Below are positions 1 to 64,000 of a stretch of 64,000 nt of DNA, piece by piece. This DNA is from an uncultured Clostridia bacterium (lineage in GTDB: Bacteria; Bacillota; Clostridia; Christensenellales; Borkfalkiaceae). Location of the stretch: NCBI GenBank assembly GCA_947175325.1, contig CAMWME010000007.1, positions 6,657-70,656 of the forward strand. Direction: 5' to 3'. The notes beneath the pieces are model-generated. The model was not told where the DNA came from. It did no database searches and was given only the letters and a program-made list of their open reading frames with translations. A program made the translations under genes and the position numbers. The first letter of the stretch is position 1. Every line of letters starts with the position of its first letter.

Positions 1-2
1 CC

Positions 3-266
3 AACGGCGTTTCAAGAACGAAGTCCTTTTTTATAGGTCAGCTGTCGGGCGCAGTTGAAATCGTCGCTGGCGTAATAGGCGCGCTTGCAGTAACGGCGGT
101 AAACGGCATTCTTCCGTGGGCGCTGTCGTTTTCGGCGGGCGCTATGCTTGCCGTGGTATGCTCGGAGCTTATTCCCGAAAGCTTCGCGCAAGGAAAAGTA
201 AAGGCCACGATAGGCGTTATTTTCGGCTTTGCTTTAATGATGGTTTTAGACCTTGCTTTTGGATAA
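3..266 (+). CDS. ZIP-family divalent metal (zinc) transporter, C-terminal part; the gene begins upstream of the window
   Basis: The frame is open from the window edge to TAA at 264-266. The translation ...FSAGAMLAVVCSELIPESF...IGVIFGFALMMVLDLAFG resembles the last TM helices of ZupT/ZIP permeases. It is absent from the ORF track because there is no in-window start. The listed ORFs 38-286(-) and 116-301(+) are shadows. Confidence 0.7.
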   Translation, partial: NGVSRTKSFFIGQLSGAVEIVAGVIGALAVTAVNGILPWALSFSAGAMLAVVCSELIPESFAQGKVKATIGVIFGFALMMVLDLAFG

Positions 267-319
267 AAAATCCGATTGGTGCCCATATATGCTTTAAATA
301 ACGCTGTTTTCAGTGATTT

Positions 320-348
320 GCGCGGTGCTTTTAAAGCCCGCGCTTTTT
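320..348 (+). terminator. Rho-independent terminator after the ZIP gene
   Basis: GCGCGG (320-325) pairs with CCGCGC (338-343) and is followed by TTTTT. Confidence 0.5.
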
Positions 349-395
349 ATGTAAATTGTTTGTATAATTACTAAATTTTTCCGCAAATTAACGGT

Positions 396-1199
396 ATGGA
401 AAAAAGCAGTAACAGAAAAACCGCGATAGTCGTCGGCGGCAGTTCGGGTATCGGTTGCGAAACTTGCCTTAGGCTCGTTAATAGCGGCTGGAACGTCGTA
501 AACATTTCACGCACTCCTTGTAAAAACGTAAAGGTTGCAAACGTCACAGCGGACGTTTCAGTCGGCAACGAACTGATTGACGCAATCAAATCCGCTTGTG
601 AAAAGTATACGGTTTCAGCACTGGTGTACAGCGCCGGCTTCTCGATGGCGGCGCCCATCGAATACGCAAAAGAGCAAGATTATAAATATCTTTTCGAAGT
701 GAATTATTTCGGCGCTTTAAAAGCGGTGCAAACGGTCATTCCATTCTTTAAGAGCAAGGGCGGAAGAATAATTCTCGTCGGCTCCCTCGGCGGTGATTTG
801 CCGATAAGCTTTGACAGCTTCTATTCCTCGTCAAAAGCGGCGCTTGAAATGTTCTGCCGTTCGGCTTATTCCGAGCTTAAACCGTACGGCATCAAAGTTA
901 CGGGTCTTTTGCCGGGTGGCACGGCAACGGCGTTCACCTTCAAAAGAAAGGTGTATACCGAGGAAGAGAACAAGTCCTATTCGGGCAAAGTCAACCGTGC
1001 GGTTGCCGCGCTTGCCAATATGGAGCAAGGCGGTATGTCGCCTTCGGCGGTTGCGGAAATTATCTATAATCTTCTGATTACGGACAAGCCGCCCGTAATA
1101 AAGACATGCGGCACCAAGAATACGGTATTCCGTCTATTTTCACGCGTTATGCCCGAAAAGGTTACTCTCAGAATAAACGAAAGGATGTACAATCAATGA
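396..1199 (+). CDS. Short-chain dehydrogenase/reductase (SDR) family oxidoreductase
   Basis: N-terminal TAIVVGGSSGIGCE (TGxxxGIG-type NAD(P) loop) and a YSSSKAAL catalytic YxxxK motif. Length of 267 aa is typical. Confidence 0.85.
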   Translation: MEKSSNRKTAIVVGGSSGIGCETCLRLVNSGWNVVNISRTPCKNVKVANVTADVSVGNELIDAIKSACEKYTVSALVYSAGFSMAAPIEYAKEQDYKYLFEVNYFGALKAVQTVIPFFKSKGGRIILVGSLGGDLPISFDSFYSSSKAALEMFCRSAYSELKPYGIKVTGLLPGGTATAFTFKRKVYTEEENKSYSGKVNRAVAALANMEQGGMSPSAVAEIIYNLLITDKPPVIKTCGTKNTVFRLFSRVMPEKVTLRINERMYNQ

Positions 1200-1274
1200 G
1201 AAAGGAATTTGATTTATCCCGTAGGGATGAGCGCGAAAGCTTAATAAAAACCGCTAAAACGGGAGGGGAGAGAA

Positions 1275-1724
1275 ATGACAGGAAGAACCCGTGATAATTA
1301 TAACGAAAATTATCTTAACTACGTTAAAACGCAAGACCCGCCCACACAGCACTTCAAAAACTGTTTATCCGCATTCGGAGTCGGCGGGCTGATTTGCTGT
1401 ATAGGTCAGTTTATCCGATATATGTTTGAATACGCGGGACTTTCGGGTGACGAGCTTGCGGGCGCAACGTCCATCGTGCTCATATTTTTAGGCTGTTTTC
1501 TTACCGGTCTCGGCGTGTACGATAGAATAGGAAGATATGCGGGCGCCGGCTCGATAGTGCCCATTACGGGCTTTGCAAACAGCGTAACCTCGCCCGCAAT
1601 AGAGTTTAAAACCGAGGGCTGGATTTACGGCATGGCGGCTAAAATGTTTACGGTTGCGGGCGCGATAATCGTGTTCGGCGTATTCTCGGGCGTGCTGGTC
1701 GGGCTAGTCTATTTATTCCTATAA
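1275..1724 (+). CDS. spoVAC: Stage V sporulation protein AC
   Basis: 149-aa polytopic protein with GAGSIVPITGFANS and FGVGGLICCIGQ motifs characteristic of SpoVAC. It sits directly upstream of spoVAD. Confidence 0.9.
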   Translation: MTGRTRDNYNENYLNYVKTQDPPTQHFKNCLSAFGVGGLICCIGQFIRYMFEYAGLSGDELAGATSIVLIFLGCFLTGLGVYDRIGRYAGAGSIVPITGFANSVTSPAIEFKTEGWIYGMAAKMFTVAGAIIVFGVFSGVLVGLVYLFL

Positions 1725-1789
1725 AAATTCAATAGACCCCCACATATGCCGCAACTAACGGCATTTTAAAAAAATTTTTGTGGTAAAAT

Positions 1790-2428
1790 ATGAAGAAAGG
1801 AAACACCGTTTTTTTTAATAATTCACCTTGTATAACTTCTTTTGCGGCCGTGTGCGGTTCAAAGGAAAAGGAAGGGGTTTTAGGCAAATTCGCCGATATA
1901 ACTTTGGACGACGATATGTATGAAGAAAGCACTTTTGAAAAGGCAGAGTGCAAAATGCTTTCAACCGCAATTTCGCTTGCAATACAAAAGGGCGGCTACT
2001 TGGAAAAGGATATCGACGTTCTCTTTTCGGGCGATTTGTTAAACCAAATTATTTCCGCAAGCTTTGCGGCAAGGGACTTTAACTTCCCTTTCCTCGGTCT
2101 GTATTCGGCTTGCTCCACGATGAGTGAAAGCTTGCTTTTGGGCGCAATGCTCGTAAACGCCGGTTACGTAAACCGCGTGGTTGCGGCAACGGGCAGTCAT
2201 TTTGCTTCGGCTGAAAGGCAGTACCGCTATCCCCTTGAGCTTGGCTGTACCCGCCCCCCGCAAGCTCAGTGGACGGTAACGGGTGCGGGCGGTTGCGTTA
2301 TTTCTTCGGAGAAGAAAGGCGTTAAAATCGTCAACGGAACTATGGGTAAGGTCTGCGACTTCGGTGTAACCGACGTGAACAATATGGGGGCGGCAATGGC
2401 GCCCGCCGTTGCTATAATAGGACCATAG
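1790..2428 (+). pseudogene. spoVAD: spoVAD 5' segment: codons 1-206 are authentic (to 2407), then 6 element-encoded codons (VAIIGP) and a stop
   Basis: The translation MKKGNTVFFNNSP...GDLLNQ...LYSACSTMSES...SHFASAERQYRYPLE...NNMGAAMAPA matches the SpoVAD N-terminal two-thirds. It ends prematurely at 212 aa, against about 338 aa in B. subtilis. Confidence 0.9.
2378..2428 (+). other. attL (spoVAD-derived left arm / element-derived right arm)
   Basis: Core CCCGCCG at 2402-2408. The inferred crossover dinucleotide is CC at 2402-2403. The element-side arm carries GTTG and ACCATA motifs, mirrored in the attR element-side arm. Confidence 0.65.
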
Positions 2429-2494
2429 GCAGCTAAAACACTTTAACGCAAAAAATAAAACGGGAGGACGGAATTTTACAGTTGCCGTATCAAA

Positions 2495-2530
2495 GCGCAC
2501 GCCGCATTGTGACGGCGTGCGCTCAAATTT
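2495..2530 (+). terminator. Rho-independent terminator just inside the element's left end
   Basis: GCGCACGCCG (2495-2504) pairs perfectly with CGGCGTGCGC (2513-2522) and is followed by TCAAATTTT. Confidence 0.7.
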
Positions 2531-2584
2531 TGTCGAAATTGCACTTAAATTGCGGCTAAATACAGACATTTATCTCTGTATTTC

Positions 2585-2613
2585 TTGACTTTATCGAAGA
2601 TAAGAGTTAAAAT
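2585..2613 (+). promoter_or_regulatory. SigA-type promoter for the LbH-glmM-glmS-capD-like operon
   Basis: TTGACT (2585-2590), 17-nt spacer, TAAAAT (2608-2613). Confidence 0.55.
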
Positions 2614-2693
2614 ATTTATCTACACACTGTGCATACTATAATAGATAAATTATTATCTATTAGCCAACCAAAATTTTTAAGCGGAGCAAGTAA

Positions 2694-3350
2694 TTGAAAA
2701 CAAGCGATTTGTTCGACCTTAATCACACGCAAGCGGCGGAGTACCTTAAAGCCTTTAACCATCCGTGGGAGGCTTTAAGCGGACTTAAAGATTTCATAAC
2801 CGGTTTAGGTAAAAGCCTCGACGGCAACGCTTACGAAGAAATTTCCGAAGGCGTTTGGGTTCACAAAAGCGCAAAAATTTCCCCCACGGCGTATCTGGGC
2901 GCGCCTTGCATCGTCGGTGAAAATACCGAAGTAAGACACTGCGCCTTTATTCGCGGCAGTGCGCTAATTGGTTGCGGTTGCGTGGTTGGCAATTCAACCG
3001 AGCTTAAAAACGTAATTCTGTTCGACGGGGTGCAAGTCCCGCACTATAATTACGTCGGCGACAGCATCTTGGGCTATAAAGCCCATATGGGTGCCGGCTC
3101 GATAACCTCAAACGTCAAATCCGACAAAACGCCCGTAATTATTAAAGGCGACGGAACGGAAATAAAAACCGGCTTAAAAAAGCTCGGCGCACTTTTGGGC
3201 GACTATACGGAAGTGGGCTGTAACAGCGTTTTAAACCCCGGCACCGTAACGGGCAGAAACGTTACCGTTTATCCCTTGTCTTGCGTTCGCGGAATAATTC
3301 CCGAAAACAACATTTTAAAGACGGGCGGGAAAGTGGTTAAGAAAATTTAG
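2694..3350 (+). CDS. Left-handed beta-helix (hexapeptide-repeat) acyltransferase, GlmU C-terminal-domain-like; putative sugar-1-phosphate N-acetyltransferase
   Basis: TTG start with GGAG 7 nt upstream. Repeated [LIV]G-x4 hexapeptide pattern (IVGENTEV, IGCGCVVG, ILGYKAHMGAGS, EVGCNSVLNPGT). It sits immediately upstream of glmM and glmS. Confidence 0.6.
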   Translation: MKTSDLFDLNHTQAAEYLKAFNHPWEALSGLKDFITGLGKSLDGNAYEEISEGVWVHKSAKISPTAYLGAPCIVGENTEVRHCAFIRGSALIGCGCVVGNSTELKNVILFDGVQVPHYNYVGDSILGYKAHMGAGSITSNVKSDKTPVIIKGDGTEIKTGLKKLGALLGDYTEVGCNSVLNPGTVTGRNVTVYPLSCVRGIIPENNILKTGGKVVKKI

Positions 3351-3380
3351 AGAGAATACGAAAGCACTTCAAGGAGTACT

Positions 3381-4769
3381 ATGGGTAAATATTTCGGTAC
3401 GGACGGATTCCGCGGCGAAGCAAACGTTACGCTGACCGCCGACCATGCATATAAAGTTGGAAGATTCCTCGGCTGGTATTACGGGGAGCTTAAAAGAAGA
3501 AACGGCGACGACTCGGCTCCGAGAATCGTTATCGGCAAGGATACGAGAAGGTCGAGCTATATGTTCGAATACACCCTCATCGCGGGGCTCACCGCGTCGG
3601 GTGCGGACGCTTATATGCTCCACGTTTCCACTACGCCGTCCGTTGCATACATCGCAAGGGTGGACGAGTTCGATTGCGGAATAATGATTTCCGCAAGCCA
3701 TAACCCCTATTACGACAACGGCATCAAGCTTTTGAACTCACACGGCGAAAAGATGGACGAAGGCACCATTTCGCTTATCGAAGACTTCCTTGACGGCAAG
3801 CTTGAAGTTTTCGGTGAAAAGTGGACCGAGCTTCCCTACGGCACTAAAGAGCATATCGGCAAAACGGTGGACTTTGCGGCGGGCAGAAACCGCTATATCG
3901 GCTATCTCATTTCCCTCGGAATGTATTCGTTCCGCGGAATGAAGGTCGGGCTCGATTGTGCAAACGGCTGTGCGTGGAATATAGCAAAGTCCGTTTTTGA
4001 AGCCCTCGGCGCAACGGTTTACACGATTAACGCCGAGCCGGACGGCTTCAACATAAACGAAAACGCCGGTTCAACGCATATCGAAGGTTTGCAAAAACTC
4101 GTAAAGGAAAAGAAGCTTGACGTCGGCTTTGCATACGACGGGGACGCCGATAGGTGCCTTTGCGTCGACGAAAACGGTAACGTAGTTACCGGCGACCACA
4201 TTCTTTACGTCTACGGGCTGTATATGAAGGAACGCGGCAAGCTCGTTGGCAACACTATCGTCACTACGGTTATGTCCAACTTCGGGCTTTTCAAGGCGCT
4301 CGATGCCGCGGGAATAAAATACGTCAAAACGGCAGTGGGCGATAAATACGTCTACGAGCATATGTCCGCCCACGGCAACAGGCTCGGCGGCGAACAGTCG
4401 GGGCATATAATATTCTCCAAATACGCAACCACGGGCGACGGGATACTTACAAGCCTTAAAATCATGGAAGTCATAATGGCTAAAAAGCAGCCTCTTTCCA
4501 AGCTTGCCGAGCCGGTAAAGGTTTACCCGCAAGTGCTCGTAAACGTTCGCGTTTCCGATAAGGAAAAGGCGCAAAACGACAAGGACGTAGCTTCGGCGGT
4601 CAAAAAGATTGAAAAAAAGCTTAAATCAAGCGGCAGAATTTTAGTAAGACCTTCGGGTACCGAACCTCTTATCAGAGTAATGGTGGAGGCTGAAAGCAAG
4701 GATATTTGCAAGGCTTACGCGGAAGAAGTCGTTTCCGTGCTCCGTTCAAAGGGCTACTGTCAAGATTGA
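3381..4769 (+). CDS. glmM: Phosphoglucosamine mutase
   Basis: GTDGFRGEAN N-terminus, active-site SASHNPYYDNGIK, GDGDADR metal loop, GEQSGH sugar loop. AAGGAG RBS. Confidence 0.92.
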   Translation: MGKYFGTDGFRGEANVTLTADHAYKVGRFLGWYYGELKRRNGDDSAPRIVIGKDTRRSSYMFEYTLIAGLTASGADAYMLHVSTTPSVAYIARVDEFDCGIMISASHNPYYDNGIKLLNSHGEKMDEGTISLIEDFLDGKLEVFGEKWTELPYGTKEHIGKTVDFAAGRNRYIGYLISLGMYSFRGMKVGLDCANGCAWNIAKSVFEALGATVYTINAEPDGFNINENAGSTHIEGLQKLVKEKKLDVGFAYDGDADRCLCVDENGNVVTGDHILYVYGLYMKERGKLVGNTIVTTVMSNFGLFKALDAAGIKYVKTAVGDKYVYEHMSAHGNRLGGEQSGHIIFSKYATTGDGILTSLKIMEVIMAKKQPLSKLAEPVKVYPQVLVNVRVSDKEKAQNDKDVASAVKKIEKKLKSSGRILVRPSGTEPLIRVMVEAESKDICKAYAEEVVSVLRSKGYCQD

Positions 4770-4779
4770 GGAAAGTCAA

Positions 4780-6612
4780 ATGTGCGGCATCGTCGGATAT
4801 ATAGGTAAAAAACAAGCGGCGCCCATACTTTTGGACGGGCTTAAAAAATTAGAATACAGAGGTTACGATTCTGCGGGCATAGCTCTTATAACCCCCGCGG
4901 GTAATATAGACATTGCAAAAGCAAAGGGCAAATTAGACGTATTGGTTGAAATGACGGACGGCGGCAAGGCTATTAAAGGCATTTGCGGTATCGGGCATAC
5001 CCGCTGGGCAACCCACGGCGAGCCGAGCGAAAACAACGCTCACCCTCATTGCAACGACGAAAAAACTATCGCGGCAGTTCATAACGGCATAATTGAAAAT
5101 TATGCCGAGCTTAAAGAAAAGCTTATACGAAGGGGATATAAATTCTATTCCCAAACGGATACCGAGGTTGCGACTAAGCTCGTCGATTACTACTACAAAA
5201 AGTACGGTGAACCGCTTCGTGCTATCTCGGAGTTTGCTCTTCACGTTAGGGGCTCTTACGCCTTGGCAGTTATGTTCAAGGACTACCCCGATACTGTTTT
5301 CGCTATCCGTAAGGACAGCCCCATGATAGTTGGCGTAGCGGGCGACGACGCGTTTATCGCTTCCGACGTTCCCGCAATTTTGAAGTATACCAAAAGCGTT
5401 TACTACGTCGATAATCTTCAAATCGCACGGCTTGAAAAGGGTGGCGTTACCTTCTTTAACCTCGATGGGGAGGAAGTTTCAAAAGAAATAGTCGAAATCA
5501 CTTGGGACGCCGAGGCGGCTGAAAAGGGCGGGTATGAGCATTTTATGCTCAAAGAAATCCACGAACAGCCCAAAGTCGTAAAGGATACATTAAATTGCGT
5601 TTACCGTAACGGCGGCCTCGATTTCTCCGAAGTAGGTCTTACGGACGAAGATTTCACCAAAATAAACGGTATCACGATTGTCGGGTGCGGCTCTGCTTAC
5701 CACGTCGGCGTGGTTATGCAGTACGTTACGGAAGACTTGGCGCGCGTACCCGTTAGGGTGGAAATCGCCTCCGAATTCCGTTACCGCAATCCCGTCCTTA
5801 ACGGGGAGCTCGTTATCGCCATAAGCCAAAGCGGTGAAACGGCAGATACGCTTGCGGCGGTCAAAGCGGCAAAGGAAAACGGGCTTAAAACTCTTGCAAT
5901 AGTCAACGTGGTGGGCTCGTCCATCGCGCGTGAAGCCGACTACGTTTTCTACACCAAGGCGGGCCCCGAAATTTCGGTTGCCACGACTAAGGCTTACAGC
6001 GCACAGCTCGTTGCGGGGTACGCGTTTGCAATAAAACTCGCTTACCTTCGTGCAAAAATTGATAAAAACGGTTATGCGGAGCTTCTCAACCAGCTTTCCG
6101 CACTTCCCGAAAAGATAGAATTGCTGTTGAACAGCAAAGAACAAATTCAAAAGTTTGCGGCAAAAACCATGGATAGGAAGGACGTTTTCTTCATTGGCAG
6201 AGGCGCAGACTATGCTGCAAGCATAGAGGGAAGCTTAAAGCTCAAAGAAATAAGCTATATCCATTCTGAGGCTTACGCCGCTGGCGAACTCAAACACGGC
6301 ACCATAAGCCTTATCGAGGACGGAACGCTCGTTTTGGGTATTCTCACTCAGATAAACCTTGCTGAAAAAACTTTAAGCAACCTCTTTGAAACGTCAACCC
6401 GCGGAGCTATAATCGCGGCTATTGCCGCAGAAAACGTTAAATTACCCGCCGACGGCCTTGATTTCGTTTTCCGAATCCCCGACGTTGACGAGCATTTCGC
6501 CCCCAGCCTTGCGGTAATTCCCTTGCAGTTCTTTGCGTATTACCTCAGCGTTTTAAGGGGTAACGACGTGGACAAGCCTCGCAATTTAGCCAAAAGCGTT
6601 ACCGTCGAGTAA
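4780..6612 (+). CDS. glmS: Glutamine--fructose-6-phosphate aminotransferase (isomerizing)
   Basis: N-terminal MCGIVGY nucleophile Cys, two SIS domains (GCGSAYH, SQSGETADT), and C-terminal ...NLAKSVTVE typical of GlmS. Length 610 aa. Confidence 0.95.
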   Translation: MCGIVGYIGKKQAAPILLDGLKKLEYRGYDSAGIALITPAGNIDIAKAKGKLDVLVEMTDGGKAIKGICGIGHTRWATHGEPSENNAHPHCNDEKTIAAVHNGIIENYAELKEKLIRRGYKFYSQTDTEVATKLVDYYYKKYGEPLRAISEFALHVRGSYALAVMFKDYPDTVFAIRKDSPMIVGVAGDDAFIASDVPAILKYTKSVYYVDNLQIARLEKGGVTFFNLDGEEVSKEIVEITWDAEAAEKGGYEHFMLKEIHEQPKVVKDTLNCVYRNGGLDFSEVGLTDEDFTKINGITIVGCGSAYHVGVVMQYVTEDLARVPVRVEIASEFRYRNPVLNGELVIAISQSGETADTLAAVKAAKENGLKTLAIVNVVGSSIAREADYVFYTKAGPEISVATTKAYSAQLVAGYAFAIKLAYLRAKIDKNGYAELLNQLSALPEKIELLLNSKEQIQKFAAKTMDRKDVFFIGRGADYAASIEGSLKLKEISYIHSEAYAAGELKHGTISLIEDGTLVLGILTQINLAEKTLSNLFETSTRGAIIAAIAAENVKLPADGLDFVFRIPDVDEHFAPSLAVIPLQFFAYYLSVLRGNDVDKPRNLAKSVTVE

Positions 6613-6646
6613 AAATATAAACTCACTTAATTTAGGAAAAAGATAA

Positions 6647-8476
6647 ATGAAAAACAGATATATGAAATTTAAAGAAGTAGCCATACTCGCCGCGTGTGAT
6701 TTTGCCGCCATAACGGTGGCGGTCTTGTTGTCGCTTTTAACGGCTAACGGCGCGGTTGACTTCTGCCTCGAGCTTTTATATTGGTATCTTTTAAATCTCG
6801 CTGTAGGGTACCTGTTCTTTGCGCTGTTCAGACTGTATTTTATCGTGTTTACGTCCGTTGGTATCGTCGATACGTTAAAAACGGTAGGCGCGGCGGTATG
6901 TATTCTTGCGGCAAATATCGGTTTTTCGTTTATTTTTGACATAGTCAACTTGCGCGTTTGCGGCGCTTACGCCACGTTTTTAGCAGTGCTGGTTCTTATC
7001 ATAAGGTTTTCTAAACGCTTCTACGTTGCGGTAAGGTATTCTTTTTCAAGCAAGAACAAAAGCAAAGTAAGGGCAATGATAGTGGGCGGCGGTAACGCGG
7101 GCACTATGCTTATTAGGGAAATTCTCACTACGGACAAAATAACTTATCTTCCCGTGTGCGTAATCGACGACGACCCCAACAAAATCGGTAAAAATATTTA
7201 CAACGTAAAAATCGTCGGCAATACGGAAAAAATCCCCGAACTTGCCGAAAAGTACTCCATTGACGAAATTTTAATCGCTATGCCCTCGGTGCCCAAAGCG
7301 GAAATAAAACGCATCTACGACATCTGCGAAAATACGAAGTGCAAGGTTAAAACCCTCCCCGGTATCTATCAGATAGTCAACGGCGATGCAAGCGTAACCG
7401 CCCTCAGAGAGGTGCAGATTTCCGACCTTTTGGGAAGGGACCAAATCAAAGTCAACCTCGACGAAATTATGGGCTATATCGAAAACCGCACCGTCCTAGT
7501 TACGGGCGGAGGCGGCTCGATAGGAAGCGAGCTTTGCCGCCAAATCGCAACTCATTCCCCCAAACAGCTTATTATTCTCGATATTTACGAAAACAACGCG
7601 TACGACATCGAGCAAGAGCTTAAACGCCGTCACCCCGAACTCAACTTGCTCGTTTTAATAGCAAGTATAAGGGACGTAGGCAAACTGGAGGACGTATTCA
7701 AAAAGTACTCACCCGAAATAGTGTTCAACGCCGCGGCGCACAAGCACGTGCCGTTGATGGAAACCAGCCCTAACGAAGCGGTTAAAAACAACGTTTTCGG
7801 TACGCTGAATATGGCAAGGTGCGCCGATAAATTCGGCTCTAAGGTGTTCGTACAGATTTCAACGGATAAAGCCGTCAACCCCACGAATATTATGGGCGCG
7901 ACCAAGCGTATCTGTGAAATGATAATTCAAACCATAGGTAAACACAGCAAACAGACCAAGTTCGTTGCCGTCCGTTTCGGTAACGTTCTCGGCTCAAACG
8001 GCTCGGTTATTCCTCTCTTTGAAAAACAGATAGCGGAGGGAGGCCCCGTCACCGTTACGCACAAGGATATAATCAGATACTTTATGACTATACCCGAGGC
8101 GGTTTCCCTCGTATTGCAAGCGGGTGCCTACGCGCAAGGCGGGCAGATCTTCGTCCTCGATATGGGCGAGCCGGTAAAGATTTACGACTTAGCTTACAAC
8201 CTTATTAAGCTTTCGGGACTTGAACCGAACGTGGATATAATGATAGAATGTACGGGTTTGCGTCCCGGTGAAAAGCTGTATGAGGAAAGGCTTATGGACG
8301 AGGAGGGTATGCAAAAGACTCCCAACGGTCTTATAAGCATAGCAAACCCCATAGCTCTTGACGAGGAAAACTTGTGGTCAACCTTGGATAAGCTCAAAAA
8401 GGCGGCTTACGACGAAACCCCCGATATGAAGAATTTGGTATCTAAGCTCGTAACGACCTACAAACCTCAAAATTAA
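6647..8476 (+). CDS. Membrane-anchored polysaccharide biosynthesis protein, CapD/PglF/WbpM-like nucleotide-sugar 4,6-dehydratase
   Basis: N-terminal TM helices, two Rossmann motifs (VGGGNAGT and VTGGGGSIGSEL), and the FVQISTDKAV...ATKR pattern of extended SDR dehydratases. Confidence 0.85.
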   Translation: MKNRYMKFKEVAILAACDFAAITVAVLLSLLTANGAVDFCLELLYWYLLNLAVGYLFFALFRLYFIVFTSVGIVDTLKTVGAAVCILAANIGFSFIFDIVNLRVCGAYATFLAVLVLIIRFSKRFYVAVRYSFSSKNKSKVRAMIVGGGNAGTMLIREILTTDKITYLPVCVIDDDPNKIGKNIYNVKIVGNTEKIPELAEKYSIDEILIAMPSVPKAEIKRIYDICENTKCKVKTLPGIYQIVNGDASVTALREVQISDLLGRDQIKVNLDEIMGYIENRTVLVTGGGGSIGSELCRQIATHSPKQLIILDIYENNAYDIEQELKRRHPELNLLVLIASIRDVGKLEDVFKKYSPEIVFNAAAHKHVPLMETSPNEAVKNNVFGTLNMARCADKFGSKVFVQISTDKAVNPTNIMGATKRICEMIIQTIGKHSKQTKFVAVRFGNVLGSNGSVIPLFEKQIAEGGPVTVTHKDIIRYFMTIPEAVSLVLQAGAYAQGGQIFVLDMGEPVKIYDLAYNLIKLSGLEPNVDIMIECTGLRPGEKLYEERLMDEEGMQKTPNGLISIANPIALDEENLWSTLDKLKKAAYDETPDMKNLVSKLVTTYKPQN

Positions 8477-8490
8477 ATTAAACCAAACTA

Positions 8491-8520
8491 AAAGCGGCTT
8501 GCACGTTTGCAAGCCGCTTT
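8491..8520. terminator. Bidirectional terminator between convergent genes
   Basis: GCGGCTTGCA (8494-8503) pairs with TGCAAGCCGC (8508-8517), flanked by AAA and TTT runs. Confidence 0.7.
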
Positions 8521-8530
8521 AAATTTCGTT

Positions 8531-10018
8531 TTAAACTTCTTGTTCGGTTTCTTTTTCGACGCTTACACTTTCAACTTCCGCTTCCGTATTAGGCGTCTTA
8601 TCTTGCGATTTATCAAAAACGGCGAGAAGGCACGCGTAAACCACCGTGGGGAATATAAGGAAGATATGGCAGTCCAACAGTGATAAAATAAGGATAGGAA
8701 GAATAGTTAAAGCAATAAAAGTACGTTCAAGCGTAACGTTTTTGCAGAAGGAAATCACCGTCTGCGCTCTGTGAACCAAATAAGCTGCAAGCCCTATAAT
8801 TCCGCAAGCTGCCATTAATTCCAATACCGTGTTGTGGCACATCATAGGGATAAAGCTCAGTCCGGCGGCGCCGTCGTAAGTATAATCAACGTAAAAGCCC
8901 GAACCGAGCAGAGGGGAGGAGCTGAAGTAGTCTAACGCTTCTTTCCAAATTCTCCAACGTCCGCTTCCGTTAAGTTCTCCGTTTACGAACACGTTTTCGA
9001 AAACGGTTTTGAAAAATCCTACGAATTTTTCTCTGAAAATACATATAAATACTATTCCCGCAGCAACCGTGGCGGCAGCTATGCAAATATTCGGGATTCG
9101 GTACTTGCCTTTAACAAGCAAAATTATCATGCAAGCGGGGTAAATAACCAGCGCGCCGACCATAGCTTGTCTACTGCAACAAAGGAACGTCGCGGCTAAT
9201 ATTAATAGGGAATAAGCTGTAAACAGATATCCGCACTTTTCCTTACCCGCAAGATACAGCACGGCGGGAATGCACATTAAAATCAGTAAACCGTAAGTAT
9301 TGTAAACGCCCCAGCCGAATATCAGCTTTCCCCTTTGAATATTTCCGTCAACGAACAAGTTTTCCGTCGTGGCGTAAGCTACTATAAGCTCGATAATCAG
9401 TAATACGCTTAAAGCCACGAACCCGTAGGCAATCTTTTCAAAGTTCTCTTTGCTAATCTTTATATTGTCTTTTATCGCGGCGTAAATCAACAATAAACAA
9501 ATCGTAAGCACCGCGCCGTAAAGAATATTTTTCGGAGTATATTCTTTACTGAAAAGTCCGTTTAAAATAAACGCGAACGAAAGAACGCACAACCCGTAAA
9601 AAATAGGGCTAAGCTTCATTTTCTTTTTAACACAGCACAACACTAACCTGTAAATCAAAGCGCAGAATATAAGTGAAACTATAACTATAATCTGTGCAAG
9701 TATTGCCGTTGAGGAGTAGTAGTCGTAACCGCCCATTGCGTCCGAAGGGGTATGTTTAAGTGAAACTACCAAATTAACGAATATAACTTGCGGGAGCAGC
9801 GGGGTAATATCATCAAGCAGTAAAAATATTAATAGAAAAACTAACCCCATATAATATATTGCAACTATATCCAAGCCGAGGTAATAGCAAGCAAGCAATA
9901 CCGCCGCAGTGGCAAAGGGAAAATATTTAGACGATATAACGTTTTTTAGTATATTCAACGCTTTACTGCGCTTTATCTTTTCAAGGGAAGTAGTCATAAC
10001 GTTAAAAGTATAATCCAA
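8531..10018 (-). CDS. O-antigen ligase / Wzy-type polymerase family polytopic membrane protein
   Basis: 495 aa with at least 10 hydrophobic helices and a central loop region CCSRQAMVGAL. Visibly more AT-rich than its neighbours, as is typical for wzy-like genes. The acidic C-terminal tail is unusual. Confidence 0.6.
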   Translation of the reverse strand: MDYTFNVMTTSLEKIKRSKALNILKNVISSKYFPFATAAVLLACYYLGLDIVAIYYMGLVFLLIFLLLDDITPLLPQVIFVNLVVSLKHTPSDAMGGYDYYSSTAILAQIIVIVSLIFCALIYRLVLCCVKKKMKLSPIFYGLCVLSFAFILNGLFSKEYTPKNILYGAVLTICLLLIYAAIKDNIKISKENFEKIAYGFVALSVLLIIELIVAYATTENLFVDGNIQRGKLIFGWGVYNTYGLLILMCIPAVLYLAGKEKCGYLFTAYSLLILAATFLCCSRQAMVGALVIYPACMIILLVKGKYRIPNICIAAATVAAGIVFICIFREKFVGFFKTVFENVFVNGELNGSGRWRIWKEALDYFSSSPLLGSGFYVDYTYDGAAGLSFIPMMCHNTVLELMAACGIIGLAAYLVHRAQTVISFCKNVTLERTFIALTILPILILSLLDCHIFLIFPTVVYACLLAVFDKSQDKTPNTEAEVESVSVEKETEQEV

Positions 10019-10040
10019 TTGTTACCAAATGTCAAGGTGA

Positions 10041-10056
10041 TAATCTAATTAGATTA
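10041..10056. promoter_or_regulatory. Perfect 16-bp palindrome TAATCTAATTAGATTA in the divergent promoter region (candidate operator)
   Basis: The exact inverted repeat was read directly. It lies just downstream of a minus-strand TTGAAC-18-CATAAT promoter candidate and is flanked by GGTGAT repeats. Confidence 0.4.
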
Positions 10057-10090
10057 TGGTGATTAAACCGTAAAATGTTCAATTCAGTAC

Positions 10091-10119
10091 TTGATTTATA
10101 TAGGTATCCGTGATAAAAT
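10091..10119 (+). promoter_or_regulatory. SigA-type promoter for the GDP-heptose operon
   Basis: TTGATT, 17-nt spacer, TAAAAT. It is followed by the 13-bp palindrome GTGTAAATTACAC at 10138-10150. Confidence 0.45.
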
Positions 10120-10211
10120 AATTATATAATCGTGTCCGTGTAAATTACACTTTTATTAAACGACAAACGGCGCGTTATTATTTCATAATAAAATAATCGA
10201 ACGGTGATAAA

Positions 10212-11225
10212 ATGATTTTAACCAAGACGCCTTTCAGAATGAGTTTTTTCGGCGGCGGAACGGATATGCCGCAATTCTTCGAAAAGTACGGCGGGGCAGT
10301 TTTGTCCACGTCGTTCGATAAATACGCCTACGTAACGGTAAGGCACTTACCGCGCTTTTTCGATTACACTACCGAGCTTATCTACGCCAAAACCGAGCGC
10401 ATAACGAGGCTCGACGATATGGAGCACCCTATGGTCAGAAACGCCATGAAGATGCTCGACATGAAGGAGCTGCACATTTCCTACGACGCGGACCTACCCG
10501 CAAGAACGGGCTTGGGCACCTCAAGCACCTTTGCCGTCGGTCTTTTGAACGCCTTTTATTGCTTAAAGGGTCAGTACCGTTCCAAGAAAGAGCTTGCAAA
10601 CGACGCAATCTATCTTGAAAGAACGCTCTGCAACGAAGCGGGCGGTTGGCAAGACCAAATCGCCGCAGCCTTCGGCGGACTTAACAGAATTGACTTCAAC
10701 GAAAGGGGCTACCACGTCAACCCCTTGATTATCTCACCCGAAAGGAAGATAAGGTTAAACGATAACTTAATGCTTTTCTTCACGGGCTTTACGCGTATGT
10801 CTTCGCAGATACAAACCTCGACCACCGCGTCCATTGACGAAAAGCACGCACAGCTTATGAAGATGCGTTCCCTTGTCGACGAGGCGCAAGAAATTTTGGA
10901 AAAACCCGAAAGGGACTTAAACGACTTCGGCAGACTTTTGGATACTTCGTGGCGGCTTAAAAAACAAACGGGCAACAAAATCTCGTCCAACTCGATAGAC
11001 GAGCTTTACGAAAAAGGCATAAAAGCCGGCGCTTTGGGCGGCAAGCTTCTCGGCGCGGGCGGCGGCGGCTTCCTTCTTTTCTACGTCGAACCCGACAAGC
11101 AGTCCGCCGTAAGAAAAGCTTTTGCCGACTTAATGGAAGTACCCTTCAAATTTGAAAACGCCGGTACGCGCGTAATTTATTACACGCCCGAAGCCTTCGA
11201 TAAACGCACCAGCATAGAGGAGTAG
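10212..11225 (+). CDS. hddA: GHMP-family sugar kinase, D-glycero-alpha-D-manno-heptose 7-phosphate kinase type
   Basis: N-terminus MILTKTPFRMSFFGGGTD and the GHMP motif PARTGLGTSS. C-terminal GAGGGGFLLFY. It sits in an operon with nucleotidyltransferase/phosphatase and gmhA genes. Confidence 0.8.
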   Translation: MILTKTPFRMSFFGGGTDMPQFFEKYGGAVLSTSFDKYAYVTVRHLPRFFDYTTELIYAKTERITRLDDMEHPMVRNAMKMLDMKELHISYDADLPARTGLGTSSTFAVGLLNAFYCLKGQYRSKKELANDAIYLERTLCNEAGGWQDQIAAAFGGLNRIDFNERGYHVNPLIISPERKIRLNDNLMLFFTGFTRMSSQIQTSTTASIDEKHAQLMKMRSLVDEAQEILEKPERDLNDFGRLLDTSWRLKKQTGNKISSNSIDELYEKGIKAGALGGKLLGAGGGGFLLFYVEPDKQSAVRKAFADLMEVPFKFENAGTRVIYYTPEAFDKRTSIEE

Positions 11226-11226
11226 T

Positions 11227-12516
11227 ATGAAAACAGTCATTATGGCTGGGGGCAAAGGCACCCGTATCTCGTCGGTTGCAAGCGATATCCCCAAACCGAT
11301 GATTAAAATAGACGGCAAGCCCGTCCTCGAAAGAGAGATAGAGTGTTTAAAGGCACAAGGCTTGACGGATATAATAATAACCGTTTCGCACCTTGGTCAG
11401 ATAATAATCGACTATTTCGGCGACGGAAGCAAAATTTCCCCCGTAACGGGTAAGCCCTTCGGCGTCAATATCGAGTATTATTTCGAGGAGCAGCCCTTGG
11501 GCAACGCGGGCGCACTGTTTAAAATCAAGGACAAGCTTACGGACGATTTCCTTCTTTTAAACGCGGACGCGGTTTTCGATATCGACTTTATAAGGTTTAT
11601 AAACTATCACAAACAAAAAGGCGGGCTCGTAACTCTTTTCACCCACCCCAACAGCCACCCCTACGACAGCGGACTTATTATCTTCGATAATAACGGCGCG
11701 GTGTTAAAATGGCTTGCCAAAGAGGACGACCGCCCCGCACACTACAAAAACAGAGTAAACGCGGGCTTGCACGTCCTATCCAAAAAGGTTTTAGATACCG
11801 AAATCGACACCCCCAAAATAGACTTGGACAGACAGCTTTTAAAGCCTTTGGCGGGCACGGGTAAAATGTTCGTATACGACAGCCCCGAATACGTCAAGGA
11901 TATGGGCACGCCCGACCGCTACGAAAGCGTCTGCCGCGACTTTGCAAACGGCACCGTGCAAGCAAAAAATCTCATAAACAAGCAAAAGGCGATTTTCCTC
12001 GATAGGGACGGCACTATCAATAAGTACGTCGGCTTTTTAAAAAGCGTTGAGGAGTTCGAGCTTTTGGTCGGCGTATCCGACGCAATTAAAAAAATAAATG
12101 CAAGCGGGTACCTTGCAATAGTCGTAACTAACCAACCCGTTATCGCAAGGGGGGAAGTTACCTTTGCGGGGCTTGAAGAAATCCACGATAAAATGGAAAC
12201 CCTTTTGGGACAAGACGGCGCGTATTTGGACGGATTGTATTTCTGCCCGCACCACCCGCACAAAGGCTACGAAGGCGAAGTGCCCGAACTTAAAATCGAC
12301 TGCGAATGCAGAAAGCCCAAGGCGGGAATGCTACTTCAAGCCGCCAAGGACTTCAATATTGATTTATCGCAGAGTTGGATGATAGGCGACGGCGAAAACG
12401 ACGTACTCTGCGGCAAAAATGCGGGCTGTAAAACCGCCTCGATAGGTCAGAACCCTTCGGCGGATATATGCGGTAAAAGTCTTTTGGACTGCGTAAACGA
12501 AATTTTGGAGAATTAG
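11227..12516 (+). CDS. Fusion: heptose-1-phosphate nucleotidyl(guanylyl)transferase (HddC-like) plus D,D-heptose 1,7-bisphosphate phosphatase (GmhB-like HAD)
   Basis: The N-terminal half has the MAGGKGTR nucleotidyltransferase loop. The C-terminal half has FLDRDGTIN (DxDGT HAD motif), VTNQP, and the zinc-binding CPHHP...CECRKP motif typical of GmhB. Confidence 0.8.
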   Translation: MKTVIMAGGKGTRISSVASDIPKPMIKIDGKPVLEREIECLKAQGLTDIIITVSHLGQIIIDYFGDGSKISPVTGKPFGVNIEYYFEEQPLGNAGALFKIKDKLTDDFLLLNADAVFDIDFIRFINYHKQKGGLVTLFTHPNSHPYDSGLIIFDNNGAVLKWLAKEDDRPAHYKNRVNAGLHVLSKKVLDTEIDTPKIDLDRQLLKPLAGTGKMFVYDSPEYVKDMGTPDRYESVCRDFANGTVQAKNLINKQKAIFLDRDGTINKYVGFLKSVEEFELLVGVSDAIKKINASGYLAIVVTNQPVIARGEVTFAGLEEIHDKMETLLGQDGAYLDGLYFCPHHPHKGYEGEVPELKIDCECRKPKAGMLLQAAKDFNIDLSQSWMIGDGENDVLCGKNAGCKTASIGQNPSADICGKSLLDCVNEILEN

Positions 12517-12518
12517 TT

Positions 12519-13169
12519 ATGGAAGCTAAATTGCAAAAACATATTGATTTGTTAATTGAACGCTATCCGTCGCTTGCCGTTTGCAAGGAAGATATAATTA
12601 AAGCTTACGAAATTCTTGAAGAATGCTATTCAAACGGCAATAAGCTTTTAATCGCGGGCAACGGCGGCAGCTGTGCAGACGCCAATCATATCGTCGGCGA
12701 GTTAATGAAGGGGTTTAAACTCAAACGCAAGTGCCCCGCAACCTTCGCCGAAAAGTTAAAAAATATTGACGGTACTCGCGGCGCGGAGCTTGCCGAAAGC
12801 TTACAAGGCGGCTTATCCGCAATAGCGCTTGACGGACACCAAGCCTTAAACACGGCGTTTATTAACGACGTTGCGGGCGGCGGACTTCTCACCTACGCAC
12901 AGCAAGTCTACGGCTACGGAAAGGCGGGGGACGTTCTCCTCGGTATATCTACCTCGGGCAATTCCAAAAACGTAATGAACGCAACGGTGGTCGCACGCGC
13001 TACTGGTATAAAAGTTATAGGCTTGACTGGCTCAACGGGCGGCGAGCTTGCAACGGTAGCCGACGTCGCAATCAAGGTCCCTTCAACCGAAACCTATATG
13101 ATACAAGAGCTTCACTTGCCCGTGTATCACACCCTTTGCCTAATGCTTGAAGACCATTTCTTCGGTTAG
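12519..13169 (+). CDS. gmhA: Phosphoheptose (sedoheptulose-7-phosphate) isomerase, SIS domain
   Basis: LIAGNGGSCADANHIVGEL and ISTSGNSKNV motifs. Length of 216 aa is slightly long for GmhA. Confidence 0.8.
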   Translation: MEAKLQKHIDLLIERYPSLAVCKEDIIKAYEILEECYSNGNKLLIAGNGGSCADANHIVGELMKGFKLKRKCPATFAEKLKNIDGTRGAELAESLQGGLSAIALDGHQALNTAFINDVAGGGLLTYAQQVYGYGKAGDVLLGISTSGNSKNVMNATVVARATGIKVIGLTGSTGGELATVADVAIKVPSTETYMIQELHLPVYHTLCLMLEDHFFG

Positions 13170-13192
13170 TTGTTCCGTTTTAGGAGTAAATC

Positions 13193-13762
13193 ATGAAACC
13201 ACATAAAATTCACCCCATATCTGTTTTGCGTTTGATTTGGTTATCAATTTGGATATTTTTCTTGTTATTAAGTATTGGCGCAATAGTAGGTATTTTTATT
13301 GAAGAACACGACCTGTTTTTTGTTGTGCTTGTGTTAATCTGTGGTATTATTGGGTTAGTTGTCAGTTTTACTATTTTATGTTTAGATTTTAAAAAAGGCG
13401 TTAAGTTTGACGCTAACGGCATAAAGGTAGAGGCTGACGTGGCAGACAAAAAAGGGCTTTTAGTTCGTAGATTTCAACATAAAACGGAGATAGCTTATAA
13501 CGAAATAGATGATATATTATTAATAGCTTCGGATACGGATTCGCGTGGTCGAAAGGTAGAAAACGTTTTCATAAAAATGCCTTATATTGTTTTTAAGTGT
13601 AAGGACGGGAAACAAAAAGCAATAAATGTCTATTATTTTAACAAAAAACAAAAAATAAGGATAATTGACGAAATAAGACAAAGGGCATTAGAAGCTGGAA
13701 ACATTCTAAATATACCGTCAGGTGAAGTTATGTGGAATGATTATAGTGTAAGATACAGATAA
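13193..13762 (+). CDS. Hypothetical membrane protein (two N-terminal TM helices plus a soluble beta-rich domain)
   Basis: AGGAG RBS, and the coding region is clearly more AT-rich than its surroundings. I recognise no family. Confidence 0.5.
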   Translation: MKPHKIHPISVLRLIWLSIWIFFLLLSIGAIVGIFIEEHDLFFVVLVLICGIIGLVVSFTILCLDFKKGVKFDANGIKVEADVADKKGLLVRRFQHKTEIAYNEIDDILLIASDTDSRGRKVENVFIKMPYIVFKCKDGKQKAINVYYFNKKQKIRIIDEIRQRALEAGNILNIPSGEVMWNDYSVRYR

Positions 13763-13797
13763 AATAAGGAGCTATATAGCTCCTTATTATTTATTTT
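13762..13797 (+). terminator. Rho-independent terminator
   Basis: ATAAGGAGCTA (13764-13774) pairs perfectly with TAGCTCCTTAT (13777-13787), followed by a T-rich tract. Confidence 0.75.
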
Positions 13798-13834
13798 CGG
13801 TATAATTTCCGCCCCGAAAGGCAAAAACCGAAGT

Positions 13835-14044
13835 ATGACAAACAAAGAATTAATCGATATTTCCGCCGTAGAAATTACGGGCAACTCCGTCCAAGAACGG
13901 CTCGCGTGTTTTATAAAAACGGTAAAAAACCCTTATTGTTTCCGCGTTAAGTCAACGCCCGTCCAACTCGTCTTTTCGGATAAAGCGGGCGCTCCCGCCG
14001 TGGAAAACGCCTTGGTAAATATTGCCATCCGCAGATTTAAGTAA
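13835..14044 (+). CDS. Small (69 aa) protein upstream of the recombinase; candidate accessory or directionality factor
   Basis: Contains a KNPYCFRV motif that I recall from small proteins neighbouring large serine recombinases in Clostridia elements (DUF-type family, from memory). The RBS is weak. Confidence 0.45.
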   Translation: MTNKELIDISAVEITGNSVQERLACFIKTVKNPYCFRVKSTPVQLVFSDKAGAPAVENALVNIAIRRFK

Positions 14045-14118
14045 ATCAATTGCAATAAAAGCCGCCTTCCCGTAAAATAAAATTGCGTTAAAGTGCCGTC
14101 CTTTTAAAAGGCGTACAT

Positions 14119-15816
14119 ATGTCAAGAACAAGCAAATATCTCTCGGAGGCAGTTCAACCCGCACCCGTAGCGGCGTGGCGGGCGGGGCTGTATATAAGAC
14201 TTTCCCGAGAGGACGGCGACAAATTAGAGAGCGAAAGCGTTTCCTCGCAGAAAGCGCTGTTACAGCGTTTCGTTGACGACAACACTGAAATAACTCTAAC
14301 GGATTATTATATAGACGACGGTTACAGCGGGACGGACTTCGAACGCCCAGCTTTTCAGCGTATGATGGCGGACGCGGCAAGTAAAAAAATAAATTGCGTA
14401 ATCGTCAAAGACTTGTCTCGTTTCGGCAGAAACTACGTCGAGGCGGGCAAGTATTTGGAACTCGTTTTCCCGACCTTCAAGCTCCGCTTTATCGCGGTGA
14501 ACGACGGCATAGACAGCTTTGCCCAGCCGTCCACTATGAACACCGTGATAGTGCCCTTTAAAAACATAATCAACGACGAGTACTGCCGCGACATTTCAAT
14601 GAAGGTTAGAAGCGCCCTTGATATCCGCCGCAAGCAAGGCAAATTCATCGGTTCCTTCGCCGCCTACGGCTACGAAAAAGACGAAGCCGACCACAACAAA
14701 CTCGTTATCGACGATGAGGCGGCCGCAACGGTTCGCTTTATTTACGAAAAATTTCTGTCGGGTTACAGCATAATAGGCATAGCTCGGCTATTAAACGAGC
14801 GCGGCGTACCCAACCCGTCCGCCTATAAAGCCGAAAAAGGACTTAACTGCCGCCGCAGTTCAACTTGCAAAAACGGCGGTGCGTGGACGGATTCCACCGT
14901 AAGACGGATACTCACGAGCGAGGTATATATAGGCAACCTCGTGCAGAAGAAAAACGAGGTCATAAGCTATAAAATCCACTCGGCAAAAGCAGTCGAAAAG
15001 TCCAACCGCATAACGGTAAAAGGCACCCACAAACCCATAATTTTACAGCAAGATTTTGACAAAGTGCAATCTCTCTTAAAACGCGATACGCGCACCTCGC
15101 CCAAAGAGAGCGGCAAGCTGTCAACGTTTGCGGGCTTTATAAAGTGTGCCGACTGCGGCAGAGCCATGCAAAAGCGCACCGTCAAACAGCCCAACAAAAC
15201 ATACGAGTATTATATCTGTTCAACCTACCGCAAAATGCACAGCACCCTTTGCACCAAGCACGCTATCCGTGCGGAAGTCCTTGAAGAAGCAGTTCTCACA
15301 ACGCTAAACAAATATATTCAGCTTGCCGTAGACTTCGATAGACTTCTCGAAAAAATCAACCGCATGCAAAAGGGCGGGGCGCGGTCTAAAAGGCTCACCG
15401 CCGAACTTTCTTCCAACCAAAAAGAGCTTGAAAAGTCGCAAAAGATTTTACTTGATTTGTACCCCGATTTCAAAAACGGCTTAATCAGCCGCGAGCAATA
15501 CTTCGCCTTAAAGGAAAGGTATGAAAACTCAATCAAGCGCACCGAGCGTGAAATTGCCCGCATAAAGGAAGAAATGCGTAGCTTCGCAAACGGAGTGGAC
15601 GGCAGCAACCCCTTCGTTGCAACCTTCAAAAAGTACGGCGGACTAACTAAGCTTTCGCGCGATATTTTAGTCGAGCTCGTTGAAAATATCTATATCCACG
15701 AGGGCGGCGGTGTGGAAATCCATTTGAAGTGCAAGGACGCTTTTCTTGCCGCCTCCGAATATATCGAACAACACCAAACGGTGTCGAACGCCGAAAACTC
15801 AACCGGTATTGCATAA
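14119..15816 (+). CDS. Large serine recombinase (SpoIVCA/CisA / phage-integrase class)
   Basis: N-terminal resolvase domain (GLYIRLSREDGD with catalytic Ser, VIVKDLSRFGRN), a recombinase domain, a Cys-pair zinc ribbon (CADCG...C), and a C-terminal coiled-coil. Length 565 aa. Confidence 0.9.
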   Translation: MSRTSKYLSEAVQPAPVAAWRAGLYIRLSREDGDKLESESVSSQKALLQRFVDDNTEITLTDYYIDDGYSGTDFERPAFQRMMADAASKKINCVIVKDLSRFGRNYVEAGKYLELVFPTFKLRFIAVNDGIDSFAQPSTMNTVIVPFKNIINDEYCRDISMKVRSALDIRRKQGKFIGSFAAYGYEKDEADHNKLVIDDEAAATVRFIYEKFLSGYSIIGIARLLNERGVPNPSAYKAEKGLNCRRSSTCKNGGAWTDSTVRRILTSEVYIGNLVQKKNEVISYKIHSAKAVEKSNRITVKGTHKPIILQQDFDKVQSLLKRDTRTSPKESGKLSTFAGFIKCADCGRAMQKRTVKQPNKTYEYYICSTYRKMHSTLCTKHAIRAEVLEEAVLTTLNKYIQLAVDFDRLLEKINRMQKGGARSKRLTAELSSNQKELEKSQKILLDLYPDFKNGLISREQYFALKERYENSIKRTEREIARIKEEMRSFANGVDGSNPFVATFKKYGGLTKLSRDILVELVENIYIHEGGGVEIHLKCKDAFLAASEYIEQHQTVSNAENSTGIA

Positions 15817-15842
15817 AAGCGGGTTTAAACCCGCTTTTTTTA
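15817..15842 (+). terminator. Rho-independent terminator after the recombinase, just inside attR
   Basis: GCGGGTTT (15819-15826) pairs with AAACCCGC (15827-15834), followed by a T7 run. Confidence 0.75.
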
Positions 15843-15850
15843 TAAAAAAC

Positions 15851-15899
15851 TTATGGTGTTTTATTGACAACCGCCCCCGCCGCGGCAGACACCATAATT
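15851..15899 (+). other. attR (element-derived left arm / spoVAD-derived right arm)
   Basis: Core CCCGCCG at 15876-15882. The inferred crossover dinucleotide is CC at 15876-15877. See the att-site finding for arm symmetry. Confidence 0.65.
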
Positions 15900-24167: not shown

Positions 24168-25082
24168 ATGAACGGCGGAAATCTCTTTGTAAAACACAAT
24201 TCCCATATCGGCGGGTTTGCTTTAAGCCTTGCCGCAATTTTGTACGTTTTCGTCGGACTGTTAATCAGCCTAATTATAACCCTTGCCGGTATCGGACAAA
24301 AAACCGACGCGTACCTCTATTTAAACTACCTTGCCGCACCCATCGCAATGTCGGCGGCAATGGCAATAACTTTAAAATTCAAAAAATTCCCCGTCAAAAG
24401 GGCGTACCCCGCAGCGTGCCACCCCAAATACTTTTTAATAGCTTTGCTATTAATTTTCGGGCTTATCTTTTCGGTAAGCTGGATAGATACGGGCGTAACC
24501 GAGTTTTTAAAGCTCTTGGGCTATAAGCCGAAAGAAATGGACTCATACCTTCCCAATCTTTCGGGCGGGCTTATCGTTCCCGCGCTTTTGGTAATCGCCG
24601 TTATGCCCGCTATCTTCGAAGAGGGGCTTTTCCGCGGCGTCATCTTAAATACTTGTGAAGACGGCGTCGGCACAATCCGCACCGTATTTATCGTCGGTTT
24701 TGCGTTCTCGCTTTTCCACGCCTCGGCCGAGCAGACGGTCTATCAGTTCCTTGCGGGTTGTGCGTTCGCGTTTATCGCAATACGCGCCGGCTCTATTTTA
24801 CCGTCGGTATTAATGCACTTTATCAATAACGCAATTATAATTATCTTCGCCGCGTGCGGACTTTTGGACGAGGCGGGTAACCTTATAATTTCCACTGGCG
24901 GACAAATCGCATTAATAGTAACTTCAGCGGTTGCCTTCATAGGCGGTATGGTCTGGCTCGTTCTCGATAAAAAGCCGCTTATAAAGTGCACCAAAGGCTC
25001 CGTTGCAGCGTTCTTCGCGTACGGCTCCGTCGGCATAGCCATTATGGGCTTAATGTGGATACTCTCGTTTTTTATTAGGTAA
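24168..25082 (+). CDS. CPBP-family (CAAX-type) intramembrane glutamic endopeptidase
   Basis: EEGLFRG, FSLFHAS and MHFINN motifs in a polytopic membrane protein. Confidence 0.8.
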   Translation: MNGGNLFVKHNSHIGGFALSLAAILYVFVGLLISLIITLAGIGQKTDAYLYLNYLAAPIAMSAAMAITLKFKKFPVKRAYPAACHPKYFLIALLLIFGLIFSVSWIDTGVTEFLKLLGYKPKEMDSYLPNLSGGLIVPALLVIAVMPAIFEEGLFRGVILNTCEDGVGTIRTVFIVGFAFSLFHASAEQTVYQFLAGCAFAFIAIRAGSILPSVLMHFINNAIIIIFAACGLLDEAGNLIISTGGQIALIVTSAVAFIGGMVWLVLDKKPLIKCTKGSVAAFFAYGSVGIAIMGLMWILSFFIR

Positions 25083-25084
25083 GT

Positions 25085-25522
25085 ATGCAAAAAATCAATA
25101 TAGTTTGCGTCGGTAAAATCAAAGAGGACTTTTACCGTAACGCCGTAACCGAATATTTAAAACGCCTTTCCCGCTTTGCAAAGGTAGAGGTCAAGGAAAT
25201 TGCCGAAGGCAAGGACTTGGAGGAAGAAGCTCAAGGCATCTTACGCGCCGCAAAGGGACATATTATCGCGCTTTGCGTTGAGGGTACTAAGCTTTCAAGC
25301 GAGGAGCTTTCAAAACGCATAAAAACTCTGTGCGACAAGGGCGAGGAAATAACCTTCATAATCGGCTCGTCTTGCGGTCTTTCGGACGCCGTCAAAAAGG
25401 AGGCGGACTTCAAGCTTTCCTTTTCGGATATGACCTTCCCGCACCAGTTAATGCGCGTAATTTTATGCGAGCAAATCTACCGCGCGTTTATGATAAACAG
25501 TGGCAGTACCTATCACAAGTAA
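25085..25522 (+). CDS. rlmH: 23S rRNA (pseudouridine1915-N3)-methyltransferase RlmH (SPOUT)
   Basis: About 145 aa, starting MQKINIVCVGKIKE..YL.R. C-terminal FPHQLMRVIL.EQIYRA. Confidence 0.85.
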   Translation: MQKINIVCVGKIKEDFYRNAVTEYLKRLSRFAKVEVKEIAEGKDLEEEAQGILRAAKGHIIALCVEGTKLSSEELSKRIKTLCDKGEEITFIIGSSCGLSDAVKKEADFKLSFSDMTFPHQLMRVILCEQIYRAFMINSGSTYHK

Positions 25523-25554
25523 TCAAATTTATCTTCAAATCATACCTTATAGGT

Positions 25555-26286
25555 ATGATATACGATGAAGTTTCAAAGTTCTACAAAGACTATCAGTTCA
25601 AAAAATGCGTAATAGGCTATTCGTGCGCCGGCAAAGAAATTTACGCTTTTCATATCGGCGCGGAAACGGGCAGACAGTTTATCGCCGTCTACGCCGTCCA
25701 CGCTCGTGAATGGATAACGGCACGCCTTGCCTTAAAGCATATTAAAAAGGGCTTAAAAAGCGGCGGCGGTTGGGTAATACCTTTACTTAATCCCGACGGC
25801 GTCGTATTGTCCGAAACTACTTTCCCCCTATGGAAAGCCAACGGCAGAGGTGTGGACTTAAACTGCAACTTCGACGCCGATTGGGGCAGCGGCAGATTAA
25901 ACACCCGCGTTCGCGGCGGCGAAAACTGCATTGGCGATTATCCGTTTTCCGAACCCGAAACCATAGCCCTTCGTGACTTCACCGAAAAAGTCCGCCCCTT
26001 CGTAACCTTAAGCTTCCACACCAAGGGCGAAGAAATTTATTGGGAGTACGCCGGCAGAGGCGATATCCGCGGCGCAAATATAATAAACGCCGTTACGGGA
26101 TATAAGGTCAAGCGCATTTACGGCTCGGCGGGCGGCTATAAGGATTGGTGCATACAAAAGCTTAAAATACCCGCCTACACCATAGAGTGCGGCTCCGACG
26201 ACTTAACGCACCCCATAACCGAGCTTAAAAAATTAAAAAAATGTTACAAACTGTTAAAAATCTTTTTTGAAAACTATGGCAAATAA
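25555..26286 (+). CDS. M14-family zinc carboxypeptidase (gamma-D-glutamyl-diamino-acid peptidase-like)
   Basis: HAREWIT zinc motif (HxxE), NPDG, and a downstream H ligand region (SFHTKGEEI). The start is set at ATG 25555, after the rlmH stop. The ORF-track start at 25330 overlaps rlmH. Confidence 0.7.
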   Translation: MIYDEVSKFYKDYQFKKCVIGYSCAGKEIYAFHIGAETGRQFIAVYAVHAREWITARLALKHIKKGLKSGGGWVIPLLNPDGVVLSETTFPLWKANGRGVDLNCNFDADWGSGRLNTRVRGGENCIGDYPFSEPETIALRDFTEKVRPFVTLSFHTKGEEIYWEYAGRGDIRGANIINAVTGYKVKRIYGSAGGYKDWCIQKLKIPAYTIECGSDDLTHPITELKKLKKCYKLLKIFFENYGK

Positions 26287-26740
26287 ATTTATGAAAGCTG
26301 CGCTCAAATGCGCGCAAAAAGGTCTTGAAGAGGGCGAAGTTCCCATCGGCGCGGTAGTCGTGTGCGACGGGAAAATTATCTCCCGCGGACACAACAGAAG
26401 AACAAAGCGCCAAATCGCAACCGCTCACGCGGAAGTCGAGGCTATCGAAAAGGCTTGTAAAAAACTCAAAAGCTGGCGCATACCCGAGTGTGAAATCTAC
26501 GTTACGCTCGAGCCTTGCCCCATGTGTATGGGCGCAATGCTCAACGCCCGCATAAAAAAGGTATATTTCGGCGCGTACGAGGCAAAGGGTCGGTCGCTCA
26601 CCGCAGAGCTTGCAAACGCCAACCTCGTTAACCACGTCATCGAAGTCGAAGGCGGAGTTATGGAAGAGGAATGTTCGCAGATTTTGTCAACTTTTTTCAA
26701 GGAAATGCGCGGGCGTATCAAAGATAAAAGCGAAAATTAA
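26267..26740 (+). CDS. tadA: tRNA adenosine(34) deaminase
   Basis: HAEVEAI and PCPMCMGA zinc-binding motifs. The start is uncertain (TTG 26267 or ATG 26276). Confidence 0.9.
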   Translation: MKTMANKFMKAALKCAQKGLEEGEVPIGAVVVCDGKIISRGHNRRTKRQIATAHAEVEAIEKACKKLKSWRIPECEIYVTLEPCPMCMGAMLNARIKKVYFGAYEAKGRSLTAELANANLVNHVIEVEGGVMEEECSQILSTFFKEMRGRIKDKSEN

Positions 26741-26755
26741 AACTTTTTAATTTAG

Positions 26756-26784
26756 TTGACTTTATTTATTGTAAATAATACAAT
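26756..26784 (+). promoter_or_regulatory. SigA-type promoter upstream of prs
   Basis: TTGACT, 17-nt spacer, TACAAT. Confidence 0.5.
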
Positions 26785-26859
26785 AAAAATGCGCGGATTG
26801 GCGCACGACTCGTTAGGGCAAACTCTCTTAAAAAATTAAATCGCATCGGAGGAAACATA

Positions 26860-27807
26860 GTGATTAACCACGGAAACGAAATTAAAATCTTTTCGGGCAA
26901 CTCTAACAAACCCCTTGCCGAGAAAATTGCGGCTAAATTGAACACGACTCTCGGCGATATGGAAATAACGCACTTTTCCGACGGCGAAATTTACGTTCGC
27001 TTTAACGAAGCTATCCGCGGTATGGACGTTTTCCTTATTCAGTCCACAAGCTATCCCGTAAACGTAAATCTTATGGAGCTTTTCATTATGATTGACGCGG
27101 CAAAGCGTGCAAGCGCGGGCAGAATTACTGCGGTTATTCCCTATTTCGGCTACGCCCGTCAAGACAGAAAAGCCCGTTCCCGTGAACCCATCACCGCAAA
27201 ACTCGTTGCCAACCTTTTAACCAGCGCGGGCGCGGATAGGGTACTTACGATGGATTTACACTGCGCGCAAATTCAGGGCTTCTTCGATATCCCGTTGGAC
27301 AACCTCGTCGGCGGGCCGACCCTTTACAATTACTTTAAACCCAAGGTTGACGATAATTTCGTCGTGGTTTCCCCCGACATCGGTTCTGTTTCCCGTGCAA
27401 GAAAGGTTGCAACGCGTATGGACGCACAGCTTGCAATTATAGATAAGCGCCGTCCCAAAGCCAACGAAATGGAAGTTATGAACATTATCGGTGACGTCAA
27501 AGGCAAAAACTGCCTTATGGTCGACGATATGATAGATACCGCGGGCACTATCGTTCAAGGAGCAAAGGCGCTCAAAGAGGCGGGGGCAAAAGCAATTTAC
27601 GCTTGCTGCTCGCACGGCGTTCTTTCGGGCCCCGCAATCGAAAGGCTTGCCACCTCGCCCATTGACGAGCTTGCAATTTTGGACACAATCGATATCCCCC
27701 AAGAAAAGATATTGCCTTTCTTCAAAATAATTTCCACGGCGCAAATCTTTGCCTCGGCTATCGAGAACGTCTATCTTGATAAATCAATGTCAAAAATTTA
27801 CGACTAA
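26860..27807 (+). CDS. prs: Ribose-phosphate pyrophosphokinase
   Basis: GTG start after a [18 protein letters not shown] and DLH motifs, plus the PRPP-binding loop [11 protein letters not shown]. Confidence 0.95.
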
Positions 27808-27855
27808 TTTAAAACGAAAGCCGCGTAAATAAGCGCGGCTTTTTTAAAGGAAAGT

Positions 27856-28419
27856 ATGTTTATTATAGTAGGATTAGGCAACCCCGAAGAAAAGTATTTA
27901 AAAACTTTTCACAATATGGGTTATATCGCCGTCGGCGAGGTTGCCGCAAAGCTCGGTGTAAAATTCAAAAAGAAGGAGTGCGAGGCGTTTACTGCCGAAG
28001 CCAACTTGGGCGGTGAGAAGGTCATTCTTGCCCGCCCCGTAACTTACATGAATGCAAGCGGTCGCGCGGTCAAACAACTCCTTGCAAAATACAAGACGGA
28101 CGAGGAGCACCTCATAGTTTTGTACGACGATTACGATATCCCCAAGGGGAGTGTAAGGATACGTCCTTCGGGCAGTGCGGGCACGCATAACGGAATGCGC
28201 TCGATAATTGCAGAAATCGGGACGCAGAACTTCACCCGTATAAGAATAGGTATCCGTGACAGTGAGGTAAATATTCCCATAATAAACTACGTTTTGTCCG
28301 AAGTAAGAAGGGAAGACTACGACTTGTTTATAGCCTCTTGCGGTAGGGCGGCAGACGCGGCAATAACCATTGCAAAGGGTGATACAGTCGAAAACGCAAT
28401 GACCAAGTTTAATGGGTAA
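27856..28419 (+). CDS. pth: Peptidyl-tRNA hydrolase
   Basis: IVGLGNPEEKY..T.HN.G and GTHNGMRS motifs. Confidence 0.93.
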   Translation: MFIIVGLGNPEEKYLKTFHNMGYIAVGEVAAKLGVKFKKKECEAFTAEANLGGEKVILARPVTYMNASGRAVKQLLAKYKTDEEHLIVLYDDYDIPKGSVRIRPSGSAGTHNGMRSIIAEIGTQNFTRIRIGIRDSEVNIPIINYVLSEVRREDYDLFIASCGRAADAAITIAKGDTVENAMTKFNG

Positions 28420-28479
28420 ATTGCGATAGACCCCCATATATGCCTTAAATAACGCACTTTTTTATCAAGGATAACGCAC

Positions 28480-31400
28480 TTGATTAAAGATTTTTTCAGC
28501 TTTAAAAATTTAACGGGTGATTACGCTGCCCTTGAAAACGATATCCGCCTCGGCACGCCGACGGCGGCTTTTGGCTTGTTCGATTCGCATAAATACTTGC
28601 TTGCGGCTTTACCCGAGCAGCAAGTCATTTACGTAACTGCGGACGGCATAGCGGCACAGAACGCTTATAACTCTATTTCGGTATTAAGCGGCAAAAAATG
28701 CGCCCTTTTAACCGCCAAGGACGAGGTCATTTTATATAAGGACGCACTCTCTAAGGATGCGCTTTACCGCCGTATTTCAGCAATTTACTCTATGCTCAAC
28801 GGGGCGGAAGTGGTGGTTGCCGATATAGAAGCTATAATGCAGCTTTTCCCCGCAAAGATAGAGGCTATTCACCTCAAAACGGGTGAGGACTACGACTATT
28901 CCGCACTCCCCCAAAAGCTCGTAAAAATGGGATACACCCGCGAATATGCCGCAGATACGCGCGGTTGCTTTGCCGTTCGCGGCGATATTTTAGAGGTTTT
29001 CCCTATAAATTCCGAAAACCCCGTCCGTATAGATTTCTTCGGCGATACGGTTGAAAAAATCCGCCCGTTTGACTCCGTCAGCGGTGAAAGGCTGGAAGAA
29101 ATTTCTGCCGTTTCAGTAGTTTCTGCAACCGACGCGGTGATTTTACCCGAAGAAAAGACGAAAATAATAAACGAGCTTACGGCACAAGTCAAAAAATCGC
29201 CCGATGCAAAAGCCTACGAAAGGGCGAAAAAAATTGCCGACGACGTAGCCGAAAAGCTTAGTCAAAACGGCACTTTTTCGGGCGCTTCGTTTTTGATGCC
29301 ACTACTTAATTGCACCCGTAATATATTCGATTTAACGGGGGATAACGCGCTTTTTGTCTTCGACGAATGTAAGAGTATCAATGACAGAATGGACGGTATT
29401 TACAAAGAGCATACCGAGCGCGTTTCCGACCTTAAAAAGGGCGGTGAGGCGTTCGCCTTTTCCCAACGTCAACTTATATCGCCGGAAGTCTTGATTGAAG
29501 GTTTTAAAAAGTATAGGTGCCTTGCACTTCAAGTCTTCACTTCGTCAACGGCGTTTTTCCGCCCCTTAAAAACCTACGACTTCCACGCAACGCCAGCGCC
29601 GTCCTATCTCAACGCTATGCCTCAGCTCGTAACCGATATAAAGGGCTGGCTTGCAAACGGTTACCGCGTGCTCGCGTTCACTGGCAACTTGCAGCGCTTT
29701 GAAAAACTTTCTTCTATCCTTACGGACGAGTACTTGCCCGTTTACCCCGTGCCCGACAGACTTCAAGCCTTGCACGGCGTTTCGGTAAGTTCTGAAGAGC
29801 TTGCCCACGGGCTCATCCTTCATGATAATAAATTCGTAATCATTGGCAGCGGCGATATCTACACCAAGTCCGTTACAAAGCGGATAAAAAAGCGTAGGGG
29901 CGATATGTTCGTTTCGCCCGAAATCGGTGACTACTGCGTGCACGAAAAGCACGGCATAGGCAAAATTACGGGCACGCAAAAAATCGAAACTACAGACGGA
30001 ATAAAGGAATATCTGTCAATCGAATACAAGGGCGGAGATACCCTTTACGTTCCCGTAGAGCAAATGGACGTACTTTCTAAGTACGTCGGCGACGCGAACC
30101 CCGCGCTTTCCAAAATCGGCGGCGCAGACTTCGAGAGGGTAAAGGAGCGCGTTAAGCAGTCGATAAAAAAGCTTGCGTTCGACTTAAAAGAGCTGTACGC
30201 CGAAAGACAAGCGAAGCACGGCTTTTGCTTCCCCGAAAACACGGTAATGATGCAAGAGTTCGAGGACGCCTTTTCCTATGAGGAAACCCCCGACCAGCTC
30301 ACTTCGATAGAAGAAATAAAAGCCGATATGTGTTCGGATAAGGTTATGGATAGGCTCCTTTGCGGCGACGTCGGCTACGGCAAAACCGAGGTTGCCCTCC
30401 GCGCAGTTTATCTGTGCGTACTCGGCGGCAAGCAAGCGGCAATAATGTGCCCCAGCACCGTGCTTTCCGAACAGCACTACCACACGGCGGTAGAGCGTTT
30501 CAAAGAGTTCGGTGTAAGGGTAGAGGCGTTAAACCGCTTCAAAACGCCCGCACAGCAAGCAAAAATTTTAAACGAGCTTGCAAACGGCAATATCGACCTT
30601 ATCGTCGGCACCCATAGGCTGCTTTCAAAGGACGTCAACTTTTACGACCTCGGCTTGCTCGTTCTCGACGAGGAACAACGCTTCGGCGTCGAGCATAAAG
30701 AAAAAATCAAAAACGTCAAAAAGAATATCGACTGCCTCACTATGACGGCAACTCCCATACCCCGCACCTTGCATATGTCGCTTGCGGGTATCCGCGATAT
30801 TTCCACTATCAACACACCGCCCTTAAAGCGGCTGCCCGTCCAAACCTACGTAGTAGAGGAAAGCGAAACCTTAATCCGCGACGCTTGCATCCGCGAAATT
30901 TCAAGGGGCGGCCAAGTGTTCATTTTGTACAACCGCGTCGAAAGCATTTCGTCCTTCGCGGGCAGAATTGCCGAAATTATCCCCGAAGCCAAAGTCACTT
31001 ACGCCCACGGCAGAATGGATAGGGACATTCTCGAAAACGCAGTCTTTTCCTTCTATCGCGGTGAGAAGAATATTTTAGTTACCACGACCATAATCGAAAA
31101 CGGCATAGATCTTCCCAACGCAAACACGATAATCGTCATCGACGCAGACCGCCTTGGTATCTCACAGCTCTATCAGCTCCGCGGCAGAGTAGGTAGGGGC
31201 TCCCGCCTTGCACAAGCCTACTTCACGTTCAAACCGTCAAAGGTTTTAACCAGCGACGCGGCGGAACGCCTCAAAGCCATTATGCGTTTTACCGAACTCG
31301 GCTCGGGCTTTAAAATTGCCATGCGCGACCTTGAAATCCGCGGCGCGGGTAACGTCCTCGGCGCGGAACAGCACGGGCATATGGACAAAGTCGGATACGA

Positions 31401-31893
31401 GCTGTACTCCAAGCTTTTGAAGGAAGAGCTCACCGGCGACAAACAACTGTCAACCGAGCTTGACGTAAAAGCTACCGCCTACATACCGGAGGCGTATATC
31501 GAAAGCAGTGCGGGTAGGCTCGACTGCTACAAGCAAATTGCCGAAATCCGTTCGGTCGAAGACTATAAACGCGTATGCCTTTCCATAGAGGACAACTACG
31601 GCCCCATGCCCGAAGAGGTTCTAAACCTCTTAATTATCGCCGTCTTGAAGTCCTTTGCGGCAAAATTCAACGTTAAAAAGATTTGCGTTGACAGCACCGA
31701 AGGCTCTTTCGAGCTTCCCTCGATTAACTCGCTAAGCGACGATAGGCTTTCCGCCGCACTCGACAAATACCGTCAAAGCGTAAAGCTTTCTATGGCAAAA
31801 GCGCCGCTCGTCATCTTTGCGCCGCGTTCGTCGCCCGCAAAAACCATGCTGGATATGACCAAATTTCTTAAATTTGCCCTCAGTTTCGGCTAA
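28480..31893 (+). CDS. mfd: Transcription-repair coupling factor
   Basis: 1137 aa. CarD-like RNAP-interaction domain (GDYCVHEKHGIG), superfamily 2 helicase motifs (GDVGYGKTEVA, DEEQRFG), TRG motif, and C-terminal D7 domain. It follows pth, as is usual in Firmicutes. Confidence 0.95.
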   Translation: MIKDFFSFKNLTGDYAALENDIRLGTPTAAFGLFDSHKYLLAALPEQQVIYVTADGIAAQNAYNSISVLSGKKCALLTAKDEVILYKDALSKDALYRRISAIYSMLNGAEVVVADIEAIMQLFPAKIEAIHLKTGEDYDYSALPQKLVKMGYTREYAADTRGCFAVRGDILEVFPINSENPVRIDFFGDTVEKIRPFDSVSGERLEEISAVSVVSATDAVILPEEKTKIINELTAQVKKSPDAKAYERAKKIADDVAEKLSQNGTFSGASFLMPLLNCTRNIFDLTGDNALFVFDECKSINDRMDGIYKEHTERVSDLKKGGEAFAFSQRQLISPEVLIEGFKKYRCLALQVFTSSTAFFRPLKTYDFHATPAPSYLNAMPQLVTDIKGWLANGYRVLAFTGNLQRFEKLSSILTDEYLPVYPVPDRLQALHGVSVSSEELAHGLILHDNKFVIIGSGDIYTKSVTKRIKKRRGDMFVSPEIGDYCVHEKHGIGKITGTQKIETTDGIKEYLSIEYKGGDTLYVPVEQMDVLSKYVGDANPALSKIGGADFERVKERVKQSIKKLAFDLKELYAERQAKHGFCFPENTVMMQEFEDAFSYEETPDQLTSIEEIKADMCSDKVMDRLLCGDVGYGKTEVALRAVYLCVLGGKQAAIMCPSTVLSEQHYHTAVERFKEFGVRVEALNRFKTPAQQAKILNELANGNIDLIVGTHRLLSKDVNFYDLGLLVLDEEQRFGVEHKEKIKNVKKNIDCLTMTATPIPRTLHMSLAGIRDISTINTPPLKRLPVQTYVVEESETLIRDACIREISRGGQVFILYNRVESISSFAGRIAEIIPEAKVTYAHGRMDRDILENAVFSFYRGEKNILVTTTIIENGIDLPNANTIIVIDADRLGISQLYQLRGRVGRGSRLAQAYFTFKPSKVLTSDAAERLKAIMRFTELGSGFKIAMRDLEIRGAGNVLGAEQHGHMDKVGYELYSKLLKEELTGDKQLSTELDVKATAYIPEAYIESSAGRLDCYKQIAEIRSVEDYKRVCLSIEDNYGPMPEEVLNLLIIAVLKSFAAKFNVKKICVDSTEGSFELPSINSLSDDRLSAALDKYRQSVKLSMAKAPLVIFAPRSSPAKTMLDMTKFLKFALSFG

Positions 31894-31974
31894 AATCGGT
31901 TGCGTATTTTTATTTAGCGTTATATAATAGTATTTAGATTTTTTTAATGCACGTAAATTTTTGGAGCAAAAATT

Positions 31975-34218
31975 ATGAAAAAGAAAAGTATTGTATGCGG
32001 AGTTCTTGCCTCGTCTATCGTTATTGCTGCAACCTTCGGCGGCTGTTCGCTCGTGTCAACCAATACCGCGGCTGATATGAATCAGACGATTGCAACGGTA
32101 GATATTTCCAAGGCGGCTAAGTTCAATGCGGAATTCGGCGACTATGCAAGCGCAGTGGGCGAAACCAACATCATAAAAAGGGAGCTCGTCGCATACTTTA
32201 TAAACTACGGATACTCCGTTTATCAACAAAGCGATAAATCTTACGAAAAAACCTTCAACACGCTTTTAGACCAACTCGTTGATAACGCGGTGCTCGTTCA
32301 GTATTCCACGCTGTACCTTTTGAAGGAAAAGGCAACGAATACGGCAAACGAAGGTTGGTACGACGCCAACGCGCTTGAAACCTATAAAAGCTTGGAAGGC
32401 AACGTAGAAAAGTACGAGTATCTTCTCGGCGGAGAGGACAGTGAGGACGTAAGGATTGCAAAATACAATCTTTACTACTCGATAAATTCCGCTATCGACG
32501 CTCAAGAAAAGGAAATTTTAGACGAAGATACTTCGTCTAACGGAACCGGTACGCGCACCGCTCCCGGCGGAGTAGATACGCAGAAGGACAACTATTATCC
32601 TCAGAATGAAGACGGCAGCCTTAATTATAAAATCTACACGGGTTACGCGGGCTACCAGCTTCAAGACAGCGGCGCGTACGAAAAAGACAAGCTCGAAGGC
32701 ACCACCAACGCAACGCGTATCGCTGCTTACACCGAGTTTATTTCCAACCTCGAGGATTCGTCTTACAACCTCGTTGATTCCAAGAAAGAAGATTTACGCA
32801 AGGTTACCGACTTGAATTATATCCAATACGAGTACGTCAACCAGCTTCAACAGCGTATAATCAACAAGTATTACGACGTTTACGAGAAAAAGCAAGAAGA
32901 CGCCTTGAAAGACCTCAATAAAGAGGAGAGCAAGCATTACTCCACCATACAAGCTTATTACGACAACTTGCTTGCTTCGGATACGGAAAACTACAAGAAG
33001 GAAAGCAATTTCACTTCCGCTATGGATAGCATGTCCGACACCTCTTTCGTGCTTTACGCACCTAAAACCGAGGATACAGATAACGGCGGTAGGTTCGGCT
33101 ACGTTTACAACATTTTGCTTCCGTTCAGCGATTCTCAAAGCGACGAATTGAAAAAGCTTCAATCGTTGTATGCAGACAGCGACCTTGACGGCGGCTACAA
33201 ACCTCAATACTACGTTGAAAGAAATAATCTTTTGAATTCTATCGAAACAACCGACCAGCGCGCGGCTTGGTTCAACGGCGAAACCGAATACGCCTTCAAC
33301 GCCAAAGAAGCTAAGGTAGCGGACTATTTCGGGAAGGAAGACGAGAAGGACGCTTGGCTGTTCTTTGAAAACAACGTTTCCAAGCCCGACAAGTACGAGC
33401 CTTTGGATAAATACGCCGGCTTGTATCCCTATAACGGCACCGTCGTTGAAAAGGAAGACGACTATATTCTCGTTCCCAACAAACTCAAAATCAACGATAT
33501 GCTTGACGAGTTCGTTGCGTATATCGACTACGTAATGGGCAACACGAAGGGCACCACCTCCTACAATAAAACCCAAGTCAATAACTACGGCAAGGATTTG
33601 GCAACTAATCTTTATTCCGACAAACAGATAAACGGCAAAGACGTTATTGATTACTCCAACTTCGTTTACACCACCGGTAAAGTTGGTTTCGGTGAAAACA
33701 ACTCCGAAGCCTACAATAGGGCAAACCTTCTCTGGAAGGACAGCGCGCAGTACAAAGCGTTAAGCGCGGTAAACGAGCTTCAATACGCTTACACAACCGA
33801 TACTGGCGTGCTTTCGCAGTATCTCGGCTATTCCGTGCAAGCCGGCGACACGAACTACATTAAAGAGTTCGAATACGCCGCACATCTTGCAATTGCCGGT
33901 GATGCCGATAAAGGTATCGAAGGTGGAGCGGGTTCTTACGTGGTTTGCGCCGGCGATTACGGTTGGCACTTAATCTACGTTACCTATACTTTCGACGTGG
34001 ACGAAGCTCAATACGGTGAAAAACCCGATTGGGCAAACAACATCGGTAAAGAAGGCACTTTCGAAAATCTTTTCTACGAATATTACAAGAGCCAAGAGCT
34101 CCCCAACATAAGCACGGAAACGAGAAATCGCATCATTACCGATTTCAAGGGCGACACGACCGTAACGAAGTACGAATCAGCGTATAAAAATTTATTCGAG
34201 CTTGACAAGAAAAATTAA
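31975..34218 (+). CDS. Large lipoprotein, SurA/PrsA-like context; function uncertain
   Basis: Lipobox ATFGG-C. It occupies the position after mfd where Clostridia often encode a PrsA-like foldase. Only a weak parvulin-like remnant is visible (GDYGWHLIYV). Confidence 0.4.
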   Translation: MKKKSIVCGVLASSIVIAATFGGCSLVSTNTAADMNQTIATVDISKAAKFNAEFGDYASAVGETNIIKRELVAYFINYGYSVYQQSDKSYEKTFNTLLDQLVDNAVLVQYSTLYLLKEKATNTANEGWYDANALETYKSLEGNVEKYEYLLGGEDSEDVRIAKYNLYYSINSAIDAQEKEILDEDTSSNGTGTRTAPGGVDTQKDNYYPQNEDGSLNYKIYTGYAGYQLQDSGAYEKDKLEGTTNATRIAAYTEFISNLEDSSYNLVDSKKEDLRKVTDLNYIQYEYVNQLQQRIINKYYDVYEKKQEDALKDLNKEESKHYSTIQAYYDNLLASDTENYKKESNFTSAMDSMSDTSFVLYAPKTEDTDNGGRFGYVYNILLPFSDSQSDELKKLQSLYADSDLDGGYKPQYYVERNNLLNSIETTDQRAAWFNGETEYAFNAKEAKVADYFGKEDEKDAWLFFENNVSKPDKYEPLDKYAGLYPYNGTVVEKEDDYILVPNKLKINDMLDEFVAYIDYVMGNTKGTTSYNKTQVNNYGKDLATNLYSDKQINGKDVIDYSNFVYTTGKVGFGENNSEAYNRANLLWKDSAQYKALSAVNELQYAYTTDTGVLSQYLGYSVQAGDTNYIKEFEYAAHLAIAGDADKGIEGGAGSYVVCAGDYGWHLIYVTYTFDVDEAQYGEKPDWANNIGKEGTFENLFYEYYKSQELPNISTETRNRIITDFKGDTTVTKYESAYKNLFELDKKN

Positions 34219-34227
34219 GGCTAATCT

Positions 34228-35058
34228 ATGGAAATTTGGCAAGCGGTATTTCTCGGCTTAGTGCAAGGTTTGACGGAATTCTTACCGGTATCTTCGTCGG
34301 GGCACATTGCGTTTTACAACGCGATTTTTAGCAGTACGACGGGCAGTGAAATCGACGTAATGTTTTTCACCGTAATACTTCACCTCGGCACGCTCGTGGC
34401 GGTGTGCGTAGTATTTTGGAAGGACATAATTGCGCTTTTCAAAAAGCCGTTTAAAACGCTGGGGCTTTTGGTGCTTGCCTCTGTTCCCGCCGCAGTGGTG
34501 GGGGTAATAATAGAAGCTTGCGGGCTTGACGATATCCTTCTTGCCAGAAATTGCGTCGGAATAGTTTTGTCGGTTTTATTCCTCGTTACGGCAGCTTTAT
34601 TGTTCGTAACGGAATTCGTGGCGAAACGCCGTGAAAGCGTTTTGCCGCTTTGCATAAAAACGGCGCTGCCGATGGGCTTTGCTCAAGCCGTTGCGGTTCT
34701 TCCCGGTATCTCGCGTAGCGGTTCAACTATCTGCGCCGGCACCTTGGCGGGCTGCAATAGGGAGGACGTTGCAAAATTCTCATTCCTAATGAGTATCCCT
34801 ATAATTTTGGGCGGCTTCTTCGTGGAGCTTGCCTTGGGACTTTACAAGGGTGAAATTCAGCAAAACTTCACCGACTACGGCGCCACCTTGGGTTGGTGCG
34901 TTGCACTCGGTTTCATAATCTCGGCAGTGGCGGGGCTTTTCGCAATAAAGGTCATGCTTAAAGCCATTAAAAAAGCAAATTACAAATGGTTCAGCTTGTA
35001 CCTCGTCTTAATGTCGATAACGAGCCTCGTTCTGCAATTCACAGTTTTTAACGCATAA
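34228..35058 (+). CDS. uppP: Undecaprenyl-diphosphate phosphatase
   Basis: LGLVQGLTEFLPVSSSGH and PGISRSG motifs. Confidence 0.93.
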   Translation: MEIWQAVFLGLVQGLTEFLPVSSSGHIAFYNAIFSSTTGSEIDVMFFTVILHLGTLVAVCVVFWKDIIALFKKPFKTLGLLVLASVPAAVVGVIIEACGLDDILLARNCVGIVLSVLFLVTAALLFVTEFVAKRRESVLPLCIKTALPMGFAQAVAVLPGISRSGSTICAGTLAGCNREDVAKFSFLMSIPIILGGFFVELALGLYKGEIQQNFTDYGATLGWCVALGFIISAVAGLFAIKVMLKAIKKANYKWFSLYLVLMSITSLVLQFTVFNA

Positions 35059-35109
35059 AAAAAGGGCGGCTTCAAGCCGCCTTTTTATATAATATTGAAA
35101 GGAGCACTA

Positions 35110-35883
35110 ATGGAAGAAATTTTAAAGGTTGAAGGGCTTACAAAAACCTTTAAACAACCCAAAAAGCTTTTCAAAAAAGCGGAAGGACCCGAAACGGTAG
35201 TGGCCGTAAACAACCTTTCTTTCGCCGCGTATAAAGGTGAAATTTTCGGGCTTTTAGGTCCTAACGGCGCGGGCAAAACCACCACTTTAAGAATACTTGC
35301 CACCCTCATAAAACCCGATAGCGGCAACGCGCATATTTGCGGCAAAAGCGTCGTTTCGGAGGAGGACGAAGTCCGCAAAAAAATTGGCTTTTTAACTAGC
35401 GAGTTAAAGCTTGAAGACGCCTTCACGCCCGACTATCTCTTCGACTTTTTCAGCGGACTTTACGGCATTGATAAAAGCATAGCCCAGTCAAGGAAGTTCA
35501 GCCTTTTCCAAAAGTTCGGTATCGACGCGTTCAAAAACCAAAAGTACGGCAACTTGTCTACGGGTATGAAGCAGAAGGTAGCCCTCGTCGTATCCATCGC
35601 CCACGACCCCGAATTTATCATTTTCGATGAGCCGACCAACGGACTTGACGTGCTCACCGCCCGCGTTGTAACCGACTTTTTGCAAGAGCTTCGCGCCGAC
35701 GGTAAAACAATAATACTTTCAACCCACATATTCAGCCTCGTCGAAAAGCTGTGCGATAGGGTGGGTATTCTAATCGACGGCAAGCTTGCCGCCCTCGACA
35801 CGCTTGAAAATCTTACCAAAGAAAAGAACCTTGAAGATACCTTCTTCGAGCTGTACGAAAAGGTTACGGGGGCAAAGATATGA
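35110..35883 (+). CDS. ABC transporter ATP-binding protein (ABC-2/NatA-like)
   Basis: Walker A GPNGAGKTT, signature LSTGMKQKV, Walker B IIFDEP. The start is set at ATG 35110 behind AAAGGAG (the track start at 35095 is a TTG inside the RBS). Confidence 0.9.
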   Translation: MEEILKVEGLTKTFKQPKKLFKKAEGPETVVAVNNLSFAAYKGEIFGLLGPNGAGKTTTLRILATLIKPDSGNAHICGKSVVSEEDEVRKKIGFLTSELKLEDAFTPDYLFDFFSGLYGIDKSIAQSRKFSLFQKFGIDAFKNQKYGNLSTGMKQKVALVVSIAHDPEFIIFDEPTNGLDVLTARVVTDFLQELRADGKTIILSTHIFSLVEKLCDRVGILIDGKLAALDTLENLTKEKNLEDTFFELYEKVTGAKI

Positions 35884-37013
35884 AAAACGTTCTTTTGATA
35901 ATCAAAAAAGAGTTCAACCGTTTTTTCAAGGACAGAAGAATGATATTAATGCTCTTTCTTCCGGGGCTACTCATTTTCTGTCTTTACTCGCTAATCGGCA
36001 CCGTAATGGAAAAAGCCGCACCGACGATTCCCGAAGGTTATAAACCTACGGTTTATTTCTGCCGATTGCCCGACGGATTTTTAAGCGAAAACGACTTGAA
36101 ATTGTTAGAGGGAAAAGACTTCGAAACTTTGGAAGAAGCAAAATCTAACGTCGCCGAAGGCACCTTGGATATCGTCGTCGAATTCCAAGCAAATTTCACT
36201 GCGGCAGTCGAAGGGAGCAGCAGACCCGAAGTCAAAGTTTACTACAATTCGTCCGTGCAGACTTCTATCGTGGGTTATACGCTTGCAACGGGAATTTTAA
36301 GCGGGCATAACGCGTTTACCGTTAATTCAACCCCAACCGAAAAATTCGATTTGGTTGACGAGGACGAGCAAGTAACTAACATATTTGCAATGGTAATACC
36401 TTTACTAATGTTTTCACTTCTCGCGTCGTCGTGTATCTCCGTTGCGCCCGAGGCCATCGCGGGCGAAAAGGAGAGGGGTACGATGGCGACCATGCTCATC
36501 ACCCCAGTAAAGAGAATTGAAATAGTCCTCGGCAAAATATTAAGTCTTTCGTGCTACGCTATGCTAAGCGGAATTATCAGCTTCCTCGGCGTCATACTTT
36601 CGCTGCCTAAGCTTTCGGGCGGGCTACTCAATTTAGGGGCAGTTTCCTACGGAGTAGGAACTTACTTCATGTTATTCGGGCTTATAATCTCTATCGTCCT
36701 CGTAATGATTTCGGCGTTCTCGGTTCTTTCGACGCTTGCCAAAAACGTCAAAGAGGCAACCGCTTTTATCGGTCCCTTAATGCTCGTAATAATATTGCTC
36801 GGAATGTCGAGTATGTTCTTCACCAACCCGTCCGTGGGGCTTTACGCAATACCTTTTATCGGTAGCGGAATAGCAATGTCGGCGGTACTATCAACCACGG
36901 CATCCGCCCTCGGCGTAGTGCTCGCCATACTTTCCAACTTGGTTCTAACCGCCCTTTTGGTAGTTCTAATGGGCTTTATGTTCAAAAAAGAGAATATAAT
37001 GTTAAAGAAGTAG
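35880..37013 (+). CDS. ABC-2 type transporter permease (NatB-like)
   Basis: N-terminal TM helix, a large extracytoplasmic loop, then 5 C-terminal TM helices. 4-nt overlap with the ATPase gene. Confidence 0.8.
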   Translation: MKNVLLIIKKEFNRFFKDRRMILMLFLPGLLIFCLYSLIGTVMEKAAPTIPEGYKPTVYFCRLPDGFLSENDLKLLEGKDFETLEEAKSNVAEGTLDIVVEFQANFTAAVEGSSRPEVKVYYNSSVQTSIVGYTLATGILSGHNAFTVNSTPTEKFDLVDEDEQVTNIFAMVIPLLMFSLLASSCISVAPEAIAGEKERGTMATMLITPVKRIEIVLGKILSLSCYAMLSGIISFLGVILSLPKLSGGLLNLGAVSYGVGTYFMLFGLIISIVLVMISAFSVLSTLAKNVKEATAFIGPLMLVIILLGMSSMFFTNPSVGLYAIPFIGSGIAMSAVLSTTASALGVVLAILSNLVLTALLVVLMGFMFKKENIMLKK

Positions 37014-37015
37014 CA

Positions 37016-37050
37016 AAAAGCCGCCGTCGATAACCGACGGCGGCTTCTCG
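37016..37050. terminator. Bidirectional terminator (permease gene and ffs)
   Basis: GCCGCCGTCG (37020-37029) pairs with CGACGGCGGC (37035-37044). There is a T-run on the minus strand. Confidence 0.7.
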
Positions 37051-37059
37051 TATTCAAAT

Positions 37060-37331
37060 AAAACTGTGCAGTCTTTTTTGCCGTAATAAGCCGAAACGTT
37101 AACTTTGCAGGTGGCTCCACCAAAGCTACCTTATGGCACACCGACGGGACTGTTTAGTGCTGCTATATCCCTATCCTGACACGGTTCGCAGTTGTCGGTT
37201 GCATAAGACCTTGGTATCAACACCCCTTACAAAGCGCAGCTTTCCACTTATTGCGTCGAGAAAGACAATTCGGTCCTGCTATTGCGGATTGCAGGTACAG
37301 GGCACCGCAAACTCCCCACTTAGCACAGTGG
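37060..37331 (-). ncRNA. ffs: Signal recognition particle RNA, long Bacillus type (scRNA with Alu domain)
   Basis: The minus strand reads GUGCUAAGUGGGGAGUUUGCGGUGCCCUGUACCUGCAAUCCGC...GUGUCAGGAUAGGGAUAUAGCAGC.... This closely parallels B. subtilis scRNA (GUGCUAAGCGGGGAGGUAGCGGUGCCCUGUACCUGCAAUCCGC...GUCAGGUCCGGAAGGAAGCAGC). The 5' and 3' ends are complementary (CACUGUGC / GCACAGU). ORFs 36842-37141(-) and 37133-37342(+) are spurious. Confidence 0.85.
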
Positions 37332-37335
37332 AAAC

Positions 37336-37364
37336 ATTTTAACAGATATTTAATTTTTTTGCAA
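37336..37364 (-). promoter_or_regulatory. SigA promoter of ffs
   Basis: On the minus strand: TTGCAA, 17-nt spacer, TAAAAT, ending about 6 nt before the predicted RNA 5' end. Confidence 0.55.
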
Positions 37365-37402
37365 CTAAATTTGCGGCTTTCAAGGCTTTATTCGGTATTA
37401 GC

Positions 37403-37431
37403 TTGACAATTTTTTGTCGATAAACTAAAAT
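37403..37431 (+). promoter_or_regulatory. SigA promoter of the Mrp-like gene
   Basis: TTGACA, 17-nt spacer, TAAAAT. Confidence 0.55.
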
Positions 37432-37459
37432 AAAGAAAAAATTTTCAAGGTATGTATTT

Positions 37460-38293
37460 ATGGCAAACTGTTCACACGACTGTTCTTCATGCGGCGACAG
37501 CGGTTGCGCTTCCCGCAAAAAAGAAAGCCTTATAAAAAAACCTCACGAAATGAGCGATATTAAAAAAGTAATCGCCGTCGTTTCGGGTAAGGGCGGAGTA
37601 GGCAAGTCTATGACTTGTGCACTTCTTGCCGCCGCCGCGCAAGCAAGCGGCAAAGTTACCGCCGTTATGGATGCCGACATCACTGGCCCCTCGATTCCCC
37701 GTATGTTCGGTGCTGATAAGCGCGCCATGGGTTCGGATAACGGAATTTTACCCGTCGTAACCGAAGGCGGAGTGCAGATAATGTCAATGAACGTTCTCTT
37801 AGAGAACGAGGCGGAGCCCGTCGTTTGGCGCGGCTCGCTCATTTCGGGCACCGTTTTGCAGTTCTGGACGGACGTAATTTGGACGGGCGTAGATATAATG
37901 TTCATCGATATGCCCCCTGGCACGGGCGACGTGCCTTTGACGGTATTCCAAAGTATCCCCATCGACGGAATAGTGGTGGTAACCACCCCTCAAGATTTGG
38001 TGGGTATGATAGTGCAGAAAGCCGTTAACATGGCTCAGATGATGAATATCCCCATTCTCGGCATCGTCGAGAATATGAGTTATATCAAGTGCCCCGACTG
38101 CGGCATAAAAATTCCCGTTTTCGGCGAAAGCAAGGTTGACGCTATCGCTATGGAATACGGTATTCCCAACGTTGCAAAGCTTCCCATCGACCGTGACTTA
38201 ACCGTTGCCGCCGACGGTGGAAAAATAGAAGAGGTAGAGGATAACCCTTTGACCGATTTCTTGGGCAAAATTCTCAAAAAAGTGAAGCTTTAA
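37460..38293 (+). CDS. Mrp/NBP35/ApbC-family Fe-S cluster carrier ATPase
   Basis: Deviant Walker A SGKGGVGKS, CPxC-like ...IKCPDCG.... Cys-rich N-terminus CSHDCSSCGDSGC. Confidence 0.85.
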   Translation: MANCSHDCSSCGDSGCASRKKESLIKKPHEMSDIKKVIAVVSGKGGVGKSMTCALLAAAAQASGKVTAVMDADITGPSIPRMFGADKRAMGSDNGILPVVTEGGVQIMSMNVLLENEAEPVVWRGSLISGTVLQFWTDVIWTGVDIMFIDMPPGTGDVPLTVFQSIPIDGIVVVTTPQDLVGMIVQKAVNMAQMMNIPILGIVENMSYIKCPDCGIKIPVFGESKVDAIAMEYGIPNVAKLPIDRDLTVAADGGKIEEVEDNPLTDFLGKILKKVKL

Positions 38294-38374
38294 AATCACG
38301 CAAAGCCACTTAGGACACCCCGTCCGAGCGGCTTTTTTATTTACAAACATGTAAATACATTTTTAAAATTTCTG

Positions 38375-38421
38375 TTGACTGTGGACTTTTTTTAAGATAT
38401 AATACATTTTGAGTAAATGTA
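38375..38421 (+). promoter_or_regulatory. SigA promoter of the deo operon with an overlapping inverted repeat (candidate operator)
   Basis: TTGACT (38375-38380), 17-nt spacer, TATAAT (38398-38403). TACATTT (38403-38409) and AAATGTA (38415-38421) form a 7-bp inverted repeat. A related ATGTAAATACATTT lies at 38349-38362. Confidence 0.5.
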
Positions 38422-38436
38422 ACTAAGGGGAAAATA

Positions 38437-39090
38437 ATGGACGTTAATGAAATTTTAAGCAAATGCGACCACACTCTTTTATCCGTCACGGCAACGTGGG
38501 CGGACATCAAGGCAATTATCGACGACGGAATTAAGTATCACACCGCGTCGGTGTGCATACCGCCTTACTTCGTGGGCGATGCAAAAAAATATGCCGACGG
38601 CAAAGTTGCCATCTGCACGGTAATCGGCTTTCCGAACGGCTACAACACCAAGGAAGTAAAGGTGTTTGAAACTGCCGACGCAGTTAAAAACGGCGCAGAC
38701 GAAATTGATATGGTAATCAATATCGGTGATTTAAAAGCTAAAAATTACGATAAAATCCAAGACGAAATCGTCGCAATAAAGAAGGCGTGTGGAGGAAAGA
38801 TTTTAAAGGTTATTATCGAAACTTGCCTTCTTACCGAGGACGAGAAGATTAAAATGTGCGAAATCGTAACCGCCGCAAAAGCCGACTTTATCAAGACCTC
38901 TACGGGCTTTTCCACTGCGGGTGCCACGCGTGAGGACGTGATTATTTTCAGTAAACACGTCGGCAAAGACGTTAAAATCAAAGCGGCGGGCGGAATTGCG
39001 TCCCTAAAAGACGCGGAAGATTTCGTAACTCTTGGCGCAAGCAGACTCGGCACTTCGCGCGTGGTAAAAATCGTAAAGGAAGGGAAGTAG
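38437..39090 (+). CDS. deoC: Deoxyribose-phosphate aldolase
   Basis: DHTLL N-terminal motif, the Schiff-base lysine context FIKTSTGF, and KAAGGI. Confidence 0.92.
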
Positions 39091-39091
39091 T

Positions 39092-39820
39092 ATGAGTAAC
39101 GAAGTAAAACACCCCAACGTTCCCACCCCGCACATAACCGCAAAGTACGGTGATTTTGCAAAGACCGTGCTTATGCCGGGCGACCCTTTAAGGGCAAAAT
39201 TTATTGCCGAAAACTTTTTGGAAAATCCCGTTCTCGTCAACAACGTTCGCGGCGTCAACGGCTACACGGGCACCTATAACGGCAAGCGCGTTTCGGTCAT
39301 GGCTTCGGGAATGGGTCAGCCGTCTATCGGCATTTACTCGTACGAGCTGTACAACTTCTACGGCGTTGAAAACATTATCCGCATAGGCTCGTGCGGTTCG
39401 TTCGATAAGGACTTGCACGTCCGCGATATCATAATCGCCCAAGGCGCTTGCACCAACGGCAACTACGCTATGCAATACAACCTTCCCGGCACGTTCTGCC
39501 CCATTGCGGACTTTTCGCTTTTACGCCGTGCGGCTGAGCTGTGCGAAAAGGCTGGCGTTAATTATAAGGTCGGCAACATTTTCTCGTCTGATATGTTCTA
39601 CGACGATATGAACAGCGGTATGCAATGGGCAAAAATGGGCGTTTTAGGCGTTGAAATGGAAAGCGCAGCCCTTTATTGCAACGCTGCCCGCGCCGGCAAA
39701 AAAGCGCTTTGCATATGCACAGTAAGCGACAGCTTTATCTACCCCGAAGAAAACACGACGGCGGAAGAGAGGCAGAACTCGTTTACCAATATGATGAAAA
39801 TTGCGTTGGAGCTTGCTTAA
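39092..39820 (+). CDS. deoD: Purine nucleoside phosphorylase, DeoD type
   Basis: TPHI.A..GDFA..VLMPGDPLRAKFIAE.FLE....NNVRG..G.TGTY.G...SVM..GMG.PS closely parallels E. coli DeoD. Confidence 0.93.
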   Translation: MSNEVKHPNVPTPHITAKYGDFAKTVLMPGDPLRAKFIAENFLENPVLVNNVRGVNGYTGTYNGKRVSVMASGMGQPSIGIYSYELYNFYGVENIIRIGSCGSFDKDLHVRDIIIAQGACTNGNYAMQYNLPGTFCPIADFSLLRRAAELCEKAGVNYKVGNIFSSDMFYDDMNSGMQWAKMGVLGVEMESAALYCNAARAGKKALCICTVSDSFIYPEENTTAEERQNSFTNMMKIALELA

Positions 39821-39821
39821 A

Positions 39822-40985
39822 ATGTCAAAAAGATTTTTCCTTATAGTACTTGACAGCTTCGGCGTCGGCGAACTTCCCGACGCATACAAGTGGAAGGACG
39901 AGGGCAGCAACACCTTGGGTGCGATTCGCAATCACCCCAACTTCAACTGCCCCAACCTTACAAACCTCGGCCTTTTCAATATCGAGGGAGTAGGAGGCGG
40001 TATCGCTTCTCCCAAGGCAAGCTATGCAAGGATGTGCGAGCAGTCTATGGGTAAGGATACCACTATAGGTCACTGGGAAATCGCGGGCATAATTTCCCCC
40101 GAGCCTCTGCCGACCTATCCTAACGGCTTCCCCGACGAAGTTATCAAGGAATTCGAAAAACTTACCGGAAGAAAAGTTATCTGCAACAAACCGTACTCGG
40201 GCACCGAAGTTATCAAGGACTACGGTCGCGAGCACGTTGAAACGGGCGCGCTTATTGTCTACACCTCGGCGGACAGCGTGTTCCAAATTGCCGCACACGA
40301 GGATATCGTTCCCGTGGAAAAACTTTACGAATACTGCGAAATCGCGCGTAAGATTCTCGTCGGCAAGCACGGCGTAGGCAGAGTAATTGCCCGCCCCTTC
40401 AACGGCGAATATCCCTTCACGCGCACTTCGAACAGACACGACTTTTCGTTGCTTCCCCCCAAGGACACGATGCTCAACGTTTTGCAGCGCGCTGGCTACG
40501 ATACCATTTCCGTCGGCAAAATTTACGATATTTTTGCGGGCAGCGGCGTTTCCGAAAGCCACCGCACCACTTCGAATACTCACGGAATGGAGGTAACGAA
40601 GGAGTTACAGAAAAAAGACTTTTCGGGTCTTTGCTTTGTAAACCTCGTCGATTTCGATATGAAGTACGGGCACCGCAACGACGTGCCCGGCTATGCCGCC
40701 GCCGCGACGGAGTTCGATAACTTCTTGTCAACCTTCCTTCCCGAAATGAGAGAGGACGATATTTTATTGATTACGGCGGACCACGGCTGCGACCCCGCAA
40801 CGCCGTCCACCGACCATTCCCGCGAATATACGCCTATGCTGATTTGCGGCAAGTCGATTAAAAGCGGTGTCAATCTCGGCACCCGCTCAAGCTTTTCGGA
40901 TATCAGTGCAACCGTACTCGAATACTTCGGCGTTGCACAACAAGGTACCAAAGGCGAAAGCTTCTTAAAGGCGGTAACCAAATGA
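39822..40985 (+). CDS. deoB: Phosphopentomutase
   Basis: MSKRFFLIVLDSFGVGELPDA start (ATG 39822, 1 nt after the deoD stop), GKDTT.GHWE, TADHGCDP. The antisense ORF 39825-40583(-) is a shadow. Confidence 0.93.
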   Translation: MSKRFFLIVLDSFGVGELPDAYKWKDEGSNTLGAIRNHPNFNCPNLTNLGLFNIEGVGGGIASPKASYARMCEQSMGKDTTIGHWEIAGIISPEPLPTYPNGFPDEVIKEFEKLTGRKVICNKPYSGTEVIKDYGREHVETGALIVYTSADSVFQIAAHEDIVPVEKLYEYCEIARKILVGKHGVGRVIARPFNGEYPFTRTSNRHDFSLLPPKDTMLNVLQRAGYDTISVGKIYDIFAGSGVSESHRTTSNTHGMEVTKELQKKDFSGLCFVNLVDFDMKYGHRNDVPGYAAAATEFDNFLSTFLPEMREDDILLITADHGCDPATPSTDHSREYTPMLICGKSIKSGVNLGTRSSFSDISATVLEYFGVAQQGTKGESFLKAVTK

Positions 40986-41386
40986 CCGATTATAAATCGC
41001 TTATGATTGAGGCGCAAGAAGCGCGTAAAAAATCTTATTCACCTTATTCGCATTTCTGCGTGGGGGCGGCGTTACTTACCAAAAGCGGCAAAGTCTACAC
41101 GGGCTGCAATATTGAAAACGCAGCTTACACACCCACGAACTGTGCCGAGCGCACGGCAATTTTCAAAGCCGTAAGCGAGGGTGAGCGCGAGTTCGAAGCA
41201 ATCGCAATCGTCGGTGGCAGAGCAAACGAGAAGGGCGGGTTTTGCGCCCCTTGCGGCGTTTGCAGACAAGTAATTTGCGAGTTCTGCGAAAAGGACTTTA
41301 AAATCGTTCTCGGTGACGAGGAGCAGCTCAAAGTCTACACGCTTTCCGAACTGTTGCCGTTTTCGTTCTCGAAAAACGACTTATAA
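40982..41386 (+). CDS. cdd: Cytidine deaminase
   Basis: CAERTAIF and PCGVCRQ zinc motifs. 134 aa (tetrameric type). Confidence 0.92.
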   Translation: MTDYKSLMIEAQEARKKSYSPYSHFCVGAALLTKSGKVYTGCNIENAAYTPTNCAERTAIFKAVSEGEREFEAIAIVGGRANEKGGFCAPCGVCRQVICEFCEKDFKIVLGDEEQLKVYTLSELLPFSFSKNDL

Positions 41387-41403
41387 TTTACCGCGGATAA
41401 AAT

Positions 41404-43506
41404 ATGAAAAAATTTTTAATTAAAATTTCGGTTGTAATAATTGCGGCGCTTATGCTCTTTACGGCAGTCGGCTGTTCGTATTTGGAAGAGCTTTTGAAAA
41501 CGTCGCCCAAAACGCCTACGCCTACGCCCAATCTTCCCAAGCTTCCCGCGCCCGAAGTAACTGTCGACAGCGACGGCGTCGCCTCGTGGGAGAGGGTGGA
41601 CGGTGCACTTTACTACGCTTACGTCATCGACGTCGGCGATGAAATGTTGACCGACGAGTACAGCGTTCTGCTTAAAGAAAACGAGTCCGTAAGGGTAAAG
41701 GCAATAAGCGGCAGCGCAGAGTATGACGACAGCGATTTTTCCGAAATAAAGACCTATATCAAGAGTTCCGTTCAAACGACTAAGCTTGCCACGCCGCAAG
41801 TATCAATAGATAGCAACGGCGTTGCCGCTTGGGGTAAAATAACAAACGCGCAGTATTACGTTTACGTAATTGATAACGGCGCGGAAAAAACAACTACCCA
41901 GTGCAGCGTTCAGCTTACCGAAAACCAGTCAATCAAGGTTAAGGCGGCAAGCAACGACGAACGGTACACGGACAGTGCTTTTTCTCAGTCTAAAACTTAT
42001 ACGAAGCCGGTCGTCCCGCCCGTCACGTGCACTCACACCGATTCTAACAGCGACGGTATTTGCGATACGTGCAAAGAAAGCGTTATGGCTGAACTTTCCT
42101 TTTTGGCGGTAAACGACTTGCACGGCAAGTTTATGGACACGTCCAGCCAACCCGGTGTTGACGAATTTACCACGTATTTAAAGAATTTATACAAAGATAC
42201 TACGCGTGAAGAAGTATTGCTATCATCCGGCGATATGTGGCAAGGCACCGTTGAATCTTCAACCAACAAAGGTCAGCTTATGACCGAGTGGATGAACGAC
42301 GTCGGTTTTGCTTCGATGACGCTCGGCAACCACGAATTCGACTGGGGCTCGGACGTGCTGACTCCGAATAGCAAGCTTGCGGACTTCCCGTTCCTTGCAA
42401 TCAACGTTAAATACAACAACAAACCCGTAGACTACTGTAAGGCTTCAACTACCGTTGAAAAGGGCGGTGTAAAGATAGGCATAATCGGTGCGATAGGCGA
42501 TTGTTTGAGTTCTATTGCCAGCGAATCCAGAACGGGGTTAAGTTTTGTTATTGGCAACGAATTGACTAAGCTTGTAAAGGCCGAAGCAACGAGGCTCAGA
42601 ACCCAGGAAGGGTGCGATTTTATAGTTTACTCCATTCACGACGGCGGTGATACTTTTTCCTCGTCGGGGATAAACTCGGTTTCGTCATCGCAAATTTCTA
42701 CCTATTACGACGTTTCGCTTTCAAACGGATACGTTGACCTCGTGTTCGAGGGGCACGTTCATAAGCAGTATATTTTACAAGACGAATACGGAGTTTACCA
42801 TTTGCAAGGTGCCAGTGAAAACAAATACGTAAGTTGTGCGGAAGTTTCATATAACACTGTAACCGGTAAATATACCGTAGCGCCCAGCCATATCGGCACG
42901 AACGTTTATGCAAACAGCAAATTAAAGGACGACCCTATAGTCAACACGCTTTACAAAAAATATTTCCCCGACAGCGACCCCTATGCCGTTATAGGTACTA
43001 CCACCTCAACGAGGAACTCGACAACCATTTGCGAAACGGTTGCCCAACTGTACTATGAGAAGGGCAGAGAGCTTTGGAGCACGTATAACGTCGTGCTTGG
43101 CGGCGGTTATTTGAATGCGCGCAATCCCTATAACGTTTACCAAGGCAACGTTTCTTATGCGGATTTGTTTTCGGTTATGCCGTTTAATAACGATATCGTT
43201 CTTGGCAAAATAAAGGGTTCGGATTTAAAATCACGGTTTTTGAATAACAGTGACTATAAGAAATACACGACCGTAAGCGCTTCCTCGGTATTAGACAACG
43301 AATATTACTATATAGTAATAGACACTTACACTTCTACTTACACGAAAAACAATATCACGCAAGTTAAGCGATTAGAGGGTATTTACGCAAGGGATTTACT
43401 TGCCGACTTCGTTTCAAAAGGCGGCTGGGGCACGGGCACGAAAAGTACTGCTTACTACGGTAACCTTTCACAAGATTTTAAAAATATAACGGGGTACGCC
43501 CTATGA
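41404..43506 (+). CDS. Lipoprotein with a metallophosphoesterase / 5'-nucleotidase (UshA/YhcR-like) catalytic domain and two N-terminal tandem beta modules
   Basis: Lipobox FTAVG-C. Calcineurin-like motifs NDLHGKF, SGDMWQGT and GNHEFDW, with H ligands (IHDGG, GHVH). Two repeats of about 75 aa at roughly 41545-41764 and 41785-42004. Confidence 0.8.
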   Translation: MKKFLIKISVVIIAALMLFTAVGCSYLEELLKTSPKTPTPTPNLPKLPAPEVTVDSDGVASWERVDGALYYAYVIDVGDEMLTDEYSVLLKENESVRVKAISGSAEYDDSDFSEIKTYIKSSVQTTKLATPQVSIDSNGVAAWGKITNAQYYVYVIDNGAEKTTTQCSVQLTENQSIKVKAASNDERYTDSAFSQSKTYTKPVVPPVTCTHTDSNSDGICDTCKESVMAELSFLAVNDLHGKFMDTSSQPGVDEFTTYLKNLYKDTTREEVLLSSGDMWQGTVESSTNKGQLMTEWMNDVGFASMTLGNHEFDWGSDVLTPNSKLADFPFLAINVKYNNKPVDYCKASTTVEKGGVKIGIIGAIGDCLSSIASESRTGLSFVIGNELTKLVKAEATRLRTQEGCDFIVYSIHDGGDTFSSSGINSVSSSQISTYYDVSLSNGYVDLVFEGHVHKQYILQDEYGVYHLQGASENKYVSCAEVSYNTVTGKYTVAPSHIGTNVYANSKLKDDPIVNTLYKKYFPDSDPYAVIGTTTSTRNSTTICETVAQLYYEKGRELWSTYNVVLGGGYLNARNPYNVYQGNVSYADLFSVMPFNNDIVLGKIKGSDLKSRFLNNSDYKKYTTVSASSVLDNEYYYIVIDTYTSTYTKNNITQVKRLEGIYARDLLADFVSKGGWGTGTKSTAYYGNLSQDFKNITGYAL

Positions 43507-44804
43507 GAATGTTCGATATAATTAAAAAGAAGCGCGACGGCGGTGAGCTCAGCACCGAAGAAATAAAGTTCTTCATCGACGGTGTCACGAACGGGACTAT
43601 TCCCGACTATCAAACGTCTGCGCTCTGTATGGCAATTTACTTCCGCGGTATGAGCGTGCGCGAAACGTGCGACTTGACCTTTGCCGTGCGCGATTCGGGC
43701 GATAGGTTGAACTTTTCGGCAATCGACGGAATACGCGTTGATAAACACTCCACGGGCGGCGTTGGCGACAAAACGAGTTTAGTCGTTGCGCCCATCGTTG
43801 CTTCGTTCGGCGTAAAAGTTGCCAAAATGAGCGGTAGGGGCTTAGGACACACGGGCGGCACCATCGACAAGTTGGAGGCTATCGAAGGCTTCAATACCAC
43901 CCTTTCGGATGCGGACTTTATAAAGCAAGTCAACGACATCGGTTTTGCAATAGTGGGGCAGAGTAGGCAGTTTGCTCCCGCCGATAAAAAGCTTTACGCT
44001 CTTCGCGACGTTACGGCAACCGTAGACAGTATGCCGCTTATCGCCGCAAGCATTATGGGTAAAAAGCTTGCCGCGGACGACGACTGCATCGTTCTTGACG
44101 TTAAAACTGGTAGCGGCTCCTTTATGAAAAGCATAGAGGACAGCAAAAAGCTTGCTCGGCTTATGGTCGATATCGGCAAGAACGCGGGTAAAAAGATAGT
44201 TGCTCTCATAACCAATATGGACAGACCTTTGGGCTACGCTATCGGCAACTCGCTCGAAGTTATCGAGGCGGTTGAAACTTTGAACGGACGCGGCCCCGAA
44301 GATTTTACCGAAGTATGCTTAACGCTTGCGGGCTACATGCTTTCGCTTGCGGGCAAGGGCAGCGTAGACGAGTGTAGGGAAATGGCTAAGGGCGCAATCT
44401 CAGACGGAAGCGCACTTGCAAAGTTCAGACAAACCGTTGCGGCGCAAGGCGGCAACGCAGCGCTCATAGACAACCCCGCAAAGTTTGCAAAGGCAAAATA
44501 TTCGCACGTGGTAAAAAGTGCAACGCGCGGCTACATCTGCAAGGTCGATACCGAAGCCTACGGGCTTGCAAGTCTTGCTCTCGGCGCGGGCCGCAACACT
44601 ATGGAAGATAAAATTGATTACAGCGCGGGTATTATCTTAAAACGCAAGACGGGTGATTTCGTCGACGCGGGTGAAGAAATCGCAACGCTGTACGCAAACG
44701 ATAAAACAAAGTTCGCCGCGGCTGAAAAGTTACTGCTTGCGGCAACGCAACTACAAGAGAAAAAACCGCAGAACGAGCCCCTCGTTTACTGCACGGTAGA
44801 GTAA
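43503..44804 (+). CDS. pdp: Pyrimidine-nucleoside (thymidine) phosphorylase
   Basis: IIKKKRDGGELS..EI.FFI.G..NG.IPDYQ.SA..MAI and DKHSTGGVGD motifs. Confidence 0.93.
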   Translation: MRMFDIIKKKRDGGELSTEEIKFFIDGVTNGTIPDYQTSALCMAIYFRGMSVRETCDLTFAVRDSGDRLNFSAIDGIRVDKHSTGGVGDKTSLVVAPIVASFGVKVAKMSGRGLGHTGGTIDKLEAIEGFNTTLSDADFIKQVNDIGFAIVGQSRQFAPADKKLYALRDVTATVDSMPLIAASIMGKKLAADDDCIVLDVKTGSGSFMKSIEDSKKLARLMVDIGKNAGKKIVALITNMDRPLGYAIGNSLEVIEAVETLNGRGPEDFTEVCLTLAGYMLSLAGKGSVDECREMAKGAISDGSALAKFRQTVAAQGGNAALIDNPAKFAKAKYSHVVKSATRGYICKVDTEAYGLASLALGAGRNTMEDKIDYSAGIILKRKTGDFVDAGEEIATLYANDKTKFAAAEKLLLAATQLQEKKPQNEPLVYCTVE

Positions 44805-44805
44805 T

Positions 44806-45387
44806 ATGGCAAAACTGTACTTTAAGTTCGGCGCAATGGGCTGTTCAAAAACGGCGCAAGCGCTCATAACAAAATTTAACTACGAAGAAAACGGCATTAA
44901 GGTCTTGCTTTTAAAGCCCGCTATCGACAACCGCGACGGCGCAAAAATCGTCAAATCGCGCATCGGGCTTCAAAACGAGGCGGTTCCCGTCAGTGAAAAC
45001 GAGAATATCTGCGAAACCTACGAAAAGCACTATTCGGACTGTAAAGTTATAATAGTGGACGAATGTCAGTTCCTTTCGCCCGAACAAGTAGACCAGCTTG
45101 CCGATATAGTAATAACGAAGGATATTCCCGTGCTGTGCTTCGGGCTCAGCACCGACTTTACGACGCACTTATTCCCCGGCAGCAAACGGCTGTTTGAAAT
45201 TGCCGAGTCTATAAAAGAAATCAAATCCGTCTGCACTTGCGGTGCAAAGGCGACGGTGAACGCCCGTCTGGACGAAAACGGAAAAATCGTTACCGAAGGC
45301 TCGCAAGTGTGCCTCGGCGGTAACGAAAGATATATAGCTATGTGTAGAAGGTGCTGGCTTAAAAGGCTTGCGCTTGAACGTAAATAA
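44806..45387 (+). CDS. tdk: Thymidine kinase
   Basis: P-loop FGAMGCSKT, VDECQF, and zinc-ribbon cysteines (C.CG...C..C). Confidence 0.9.
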   Translation: MAKLYFKFGAMGCSKTAQALITKFNYEENGIKVLLLKPAIDNRDGAKIVKSRIGLQNEAVPVSENENICETYEKHYSDCKVIIVDECQFLSPEQVDQLADIVITKDIPVLCFGLSTDFTTHLFPGSKRLFEIAESIKEIKSVCTCGAKATVNARLDENGKIVTEGSQVCLGGNERYIAMCRRCWLKRLALERK

Positions 45388-45404
45388 CGAAGAGGTTAAT
45401 CTTT

Positions 45405-47579
45405 ATGCAAAAGATTTTTAAAAGCATTCTATCCTTCTGTTTAGCGGTTGCGGTGTGCGTAAGCACGGCGGCGGTTTTGGGCGTGACACAACATTCCGTT
45501 GCGGACGCGGCTACGGTTGATACTTATTACAGCAAAATTACCGCGTCGGGCGGCACTCAGCTTTTGGGTCAGCTTCACGATTTGATAGTCGAAACCCATA
45601 AAACGTACACCTCGTACGACGACTGTAAAAAATACGGGCCGACTACCGACCCCGCGCTCGACGGCACGAGTGGCGCCGTAATGGAATTCTACACGCACGA
45701 AACCATTAAAAAGTTCGTTGGCGGCGTCGGCGACTGGAACAGAGAACACGTCTGGTGCCAAAGCCTTTCAAACGGCTTGTGGGGACAAGGCGGCGGCGGC
45801 AGCGATTTGCACCATATCAGACCATCGGAAAGCGGGCTTAACAGTACTCGCGGAAACTGCAAGTACGGATATGCAAAAGATACCGGCAAAGAGGCGTGGT
45901 CGCGCGATAACAGTAAAAACGATTCTAAACTCGGCGGTTGGTATATAGGCACCAGCATTTTTGAGCCTTTGGATAACGTCAAGGGCGACGCTGCAAGAAT
46001 AGTAATGTACGTCTATACCCATTACAACAACGCTTCAAACGTCGGCGGCACCAAGGAATCCGCAAAAACTCACGGCAATCTTAATTTCACCAACGTAATT
46101 TCCGCAAGCAACGAGGCGGCGGCAATAAAAATGCTTTTGGAATGGAACAAATTAGACCCCGTCGATGAAATCGAACTTTACAGAAACGAGGCCGTTTATA
46201 AAATCCAAGGCAACAGAAACCCTTTCATTGACAATTCAAGTTACGCAGACGCTATTTGGGGCGGCGGCACAGTAGTTGACCCTCCGACTCCCGGCCCCGG
46301 CCCGACCCCCGGACCTTCGGACACCTTGCAGAGTATTCGCCTCAATGCAACTTCGCTTAATTTGGCGATAAACGATACTTACAATCTTACCGTTACGCCA
46401 ACCCCCAGCAACGCATCGGCAAGCGCAACTTGGTCTACGTCAGATTCTTCGGTTGCTACGGTATCTAACGGCAAGATTACCGCAAAGGCTGCGGGAACGG
46501 CTACGATTACCGCAACGAGTACGGCTAATACTTCCATAAAAGCTACGGCAACCGTTACGGTTAGACAAACGTCGTCTTCCACGGTAACGAGCGGCAAAAC
46601 TATTATAAATAGAGACAGCTTTACCAATGCGTCTAGCGGATACGCTTTCCAGACTTGGAAGGCGAAGAGCGGTGTAGAGGGAACTGCATTCATTTACGGC
46701 GGTAAAGAAGAAAGTATGCAGTTCAATATTAAGCAAAAAAGCCATTACTTAGCAAGCACTACTACGCTTGGAACGATAAAGTCGATAACGGTTAAAGCCG
46801 CCGCGGGTAATAGCGAGGACAGACCTTGGCAGCTTTTGACTTCAACCACTGCTTACGGAACGATGGAAAATAGCAATCCTTCGGACGGTAAAGACCGCGG
46901 CACTAAGACGGTAACCGAGAGCGGTGTAACTTGGAGTATTGACGGAAACGATACTTACTTTGCTTTGATATACGCATTAGACGCTACGTCGGGTGCGGCT
47001 TATTTGGACAGCATAGAGGTGGAGTACGCGTCGGGCGGTTCTTCGGGGGACACTGACAAGCTTGAAGAGCTTTTAATAAATCCCTCGGAGTTTGAGCTGC
47101 AAGCGGGCGACAGCACTAAGCTCACCGTATCAGCCATTCCTTCAACCGCAAGCGCGGCAGTTACTTGGACTTCGTCCAATCCCTCGGTTGCAACCGTCTC
47201 TGAGGACGGCACGGTAACTGCACATAAAGCGGGTACCGCAACTATCACGGCAACCAGCACCGTCAACTCCGCAATCACTGCAACCGCAACGGTTACGGTA
47301 ACGGAGGAGGCATTCGTGTCCGGCAGCACCAATGCTACCGCCTTCCACAACGCAGTAGCGGCTATCAACGACGGCACGCTTGCCGAATGGCACGCCACGA
47401 TTAGCGCGGCAGTCAAAGCATACAAAGCCTTGTCCGCCTCGGATAAAACGGAAGTGTCTTCCGACGTCGAAAAATTGAATTCGGCAATTTCAAACTATAA
47501 CGATACTGTAAAAGCGTATAACGGAGCGGCGGACGACGCCGACAAACCCGCATTGAGCGGCGCCTCAAGATTGATTTAA
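45405..47579 (+). CDS. Secreted endonuclease I / Bsn-type extracellular nuclease with two Big_2-like Ig domains and a C-terminal helical tail
   Basis: Sec signal peptide. NREHVWCQS, DLHHIRPSE..LNSTRGN and GNRNPFID motifs of the endonuclease I family. PPTPGPGPTPGP linker. Two repeats ending AGTATITATST....ATATVTV. Confidence 0.8.
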   Translation: MQKIFKSILSFCLAVAVCVSTAAVLGVTQHSVADAATVDTYYSKITASGGTQLLGQLHDLIVETHKTYTSYDDCKKYGPTTDPALDGTSGAVMEFYTHETIKKFVGGVGDWNREHVWCQSLSNGLWGQGGGGSDLHHIRPSESGLNSTRGNCKYGYAKDTGKEAWSRDNSKNDSKLGGWYIGTSIFEPLDNVKGDAARIVMYVYTHYNNASNVGGTKESAKTHGNLNFTNVISASNEAAAIKMLLEWNKLDPVDEIELYRNEAVYKIQGNRNPFIDNSSYADAIWGGGTVVDPPTPGPGPTPGPSDTLQSIRLNATSLNLAINDTYNLTVTPTPSNASASATWSTSDSSVATVSNGKITAKAAGTATITATSTANTSIKATATVTVRQTSSSTVTSGKTIINRDSFTNASSGYAFQTWKAKSGVEGTAFIYGGKEESMQFNIKQKSHYLASTTTLGTIKSITVKAAAGNSEDRPWQLLTSTTAYGTMENSNPSDGKDRGTKTVTESGVTWSIDGNDTYFALIYALDATSGAAYLDSIEVEYASGGSSGDTDKLEELLINPSEFELQAGDSTKLTVSAIPSTASAAVTWTSSNPSVATVSEDGTVTAHKAGTATITATSTVNSAITATATVTVTEEAFVSGSTNATAFHNAVAAINDGTLAEWHATISAAVKAYKALSASDKTEVSSDVEKLNSAISNYNDTVKAYNGAADDADKPALSGASRLI

Positions 47580-47598
47580 CGAAGGAGCGTAAGCTAAT

Positions 47599-48189
47599 AT
47601 GAAAGTACGTAAATTTATCCCCGTTATTTTGGCGGGTTGCGCTGCGGCGGCAATTTTCGGCGGATGTACTACCGACGAAAGCACGAGCTACGACGAGCTT
47701 AACGCAAAGCTCGACCTCGAATATTCTCAAATCGTTTTAACGGTAACCAACACGTACGACGAAAACTCCGTCCTCACCGACAAATACACGATTAAGCACG
47801 TTGAAGGCGTCGTGACGGTAAATTACAGCATAGAAAGGTTTGCCGAGGTGTCTCTCGATTCCGCTACCGACGAAAAGACCACGATTGTGGGCGAAGCGGT
47901 AGTTATGGGTGAAAACGTTATCTATATTGACGGAAAGGAGGCGCCCCTTGACGCACTTGCCGCGGGCACGGGGCTTAGCTTTAAACAAGAGTACTTTGTA
48001 AACGCTACGTTGGCGGGCGGTTCCTTGAATGCGGACGTCAGCAACCCCAGCGGTTTCATGGGCGTGTTGCTCAACGGCACCAGTATGAAGGTAAGCGCGA
48101 CCTTCGGCGACGCTTTTAACGATATCAAAATAACCTATAATGCGAAGGACGGACATCAAGTAGAGTACTTATACGCGTTCACAGTCTAA
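47599..48189 (+). CDS. Small lipoprotein, unknown function
   Basis: Lipobox IFGG-C. Beta-rich, 196 aa. I recognise no family. Confidence 0.5.
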   Translation: MKVRKFIPVILAGCAAAAIFGGCTTDESTSYDELNAKLDLEYSQIVLTVTNTYDENSVLTDKYTIKHVEGVVTVNYSIERFAEVSLDSATDEKTTIVGEAVVMGENVIYIDGKEAPLDALAAGTGLSFKQEYFVNATLAGGSLNADVSNPSGFMGVLLNGTSMKVSATFGDAFNDIKITYNAKDGHQVEYLYAFTV

Positions 48190-48256
48190 GTAACGCGCGC
48201 TTGTTAATAAGCTGTTAATAAATATATTTTTACTTATATATTTTTTCTTCAAATCG

Positions 48257-48285
48257 TTGATTTCTTGATTTAAATAAGTTATAAT
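48257..48285 (+). promoter_or_regulatory. SigA-type promoter upstream of the RDD gene
   Basis: TTGATT, 17-nt spacer, TATAAT. Confidence 0.5.
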
Positions 48286-48339
48286 ACAATATGTAGTAGT
48301 AAAATTATAGGCAAATAGCACAATAGAGGAGCGCAAGGG

Positions 48340-49191
48340 ATGTTTGAACTGAGGAAAATCGGTATCATTAAAAGACTTTCCGCTCTATTGCTTGACTTGG
48401 TGTTGCTTGCGGTTTTGACTACCGGCTTCATGTATATTATCTCGCTCATATGCAATTACAGCCACGAGGAGGCGCTTGCAAACAGTTACTATACCGAGCG
48501 GGAAGATTTCCGCAAAGAGTATATGAGCGGCGTTGCAAATTATTACGGCTTTACCTATGAGGGAAACGGCGATACTTACGTTATAACGAAAGACGGTGAA
48601 GCGTCCTCTGCAAACGCGGTTATGGAAAAGCTTGATGCCTCGAAAGGCAACGACGCCGAAACCGCCGAGGCCTATCAAGCTTATTTGTCGCTCACTCCCG
48701 GGGCAAAGGTTGACGCCCAGTATAATTACGTGCACGCACTTCTTTTCATGATGGTATCCGTGGGGATTTTGCTTGCATACTTGATATTGGAATTTATCCT
48801 TCCGATAATTTTCAAAAACGGGCAGACGGTTGGCAAAAAGATTTTCGGAATTTGCCTCGTCCGTCCGAACTGTGTAAAAATGAGCACCTTTGCGCTCCTT
48901 GCAAGAACGCTTATCGGCAAATACGCCATAGAAACTATGTTTCCCGTACTGCTGATAATCGGGTTTTTATACTACGGAATGGGTATACTGTCTATCATCT
49001 TGTTGGCTGCAATCTTGTTGCTTGATATAATTCTTTTCTTTGCAACGAAGAATAGGACGCCCATTCACGATATTTTCGCTTATACCGTAGCGGTTGACGC
49101 TAAGCTTCAAGTTATTTTCCAATCGGAAGAAGAACTGATAGAAAAAAAGACGCTTCAACATAAAGAGGAAGTAGAGAGCGCGAAAAATTGA
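48340..49191 (+). CDS. RDD-family membrane protein
   Basis: The N-terminal KRLSALLLDLVL helix, the ...GQTVGKKIFGICLV... motif and the TM layout are typical of RDD-domain proteins. An insertion of about 90 aa sits between TM1 and TM2. Confidence 0.6.
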   Translation: MFELRKIGIIKRLSALLLDLVLLAVLTTGFMYIISLICNYSHEEALANSYYTEREDFRKEYMSGVANYYGFTYEGNGDTYVITKDGEASSANAVMEKLDASKGNDAETAEAYQAYLSLTPGAKVDAQYNYVHALLFMMVSVGILLAYLILEFILPIIFKNGQTVGKKIFGICLVRPNCVKMSTFALLARTLIGKYAIETMFPVLLIIGFLYYGMGILSIILLAAILLLDIILFFATKNRTPIHDIFAYTVAVDAKLQVIFQSEEELIEKKTLQHKEEVESAKN

Positions 49192-49289
49192 CGGCTTGCG
49201 CGGCAAGCATAAAAAACTAAATCCAGCACTAATGTAGGTTTACCGTTTTCGGTAAGCATATCATTAAATAAATTAGGTACAGAAGAAAT

Positions 49290-50702
49290 ATGAAAGTTGT
49301 ATTGCAAAACATCACCAAAATCTTCCCTAGCCGTAATAAGAAGGAAAAAGACGAAGTTATCGCCGTAAACGATTTCAACCTTGAAATCCCGGACGGCAAG
49401 CTCGTCTGTCTTTTGGGACCCTCCGGTTGCGGCAAAAGTACCACGCTTTATATGATAAGCGGGTTGCAGGAACCATCAAGCGGTAAAATCTTCTTCGGTG
49501 AAGACGACGTTACCAAGCTTTCGCCCGAGAATAGGGGCATCGGTCTCGTGTTCCAAAATTATGCGCTTTATCCGCATATGACCGTACAACAGAATATTTT
49601 ATTCCCTTTACAAAATTTAAAGGGTGAAAACAGGCTCTCTAAAGAGGAGATGTTACAACGCACTGCCGAAGTTGCAAAGCTCGTGCAAATTGACGAGTAT
49701 TTGAACCGTAAGCCGTCCGAGCTTTCAGGTGGTCAGCAGCAGCGTGTCGCAATTGCCCGTGCACTTGTCAAAATGCCGCGCGTTCTTCTCTTGGATGAGC
49801 CTCTTTCTAATCTTGACGCCCGTTTAAGATTACAGACCCGCGAAGAAATCAGAAGAATTCAGAGAAATACTCACATTACGACGATTTTCGTAACGCACGA
49901 CCAAGAAGAGGCGATGTCTATTTCAGACTATATCGTCATTATGAAGCTGGGCGTAATAATGCAGACGGGCAAACCCCAAAACGTTTACGACGACCCAGCA
50001 AACTTGTTCGTTGCAAAATTCCTCGGCGCGCCTCCCATCAACGTTCTTTCGGGTAAGGTTGAAAACGGTAAGCTGTACGTCGGTGAAGAGCAAGTGTTGG
50101 ACGTGAAAGGCGTAGAGGACCAAGAGGTTTACGTCGGTATCCGTCCCGAAGGTTTCATGCTTGACAAGGCCGGTAAACTCACTTGCAAAGTGTCGGGCGT
50201 CGACGTCATGGGCAGAGATATCAGCGTCGTATCAACGAGCGAATGCTCTTTAAATCCCGTTATCCGTTCCATCATTTCGGCTGACGAAATGTGCAACCTT
50301 TCGGGCGACATTGCAAAATTCAACTTAAAAGAACACAAAGTCCTCCTTTTCAATAAAGAAACGGAAGAGCGCGTATACTTCGGCAAGCAGCTTGCGGTCC
50401 ATCAGAAGATACTTGAAGAGATGGAGGCAGAAGGTCAGACGTACGTAACCCACGACGGTCCCCTTCCCAGAGAAGCCGACGATAAGGTTAAAGAGGCAGT
50501 CATTCCCGAACCTCCCAAGAACGTATTCGTAAGAGCTTTCAACGCAGTTAAAAACTTCTTTATCAAAGTAGGAAACTTCTTCAAAAATCTTTTCGCCAAG
50601 TTATCCAAAAAGAAGGATGGCGAAACGGCAGAAAATCCCGAAAAGGTTGAAGACGCTCCCGAAACCAAAGAGGAAGTGCACGGCGAAGAAAACGAGGGTT
50701 AA
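49290..50702 (+). CDS. ABC transporter ATP-binding protein, MalK/UgpC/MsmX type, with a C-terminal extension of about 100 aa
   Basis: Walker A GPSGCGKST, Q-loop, LSGGQQQRVAIARAL, LLDEPLSNLD, and a TOBE-like regulatory domain. The extension starts at about 50403 and contains an amphipathic helix (50517-50615) and an acidic tail. Confidence 0.88.
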   Translation: MKVVLQNITKIFPSRNKKEKDEVIAVNDFNLEIPDGKLVCLLGPSGCGKSTTLYMISGLQEPSSGKIFFGEDDVTKLSPENRGIGLVFQNYALYPHMTVQQNILFPLQNLKGENRLSKEEMLQRTAEVAKLVQIDEYLNRKPSELSGGQQQRVAIARALVKMPRVLLLDEPLSNLDARLRLQTREEIRRIQRNTHITTIFVTHDQEEAMSISDYIVIMKLGVIMQTGKPQNVYDDPANLFVAKFLGAPPINVLSGKVENGKLYVGEEQVLDVKGVEDQEVYVGIRPEGFMLDKAGKLTCKVSGVDVMGRDISVVSTSECSLNPVIRSIISADEMCNLSGDIAKFNLKEHKVLLFNKETEERVYFGKQLAVHQKILEEMEAEGQTYVTHDGPLPREADDKVKEAVIPEPPKNVFVRAFNAVKNFFIKVGNFFKNLFAKLSKKKDGETAENPEKVEDAPETKEEVHGEENEG

Positions 50703-50705
50703 AGA

Positions 50706-51635
50706 ATGAAAAAGAAGAATCAGTGGAAAGCGTGGTTATATCTGTTGCCGACGTTGCTTATAATTGCGGTATTCACGGTATGGCCTATAATCAACACGAT
50801 TAGAATGTCGCTTCTGAAAAACTACGATAGCTTGAGAGAAATCGGCGGCGCAAGCTTCGAGTTCGGCTTTGCAAACTTCGTAAGCGTAGCAAAGTATAAA
50901 GGCTTTTTGAATTGTTTGGGAAATACGATGATTCTTTGCGTAGTAACGGTGCCCATTTCAACCATGCTCGCATTAGTTATCGCCGTAGCGCTCAATTCGA
51001 TTAAGTTCGTAAGAAAAACTTTGCAGACGATATTCTTCTTGCCCTACGTAACCAACTCCATAGCAATCGGTATGGTATTCATGGCTATGTTCACCATGAT
51101 AGGTTACGCTCCCGGTCACGAACCCGCGTCGGTAGGTATAATAAACAGTATTATCGAAGCGTTCGGCGGAACAAGAATCAACTGGGTTAACGCCGGTTCC
51201 GGAAAACTCGAAAATATGGTCGTTCTGGTCATATACATAGTCTGGAACGCGTTACCGTTTAAGATACTGGTACTTTTAGGCGGACTTCAAAGCGTCAACA
51301 AGCAGTACTACGACGCTGCAAAGGTCGACGGAACGTCCCGTTTCCGCACCTTCTGGCGCATAACCGTGCCTCTCTTGTCACCGATGATAGCGTACGTAGT
51401 AATCACGGGCTTTATCGGCGGATTTAAAGAGTATTCAAGCATAGTAGGTATATTCGGCGACGGTATGGGTCCTGCGGGTGCCGCGGGCAGTTTGAATACG
51501 ATGGTCGGGTTCATTTACGATAATTTGGACACGAACCAAGGCCGCGCGAGTGCGGCGGCACTAATTCTGTTTGTAATCATATTTGTCGTAACCATGATAA
51601 ATATGTGGGTAAGTAAAAAGAAGGTTCATTATTAA
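50706..51635 (+). CDS. Carbohydrate-type (CUT1) ABC transporter permease
   Basis: 6 TM helices and an EAA-like loop AAKVDGTSRFRTFWRITVPLL. Confidence 0.85.
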   Translation: MKKKNQWKAWLYLLPTLLIIAVFTVWPIINTIRMSLLKNYDSLREIGGASFEFGFANFVSVAKYKGFLNCLGNTMILCVVTVPISTMLALVIAVALNSIKFVRKTLQTIFFLPYVTNSIAIGMVFMAMFTMIGYAPGHEPASVGIINSIIEAFGGTRINWVNAGSGKLENMVVLVIYIVWNALPFKILVLLGGLQSVNKQYYDAAKVDGTSRFRTFWRITVPLLSPMIAYVVITGFIGGFKEYSSIVGIFGDGMGPAGAAGSLNTMVGFIYDNLDTNQGRASAAALILFVIIFVVTMINMWVSKKKVHY

Positions 51636-51645
51636 GAGGTGGTTT

Positions 51646-52599
51646 ATGACGGATAATATCAACGAAAAAGAAATCGCCCCCGAATCCCAAGAGGGTATTG
51701 CAACCGAATCCAAAGTAATGAAGAAGAGGGACGTCGATAAGGTCTCCAAAAAGCAAGTTGCCGTCAAGGTTCTCGTGCAGATAGGTTTGTACACGTTCCT
51801 CGTCATAATGGCGCTTATCGTTCTGTTCCCTTTCTACTGGATGATTATATCCTCGTTAAAGTCGCTCGAAGAGTACAACGCAGCCGTTCCCACGCTTTGG
51901 CCCCAACAGTTCAAATGGTCAAACTACTCGGCGGCGTTCGATGCAGACGGACTTAACCTCGGCAGACTGTTTTTGAATACGTGTATAGTAGGTATAGTTT
52001 CAACGCTTCTTTCACTCGTGGTTACGGTGCTTGCCGCTTATGCGTTTGCAAGGCTTGAATTCAAGGGCAAAAATATCATGTTTGCGGCTTTGCTTGCAAC
52101 CATGATGATACCCGGCGAACTGTTCACCATAACCAACTACTTAACCGTTTCGGCTTTCCAATGGAAGAATACCTTCACCGTACTAATCGTACCTTTCCTT
52201 GTAAGCGTATTCTACATATACCTTTTAAGGCAGAATTTCTTGCAAATTCCCAACGAGCTGTATCTTGCGGCAAAGGTGGACGGCACGAGCGACTTAAAGT
52301 ATCTATGGAAGGTAATGATACCGCTTTCGGCGCCGACGCTCATTTCCATCACGATTTTGAAGATGATGGGCGCATGGAACTCATACATCTGGCCCCGTTT
52401 GGTTGCAAACGATATGGCACACCGGCTTATAACCGTCGGACTACGAGGTGCAACGTTCACCGACCCTCTAACCAACATGACGGACTATCCCGCACAGATG
52501 GCGGCGGTAGTTATAGTAACTATTCCTCTGTTGCTCGTGTTCTTGTTCTTCCGTAAATACATTATGCGCGGCGTATCGAGAAGCGGCATCAAAGGATAA
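51646..52599 (+). CDS. Carbohydrate-type (CUT1) ABC transporter permease
   Basis: EAA-like loop AAKVDGTSDLKYLWKVMIPL. N-terminal cytoplasmic extension of about 45 aa. Confidence 0.85.
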   Translation: MTDNINEKEIAPESQEGIATESKVMKKRDVDKVSKKQVAVKVLVQIGLYTFLVIMALIVLFPFYWMIISSLKSLEEYNAAVPTLWPQQFKWSNYSAAFDADGLNLGRLFLNTCIVGIVSTLLSLVVTVLAAYAFARLEFKGKNIMFAALLATMMIPGELFTITNYLTVSAFQWKNTFTVLIVPFLVSVFYIYLLRQNFLQIPNELYLAAKVDGTSDLKYLWKVMIPLSAPTLISITILKMMGAWNSYIWPRLVANDMAHRLITVGLRGATFTDPLTNMTDYPAQMAAVVIVTIPLLLVFLFFRKYIMRGVSRSGIKG

Positions 52600-52659
52600 A
52601 ACAATTTAAGGTTTCAATTTAACATCATATATAAATAAAAATAAAAAAGGAGAAACAAC

Positions 52660-54171
52660 ATGAAGAGAAGATTTGGCGCAATTTTAATGTCTGGCGTTAT
52701 GGCATGCTCCGTTATGGCGGGACTTGCTTTTTCGACGGCATGTACCGGTAATCAAAAGCCCGACTTCGTAATGCCAGAGGGCGGTTTTGACACCAACAAA
52801 GAAGTAACGATCACGTTCTATCACTCAATGGGACAAGATAACAAAAAGGTGCTCAACGCAAGTCTTGAAGAGTTTAAAAAGCTCTATCCCAACATTACCG
52901 TTATAGAAGAAGCGCAAGGCGGCTATGACGACGTTCGCGACCAGATTACTAAGGAAATTATGGACGGCAGCCAACCCGACGTAGCGTATTGCTATCCCGA
53001 CCACGTTGCGCTTTTCAACCAGTCCGGCGCAGTACAGTCGCTTAACGATTTCCTTGCCGACGGCACGTATAAAGATTACACGGTCCCTCAAGTGAAGTTG
53101 GACGCAGACGGCAACCAGCTCAAAAACGACGACGGGTCTTACGTAACGGAAGAAGTTTCTCTTAATTTAACTCAAGCACAAAAGGAATCGTACATTGACG
53201 GCTACTACGCCGAAGGTTTTAAGTTTGACGACGAAACCAAGATGTACACGCTTCCTTTCTCAAAGTCAACCGAAGTACTTTATTACAATAAAACCTTATT
53301 CGAAAAGCACAACCTCACCGTTCCCAAAACGTGGCAAGAACTTGGCGCGCTTTGCGAAACGATACACGGAATTGACTCCAAGGTTTTCCCCTTCACGTAC
53401 GACTCTGAGGCAAACTGGTTCATAACCATGTGCGAACAGTACGGCTCGGGTTATACTTCGGCAACCGGCAACAAATTCTTGTTCGACAACAAAACGAACC
53501 AAGAATTCGTTACGACCTTCACCGACTGGTATGAAAAGGGTTACTTCACCACGCAGAGCCTTAACGGCGAAGGCGGCAATCCCAAATATACGTCTGACCA
53601 CTTCACCGCACAGAACAGCTTTATGTGCATAGGTTCTTCCGCGGGCGCCGGTAACCAGTTACCTCCCGTAACCAACGGCGTTCCCCAGTTCCAAGTAGGC
53701 ATCACGTCTATTCCTCAAGTAAATCCCGATGCTCCGAAAGTAATTTCACAAGGACCTTCGGTTTGTATCCTTAAACAAGATGACCCTCAGCGCGTTCTTG
53801 CAAGCTGGTTGCTCGTTAAGTATCTTACCACTGACGTAAACTTCCAAGCAGCTCTTTCCATCACTTCCGGCTACGTTCCCGTATTAAAGGAAGAGGTTAT
53901 GAAGACGAACGTTGCTTATGCTGCACATCTTTCAACGGCTGACGAAAACGCTCCTACGACCAGAGCAAACATAACCGCTCTTTCCGCAAAAGTTTGTATG
54001 GAGCAAGAAAAGGCTTACTTCGTATCGCCCGCATTCGTCGGTTCGTCAACCGCTCGTGACCAAGTAGGTTACTTAATGTTAGCCGCATTTACGAGCAAAA
54101 CTAACAACAAAACTATTGACCAAGCATTCAAAGATGCTATTGCAGAATGTGAATATTTTGACGTAGGTTAA
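52660..54171 (+). CDS. ABC transporter extracellular solute-binding lipoprotein (family 1)
   Basis: Lipobox AFSTA-C. At 503 aa it is larger than typical sugar SBPs (about 420 aa). The ITFYHSMG... pattern is typical of SBP_bac_1. Confidence 0.8.
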   Translation: MKRRFGAILMSGVMACSVMAGLAFSTACTGNQKPDFVMPEGGFDTNKEVTITFYHSMGQDNKKVLNASLEEFKKLYPNITVIEEAQGGYDDVRDQITKEIMDGSQPDVAYCYPDHVALFNQSGAVQSLNDFLADGTYKDYTVPQVKLDADGNQLKNDDGSYVTEEVSLNLTQAQKESYIDGYYAEGFKFDDETKMYTLPFSKSTEVLYYNKTLFEKHNLTVPKTWQELGALCETIHGIDSKVFPFTYDSEANWFITMCEQYGSGYTSATGNKFLFDNKTNQEFVTTFTDWYEKGYFTTQSLNGEGGNPKYTSDHFTAQNSFMCIGSSAGAGNQLPPVTNGVPQFQVGITSIPQVNPDAPKVISQGPSVCILKQDDPQRVLASWLLVKYLTTDVNFQAALSITSGYVPVLKEEVMKTNVAYAAHLSTADENAPTTRANITALSAKVCMEQEKAYFVSPAFVGSSTARDQVGYLMLAAFTSKTNNKTIDQAFKDAIAECEYFDVG

Positions 54172-54174
54172 TTT

Positions 54175-55629
54175 ATGAAGAAATTTTATAAAATTTTTGT
54201 TTCGGCGTTGTGTGCAGCGGTTATGGCGGTTCCCGTCTTGTTCGCTGCTTGCAACATGGATGGCACCGATCCCAACGGCGGCAACGGTGGTAACGGCGGC
54301 ACCAATCAAACCGCCGGTGTTGATTACGTAAGCAATCTTAAGCTTGATTTATCAAGCGAAACCAAGAAGCAAGAAGTAACCGTCCGTCTTTACGTTGACG
54401 GCGACACGACCCACTTCGACCCCATAAGAAACTCTACGGTAACCCCCAATACCGACCTTTCCATCTTTGACGAAGTCGGTTACGTCAAGGCCCGTTATCT
54501 TGCGGTCAACACTCCCGAATCGACTGGTAAAATCGAAAAGTGGGGTAAGACGGCTTCCAACTTCACCCACGACGCACTTGAAAAATGCAAGAACGGCGGC
54601 AGTATCATTATTGAATCTGACGACAGCGCGTGGAATTCGGACTCAACCGGCACGAGATTTTTGCTTTGGATATGGTATAAGCCCGCCGGCGCAACCGATT
54701 ATAGAAACCTCAACGTTGAAATTCTTCAAAACGGCTTTGCGCTCGCTTCAAAAACGTCCAACAACCGTTACGGCAGCGTTGCGAGTGCCGCGCTTGACCA
54801 AGCTAAGGCAAACAAGCTTCACCTTTATTCTCCCGCAAGCACGGTTGACGTAAACTGGCACGACAGTGCGGCAACGGAATTGTCCATAAAAGAACTTCGC
54901 TGCCACGTTGCCGACTACATTCAAATGCCGGTTAGGGTTACTGGTATAGTTGCGGCCGTATTCAGTAATACTGCTTACGTACAAGAATACGACGAAGAAA
55001 CTCAACGCTACTACGGCATTGCGGTGTATATCGGCTATGAAAAGGGCTATATCAATACCGTTCTCAGCTTAGGAAACGAAGTCAACGTCGTCGGCAAAAT
55101 TACCGACTTCCAAGGCACCTATCAGATTTCCGGCGTAGAATACAACTTGTTGAAGCCCAACGCAACGACCAACACGACGATTATAAGCCAGAATAACGAC
55201 ATCGTCTTTTCGGAAGCTTCCGCCGCCGACATAATTAATAAACAGCTTGCTTTGGAGTTTGAAGTTACCGACGAAGACGGTGAAGAAGCTTTGGAAACGG
55301 TCAACATTGCCTACGGTGATGCAGTTACGTCTACTGCGGTTCGCCTTCAGAACTTAACAGTTTACAAGACAACCGCAACCGAGTCCAGCACAAGCAGCAA
55401 TGGCGCACTTTCTATCCGCTGCAATGCAGAGGACGGCACCCAAATCACCATTCGCACCGAAGTTTTATACGATGCAAACGGCAATAAGGTTACTAAGGAT
55501 GCGTTCCCCGCCGGCACGGTTATTAAATCCGTAAAGGGCATTGTTGAAAAATATACTCCCGATAAAGAAAATGCAGACGAATTCTACTTCCAAGTTAAGT
55601 GCTATCTTTTAGACTATATCGAAATATAA
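54175..55629 (+). CDS. Lipoprotein with a staphylococcal-nuclease (SNase/thermonuclease) domain followed by a YhcR-like OB-fold module
   Basis: Lipobox LFAA-C. SNase pattern VDGDTTHF...ARYLAVNTPES...GTRFLLWIW...NGFA. OB pattern VRVTGIV....AYVQE...GIAVYI....GNEVNVVGKITDFQGTYQI. Confidence 0.75.
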   Translation: MKKFYKIFVSALCAAVMAVPVLFAACNMDGTDPNGGNGGNGGTNQTAGVDYVSNLKLDLSSETKKQEVTVRLYVDGDTTHFDPIRNSTVTPNTDLSIFDEVGYVKARYLAVNTPESTGKIEKWGKTASNFTHDALEKCKNGGSIIIESDDSAWNSDSTGTRFLLWIWYKPAGATDYRNLNVEILQNGFALASKTSNNRYGSVASAALDQAKANKLHLYSPASTVDVNWHDSAATELSIKELRCHVADYIQMPVRVTGIVAAVFSNTAYVQEYDEETQRYYGIAVYIGYEKGYINTVLSLGNEVNVVGKITDFQGTYQISGVEYNLLKPNATTNTTIISQNNDIVFSEASAADIINKQLALEFEVTDEDGEEALETVNIAYGDAVTSTAVRLQNLTVYKTTATESSTSSNGALSIRCNAEDGTQITIRTEVLYDANGNKVTKDAFPAGTVIKSVKGIVEKYTPDKENADEFYFQVKCYLLDYIEI

Positions 55630-55702
55630 TCCCCCCAAAATCGGGGCATTAACAATCAACAAAATCAATTAAAAAAAATAAAAAATATAAAAGGAGAACA
55701 AC

Positions 55703-58636
55703 ATGAAAAAAATACTCGGTGCGGTCATTGCAGTCGTAATGGGTGCAACACTTGTAGGCGCGTTAGCGGCTTGTGACACAGACAAAGGTAACGAGGGCGG
55801 CGGTGGCGGCAAAAGTGATGCTGATATAGCAAAACTAGCCATCAATTCAATTCGTACGATTTATAACGGCAAAGCGAAAGAAACGCCCGCAAGTTACGAA
55901 GTTATGGGTCAAACGGTGGTTGAAAAAGTCAACTACGACGTAAACTGGACCGTAGCTCTTGCAGAATCTTGCACAATCGAAAACTTCTCAAACTACGTTT
56001 CCGTCAGCCCCATGGCAGAGGATAAAACCGTTACTATCAACGTTACCAAAGCCGTTGGCGTAAAAATCGACTACACGCTTACCGCAACCGTTAAGGTTGG
56101 CGAAGCGTCCGAGTCTGTAAGCTTCGAAAGATACGTTCCCGAAGGTAAAGACATTGGCGAAAACTATGCAGAAACGTCAATCAGCTTCGTCGGCACGACT
56201 ACCCGTACGGTATTTACTTCCGCACAGCAAGTTTGGACGGCGAACGGCATCACCTTGACGAACGACAAGGGTTCGTCTAATACCAACGTAGATAACGCTT
56301 CCAGTGCTTACCACGTTCGTATTTATAAAGGCTCTTCTGTTAAAATCGAGTGCGACGGAATGACTGAACTCGTATTCTACAGCGAAGCGGACTATACCGA
56401 TAATAGCGGCAAAACTTCTACTTATCCCGCATGGCTTCTTCAAAGCCTTCAAGCTGCAAGCTGGGCGTCGAGTGCAACGATTGAGCAAGGCACTGCAACG
56501 GTAAACGAGAAGACTGTTGACATCGTTACGGTTAAGCTTGCAACCCCCGTTGATTCTCTTGAATTCGCTGCTTCTGCCGGTCAGATAAGGCTTACTTCAC
56601 TTGACGTTGTGTACAATAAAAACGGCGCTTCCGATGCGGACAAGCTTGCAAGTGCAAAAGCTGCGCTTGACCTTACAACTAAAAACTACTCCGCAACGGG
56701 CTCGTACGACCTTCCCGCAACGCAAGGCGTCGCAGCCGTAACTTGGACTGTAACTTCCGACTACGTTGAAATCGACGGCGGCAATCTTAAAATTAAGAGT
56801 ATGCCCCAAGCTACAACCCCGATTACCCTTAACGCAGAACTTTCGTACAACGGTTTAACCGACAATAAGGAAATCACTATTACGCTCGTTCCTCTCAGCC
56901 TTGAACACGCTGGTACCGCAGCAGACCCTTATTCGACCACCGATGCAATTCAAGTTACCAAACTGCTTGAAGTGAACGCTACGGGCGCGGACGAAGTTTA
57001 CGTAACGGGCTACGTTATTTCACCCGGAACCTACAACTCAACTTACCACAACTTTGATAATTTGTACATCGCAAAGACGTATGAAGAGGGCAAGCCCACT
57101 ACCGCTGAAGATGCGTTCTACGTATTCAGACCCACGGAAGACAGCACGTATTTAACTGCTTCCGGCTTAAACGTTGGCGACCTTGTAGTATTCAAAGGTA
57201 AACTTCAGAACTACAAATCCAGCAGCGCTGGTGAAGACGACCCGACCGTTCCCGAGCTTGTTAACGGTACTTGCGTTTCCGTTACTTCCGCAGCAGACCT
57301 CAACAAAGACGATGCTGCTAAAGTAGCCGCTGCAAAAGAGAACGTATCGCTTAATGAAGAATACAATACGGGCGCAACCGTAAATCTTCCCGCAACGCTT
57401 AACGGCGCAAGCTTGTCTTGGACGACGACGTCCGATGCTGTCACTCTTGAGGGTAACACCTTAACCGTAAAGAGTACCGCAGCAAACGGCACGTCCGTTA
57501 CCCTTAACGTAGCTATATCCAGCGGTGACGTACACGATAGCACGACCGTAACTTTCACGGTTAAGGCTGTTAACTACGGCACAATGGATGCTCCTCTTTC
57601 CGTAACCGAAGCTCTCGCATTAGTTTCAACTGCTGACGAGTGGACGGCTCAAGTCGTTTATATGAAAGGTATAGCTGCATCTACGGCTGCAGTATCGTCT
57701 AACGGTCAATATTATCAGACTTTCAGTATTAAAGACGAAAACAACACAAACACTATCAGCGTTTATTCGATTAATCTCCGTAGCGGCGTAGCTGCACCCG
57801 TGCAAAACGATGAAGTTATAGTTTGTGGTTATGTTACTTATTATAAAGGCACTACAAAGCAGTTCAGTAGAAATACCAATCTGGACCCCGTGGTTGAAGT
57901 ATATCTTGAAAGCAACACCCGTGGTACTTCCACAATCACGCTTACCGAGAATGCAGAAGTAGCGGCAACGAGCCTTCCCGCAAATGCGGTAAACGGCACT
58001 ACGGTTACCTTCACGGTTACTCCGATTGACGGCAAGGAAGTCTCTGCTGTTAAAGTTAACAGTAAAGAAATTGAAGCTACTGACGGTAACTATTCGTTTA
58101 CAGTTACGGGTAATACTACCGTAGTTATTGAAACGAAAAATGAAGGCGACCCCGATAAGGAGTACACTTATACTAAGGTTACGGCAGATAACGCTTCCGA
58201 CCTTATTAAAGACGGCGCCGTAATTATTATTTCCGCTACAACCGGCAGCGGTAGCAGTGCTAAGAATTTTGCTATGGGCTCACAAAACGGTAATTATCGC
58301 AATAAAGTAGATAACTTTGATGCAACTAACGTTGCAGATGCAGTTGTAACCGTTACCTTGAAAGCAGTAGAAGGCGAGGAAAACACTTACTATCTTGTAA
58401 CTAACGAGGCTGGTGGCGGATATTTGACAGCTGTTTCTGGTCAGAATCAAGTTAAGACAGAGCAAACCGCTACTAATTATAGCAAGTGGACCATATCAGT
58501 TACTAGTACTGGCACCACAATTGTTAGTGAGGGAAGGTATTTAACCTATAATGCTTCCAGCCCTCGTTTTGCAGCTTATGGCAATCAAAACCAAACTGCT
58601 CCCACACTTTACGTTCAAGTCGAAGTAACTGAATAA
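55703..58636 (+). CDS. 977-aa surface lipoprotein with repeated Ig-like and YhcR-like OB modules; function unknown
   Basis: Lipobox ALAA-C. Two LPAT..G....W.......(I/L).G..L.(I/V)KS repeats, each followed by an OB-like V.V.G(Y/I)....(F/Y).I.D....I.VY....V..GD.V...G.(L/V)..YK module. Confidence 0.6.
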   Translation: MKKILGAVIAVVMGATLVGALAACDTDKGNEGGGGGKSDADIAKLAINSIRTIYNGKAKETPASYEVMGQTVVEKVNYDVNWTVALAESCTIENFSNYVSVSPMAEDKTVTINVTKAVGVKIDYTLTATVKVGEASESVSFERYVPEGKDIGENYAETSISFVGTTTRTVFTSAQQVWTANGITLTNDKGSSNTNVDNASSAYHVRIYKGSSVKIECDGMTELVFYSEADYTDNSGKTSTYPAWLLQSLQAASWASSATIEQGTATVNEKTVDIVTVKLATPVDSLEFAASAGQIRLTSLDVVYNKNGASDADKLASAKAALDLTTKNYSATGSYDLPATQGVAAVTWTVTSDYVEIDGGNLKIKSMPQATTPITLNAELSYNGLTDNKEITITLVPLSLEHAGTAADPYSTTDAIQVTKLLEVNATGADEVYVTGYVISPGTYNSTYHNFDNLYIAKTYEEGKPTTAEDAFYVFRPTEDSTYLTASGLNVGDLVVFKGKLQNYKSSSAGEDDPTVPELVNGTCVSVTSAADLNKDDAAKVAAAKENVSLNEEYNTGATVNLPATLNGASLSWTTTSDAVTLEGNTLTVKSTAANGTSVTLNVAISSGDVHDSTTVTFTVKAVNYGTMDAPLSVTEALALVSTADEWTAQVVYMKGIAASTAAVSSNGQYYQTFSIKDENNTNTISVYSINLRSGVAAPVQNDEVIVCGYVTYYKGTTKQFSRNTNLDPVVEVYLESNTRGTSTITLTENAEVAATSLPANAVNGTTVTFTVTPIDGKEVSAVKVNSKEIEATDGNYSFTVTGNTTVVIETKNEGDPDKEYTYTKVTADNASDLIKDGAVIIISATTGSGSSAKNFAMGSQNGNYRNKVDNFDATNVADAVVTVTLKAVEGEENTYYLVTNEAGGGYLTAVSGQNQVKTEQTATNYSKWTISVTSTGTTIVSEGRYLTYNASSPRFAAYGNQNQTAPTLYVQVEVTE

Positions 58637-58659
58637 TTAAATTAACGTAAAACAAAAAC

Positions 58660-58690
58660 AACCTTCCCGAAAGGGAAGGCTGTTTTTTTA
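58660..58690. terminator. Bidirectional terminator between the lipoprotein gene and surE
   Basis: CCTTCCC-GAAA-GGGAAGG followed by CTGTTTTTTT. Confidence 0.75.
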
Positions 58691-58732
58691 TTTAACCGTC
58701 ATTGCGAGGAACGAAGCAATCCAGCTCCAACT

Positions 58733-59455
58733 TTATCCAACGTTTTTCTTAATAGCGTCCAACGCATACCAGTTAGTCAATTCAACGCTAATGGGGGAAA
58801 TAGTAATATACCCGCTCATAGTTGCGTCCGTATCAATTTCAAGGTTGTGCGTGCCCTTATAAAGGCTTATAAGCTGTGGCATAACCGTGTCGTTTTCAAG
58901 GAATGCAAAATCGTCGCTGTAAATCGCCTCGCCCGTTTTCGTTATAAGTATCTCGTCGCCCTTTTCGGGTATATTCACGTTGAGTATATCGGTATAGTCC
59001 AACATTCTTCGGCTCTGAATTTCGTTCCATATTCTGTCCAAATTCTTAACCGCGTTGTCAAAGGAAGTAAAGCAAGCCGAAATAGCTATTGCCTTAATTC
59101 CGCACTTAGCCGCCTCAAAGCACGCGCCAACCGTTCCGGAGTATCTTATATCCCCGCCAAGGTTGTGCCCGCAGTTTATCCCCGAAAGCACAAGGTCAAA
59201 CTTCTTTTTAAATCCAAGCGTCGCAATTCTCACGCAGTCGGCGGGGGTGGAGTCCACGCTGTAAGCCTCAACGCCGTCAAACGGGTCAACTTTTTTAACC
59301 TCGTATCCGCCGTGTATTTCAATGCTGTGGCTCTTGCCGCTCTGCTGTACCTTGGGTGCAAACACGCTGACCTCGCCAATGTGTTTCGCCCAGTCTACTA
59401 AATATTTTATTCCTTCGGCGTTTATGCCGTCGTCGTTAACGATTAAAATTTTCAC
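58733..59455 (-). CDS. surE: 5'/3'-nucleotidase SurE
   Basis: MKILIVNDDGINAEGI N-terminus, and the SGINCGHN and YSGTVGA motifs. Confidence 0.9.
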   Translation of the reverse strand: MKILIVNDDGINAEGIKYLVDWAKHIGEVSVFAPKVQQSGKSHSIEIHGGYEVKKVDPFDGVEAYSVDSTPADCVRIATLGFKKKFDLVLSGINCGHNLGGDIRYSGTVGACFEAAKCGIKAIAISACFTSFDNAVKNLDRIWNEIQSRRMLDYTDILNVNIPEKGDEILITKTGEAIYSDDFAFLENDTVMPQLISLYKGTHNLEIDTDATMSGYITISPISVELTNWYALDAIKKNVG

Positions 59456-60444
59456 AGTCTTTCACCGTATTTTTCTTTAAATTCGCCAAGTAGCTTATCT
59501 GCGTCCTCGATAAGCGCTTGCATTTCTTCCGCGGAATACACCGTCGCCCCCGCAGAGGTGAAGTGCCCGCCGCCGTGATACTTGTTTGCAAGCTCCACGA
59601 TTCCCAAAAAGCGGGAGCGGAGCCTTACGCGTATATTGTTTTTTTCCTTGTTGTCTATAAACGCAATCCATATAAGGCTGCCGCGTATCGTTTTTAAATC
59701 GCTCACGACTTCGCTTGCCGCCTCTAAGGTCAAATTAAACTTTTTCTGTACATCCTCGTCCATATAAACGTAGGCAACGCCGTGCGGGGTAATCTTGATA
59801 TGGTCGTACACGTATGATTTCAGCCTTAAAGCCTCGAACTCGTCCGTGTACAAGTGTGCATACAGCGTTTGAGTATCAATATTCAAATCGAGCAGTGCCC
59901 CCGCAAGCCGCATCGTCTCGCCCGTAACGCCTTCGTAGCGGAACCTTCCGCTGTCCGTTACCATACCGCAGTAAATGCAAGTTGCCGCCTCTGTAGTAAT
60001 TTTCAGCTTGTCTTTAAAGCTTTCGTAAAAGTCGGCTATCATTTCGCAAGCAGAGGAGCGGAAGTCCTCAACCCAGCTTATATCGCCGTAAGGCTTGTCG
60101 TCTATGTGGTGGTCAATCTTTATTATTTCTTTCGCCTTCGTGTAGTTGCCGTTTGAAATGCGGTCCGCCGTGCCCGTATCTATAACCACGAGTAGCGCGC
60201 CGTCGTAAACCTCGTCAACCTTGTCGGCTGGGATAGTATCTTCACCGCCCAAAAATTTCATATGGTCGGCGTAATCCTCGTTGATAACCCAAACCTTCTT
60301 TTCGGGGTAAGTCGCACGCAGTATTCCCGCAAAGCCCTTAGTCGAGCCAACCGCATCGCCGTCGGGGCGAATATGGCGGGATACGATTATTTTATCGTAA
60401 CTCTCTATTTTATTTAGAATTTGTCGTTTTATTTCTTCGTTCAT
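59452..60444 (-). CDS. DHH/DHHA1 phosphoesterase, NrnA-like (nanoRNase / pAp phosphatase)
   Basis: HIRPDGDAVGS, VIDTGT, IDHHID, and the DHHA1 motif GGGH. Confidence 0.85.
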   Translation of the reverse strand: MNEEIKRQILNKIESYDKIIVSRHIRPDGDAVGSTKGFAGILRATYPEKKVWVINEDYADHMKFLGGEDTIPADKVDEVYDGALLVVIDTGTADRISNGNYTKAKEIIKIDHHIDDKPYGDISWVEDFRSSACEMIADFYESFKDKLKITTEAATCIYCGMVTDSGRFRYEGVTGETMRLAGALLDLNIDTQTLYAHLYTDEFEALRLKSYVYDHIKITPHGVAYVYMDEDVQKKFNLTLEAASEVVSDLKTIRGSLIWIAFIDNKEKNNIRVRLRSRFLGIVELANKYHGGGHFTSAGATVYSAEEMQALIEDADKLLGEFKEKYGERL

Positions 60445-60445
60445 A

Positions 60446-61381
60446 TTATTTCTCCGCAGCCAGCTCGTTCAAATCTGCAAGAAGCTTCATTGCGGTAGCC
60501 TTGTCGGGCACGGTGCAGCCGCTCGCCTTCTTGTGCCCGCCGCCGCCGTATTTAACGGCAATGGGGTTAATGTTGTATTTGTTGCTGCGGATTTCCGTAT
60601 GCACGCCGTCGTGGCTTTCGGTAAAGTTCACCCAAGCGTGTACGCCCTTAATATCGCGCATAAGTCCGACTAGCCCCGTTGAAACGATGGGGGCGGCGTC
60701 GCCGTTTGCGGGCAAATCTTCCTTCGCGGTGTAAATGTACGCAACGTTGTTTTCCGTAAATTTAATCTTATGCATATTGTCCGCCTTCTCGATAATTTCG
60801 GAAAAATCTTCGGCGTACAAATTGTAGTAAAGCGTATTCAAGTCAATGGGCTGCGACATAAGGAAAGCCGCAAGCTCGAATGTGCGTGCGGAGGTGGAGT
60901 CGAAAACGAATCTTCCGCTGTCCGTTACCATACCCGTATAAAGTGCAGTCGCGGATACGGGGCTTAGTTTCAGCTTGCATTCCTTTGCTAACATAGCAAC
61001 CATTCCGCAAGCGCTCTCGTACGTGCTGTCAACTATATCCACGTCGGCAATTTCCTCACAGTAAATGTGGTGGTCGATACGTAAGGTTTTAGCGGCGGTC
61101 TTGTACCTATCGTCGCAGATAAGGCGGGAAGACCCGCAGTCCAAGATTATCGCAAGCGCGTCCTTGTAGTACTCGTCGGGTATCTCGTCCATAACGCCGT
61201 TCATAAAGGGGAGGCGCGTTGCCTCGTCGCCTACGACGTAAACTTCTTTGCCCTTAAAATTGTCTTTAATTATAGCCGCAAGCCCAAGCTGGCTGCCAAG
61301 CGCGTCGCCGTCGGGGTAAGAATGGCGGTGAATTATAATTTTTTGGTACTTTTTAATCAATTTTAGTGCATTTTTGAACAT
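60446..61381 (-). CDS. Second DHH/DHHA1 phosphoesterase, NrnA-like paralog
   Basis: HSYPDGDALGS, ILDCGS, IDHHIY, GGGGH. The start is set at ATG 61381 (GGAG 8 nt upstream). The track start at 61435 adds 18 aa. Confidence 0.85.
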   Translation of the reverse strand: MFKNALKLIKKYQKIIIHRHSYPDGDALGSQLGLAAIIKDNFKGKEVYVVGDEATRLPFMNGVMDEIPDEYYKDALAIILDCGSSRLICDDRYKTAAKTLRIDHHIYCEEIADVDIVDSTYESACGMVAMLAKECKLKLSPVSATALYTGMVTDSGRFVFDSTSARTFELAAFLMSQPIDLNTLYYNLYAEDFSEIIEKADNMHKIKFTENNVAYIYTAKEDLPANGDAAPIVSTGLVGLMRDIKGVHAWVNFTESHDGVHTEIRSNKYNINPIAVKYGGGGHKKASGCTVPDKATAMKLLADLNELAAEK

Positions 61382-61480
61382 TTTCAAATCTCCGTTTTGT
61401 GCATATTTATATCCGTTTTGTGCATTTCGTATCATAATATTATATCATAAACCCGCCCGCTTGTCAATAGCGGTTTTGTC

Positions 61481-61509
61481 TTGACAATTACTGGCAAATA
61501 TATTAAAAT
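61481..61509 (+). promoter_or_regulatory. SigA promoter
   Basis: TTGACA, 17-nt spacer, TAAAAT. Confidence 0.55.
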
Positions 61510-61517
61510 AAAGCTGT

Positions 61518-62642
61518 ATGAGAAAGTATAGAATAAGAGTCGGTTTAGACGTAGACGATACGCTGTATGAATGCAATTCTTACGCCGTATCTATTATAAA
61601 TAATAGATACCCCAACGACGAACCCGTCAAATTAGAGGATATAAAGTGTTGGGGCGCCAGCGGCAGACACTCGGAAGAGCGCATTCAGCTTTATTCCGAT
61701 CCGGAGTTCGTTCGCACCCAGCCCATAACCGAGGGCGCGCAAGAATTCGTTAAAAAACTTTCGGAAATTGCCGACGTTTTCTTCGTCACCGCCGTCCCCG
61801 CTTGCTGCATGAGCGCAAGGGCGGAGCGCTTAATTAAGGACTTTCCGGAGATTCCCGCGAACAATATTATACTCGGTACGCGCAAGGACATAATATCTTT
61901 AGATATTATGTTGGATGACGGCGCGCACAATATTTCAAGCTCGCGCGCGGCTTATCCGGTACTTTTCCGCAAGCCTTGGAACACTGGGCTTTCGGGTCTT
62001 TTGTCCGTAAACAGCTACGACGACTTTTTGCACTTCTGCGAAATGGTGCGAAATTCCTTCTCCGAAAAATTCCCCGTTTTAAAAAACGGCGGCGTTCTCT
62101 GTCTGGTAGGCCCTTCGGGCACTTCTAAAACCGAAATCGCAAACGAGTTGACGAAAAGAGAGGGTTTCAAAAAACCGCTCACTTCAACCACCCGTCCCCG
62201 CCGTAACACCGAAAACGAGGATGCGTATCGCTTTATCAGCGAGGAGCAGTTTATCCGCGAAATGAAGGCGGGAGATTACATTGAAACGACCGTTTATAGC
62301 GGATATCACTTCGGCACCTCCGAAAAAGATATTTCGCCCATCGTCGAAAGCGGCGGCGTAGCAGTTATCCCCATCGACATCTGCGGCGCGATTACGCTTA
62401 AAAATCTGTACCGTGAGCGCGCAATGCTCGTGTTCACGCACAGAGAGCGCGAGGACGCAATAAAAAGCATTATAGATAGAGACATAGATATTGACGACAA
62501 AACGCGGCGCATTATGTCGCTTGACTTCGAATATCGCAACAGTGAAGTCTGCGACGCGGCTATTGCCGTGGGCGACGACGTTACCGAAGCCGTAGAGAAA
62601 ATAGTAAATTTAGTGGAGCAACGAGGCACTTATGAATTATGA
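61518..62642 (+). CDS. Fusion protein: HAD-type 5'(3')-deoxyribonucleotidase-like N-domain plus guanylate-kinase-like C-domain
   Basis: The N-domain has GLDVDDTL (DxDxT), FFVTAVP and MLDDGAHN. The C-domain has GPSGTSKT (62109-62132), TSTTRPRR...E.EDAYRFIS...F and Y.GYHFGTS, the guanylate kinase pattern. Confidence 0.7.
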   Translation: MRKYRIRVGLDVDDTLYECNSYAVSIINNRYPNDEPVKLEDIKCWGASGRHSEERIQLYSDPEFVRTQPITEGAQEFVKKLSEIADVFFVTAVPACCMSARAERLIKDFPEIPANNIILGTRKDIISLDIMLDDGAHNISSSRAAYPVLFRKPWNTGLSGLLSVNSYDDFLHFCEMVRNSFSEKFPVLKNGGVLCLVGPSGTSKTEIANELTKREGFKKPLTSTTRPRRNTENEDAYRFISEEQFIREMKAGDYIETTVYSGYHFGTSEKDISPIVESGGVAVIPIDICGAITLKNLYRERAMLVFTHREREDAIKSIIDRDIDIDDKTRRIMSLDFEYRNSEVCDAAIAVGDDVTEAVEKIVNLVEQRGTYEL

Positions 62643-63996
62643 CGTTATTATTATAGGCGCTGGCCCGGGCGGAATTTTCTCCGCATACGAGCTGAGGAAC
62701 AGCGGGCTGAAAGTGGCAGTGTTTGAAGAAGGCAACGAGCTTTCCAAGCGCAAGTGCCCTATTGACGGCGTAAAGGTTAAATCTTGCATAAGCTGTAAAA
62801 CTTGCTCGATTATGTCGGGCTTCGGCGGCGCGGGCGCCTTTTCGGACGGAAAATACAACATTACCAACGACTTCGGCGGAAGCCTTTACGAGCATATCGG
62901 CAAAAAGACGGCGTTGGAGCTTATGGAGTACGTTGATAAAATCAACGTAGCGCACGGCGGCGAAAATACGAAGCTGTACACTACGGCGGGTACTCACTTC
63001 CATAAGGTCTGCACGCAGAACAAGCTGAACCTTTTAAACGCGCGTGTGCGCCATTTGGGTACGGATATAAATTATACCGTGCTTACGAATATCTTTGCCG
63101 AGCTCAAAGACAAGGTTGACTTCTTCTTCAATACGCACGTTAGCGATATTAAAAAGACGGCTAACGGCTTTGAAGTTGTGGCGGATAAAAGCTATTCGTG
63201 CAAGTATTGCATAGTGTCCGCCGGCAGAAGCGGCAGTAAGTGGATGGAGGGGATTTGCAAAAAGCTTGGCATCACGACCCACTCTAACCGCGTGGATATC
63301 GGCGTGCGCGTGGAACTGAACGCAGAAATTTTTGAACACATTACCGACGAGCTGTACGAAAGCAAGATAGTGTACACCACCGAAAAGTACGAGGACAAGG
63401 TACGCACCTTCTGTATGAACCCGCACGGAATAGTGGTAAACGAAAATACGAACGGAATTATAACCGTAAACGGGCACAGCTTCGAGGACGAGAGCCGCAA
63501 GACGAACAATACAAACTTTGCGCTACTCGTATCCAAGCACTTTTCCGAGCCTTTCAAGGACAGTAACGGCTACGGCGAGAGCATTGCAAAGCTTTCTAAT
63601 ATGCTCGGCGACGGCGTAATCGTTCAGCGCTTCGGCGATTTGGTAAGAGGTAGGCGCAGTACGCAAAAGAGGCTTGACGAAAACCTCGTCGTGCCTACGC
63701 TCAGCGCAACCCCCGGTGATTTAAGCCTTATACTTCCCAAGCGCATACTTGACGGAATTATCGAAATGATTTACGCCCTCGACAAGGTTGCGACGGGTAC
63801 GGCAAACGACGAAACGCTTTTGTACGGCGTAGAGGTTAAGTTCTACAATATGGAAGTGGAAACGGACGAAAACCTTGAAACGCTGCACAACGGACTGTAT
63901 TTTATCGGCGACGGCAGCGGCGTTACGCATTCACTTTCGCACGCCTCCGCAAGCGGAGTACACGTAGCAAGGCACATTCTTTCTAAGCTTAGCTAA
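62632..63996 (+). CDS. FAD-dependent oxidoreductase (uncharacterized dehydrogenase family)
   Basis: YDVIIIGAGPGGIFSAYEL dinucleotide-binding motif. The C-terminal GLYFIGDGSG motif is typical of this conserved family. 11-nt overlap with the upstream gene. Confidence 0.75.
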   Translation: MNYDVIIIGAGPGGIFSAYELRNSGLKVAVFEEGNELSKRKCPIDGVKVKSCISCKTCSIMSGFGGAGAFSDGKYNITNDFGGSLYEHIGKKTALELMEYVDKINVAHGGENTKLYTTAGTHFHKVCTQNKLNLLNARVRHLGTDINYTVLTNIFAELKDKVDFFFNTHVSDIKKTANGFEVVADKSYSCKYCIVSAGRSGSKWMEGICKKLGITTHSNRVDIGVRVELNAEIFEHITDELYESKIVYTTEKYEDKVRTFCMNPHGIVVNENTNGIITVNGHSFEDESRKTNNTNFALLVSKHFSEPFKDSNGYGESIAKLSNMLGDGVIVQRFGDLVRGRRSTQKRLDENLVVPTLSATPGDLSLILPKRILDGIIEMIYALDKVATGTANDETLLYGVEVKFYNMEVETDENLETLHNGLYFIGDGSGVTHSLSHASASGVHVARHILSKLS

Positions 63997-64000
63997 CGAC

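Follow-up and report, generated by a model that had tools for sequence, protein, structure and literature searches.

A glycan-precursor island bounded by att sites interrupts spoVAD in a clade of uncultured gut Clostridia

Across a clade of uncultured gut Clostridia, spoVAD, a gene whose product acts in the future spore, is cut in two by a glycan island. In the 64,000-nucleotide stretch of DNA that was analysed (the window), the island spans positions 2409-15882 (13,474 bp) between two att sites. Its gene order is an LbH acetyltransferase-glmM-glmS-capD operon, a Wzy_C gene on the minus strand, a heptose cassette, an orphan gene, a DUF6870 gene, and a large serine recombinase (LSR) gene. The explanation favored here, which is considered fairly probable as a whole, is that the island is old, mostly vertical in descent, non-viral, and kept within the spoVAD coding sequence by the LSR, that spoVAD is rejoined in sporulation, and that the island glmS and glmM act as supply copies. 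Known intervening elements act in the disposable mother cell, which makes a forespore protein as the target the larger surprise.

The interrupted gene and the island edges have the following features.

1790-2408, plus strand: 5' part of spoVAD, codons 1-206 (Pfam SpoVAD positions 3-206 of 329, 277 bits)
2402-2408, no strand: attL core CCCGCCG, identical in attR (sequence)
2494-2523, plus strand: terminator-like hairpin past the truncated spoVAD stub (scan: 11 pairs, 9 of them G-C)
15876-15882, no strand: attR core CCCGCCG (sequence)
15883-16259, plus strand: 3' part of spoVAD, 125 codons (in-frame joining to 1790-2408)

The 5' reading frame continues to 2428 through six element-encoded codons and then stops. 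Joining 1790-2408 to 15883-16259 gives an in-frame SpoVAD of 331 amino acids, in which the junction rebuilds AMAPAAADTI, the same motif as in the solved SpoVAD 3lma. The predicted junction is near-identical to the empty sites of the island-free relatives L083 and L084. The element arm of attL (...TTGCTATAATAGGACCATAGG) is kept in relatives, and the element arm CTTATGGTGTTTTATTGACAACCGCC precedes the attR core. The neighboring spoVAC, spoVAEb, and yunB are intact.

The split spoVAD recurs in at least eight species-level lineages together with the att sites, the four core genes, and the DUF6870-LSR pair; the insertion is at the same spoVAD codon, and nucleotide identity between these lineages is 72-81%. 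attL, attR, the LSR, and the DUF6870 gene are each present wherever that part of the locus is covered. Synonymous sites are saturated (dS >1), yet both spoVAD halves have dN/dS values of 0.04-0.05 (0.04 for the 5' part against L003 and L004) and the cargo values of 0.05-0.07; therefore, the island is old and the split spoVAD is still in use. Such strong purifying selection on both halves implies that the gene is rejoined. Host and cargo trees have their major splits in common and agree to a large extent. The cargo of L138 pairs with that of L133 in conflict with the host tree, indicating some horizontal replacement. Relatives that share the synteny but have no island and an uninterrupted spoVAD nest among the island-bearing lineages.

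Scans of all element open reading frames against Pfam, NCBIfam, and PHROGs found no phage, conjugation, or replication genes, and the recombinase was the sole mobile-element match. The nearest viral LSRs are 41-52% identical to the island LSR. Judged from the lack of phage and ICE families and the distance of the viral LSRs, the origin of the island is non-viral. Tetranucleotide distances of 3-kb element segments from host segments give z = -1.4 to +1.05, and the composition outliers are the orphan (GC3 0.28) and wzy (GC 0.41) alone. The preliminary description of this DNA had proposed a cargo of glycan-precursor genes, neither phage nor conjugative, mostly resembling the flanks in composition and long resident; apart from the two outlying genes, the scans, the shared insertion codon, the largely congruent trees, and the purifying selection bear this out.

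The cargo consists of a fixed operon, a Wzy_C gene, and a variable slot.

2585-2613, plus strand: sigma-A-type promoter TTGACT-17-TAAAAT of the LbH-glmM-glmS-capD operon (promoter scan)
2694-3350, plus strand: LbH acetyltransferase (TIGR03992, 145 bits; PDB 2ggo/5z09)
3381-4769, plus strand: glmM, phosphoglucosamine mutase (TIGR01455, 532 bits, cut-off 447; SASHNP active-site motif)
4780-6612, plus strand: glmS, glutamine-fructose-6-phosphate transaminase (TIGR01135, 757 bits, cut-off 418; N-terminal MCGIVGY)
6647-8476, plus strand: membrane-anchored CapD/PglF-type sugar-nucleotide 4,6-dehydratase (Polysacc_synt_2, 395 bits; CoA_binding_3)
8491-8520, both strands: bidirectional terminator in the capD/wzy gap (13-pair hairpin)
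8531-10018, minus strand: Wzy_C-family membrane protein, glycan polymerase or ligase (Pfam Wzy_C, 60.5 bits, cut-off 32)
10132-13796, plus strand: 3,665-bp insertion of heptose cassette and orphan (clean indel against the sister species L135)
10212-11225, plus strand: HddA-type heptose-7-phosphate kinase, GHMP (NF049969, 153 bits, below cut-off; PDB 4usm, 3k85, 4n3o)
11227-12516, plus strand: fusion of an N-terminal HddC-type nucleotidyltransferase and a C-terminal GmhB-type HAD phosphatase (profile and PDB matches)
12519-13169, plus strand: GmhA-type sedoheptulose-7-phosphate isomerase, SIS (TIGR00441, 133 bits, below cut-off; PDB 2xbl, 1tk9)
13193-13762, plus strand: orphan membrane protein, 189 amino acids, GC 0.32, GC3 0.28 (composition), with no Pfam or NCBIfam match

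The closest match of the LbH protein is the acetyltransferase half at the C terminus of archaeal-type GlmU, and the protein is a probable GlcN-1-P N-acetyltransferase. The operon would convert fructose-6-P to GlcNAc-1-P, and UDP-GlcNAc would be committed to a 4-keto-6-deoxy sugar. The Wzy_C polymerase or ligase is its usual companion and is also kept in L086, L090, L092, L133, L135, and L136. An Rfam scan found no glmS ribozyme upstream of the island glmS. The 64-kb window contains no second glmS or glmM. The operon promoter is kept in six lineages within a spacer that is otherwise 52% identical. This promoter is the operon's own and sits behind a terminator; excision would leave the transcription unit unaltered, and the earlier suggestion that spore maturation is coupled to glycan supply finds weak support.

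Lineage-specific surface-glycan genes occupy the slot before the DUF6870-LSR pair, here a nucleotide-heptose cassette. Every heptose enzyme scores below its NCBIfam equivalog cut-off; the closest solved structures nevertheless belong to heptose enzymes (WcbL 4usm, GmhB 2gmw, HddC 6jq8, and GmhA 2xbl). All four activities of the complete heptose pathway proposed in the preliminary description are predicted here, though not as a stable part of the element, since the insertion is missing in L135, L092, and L136, which are all three other lineages in which the wzy-to-LSR region is seen. The cassette is common elsewhere in gut metagenomes, without spoVAD or a closely related LSR nearby. The orphan and the DUF6870 gene (13835-14044) are additions to the earlier gene list. 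Pfam, NCBIfam, and PHROGs scans found no classical glycosyltransferase in this island variant, as had been stated, Wzy_C itself being a polymerase/ligase family. The statement does not extend to relatives, where the same slot carries full loci with a PglC-like transferase and several glycosyltransferases. Slot contents there include DegT, PglC-like Bac_transf, GT2, GT4, GT-D, TagF-like, LicD, and Wzy genes, and the cargo after capD/wzy ranges among lineages from none to a full glycosyltransferase locus. With its fixed operon and variable slot, the island therefore behaves as a swappable surface-polysaccharide locus.

The island glmS and glmM most likely serve the surface glycan as dedicated supply copies and are not the only ones of the cell. 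Island-free members of the clade are viable without the island, through loss or gain, and must therefore have other copies. The closest island-free GlmM and GlmS (73% and 65% identity) lie in a murA-ftsQ-ftsZ-glmM-glmS housekeeping context in another Clostridia MAG, which shows a possible seat for a housekeeping copy. The alternative, that the island copies are the only ones in the genome and that loss of the excised circle kills UDP-GlcNAc synthesis, so that the island is retained, is considered unlikely. It is favored by the apparent fixation of the island within species. The index lists 227 blocks for the GlmS cluster P0163 and 386 for the LSR cluster P0264; 24 contigs were read for each, and the island was present in 24/24 for both. 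All examined GlmS clusters of at least 73% identity are island-located (7 clusters, from seven lineages), and glmU is missing from its usual prs-adjacent place in the window. The vegetative-type promoter of the operon, cargo evolution as slow as that of flanking core genes, and the failure to find a rejoined SpoVAD from island-bearing species among the 120 best SpoVAD clusters point the same way. Against it, the island GlmS of L138 is 65% identical to that of the window and its GlmM 80%, which suggests relaxed constraint or a replaced gene.

The recombination genes lie at the right end of the island.

13835-14044, plus strand: DUF6870 protein, 69 amino acids, candidate recombination directionality factor (Pfam, 50 bits)
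14050-14078, plus strand: sigma-A-type promoter TTGCAA-17-TAAAAT of the recombinase gene (scan; kept in four lineages)
14119-15816, plus strand: LSR, 565 amino acids (Resolvase, Recombinase, and Zn_ribbon_recom; PHROG 95 integrase)

The best solved matches of the LSR are TnpX, SprA (9dxh), and the A118 integrase. Its best NCBIfam match is CcrB (127 bits, far below cut-off) and its second-best XisF (99.8 bits, below cut-off). Against L004, the LSR of the window is full length and 66% identical (dN 0.27). The DUF6870 gene is directly 5' of the LSR in every variant in which the LSR region is seen. In 12 IMG/VR contigs with distant LSRs, a DUF6870-like ORF lies upstream on the same strand, directly in 4/12 and at 0.9-2.2 kb in 8/12. 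A single-sequence structure model of the DUF6870 protein had a pLDDT of 42, too low to be informative. In sporulation, the LSR, with the DUF6870 protein as directionality factor, would recombine attL with attR and restore spoVAC-spoVAD-spoVAEb. Integration of attP into attB is the default LSR reaction, and by it the island would afterwards be retained. In one very common species the 3' half is inverted, as three independent assemblies show; in L136-L138, this half lies 14.5 kb away on the strand opposite to spoVAC and the 5' part. With the sites so oriented, a 14.5-kb flip would take the place of excision, and the segment would simply flip back. Some results speak against the favored explanation: no sporulation-sigma promoter was recognized 5' of the DUF6870 gene, the 3' half lies away from the LSR in L133/L134, and no rejoined SpoVAD of island-bearing species was found among the 120 best SpoVAD clusters (best identity 91%).

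Excision in the mother cell alone, with the forespore keeping the island, is the way of all characterized intervening elements (PMC4191935, PMC5025042, PMC5595907). The LSR promoter is constitutive-looking, as for C. difficile CD1231, and cell specificity would then lie with the small partner gene. The forespore, in contrast, is where sigma-G directs production of the SpoVA proteins, with SpoVAD as the cytoplasmic plug of the channel in the spore inner membrane (PMC9186386). A gene rebuilt in the mother cell alone would give the forespore no SpoVAD, which is needed according to the selection on both halves, making this course rather improbable. That the halves are translated apart and assemble as a two-chain SpoVAD, the recombinase being a relic or serving rare transfer, is very unlikely. 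The SpoVAD fold is two-lobed and thiolase-like, a conserved in-frame TTG opens the 3' half in the lineages with attR read, and assemblies show the off state only. However, the break falls within AMAPAAADTI, the most conserved motif and not a linker, no good ribosome-binding site precedes the TTG, the LSR and both att arms are conserved, and the 3' half is inverted in L136-L138. That the insertion inactivated spoVAD in a lineage which has given up sporulation is scarcely credible: Christensenella-like bacteria are described as non-sporulating, and L003 is labelled uncultured Christensenella sp., but the low dN/dS on both halves at saturated synonymous sites already contradicts it, the neighboring genes are intact, and eight lineages preserve the reading frame and att sites.

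Several known systems resemble the island in part. The skin elements that interrupt sigK (SpoIVCA in B. subtilis; CD1231 with the RDF CD1234 in C. difficile) share an LSR at the edge, insertion into a sporulation-gene coding sequence, and precise in-frame rejoining, which is predicted for the island too. C. difficile skin also has a constitutive-looking LSR promoter and a small partner gene nearby (PMC5025042). Unlike skin, whose target is a mother-cell gene, the island interrupts a forespore (sigma-G) gene, lacks phage remnants, carries a coherent glycan locus under purifying selection, is common to a whole clade, and has inverted att sites in one island-bearing species. The island LSR is related to SprA of SPbeta (SprA/SprB), with 9dxh among its best solved matches. 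SPbeta resides in spsM, a CapD-like gene, and both elements are tied to envelope polysaccharide (PMC4191935). SPbeta is a functional phage with a polysaccharide gene as its target, whereas the island is non-phage with a CapD-like gene as cargo.

The gin element in gerE of B. cereus ATCC 10987 is likewise a non-prophage intervening element, excised by serine recombinases (PMC5595907), but it targets a mother-cell regulator, has three recombinases, and lacks coherent metabolic cargo. SCCmec-type islands (Ccr LSRs) resemble the island in their non-phage, non-conjugative cargo and single conserved chromosomal site, and CcrB is the best NCBIfam match of the island LSR. SCC enters the rlmH 3' end without destroying the gene, has no developmental tie, and moves frequently between strains, unlike the island. 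The heterocyst fdxN element (XisF) of cyanobacteria shows LSR-driven developmental rejoining of an interrupted gene, as proposed here, but it acts in terminally differentiated cells, belongs to another phylum, and has no glycan cargo. O-antigen, capsule, and S-layer-glycan loci (PglF/E/D/C-type initiation, Wzy-dependent; GDP-glycero-manno-heptose pathway GmhA-HddA-GmhB-HddC) share the CapD/PglF-type dehydratase, Wzy_C, the four heptose activities, and conserved precursor genes beside a hypervariable transferase block. Such loci normally lack att bounds in a sporulation gene and rarely include glmS and glmM, whereas the island has both.

The spoVAD gene of this contig is interrupted behind codon 206 of 331, and Pfam SpoVAD positions 3-206 and 201-329 are matched by two separate ORFs. 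The intervening island is flanked by the other genes of the operon as follows.

Features of the interrupted spoVAD region (genes from the ORF listing and profile scan)
1275-1724: spoVAC
from 1790: spoVAD, 5' part
2402-2408 and 15876-15882: core CCCGCCG, common to both island ends
2409-15882: island, 13,474 bp, its extent set by joining the shared cores
to 16259: spoVAD, 3' part
16261-16650: spoVAEb
16682-17353: yunB
Predicted attB of the window: AATATGGGGGCGGCAATGGCGCCCGCCGCGGCAGACACCATAATTCAG
Predicted attP of the window: CTTATGGTGTTTTATTGACAACCGCCCCCGCCGTTGCTATAATAGGACCATAGG

Joining the cores in silico gives an in-frame SpoVAD of 331 aa, which aligns end to end with the solved SpoVAD 3lma and regains the AMAPAAADTI motif at the junction. 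The junction sequence is near-identical to the uninterrupted spoVAD site in L083 and L084, two related loci without the island. The arms of the element form an imperfect palindrome (CTTATGGT...TTGACAAC / GTTGCTATAA...ACCATAGG), which fits the expectation for the attP of a large serine recombinase (LSR). No rejoined (on-state) spoVAD from an island-bearing species was present among the 120 best SpoVAD clusters, which come from assemblies. Just within attL, the motif CACTTTAACGCAAAAAA (2439-2456) is kept in seven lineages, and its distance to the crossover varies. A conserved 32-aa ORF, MRKEFDLSRRDERESLIK... (1196-1294), shares bases with the SDR stop codon and with the beginning of spoVAC; most related loci retrieved have it called as a gene, island present or absent.

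Near one end, the island carries the gene of a site-specific recombinase, an LSR at 14119-15816, 66 bp away from attR. PF00239, PF07508 and PF13408 lie in one protein, each over the Pfam cut-off, and the sequence YIRLSREDGD reads as having a serine at the catalytic-Ser position. A conserved promoter, TTGCAA-17-TAAAAT, lies upstream of the LSR gene. A phage ancestry of the LSR was considered and set aside, as the matches of a viral-contig scan are 41-52% identical at most. A further LSR is found upstream of thyA/Zip genes in relatives (L083, 1446-3200; L086-L088, 1-1177), and in L086-L088 it adjoins a BclA_C collagen-like (exosporium-type) gene.

A DUF6870-like gene (13835-14044, 69 aa) lies directly 5' of the LSR gene, and this order was seen wherever the region was covered (the window, L004, L092/L093, L094/L095, L133, L135 and L136-L138); the contigs of L003, L086-L089 and L090 stop short of it. 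On 12 IMG/VR contigs, LSRs only 33-41% identical to that of the window are preceded on the same strand by DUF6870-like ORFs, directly in 4 of the 12 and at a distance of 0.9-2.2 kb in 8. The pairing in these contigs (L096-L110) may be widespread and is uncharacterised; the literature search returned no mention of DUF6870. A single-sequence structure model of the protein reached a pLDDT of about 42 and was left out of the fold search. When a sporulation-sigma promoter was sought 5' of the gene, the four-lineage alignment gave a GTATAA-like box alone, and a sigma-K-like match upstream of the gene in L092 was not conserved in it.

The same contig structure was found again in other assemblies of the window organism. 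Searches anchored on GlmS, SpoVAD and LSR recovered the split spoVAD together with an LbH-glmM-glmS-capD core in seven further lineages (L003, L004, L086-L089, L090, L092/L093, L133/L134 and L136-L138). In L135, the sister species of the window organism, and in L094/L095, an L086-type relative, only the right, attR-side end is covered. The lineages are only 72-81% identical in DNA, in island and flanks alike, and dS exceeds 1 against L003 and L004, with synonymous sites saturated. Against the same two lineages, both spoVAD halves give a dN/dS of 0.04-0.05 and the cargo one of 0.05-0.07, and neighbouring host genes are similar. Flanking host proteins and cargo proteins give trees that agree in their major splits (L086 and L094, 89% identical in DNA, were kept as separate taxa in the final trees). 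The exception is the L138 cargo, which clusters with that of L133 and suggests occasional horizontal replacement. Saturated dS, low dN/dS and matching trees together indicate that the island is long-resident and mostly vertically inherited and that the split gene is still needed. The preliminary description had preferred long residence to a recent prophage, and the many diverged lineages bear it out.

Some members of the family are arranged differently. In the more distant lineage of L133 (17336-21836) and L134, genes for pyrophosphatase, LysR and malic enzyme come after the LSR, the spoVAD 3' half is not within 3 kb of the LSR, and wzy is placed at the left end. A gene for an EF-G-like GTPase (684 aa) lies within the island in the LSR-attR interval of L094 (11789-13843) and L095.

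An inverted configuration is found in L136-L138, three independent assemblies of one very common species, for whose LSR cluster 386 blocks are indexed in the collection. The spoVAD-3'-spoVAEb-yunB block and the 5' half are on different strands, and attL (~1.9 kb) and attR (~16.5 kb) are recognisable and mutually inverted.

The spoVAD halves in L138
1306-1944 and 16114-16476: the two halves, on opposite strands

From the orientation of these sites, recombination would flip 14.5 kb instead of excising it, no DNA would be lost from the chromosome, and an in-frame spoVAC-spoVAD-spoVAEb-yunB operon would result. The inverted site pair would thus be able to serve as a loss-free toggle, as a germ-line switch would require. 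No inversion that rebuilds a sporulation gene was reported in the literature searched.

The island consists of eleven genes with hardly any spare DNA. Its core operon encodes an LbH acetyltransferase (218 aa, resembling the acetyltransferase half of archaeal-type GlmU), GlmM, GlmS and a membrane-anchored CapD/PglF-type dehydratase, and is preceded by two signals.

Signals upstream of the core operon
2494-2523: terminator-like hairpin, ahead of the core-operon promoter
2585-2613: sigma-A-type promoter TTGACT-17-TAAAAT, which drives the core operon

The promoter is conserved in six lineages within a poorly conserved spacer. Both glmS (757 bits vs cut-off 418) and glmM (532 vs 447) pass the NCBIfam equivalog thresholds. 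A bifunctional GlmU (uridylyltransferase and acetyltransferase) is absent from the island, where GlmU models score far below cut-off. The gene of a Wzy_C protein lies on the opposite strand to the core operon and is followed by an HddA-type kinase, an HddC-GmhB fusion (nucleotidyltransferase N-terminal) and a GmhA-type isomerase, and then by a low-GC orphan, the DUF6870 gene and the LSR.

The ORF listing agrees with the profile scans on the operon and the Wzy-like protein, so that glycan-precursor cargo between the att sites, as first noticed from the sequence, is confirmed overall; the interpretation placed on it is supported in part. The cargo had also been called non-phage and non-conjugative. 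Scans with Pfam, NCBIfam and PHROGs detected neither capsid, terminase, portal, tail or lysis families nor any replication, relaxase, type IV secretion or conjugation gene in the island, with all 11 ORFs accounted for. The similarity to the flanks in base composition, judged by eye at first, holds as well, the island being host-like (tetranucleotide z -1.4 to +1.05) except for the orphan (GC3 0.28) and wzy. The orphan (13193-13762) encodes a 189-aa membrane protein without a family match; its GC of 0.32 and GC3 are far under those of the host, and it arrived together with the heptose cassette.

The four heptose activities GmhA, HddA, GmhB and HddC are encoded together according to domain matches and best PDB relatives, the best solved relatives of the cassette proteins being heptose-pathway enzymes. 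The genes score below the curated NCBIfam cut-offs (HddA 153 bits vs 600, HddC 91 vs 300, GmhB 162 vs 178, GmhA 133 vs 209), and the GDP-heptose assignment is putative, as the choice of GTP is not legible from sequence and the proteins miss the equivalog scores. Compared with the sister species L135, the cassette is a clean 3,665-bp indel (10132-13796). Of 80 gut-metagenome loci, at least 62 have the same three genes in the same order (58-80% identity), and neither spoVAD nor a closely related LSR lies beside the cassette in those loci. Its neighbours there include genes for polysaccharide pyruvyl- and acetyltransferases, and in about a dozen loci it adjoins a glmM. In gut-metagenome contigs L166, L172, L179, L181, L182, L190, L191, L197, L199, L209 and L210, a glmM 74-78% identical to that of the island follows the cassette by ~200 bp or less, and in L197 glmS follows too; heptose and hexosamine genes thus neighbour each other outside the island as well.

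The cassette occupies a slot after capD/wzy whose content varies by lineage.

Contents of the slot in related loci
L004, L092, L135, L136: empty
L003: Sel1-repeat proteins
L086/L094, L090: full glycan locus with DegT aminotransferase, PglC-like Bac_transf, GT2, GT-D, GT4, TagF-like or LicD transferases, a second Wzy and an IspD-like enzyme
L133, L136: sigma-70-region-4 protein and two unknown proteins

Two points of the preliminary description therefore apply to one variant and not to the element. The complete heptose pathway stands in that all four activities are present, and as an indel it is the trait of one variant. The lack of a glycosyltransferase holds for this variant of the island, whereas the slots of L086/L094 and L090 carry several.

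It had further been argued that, if its glmS and glmM are the sole copies of the genome, the island would be strongly selected for retention. The 64-kb window contains no second glmS or glmM, glmU is missing from its usual site beside prs, all inspected GlmS clusters at 73% identity or more lie in an island, and the island looks fixed within species. Sole copies are nevertheless unlikely, given more than 100 intact 331-aa SpoVAD clusters at 78-92% identity and the island-free L083 and L084, where the order thyA-dfrA-...-SDR-spoVAC-spoVAD-spoVAEb-yunB-pheT is kept. In the tree, these two group with the island-bearing L004, L086/L094 and L133 (split support 95-99%, internal resolution weak). Whether by loss or gain, such relatives mean that genomes of the clade are viable without the island and must have glmS and glmM of their own. 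The closest GlmM/GlmS pair from outside an island also lies in a housekeeping context, murA-ftsQ-ftsZ-glmM-glmS, in another Clostridia MAG. GlmS clusters could be paired with LSR clusters through contigs of equal length in the match lists (590852, 21566, 29332), which gave no second copy. The relatives were found by a pattern-based scan of the genome collection limited to 80 loci, which a diverged second glmS or glmM could escape. The window has no glmS ribozyme, and one is present in just two of ten related loci, L082 and L035; at such rarity its absence cannot tell housekeeping from auxiliary glmS copies.

Elsewhere in the window, dCMP deaminase-prs-pth-mfd occupy 26267-31893, and glmU is absent from the place ahead of prs where Firmicutes usually have it, both here and in the island-free L084. 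The strongest compositional outlier (55001-59000, tetranucleotide z up to 3.7) covers a 977-aa ORF (55703-58636), and neither this ORF nor the 484-aa ORF just upstream (54175-55629) has a Pfam match. The only Rfam match of the window is a bacterial large SRP RNA (37064-37328, minus strand, RF01854, 188 bits).

Programmed DNA rearrangements in spore formers are deemed safe because they are confined to the mother cell, which dies. The published intervening elements split mother-cell genes, namely sigK, spsM, spoVFB, spoVR, gerE, yabG, cotJC and spoIIID; an interrupted spoVAD was not reported in the literature searched. Synthesis of the SpoVA proteins takes place in the forespore and depends on sigma-G, and SpoVAD closes the SpoVAC-SpoVAEb channel as a plug on its spore-cytoplasm side (PMC9186386). 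Since SpoVAD is made in the forespore, the rejoined gene would be needed in the germ line, and spoVAD would depart from the mother-cell targets of this element class. A conserved, selected break in a forespore gene would violate the mother-cell rule and leave one of three answers: a reversible germ-line switch, an unknown route of SpoVAD supply, or a split protein.

Building on the anatomy, att sites, junction, conservation, selection and promoters documented here, we tentatively propose the switch, at rather less than even likelihood. The rearrangement would occur in the forespore, the germ line, and be reversible: LSR and DUF6870 protein would rejoin spoVAD for dipicolinic acid import, LSR alone would reinsert the island on outgrowth, and L136-L138 would flip 14.5 kb without loss. 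In the most likely mechanism overall, LSR expression is probably constitutive, and the DUF6870 protein, as candidate directionality factor, would be needed by LSR for attL x attR joining in sporulation. Restoration of the island would then follow, either through the attP x attB reaction that LSRs carry out by default or through a second flip. The core operon presumably supplies GlcNAc-1-P and UDP-GlcNAc to a CapD-initiated surface glycan, the lineage-specific part of which may be encoded by the slot. A natural test case is the species with inverted sites, as its two states both remain chromosomal and countable in reads.

If true, no earlier case would be known of a DNA rearrangement in the germ line of bacterial spores that is both programmed and reversible, and its carrier would be a domesticated surface-glycan island that diversifies the cell surface through its variable slot. 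In abundant uncultured gut Clostridia, a recombinase-bounded island can turn into a domesticated surface-polysaccharide locus, its precursor core conserved and its slot swappable. The implications concern surface diversity at strain level, recognition by phages and the immune system, and heptose metabolites that hosts can sense.

The island resembles the skin, SPbeta, vfbin, vrin, gin and yin class in its insertion within the coding sequence of a sporulation gene, the short core shared by both ends, the reading frame restored on joining, and its own recombinase near one end. It differs from this class in being without prophage-like gene content, a feature that it shares with gin (PMC5595907). 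Compared with the sporulation gene-intervening elements, the window island is non-viral, clade-wide and glycan-carrying, lies in a forespore gene and has an inversion form.
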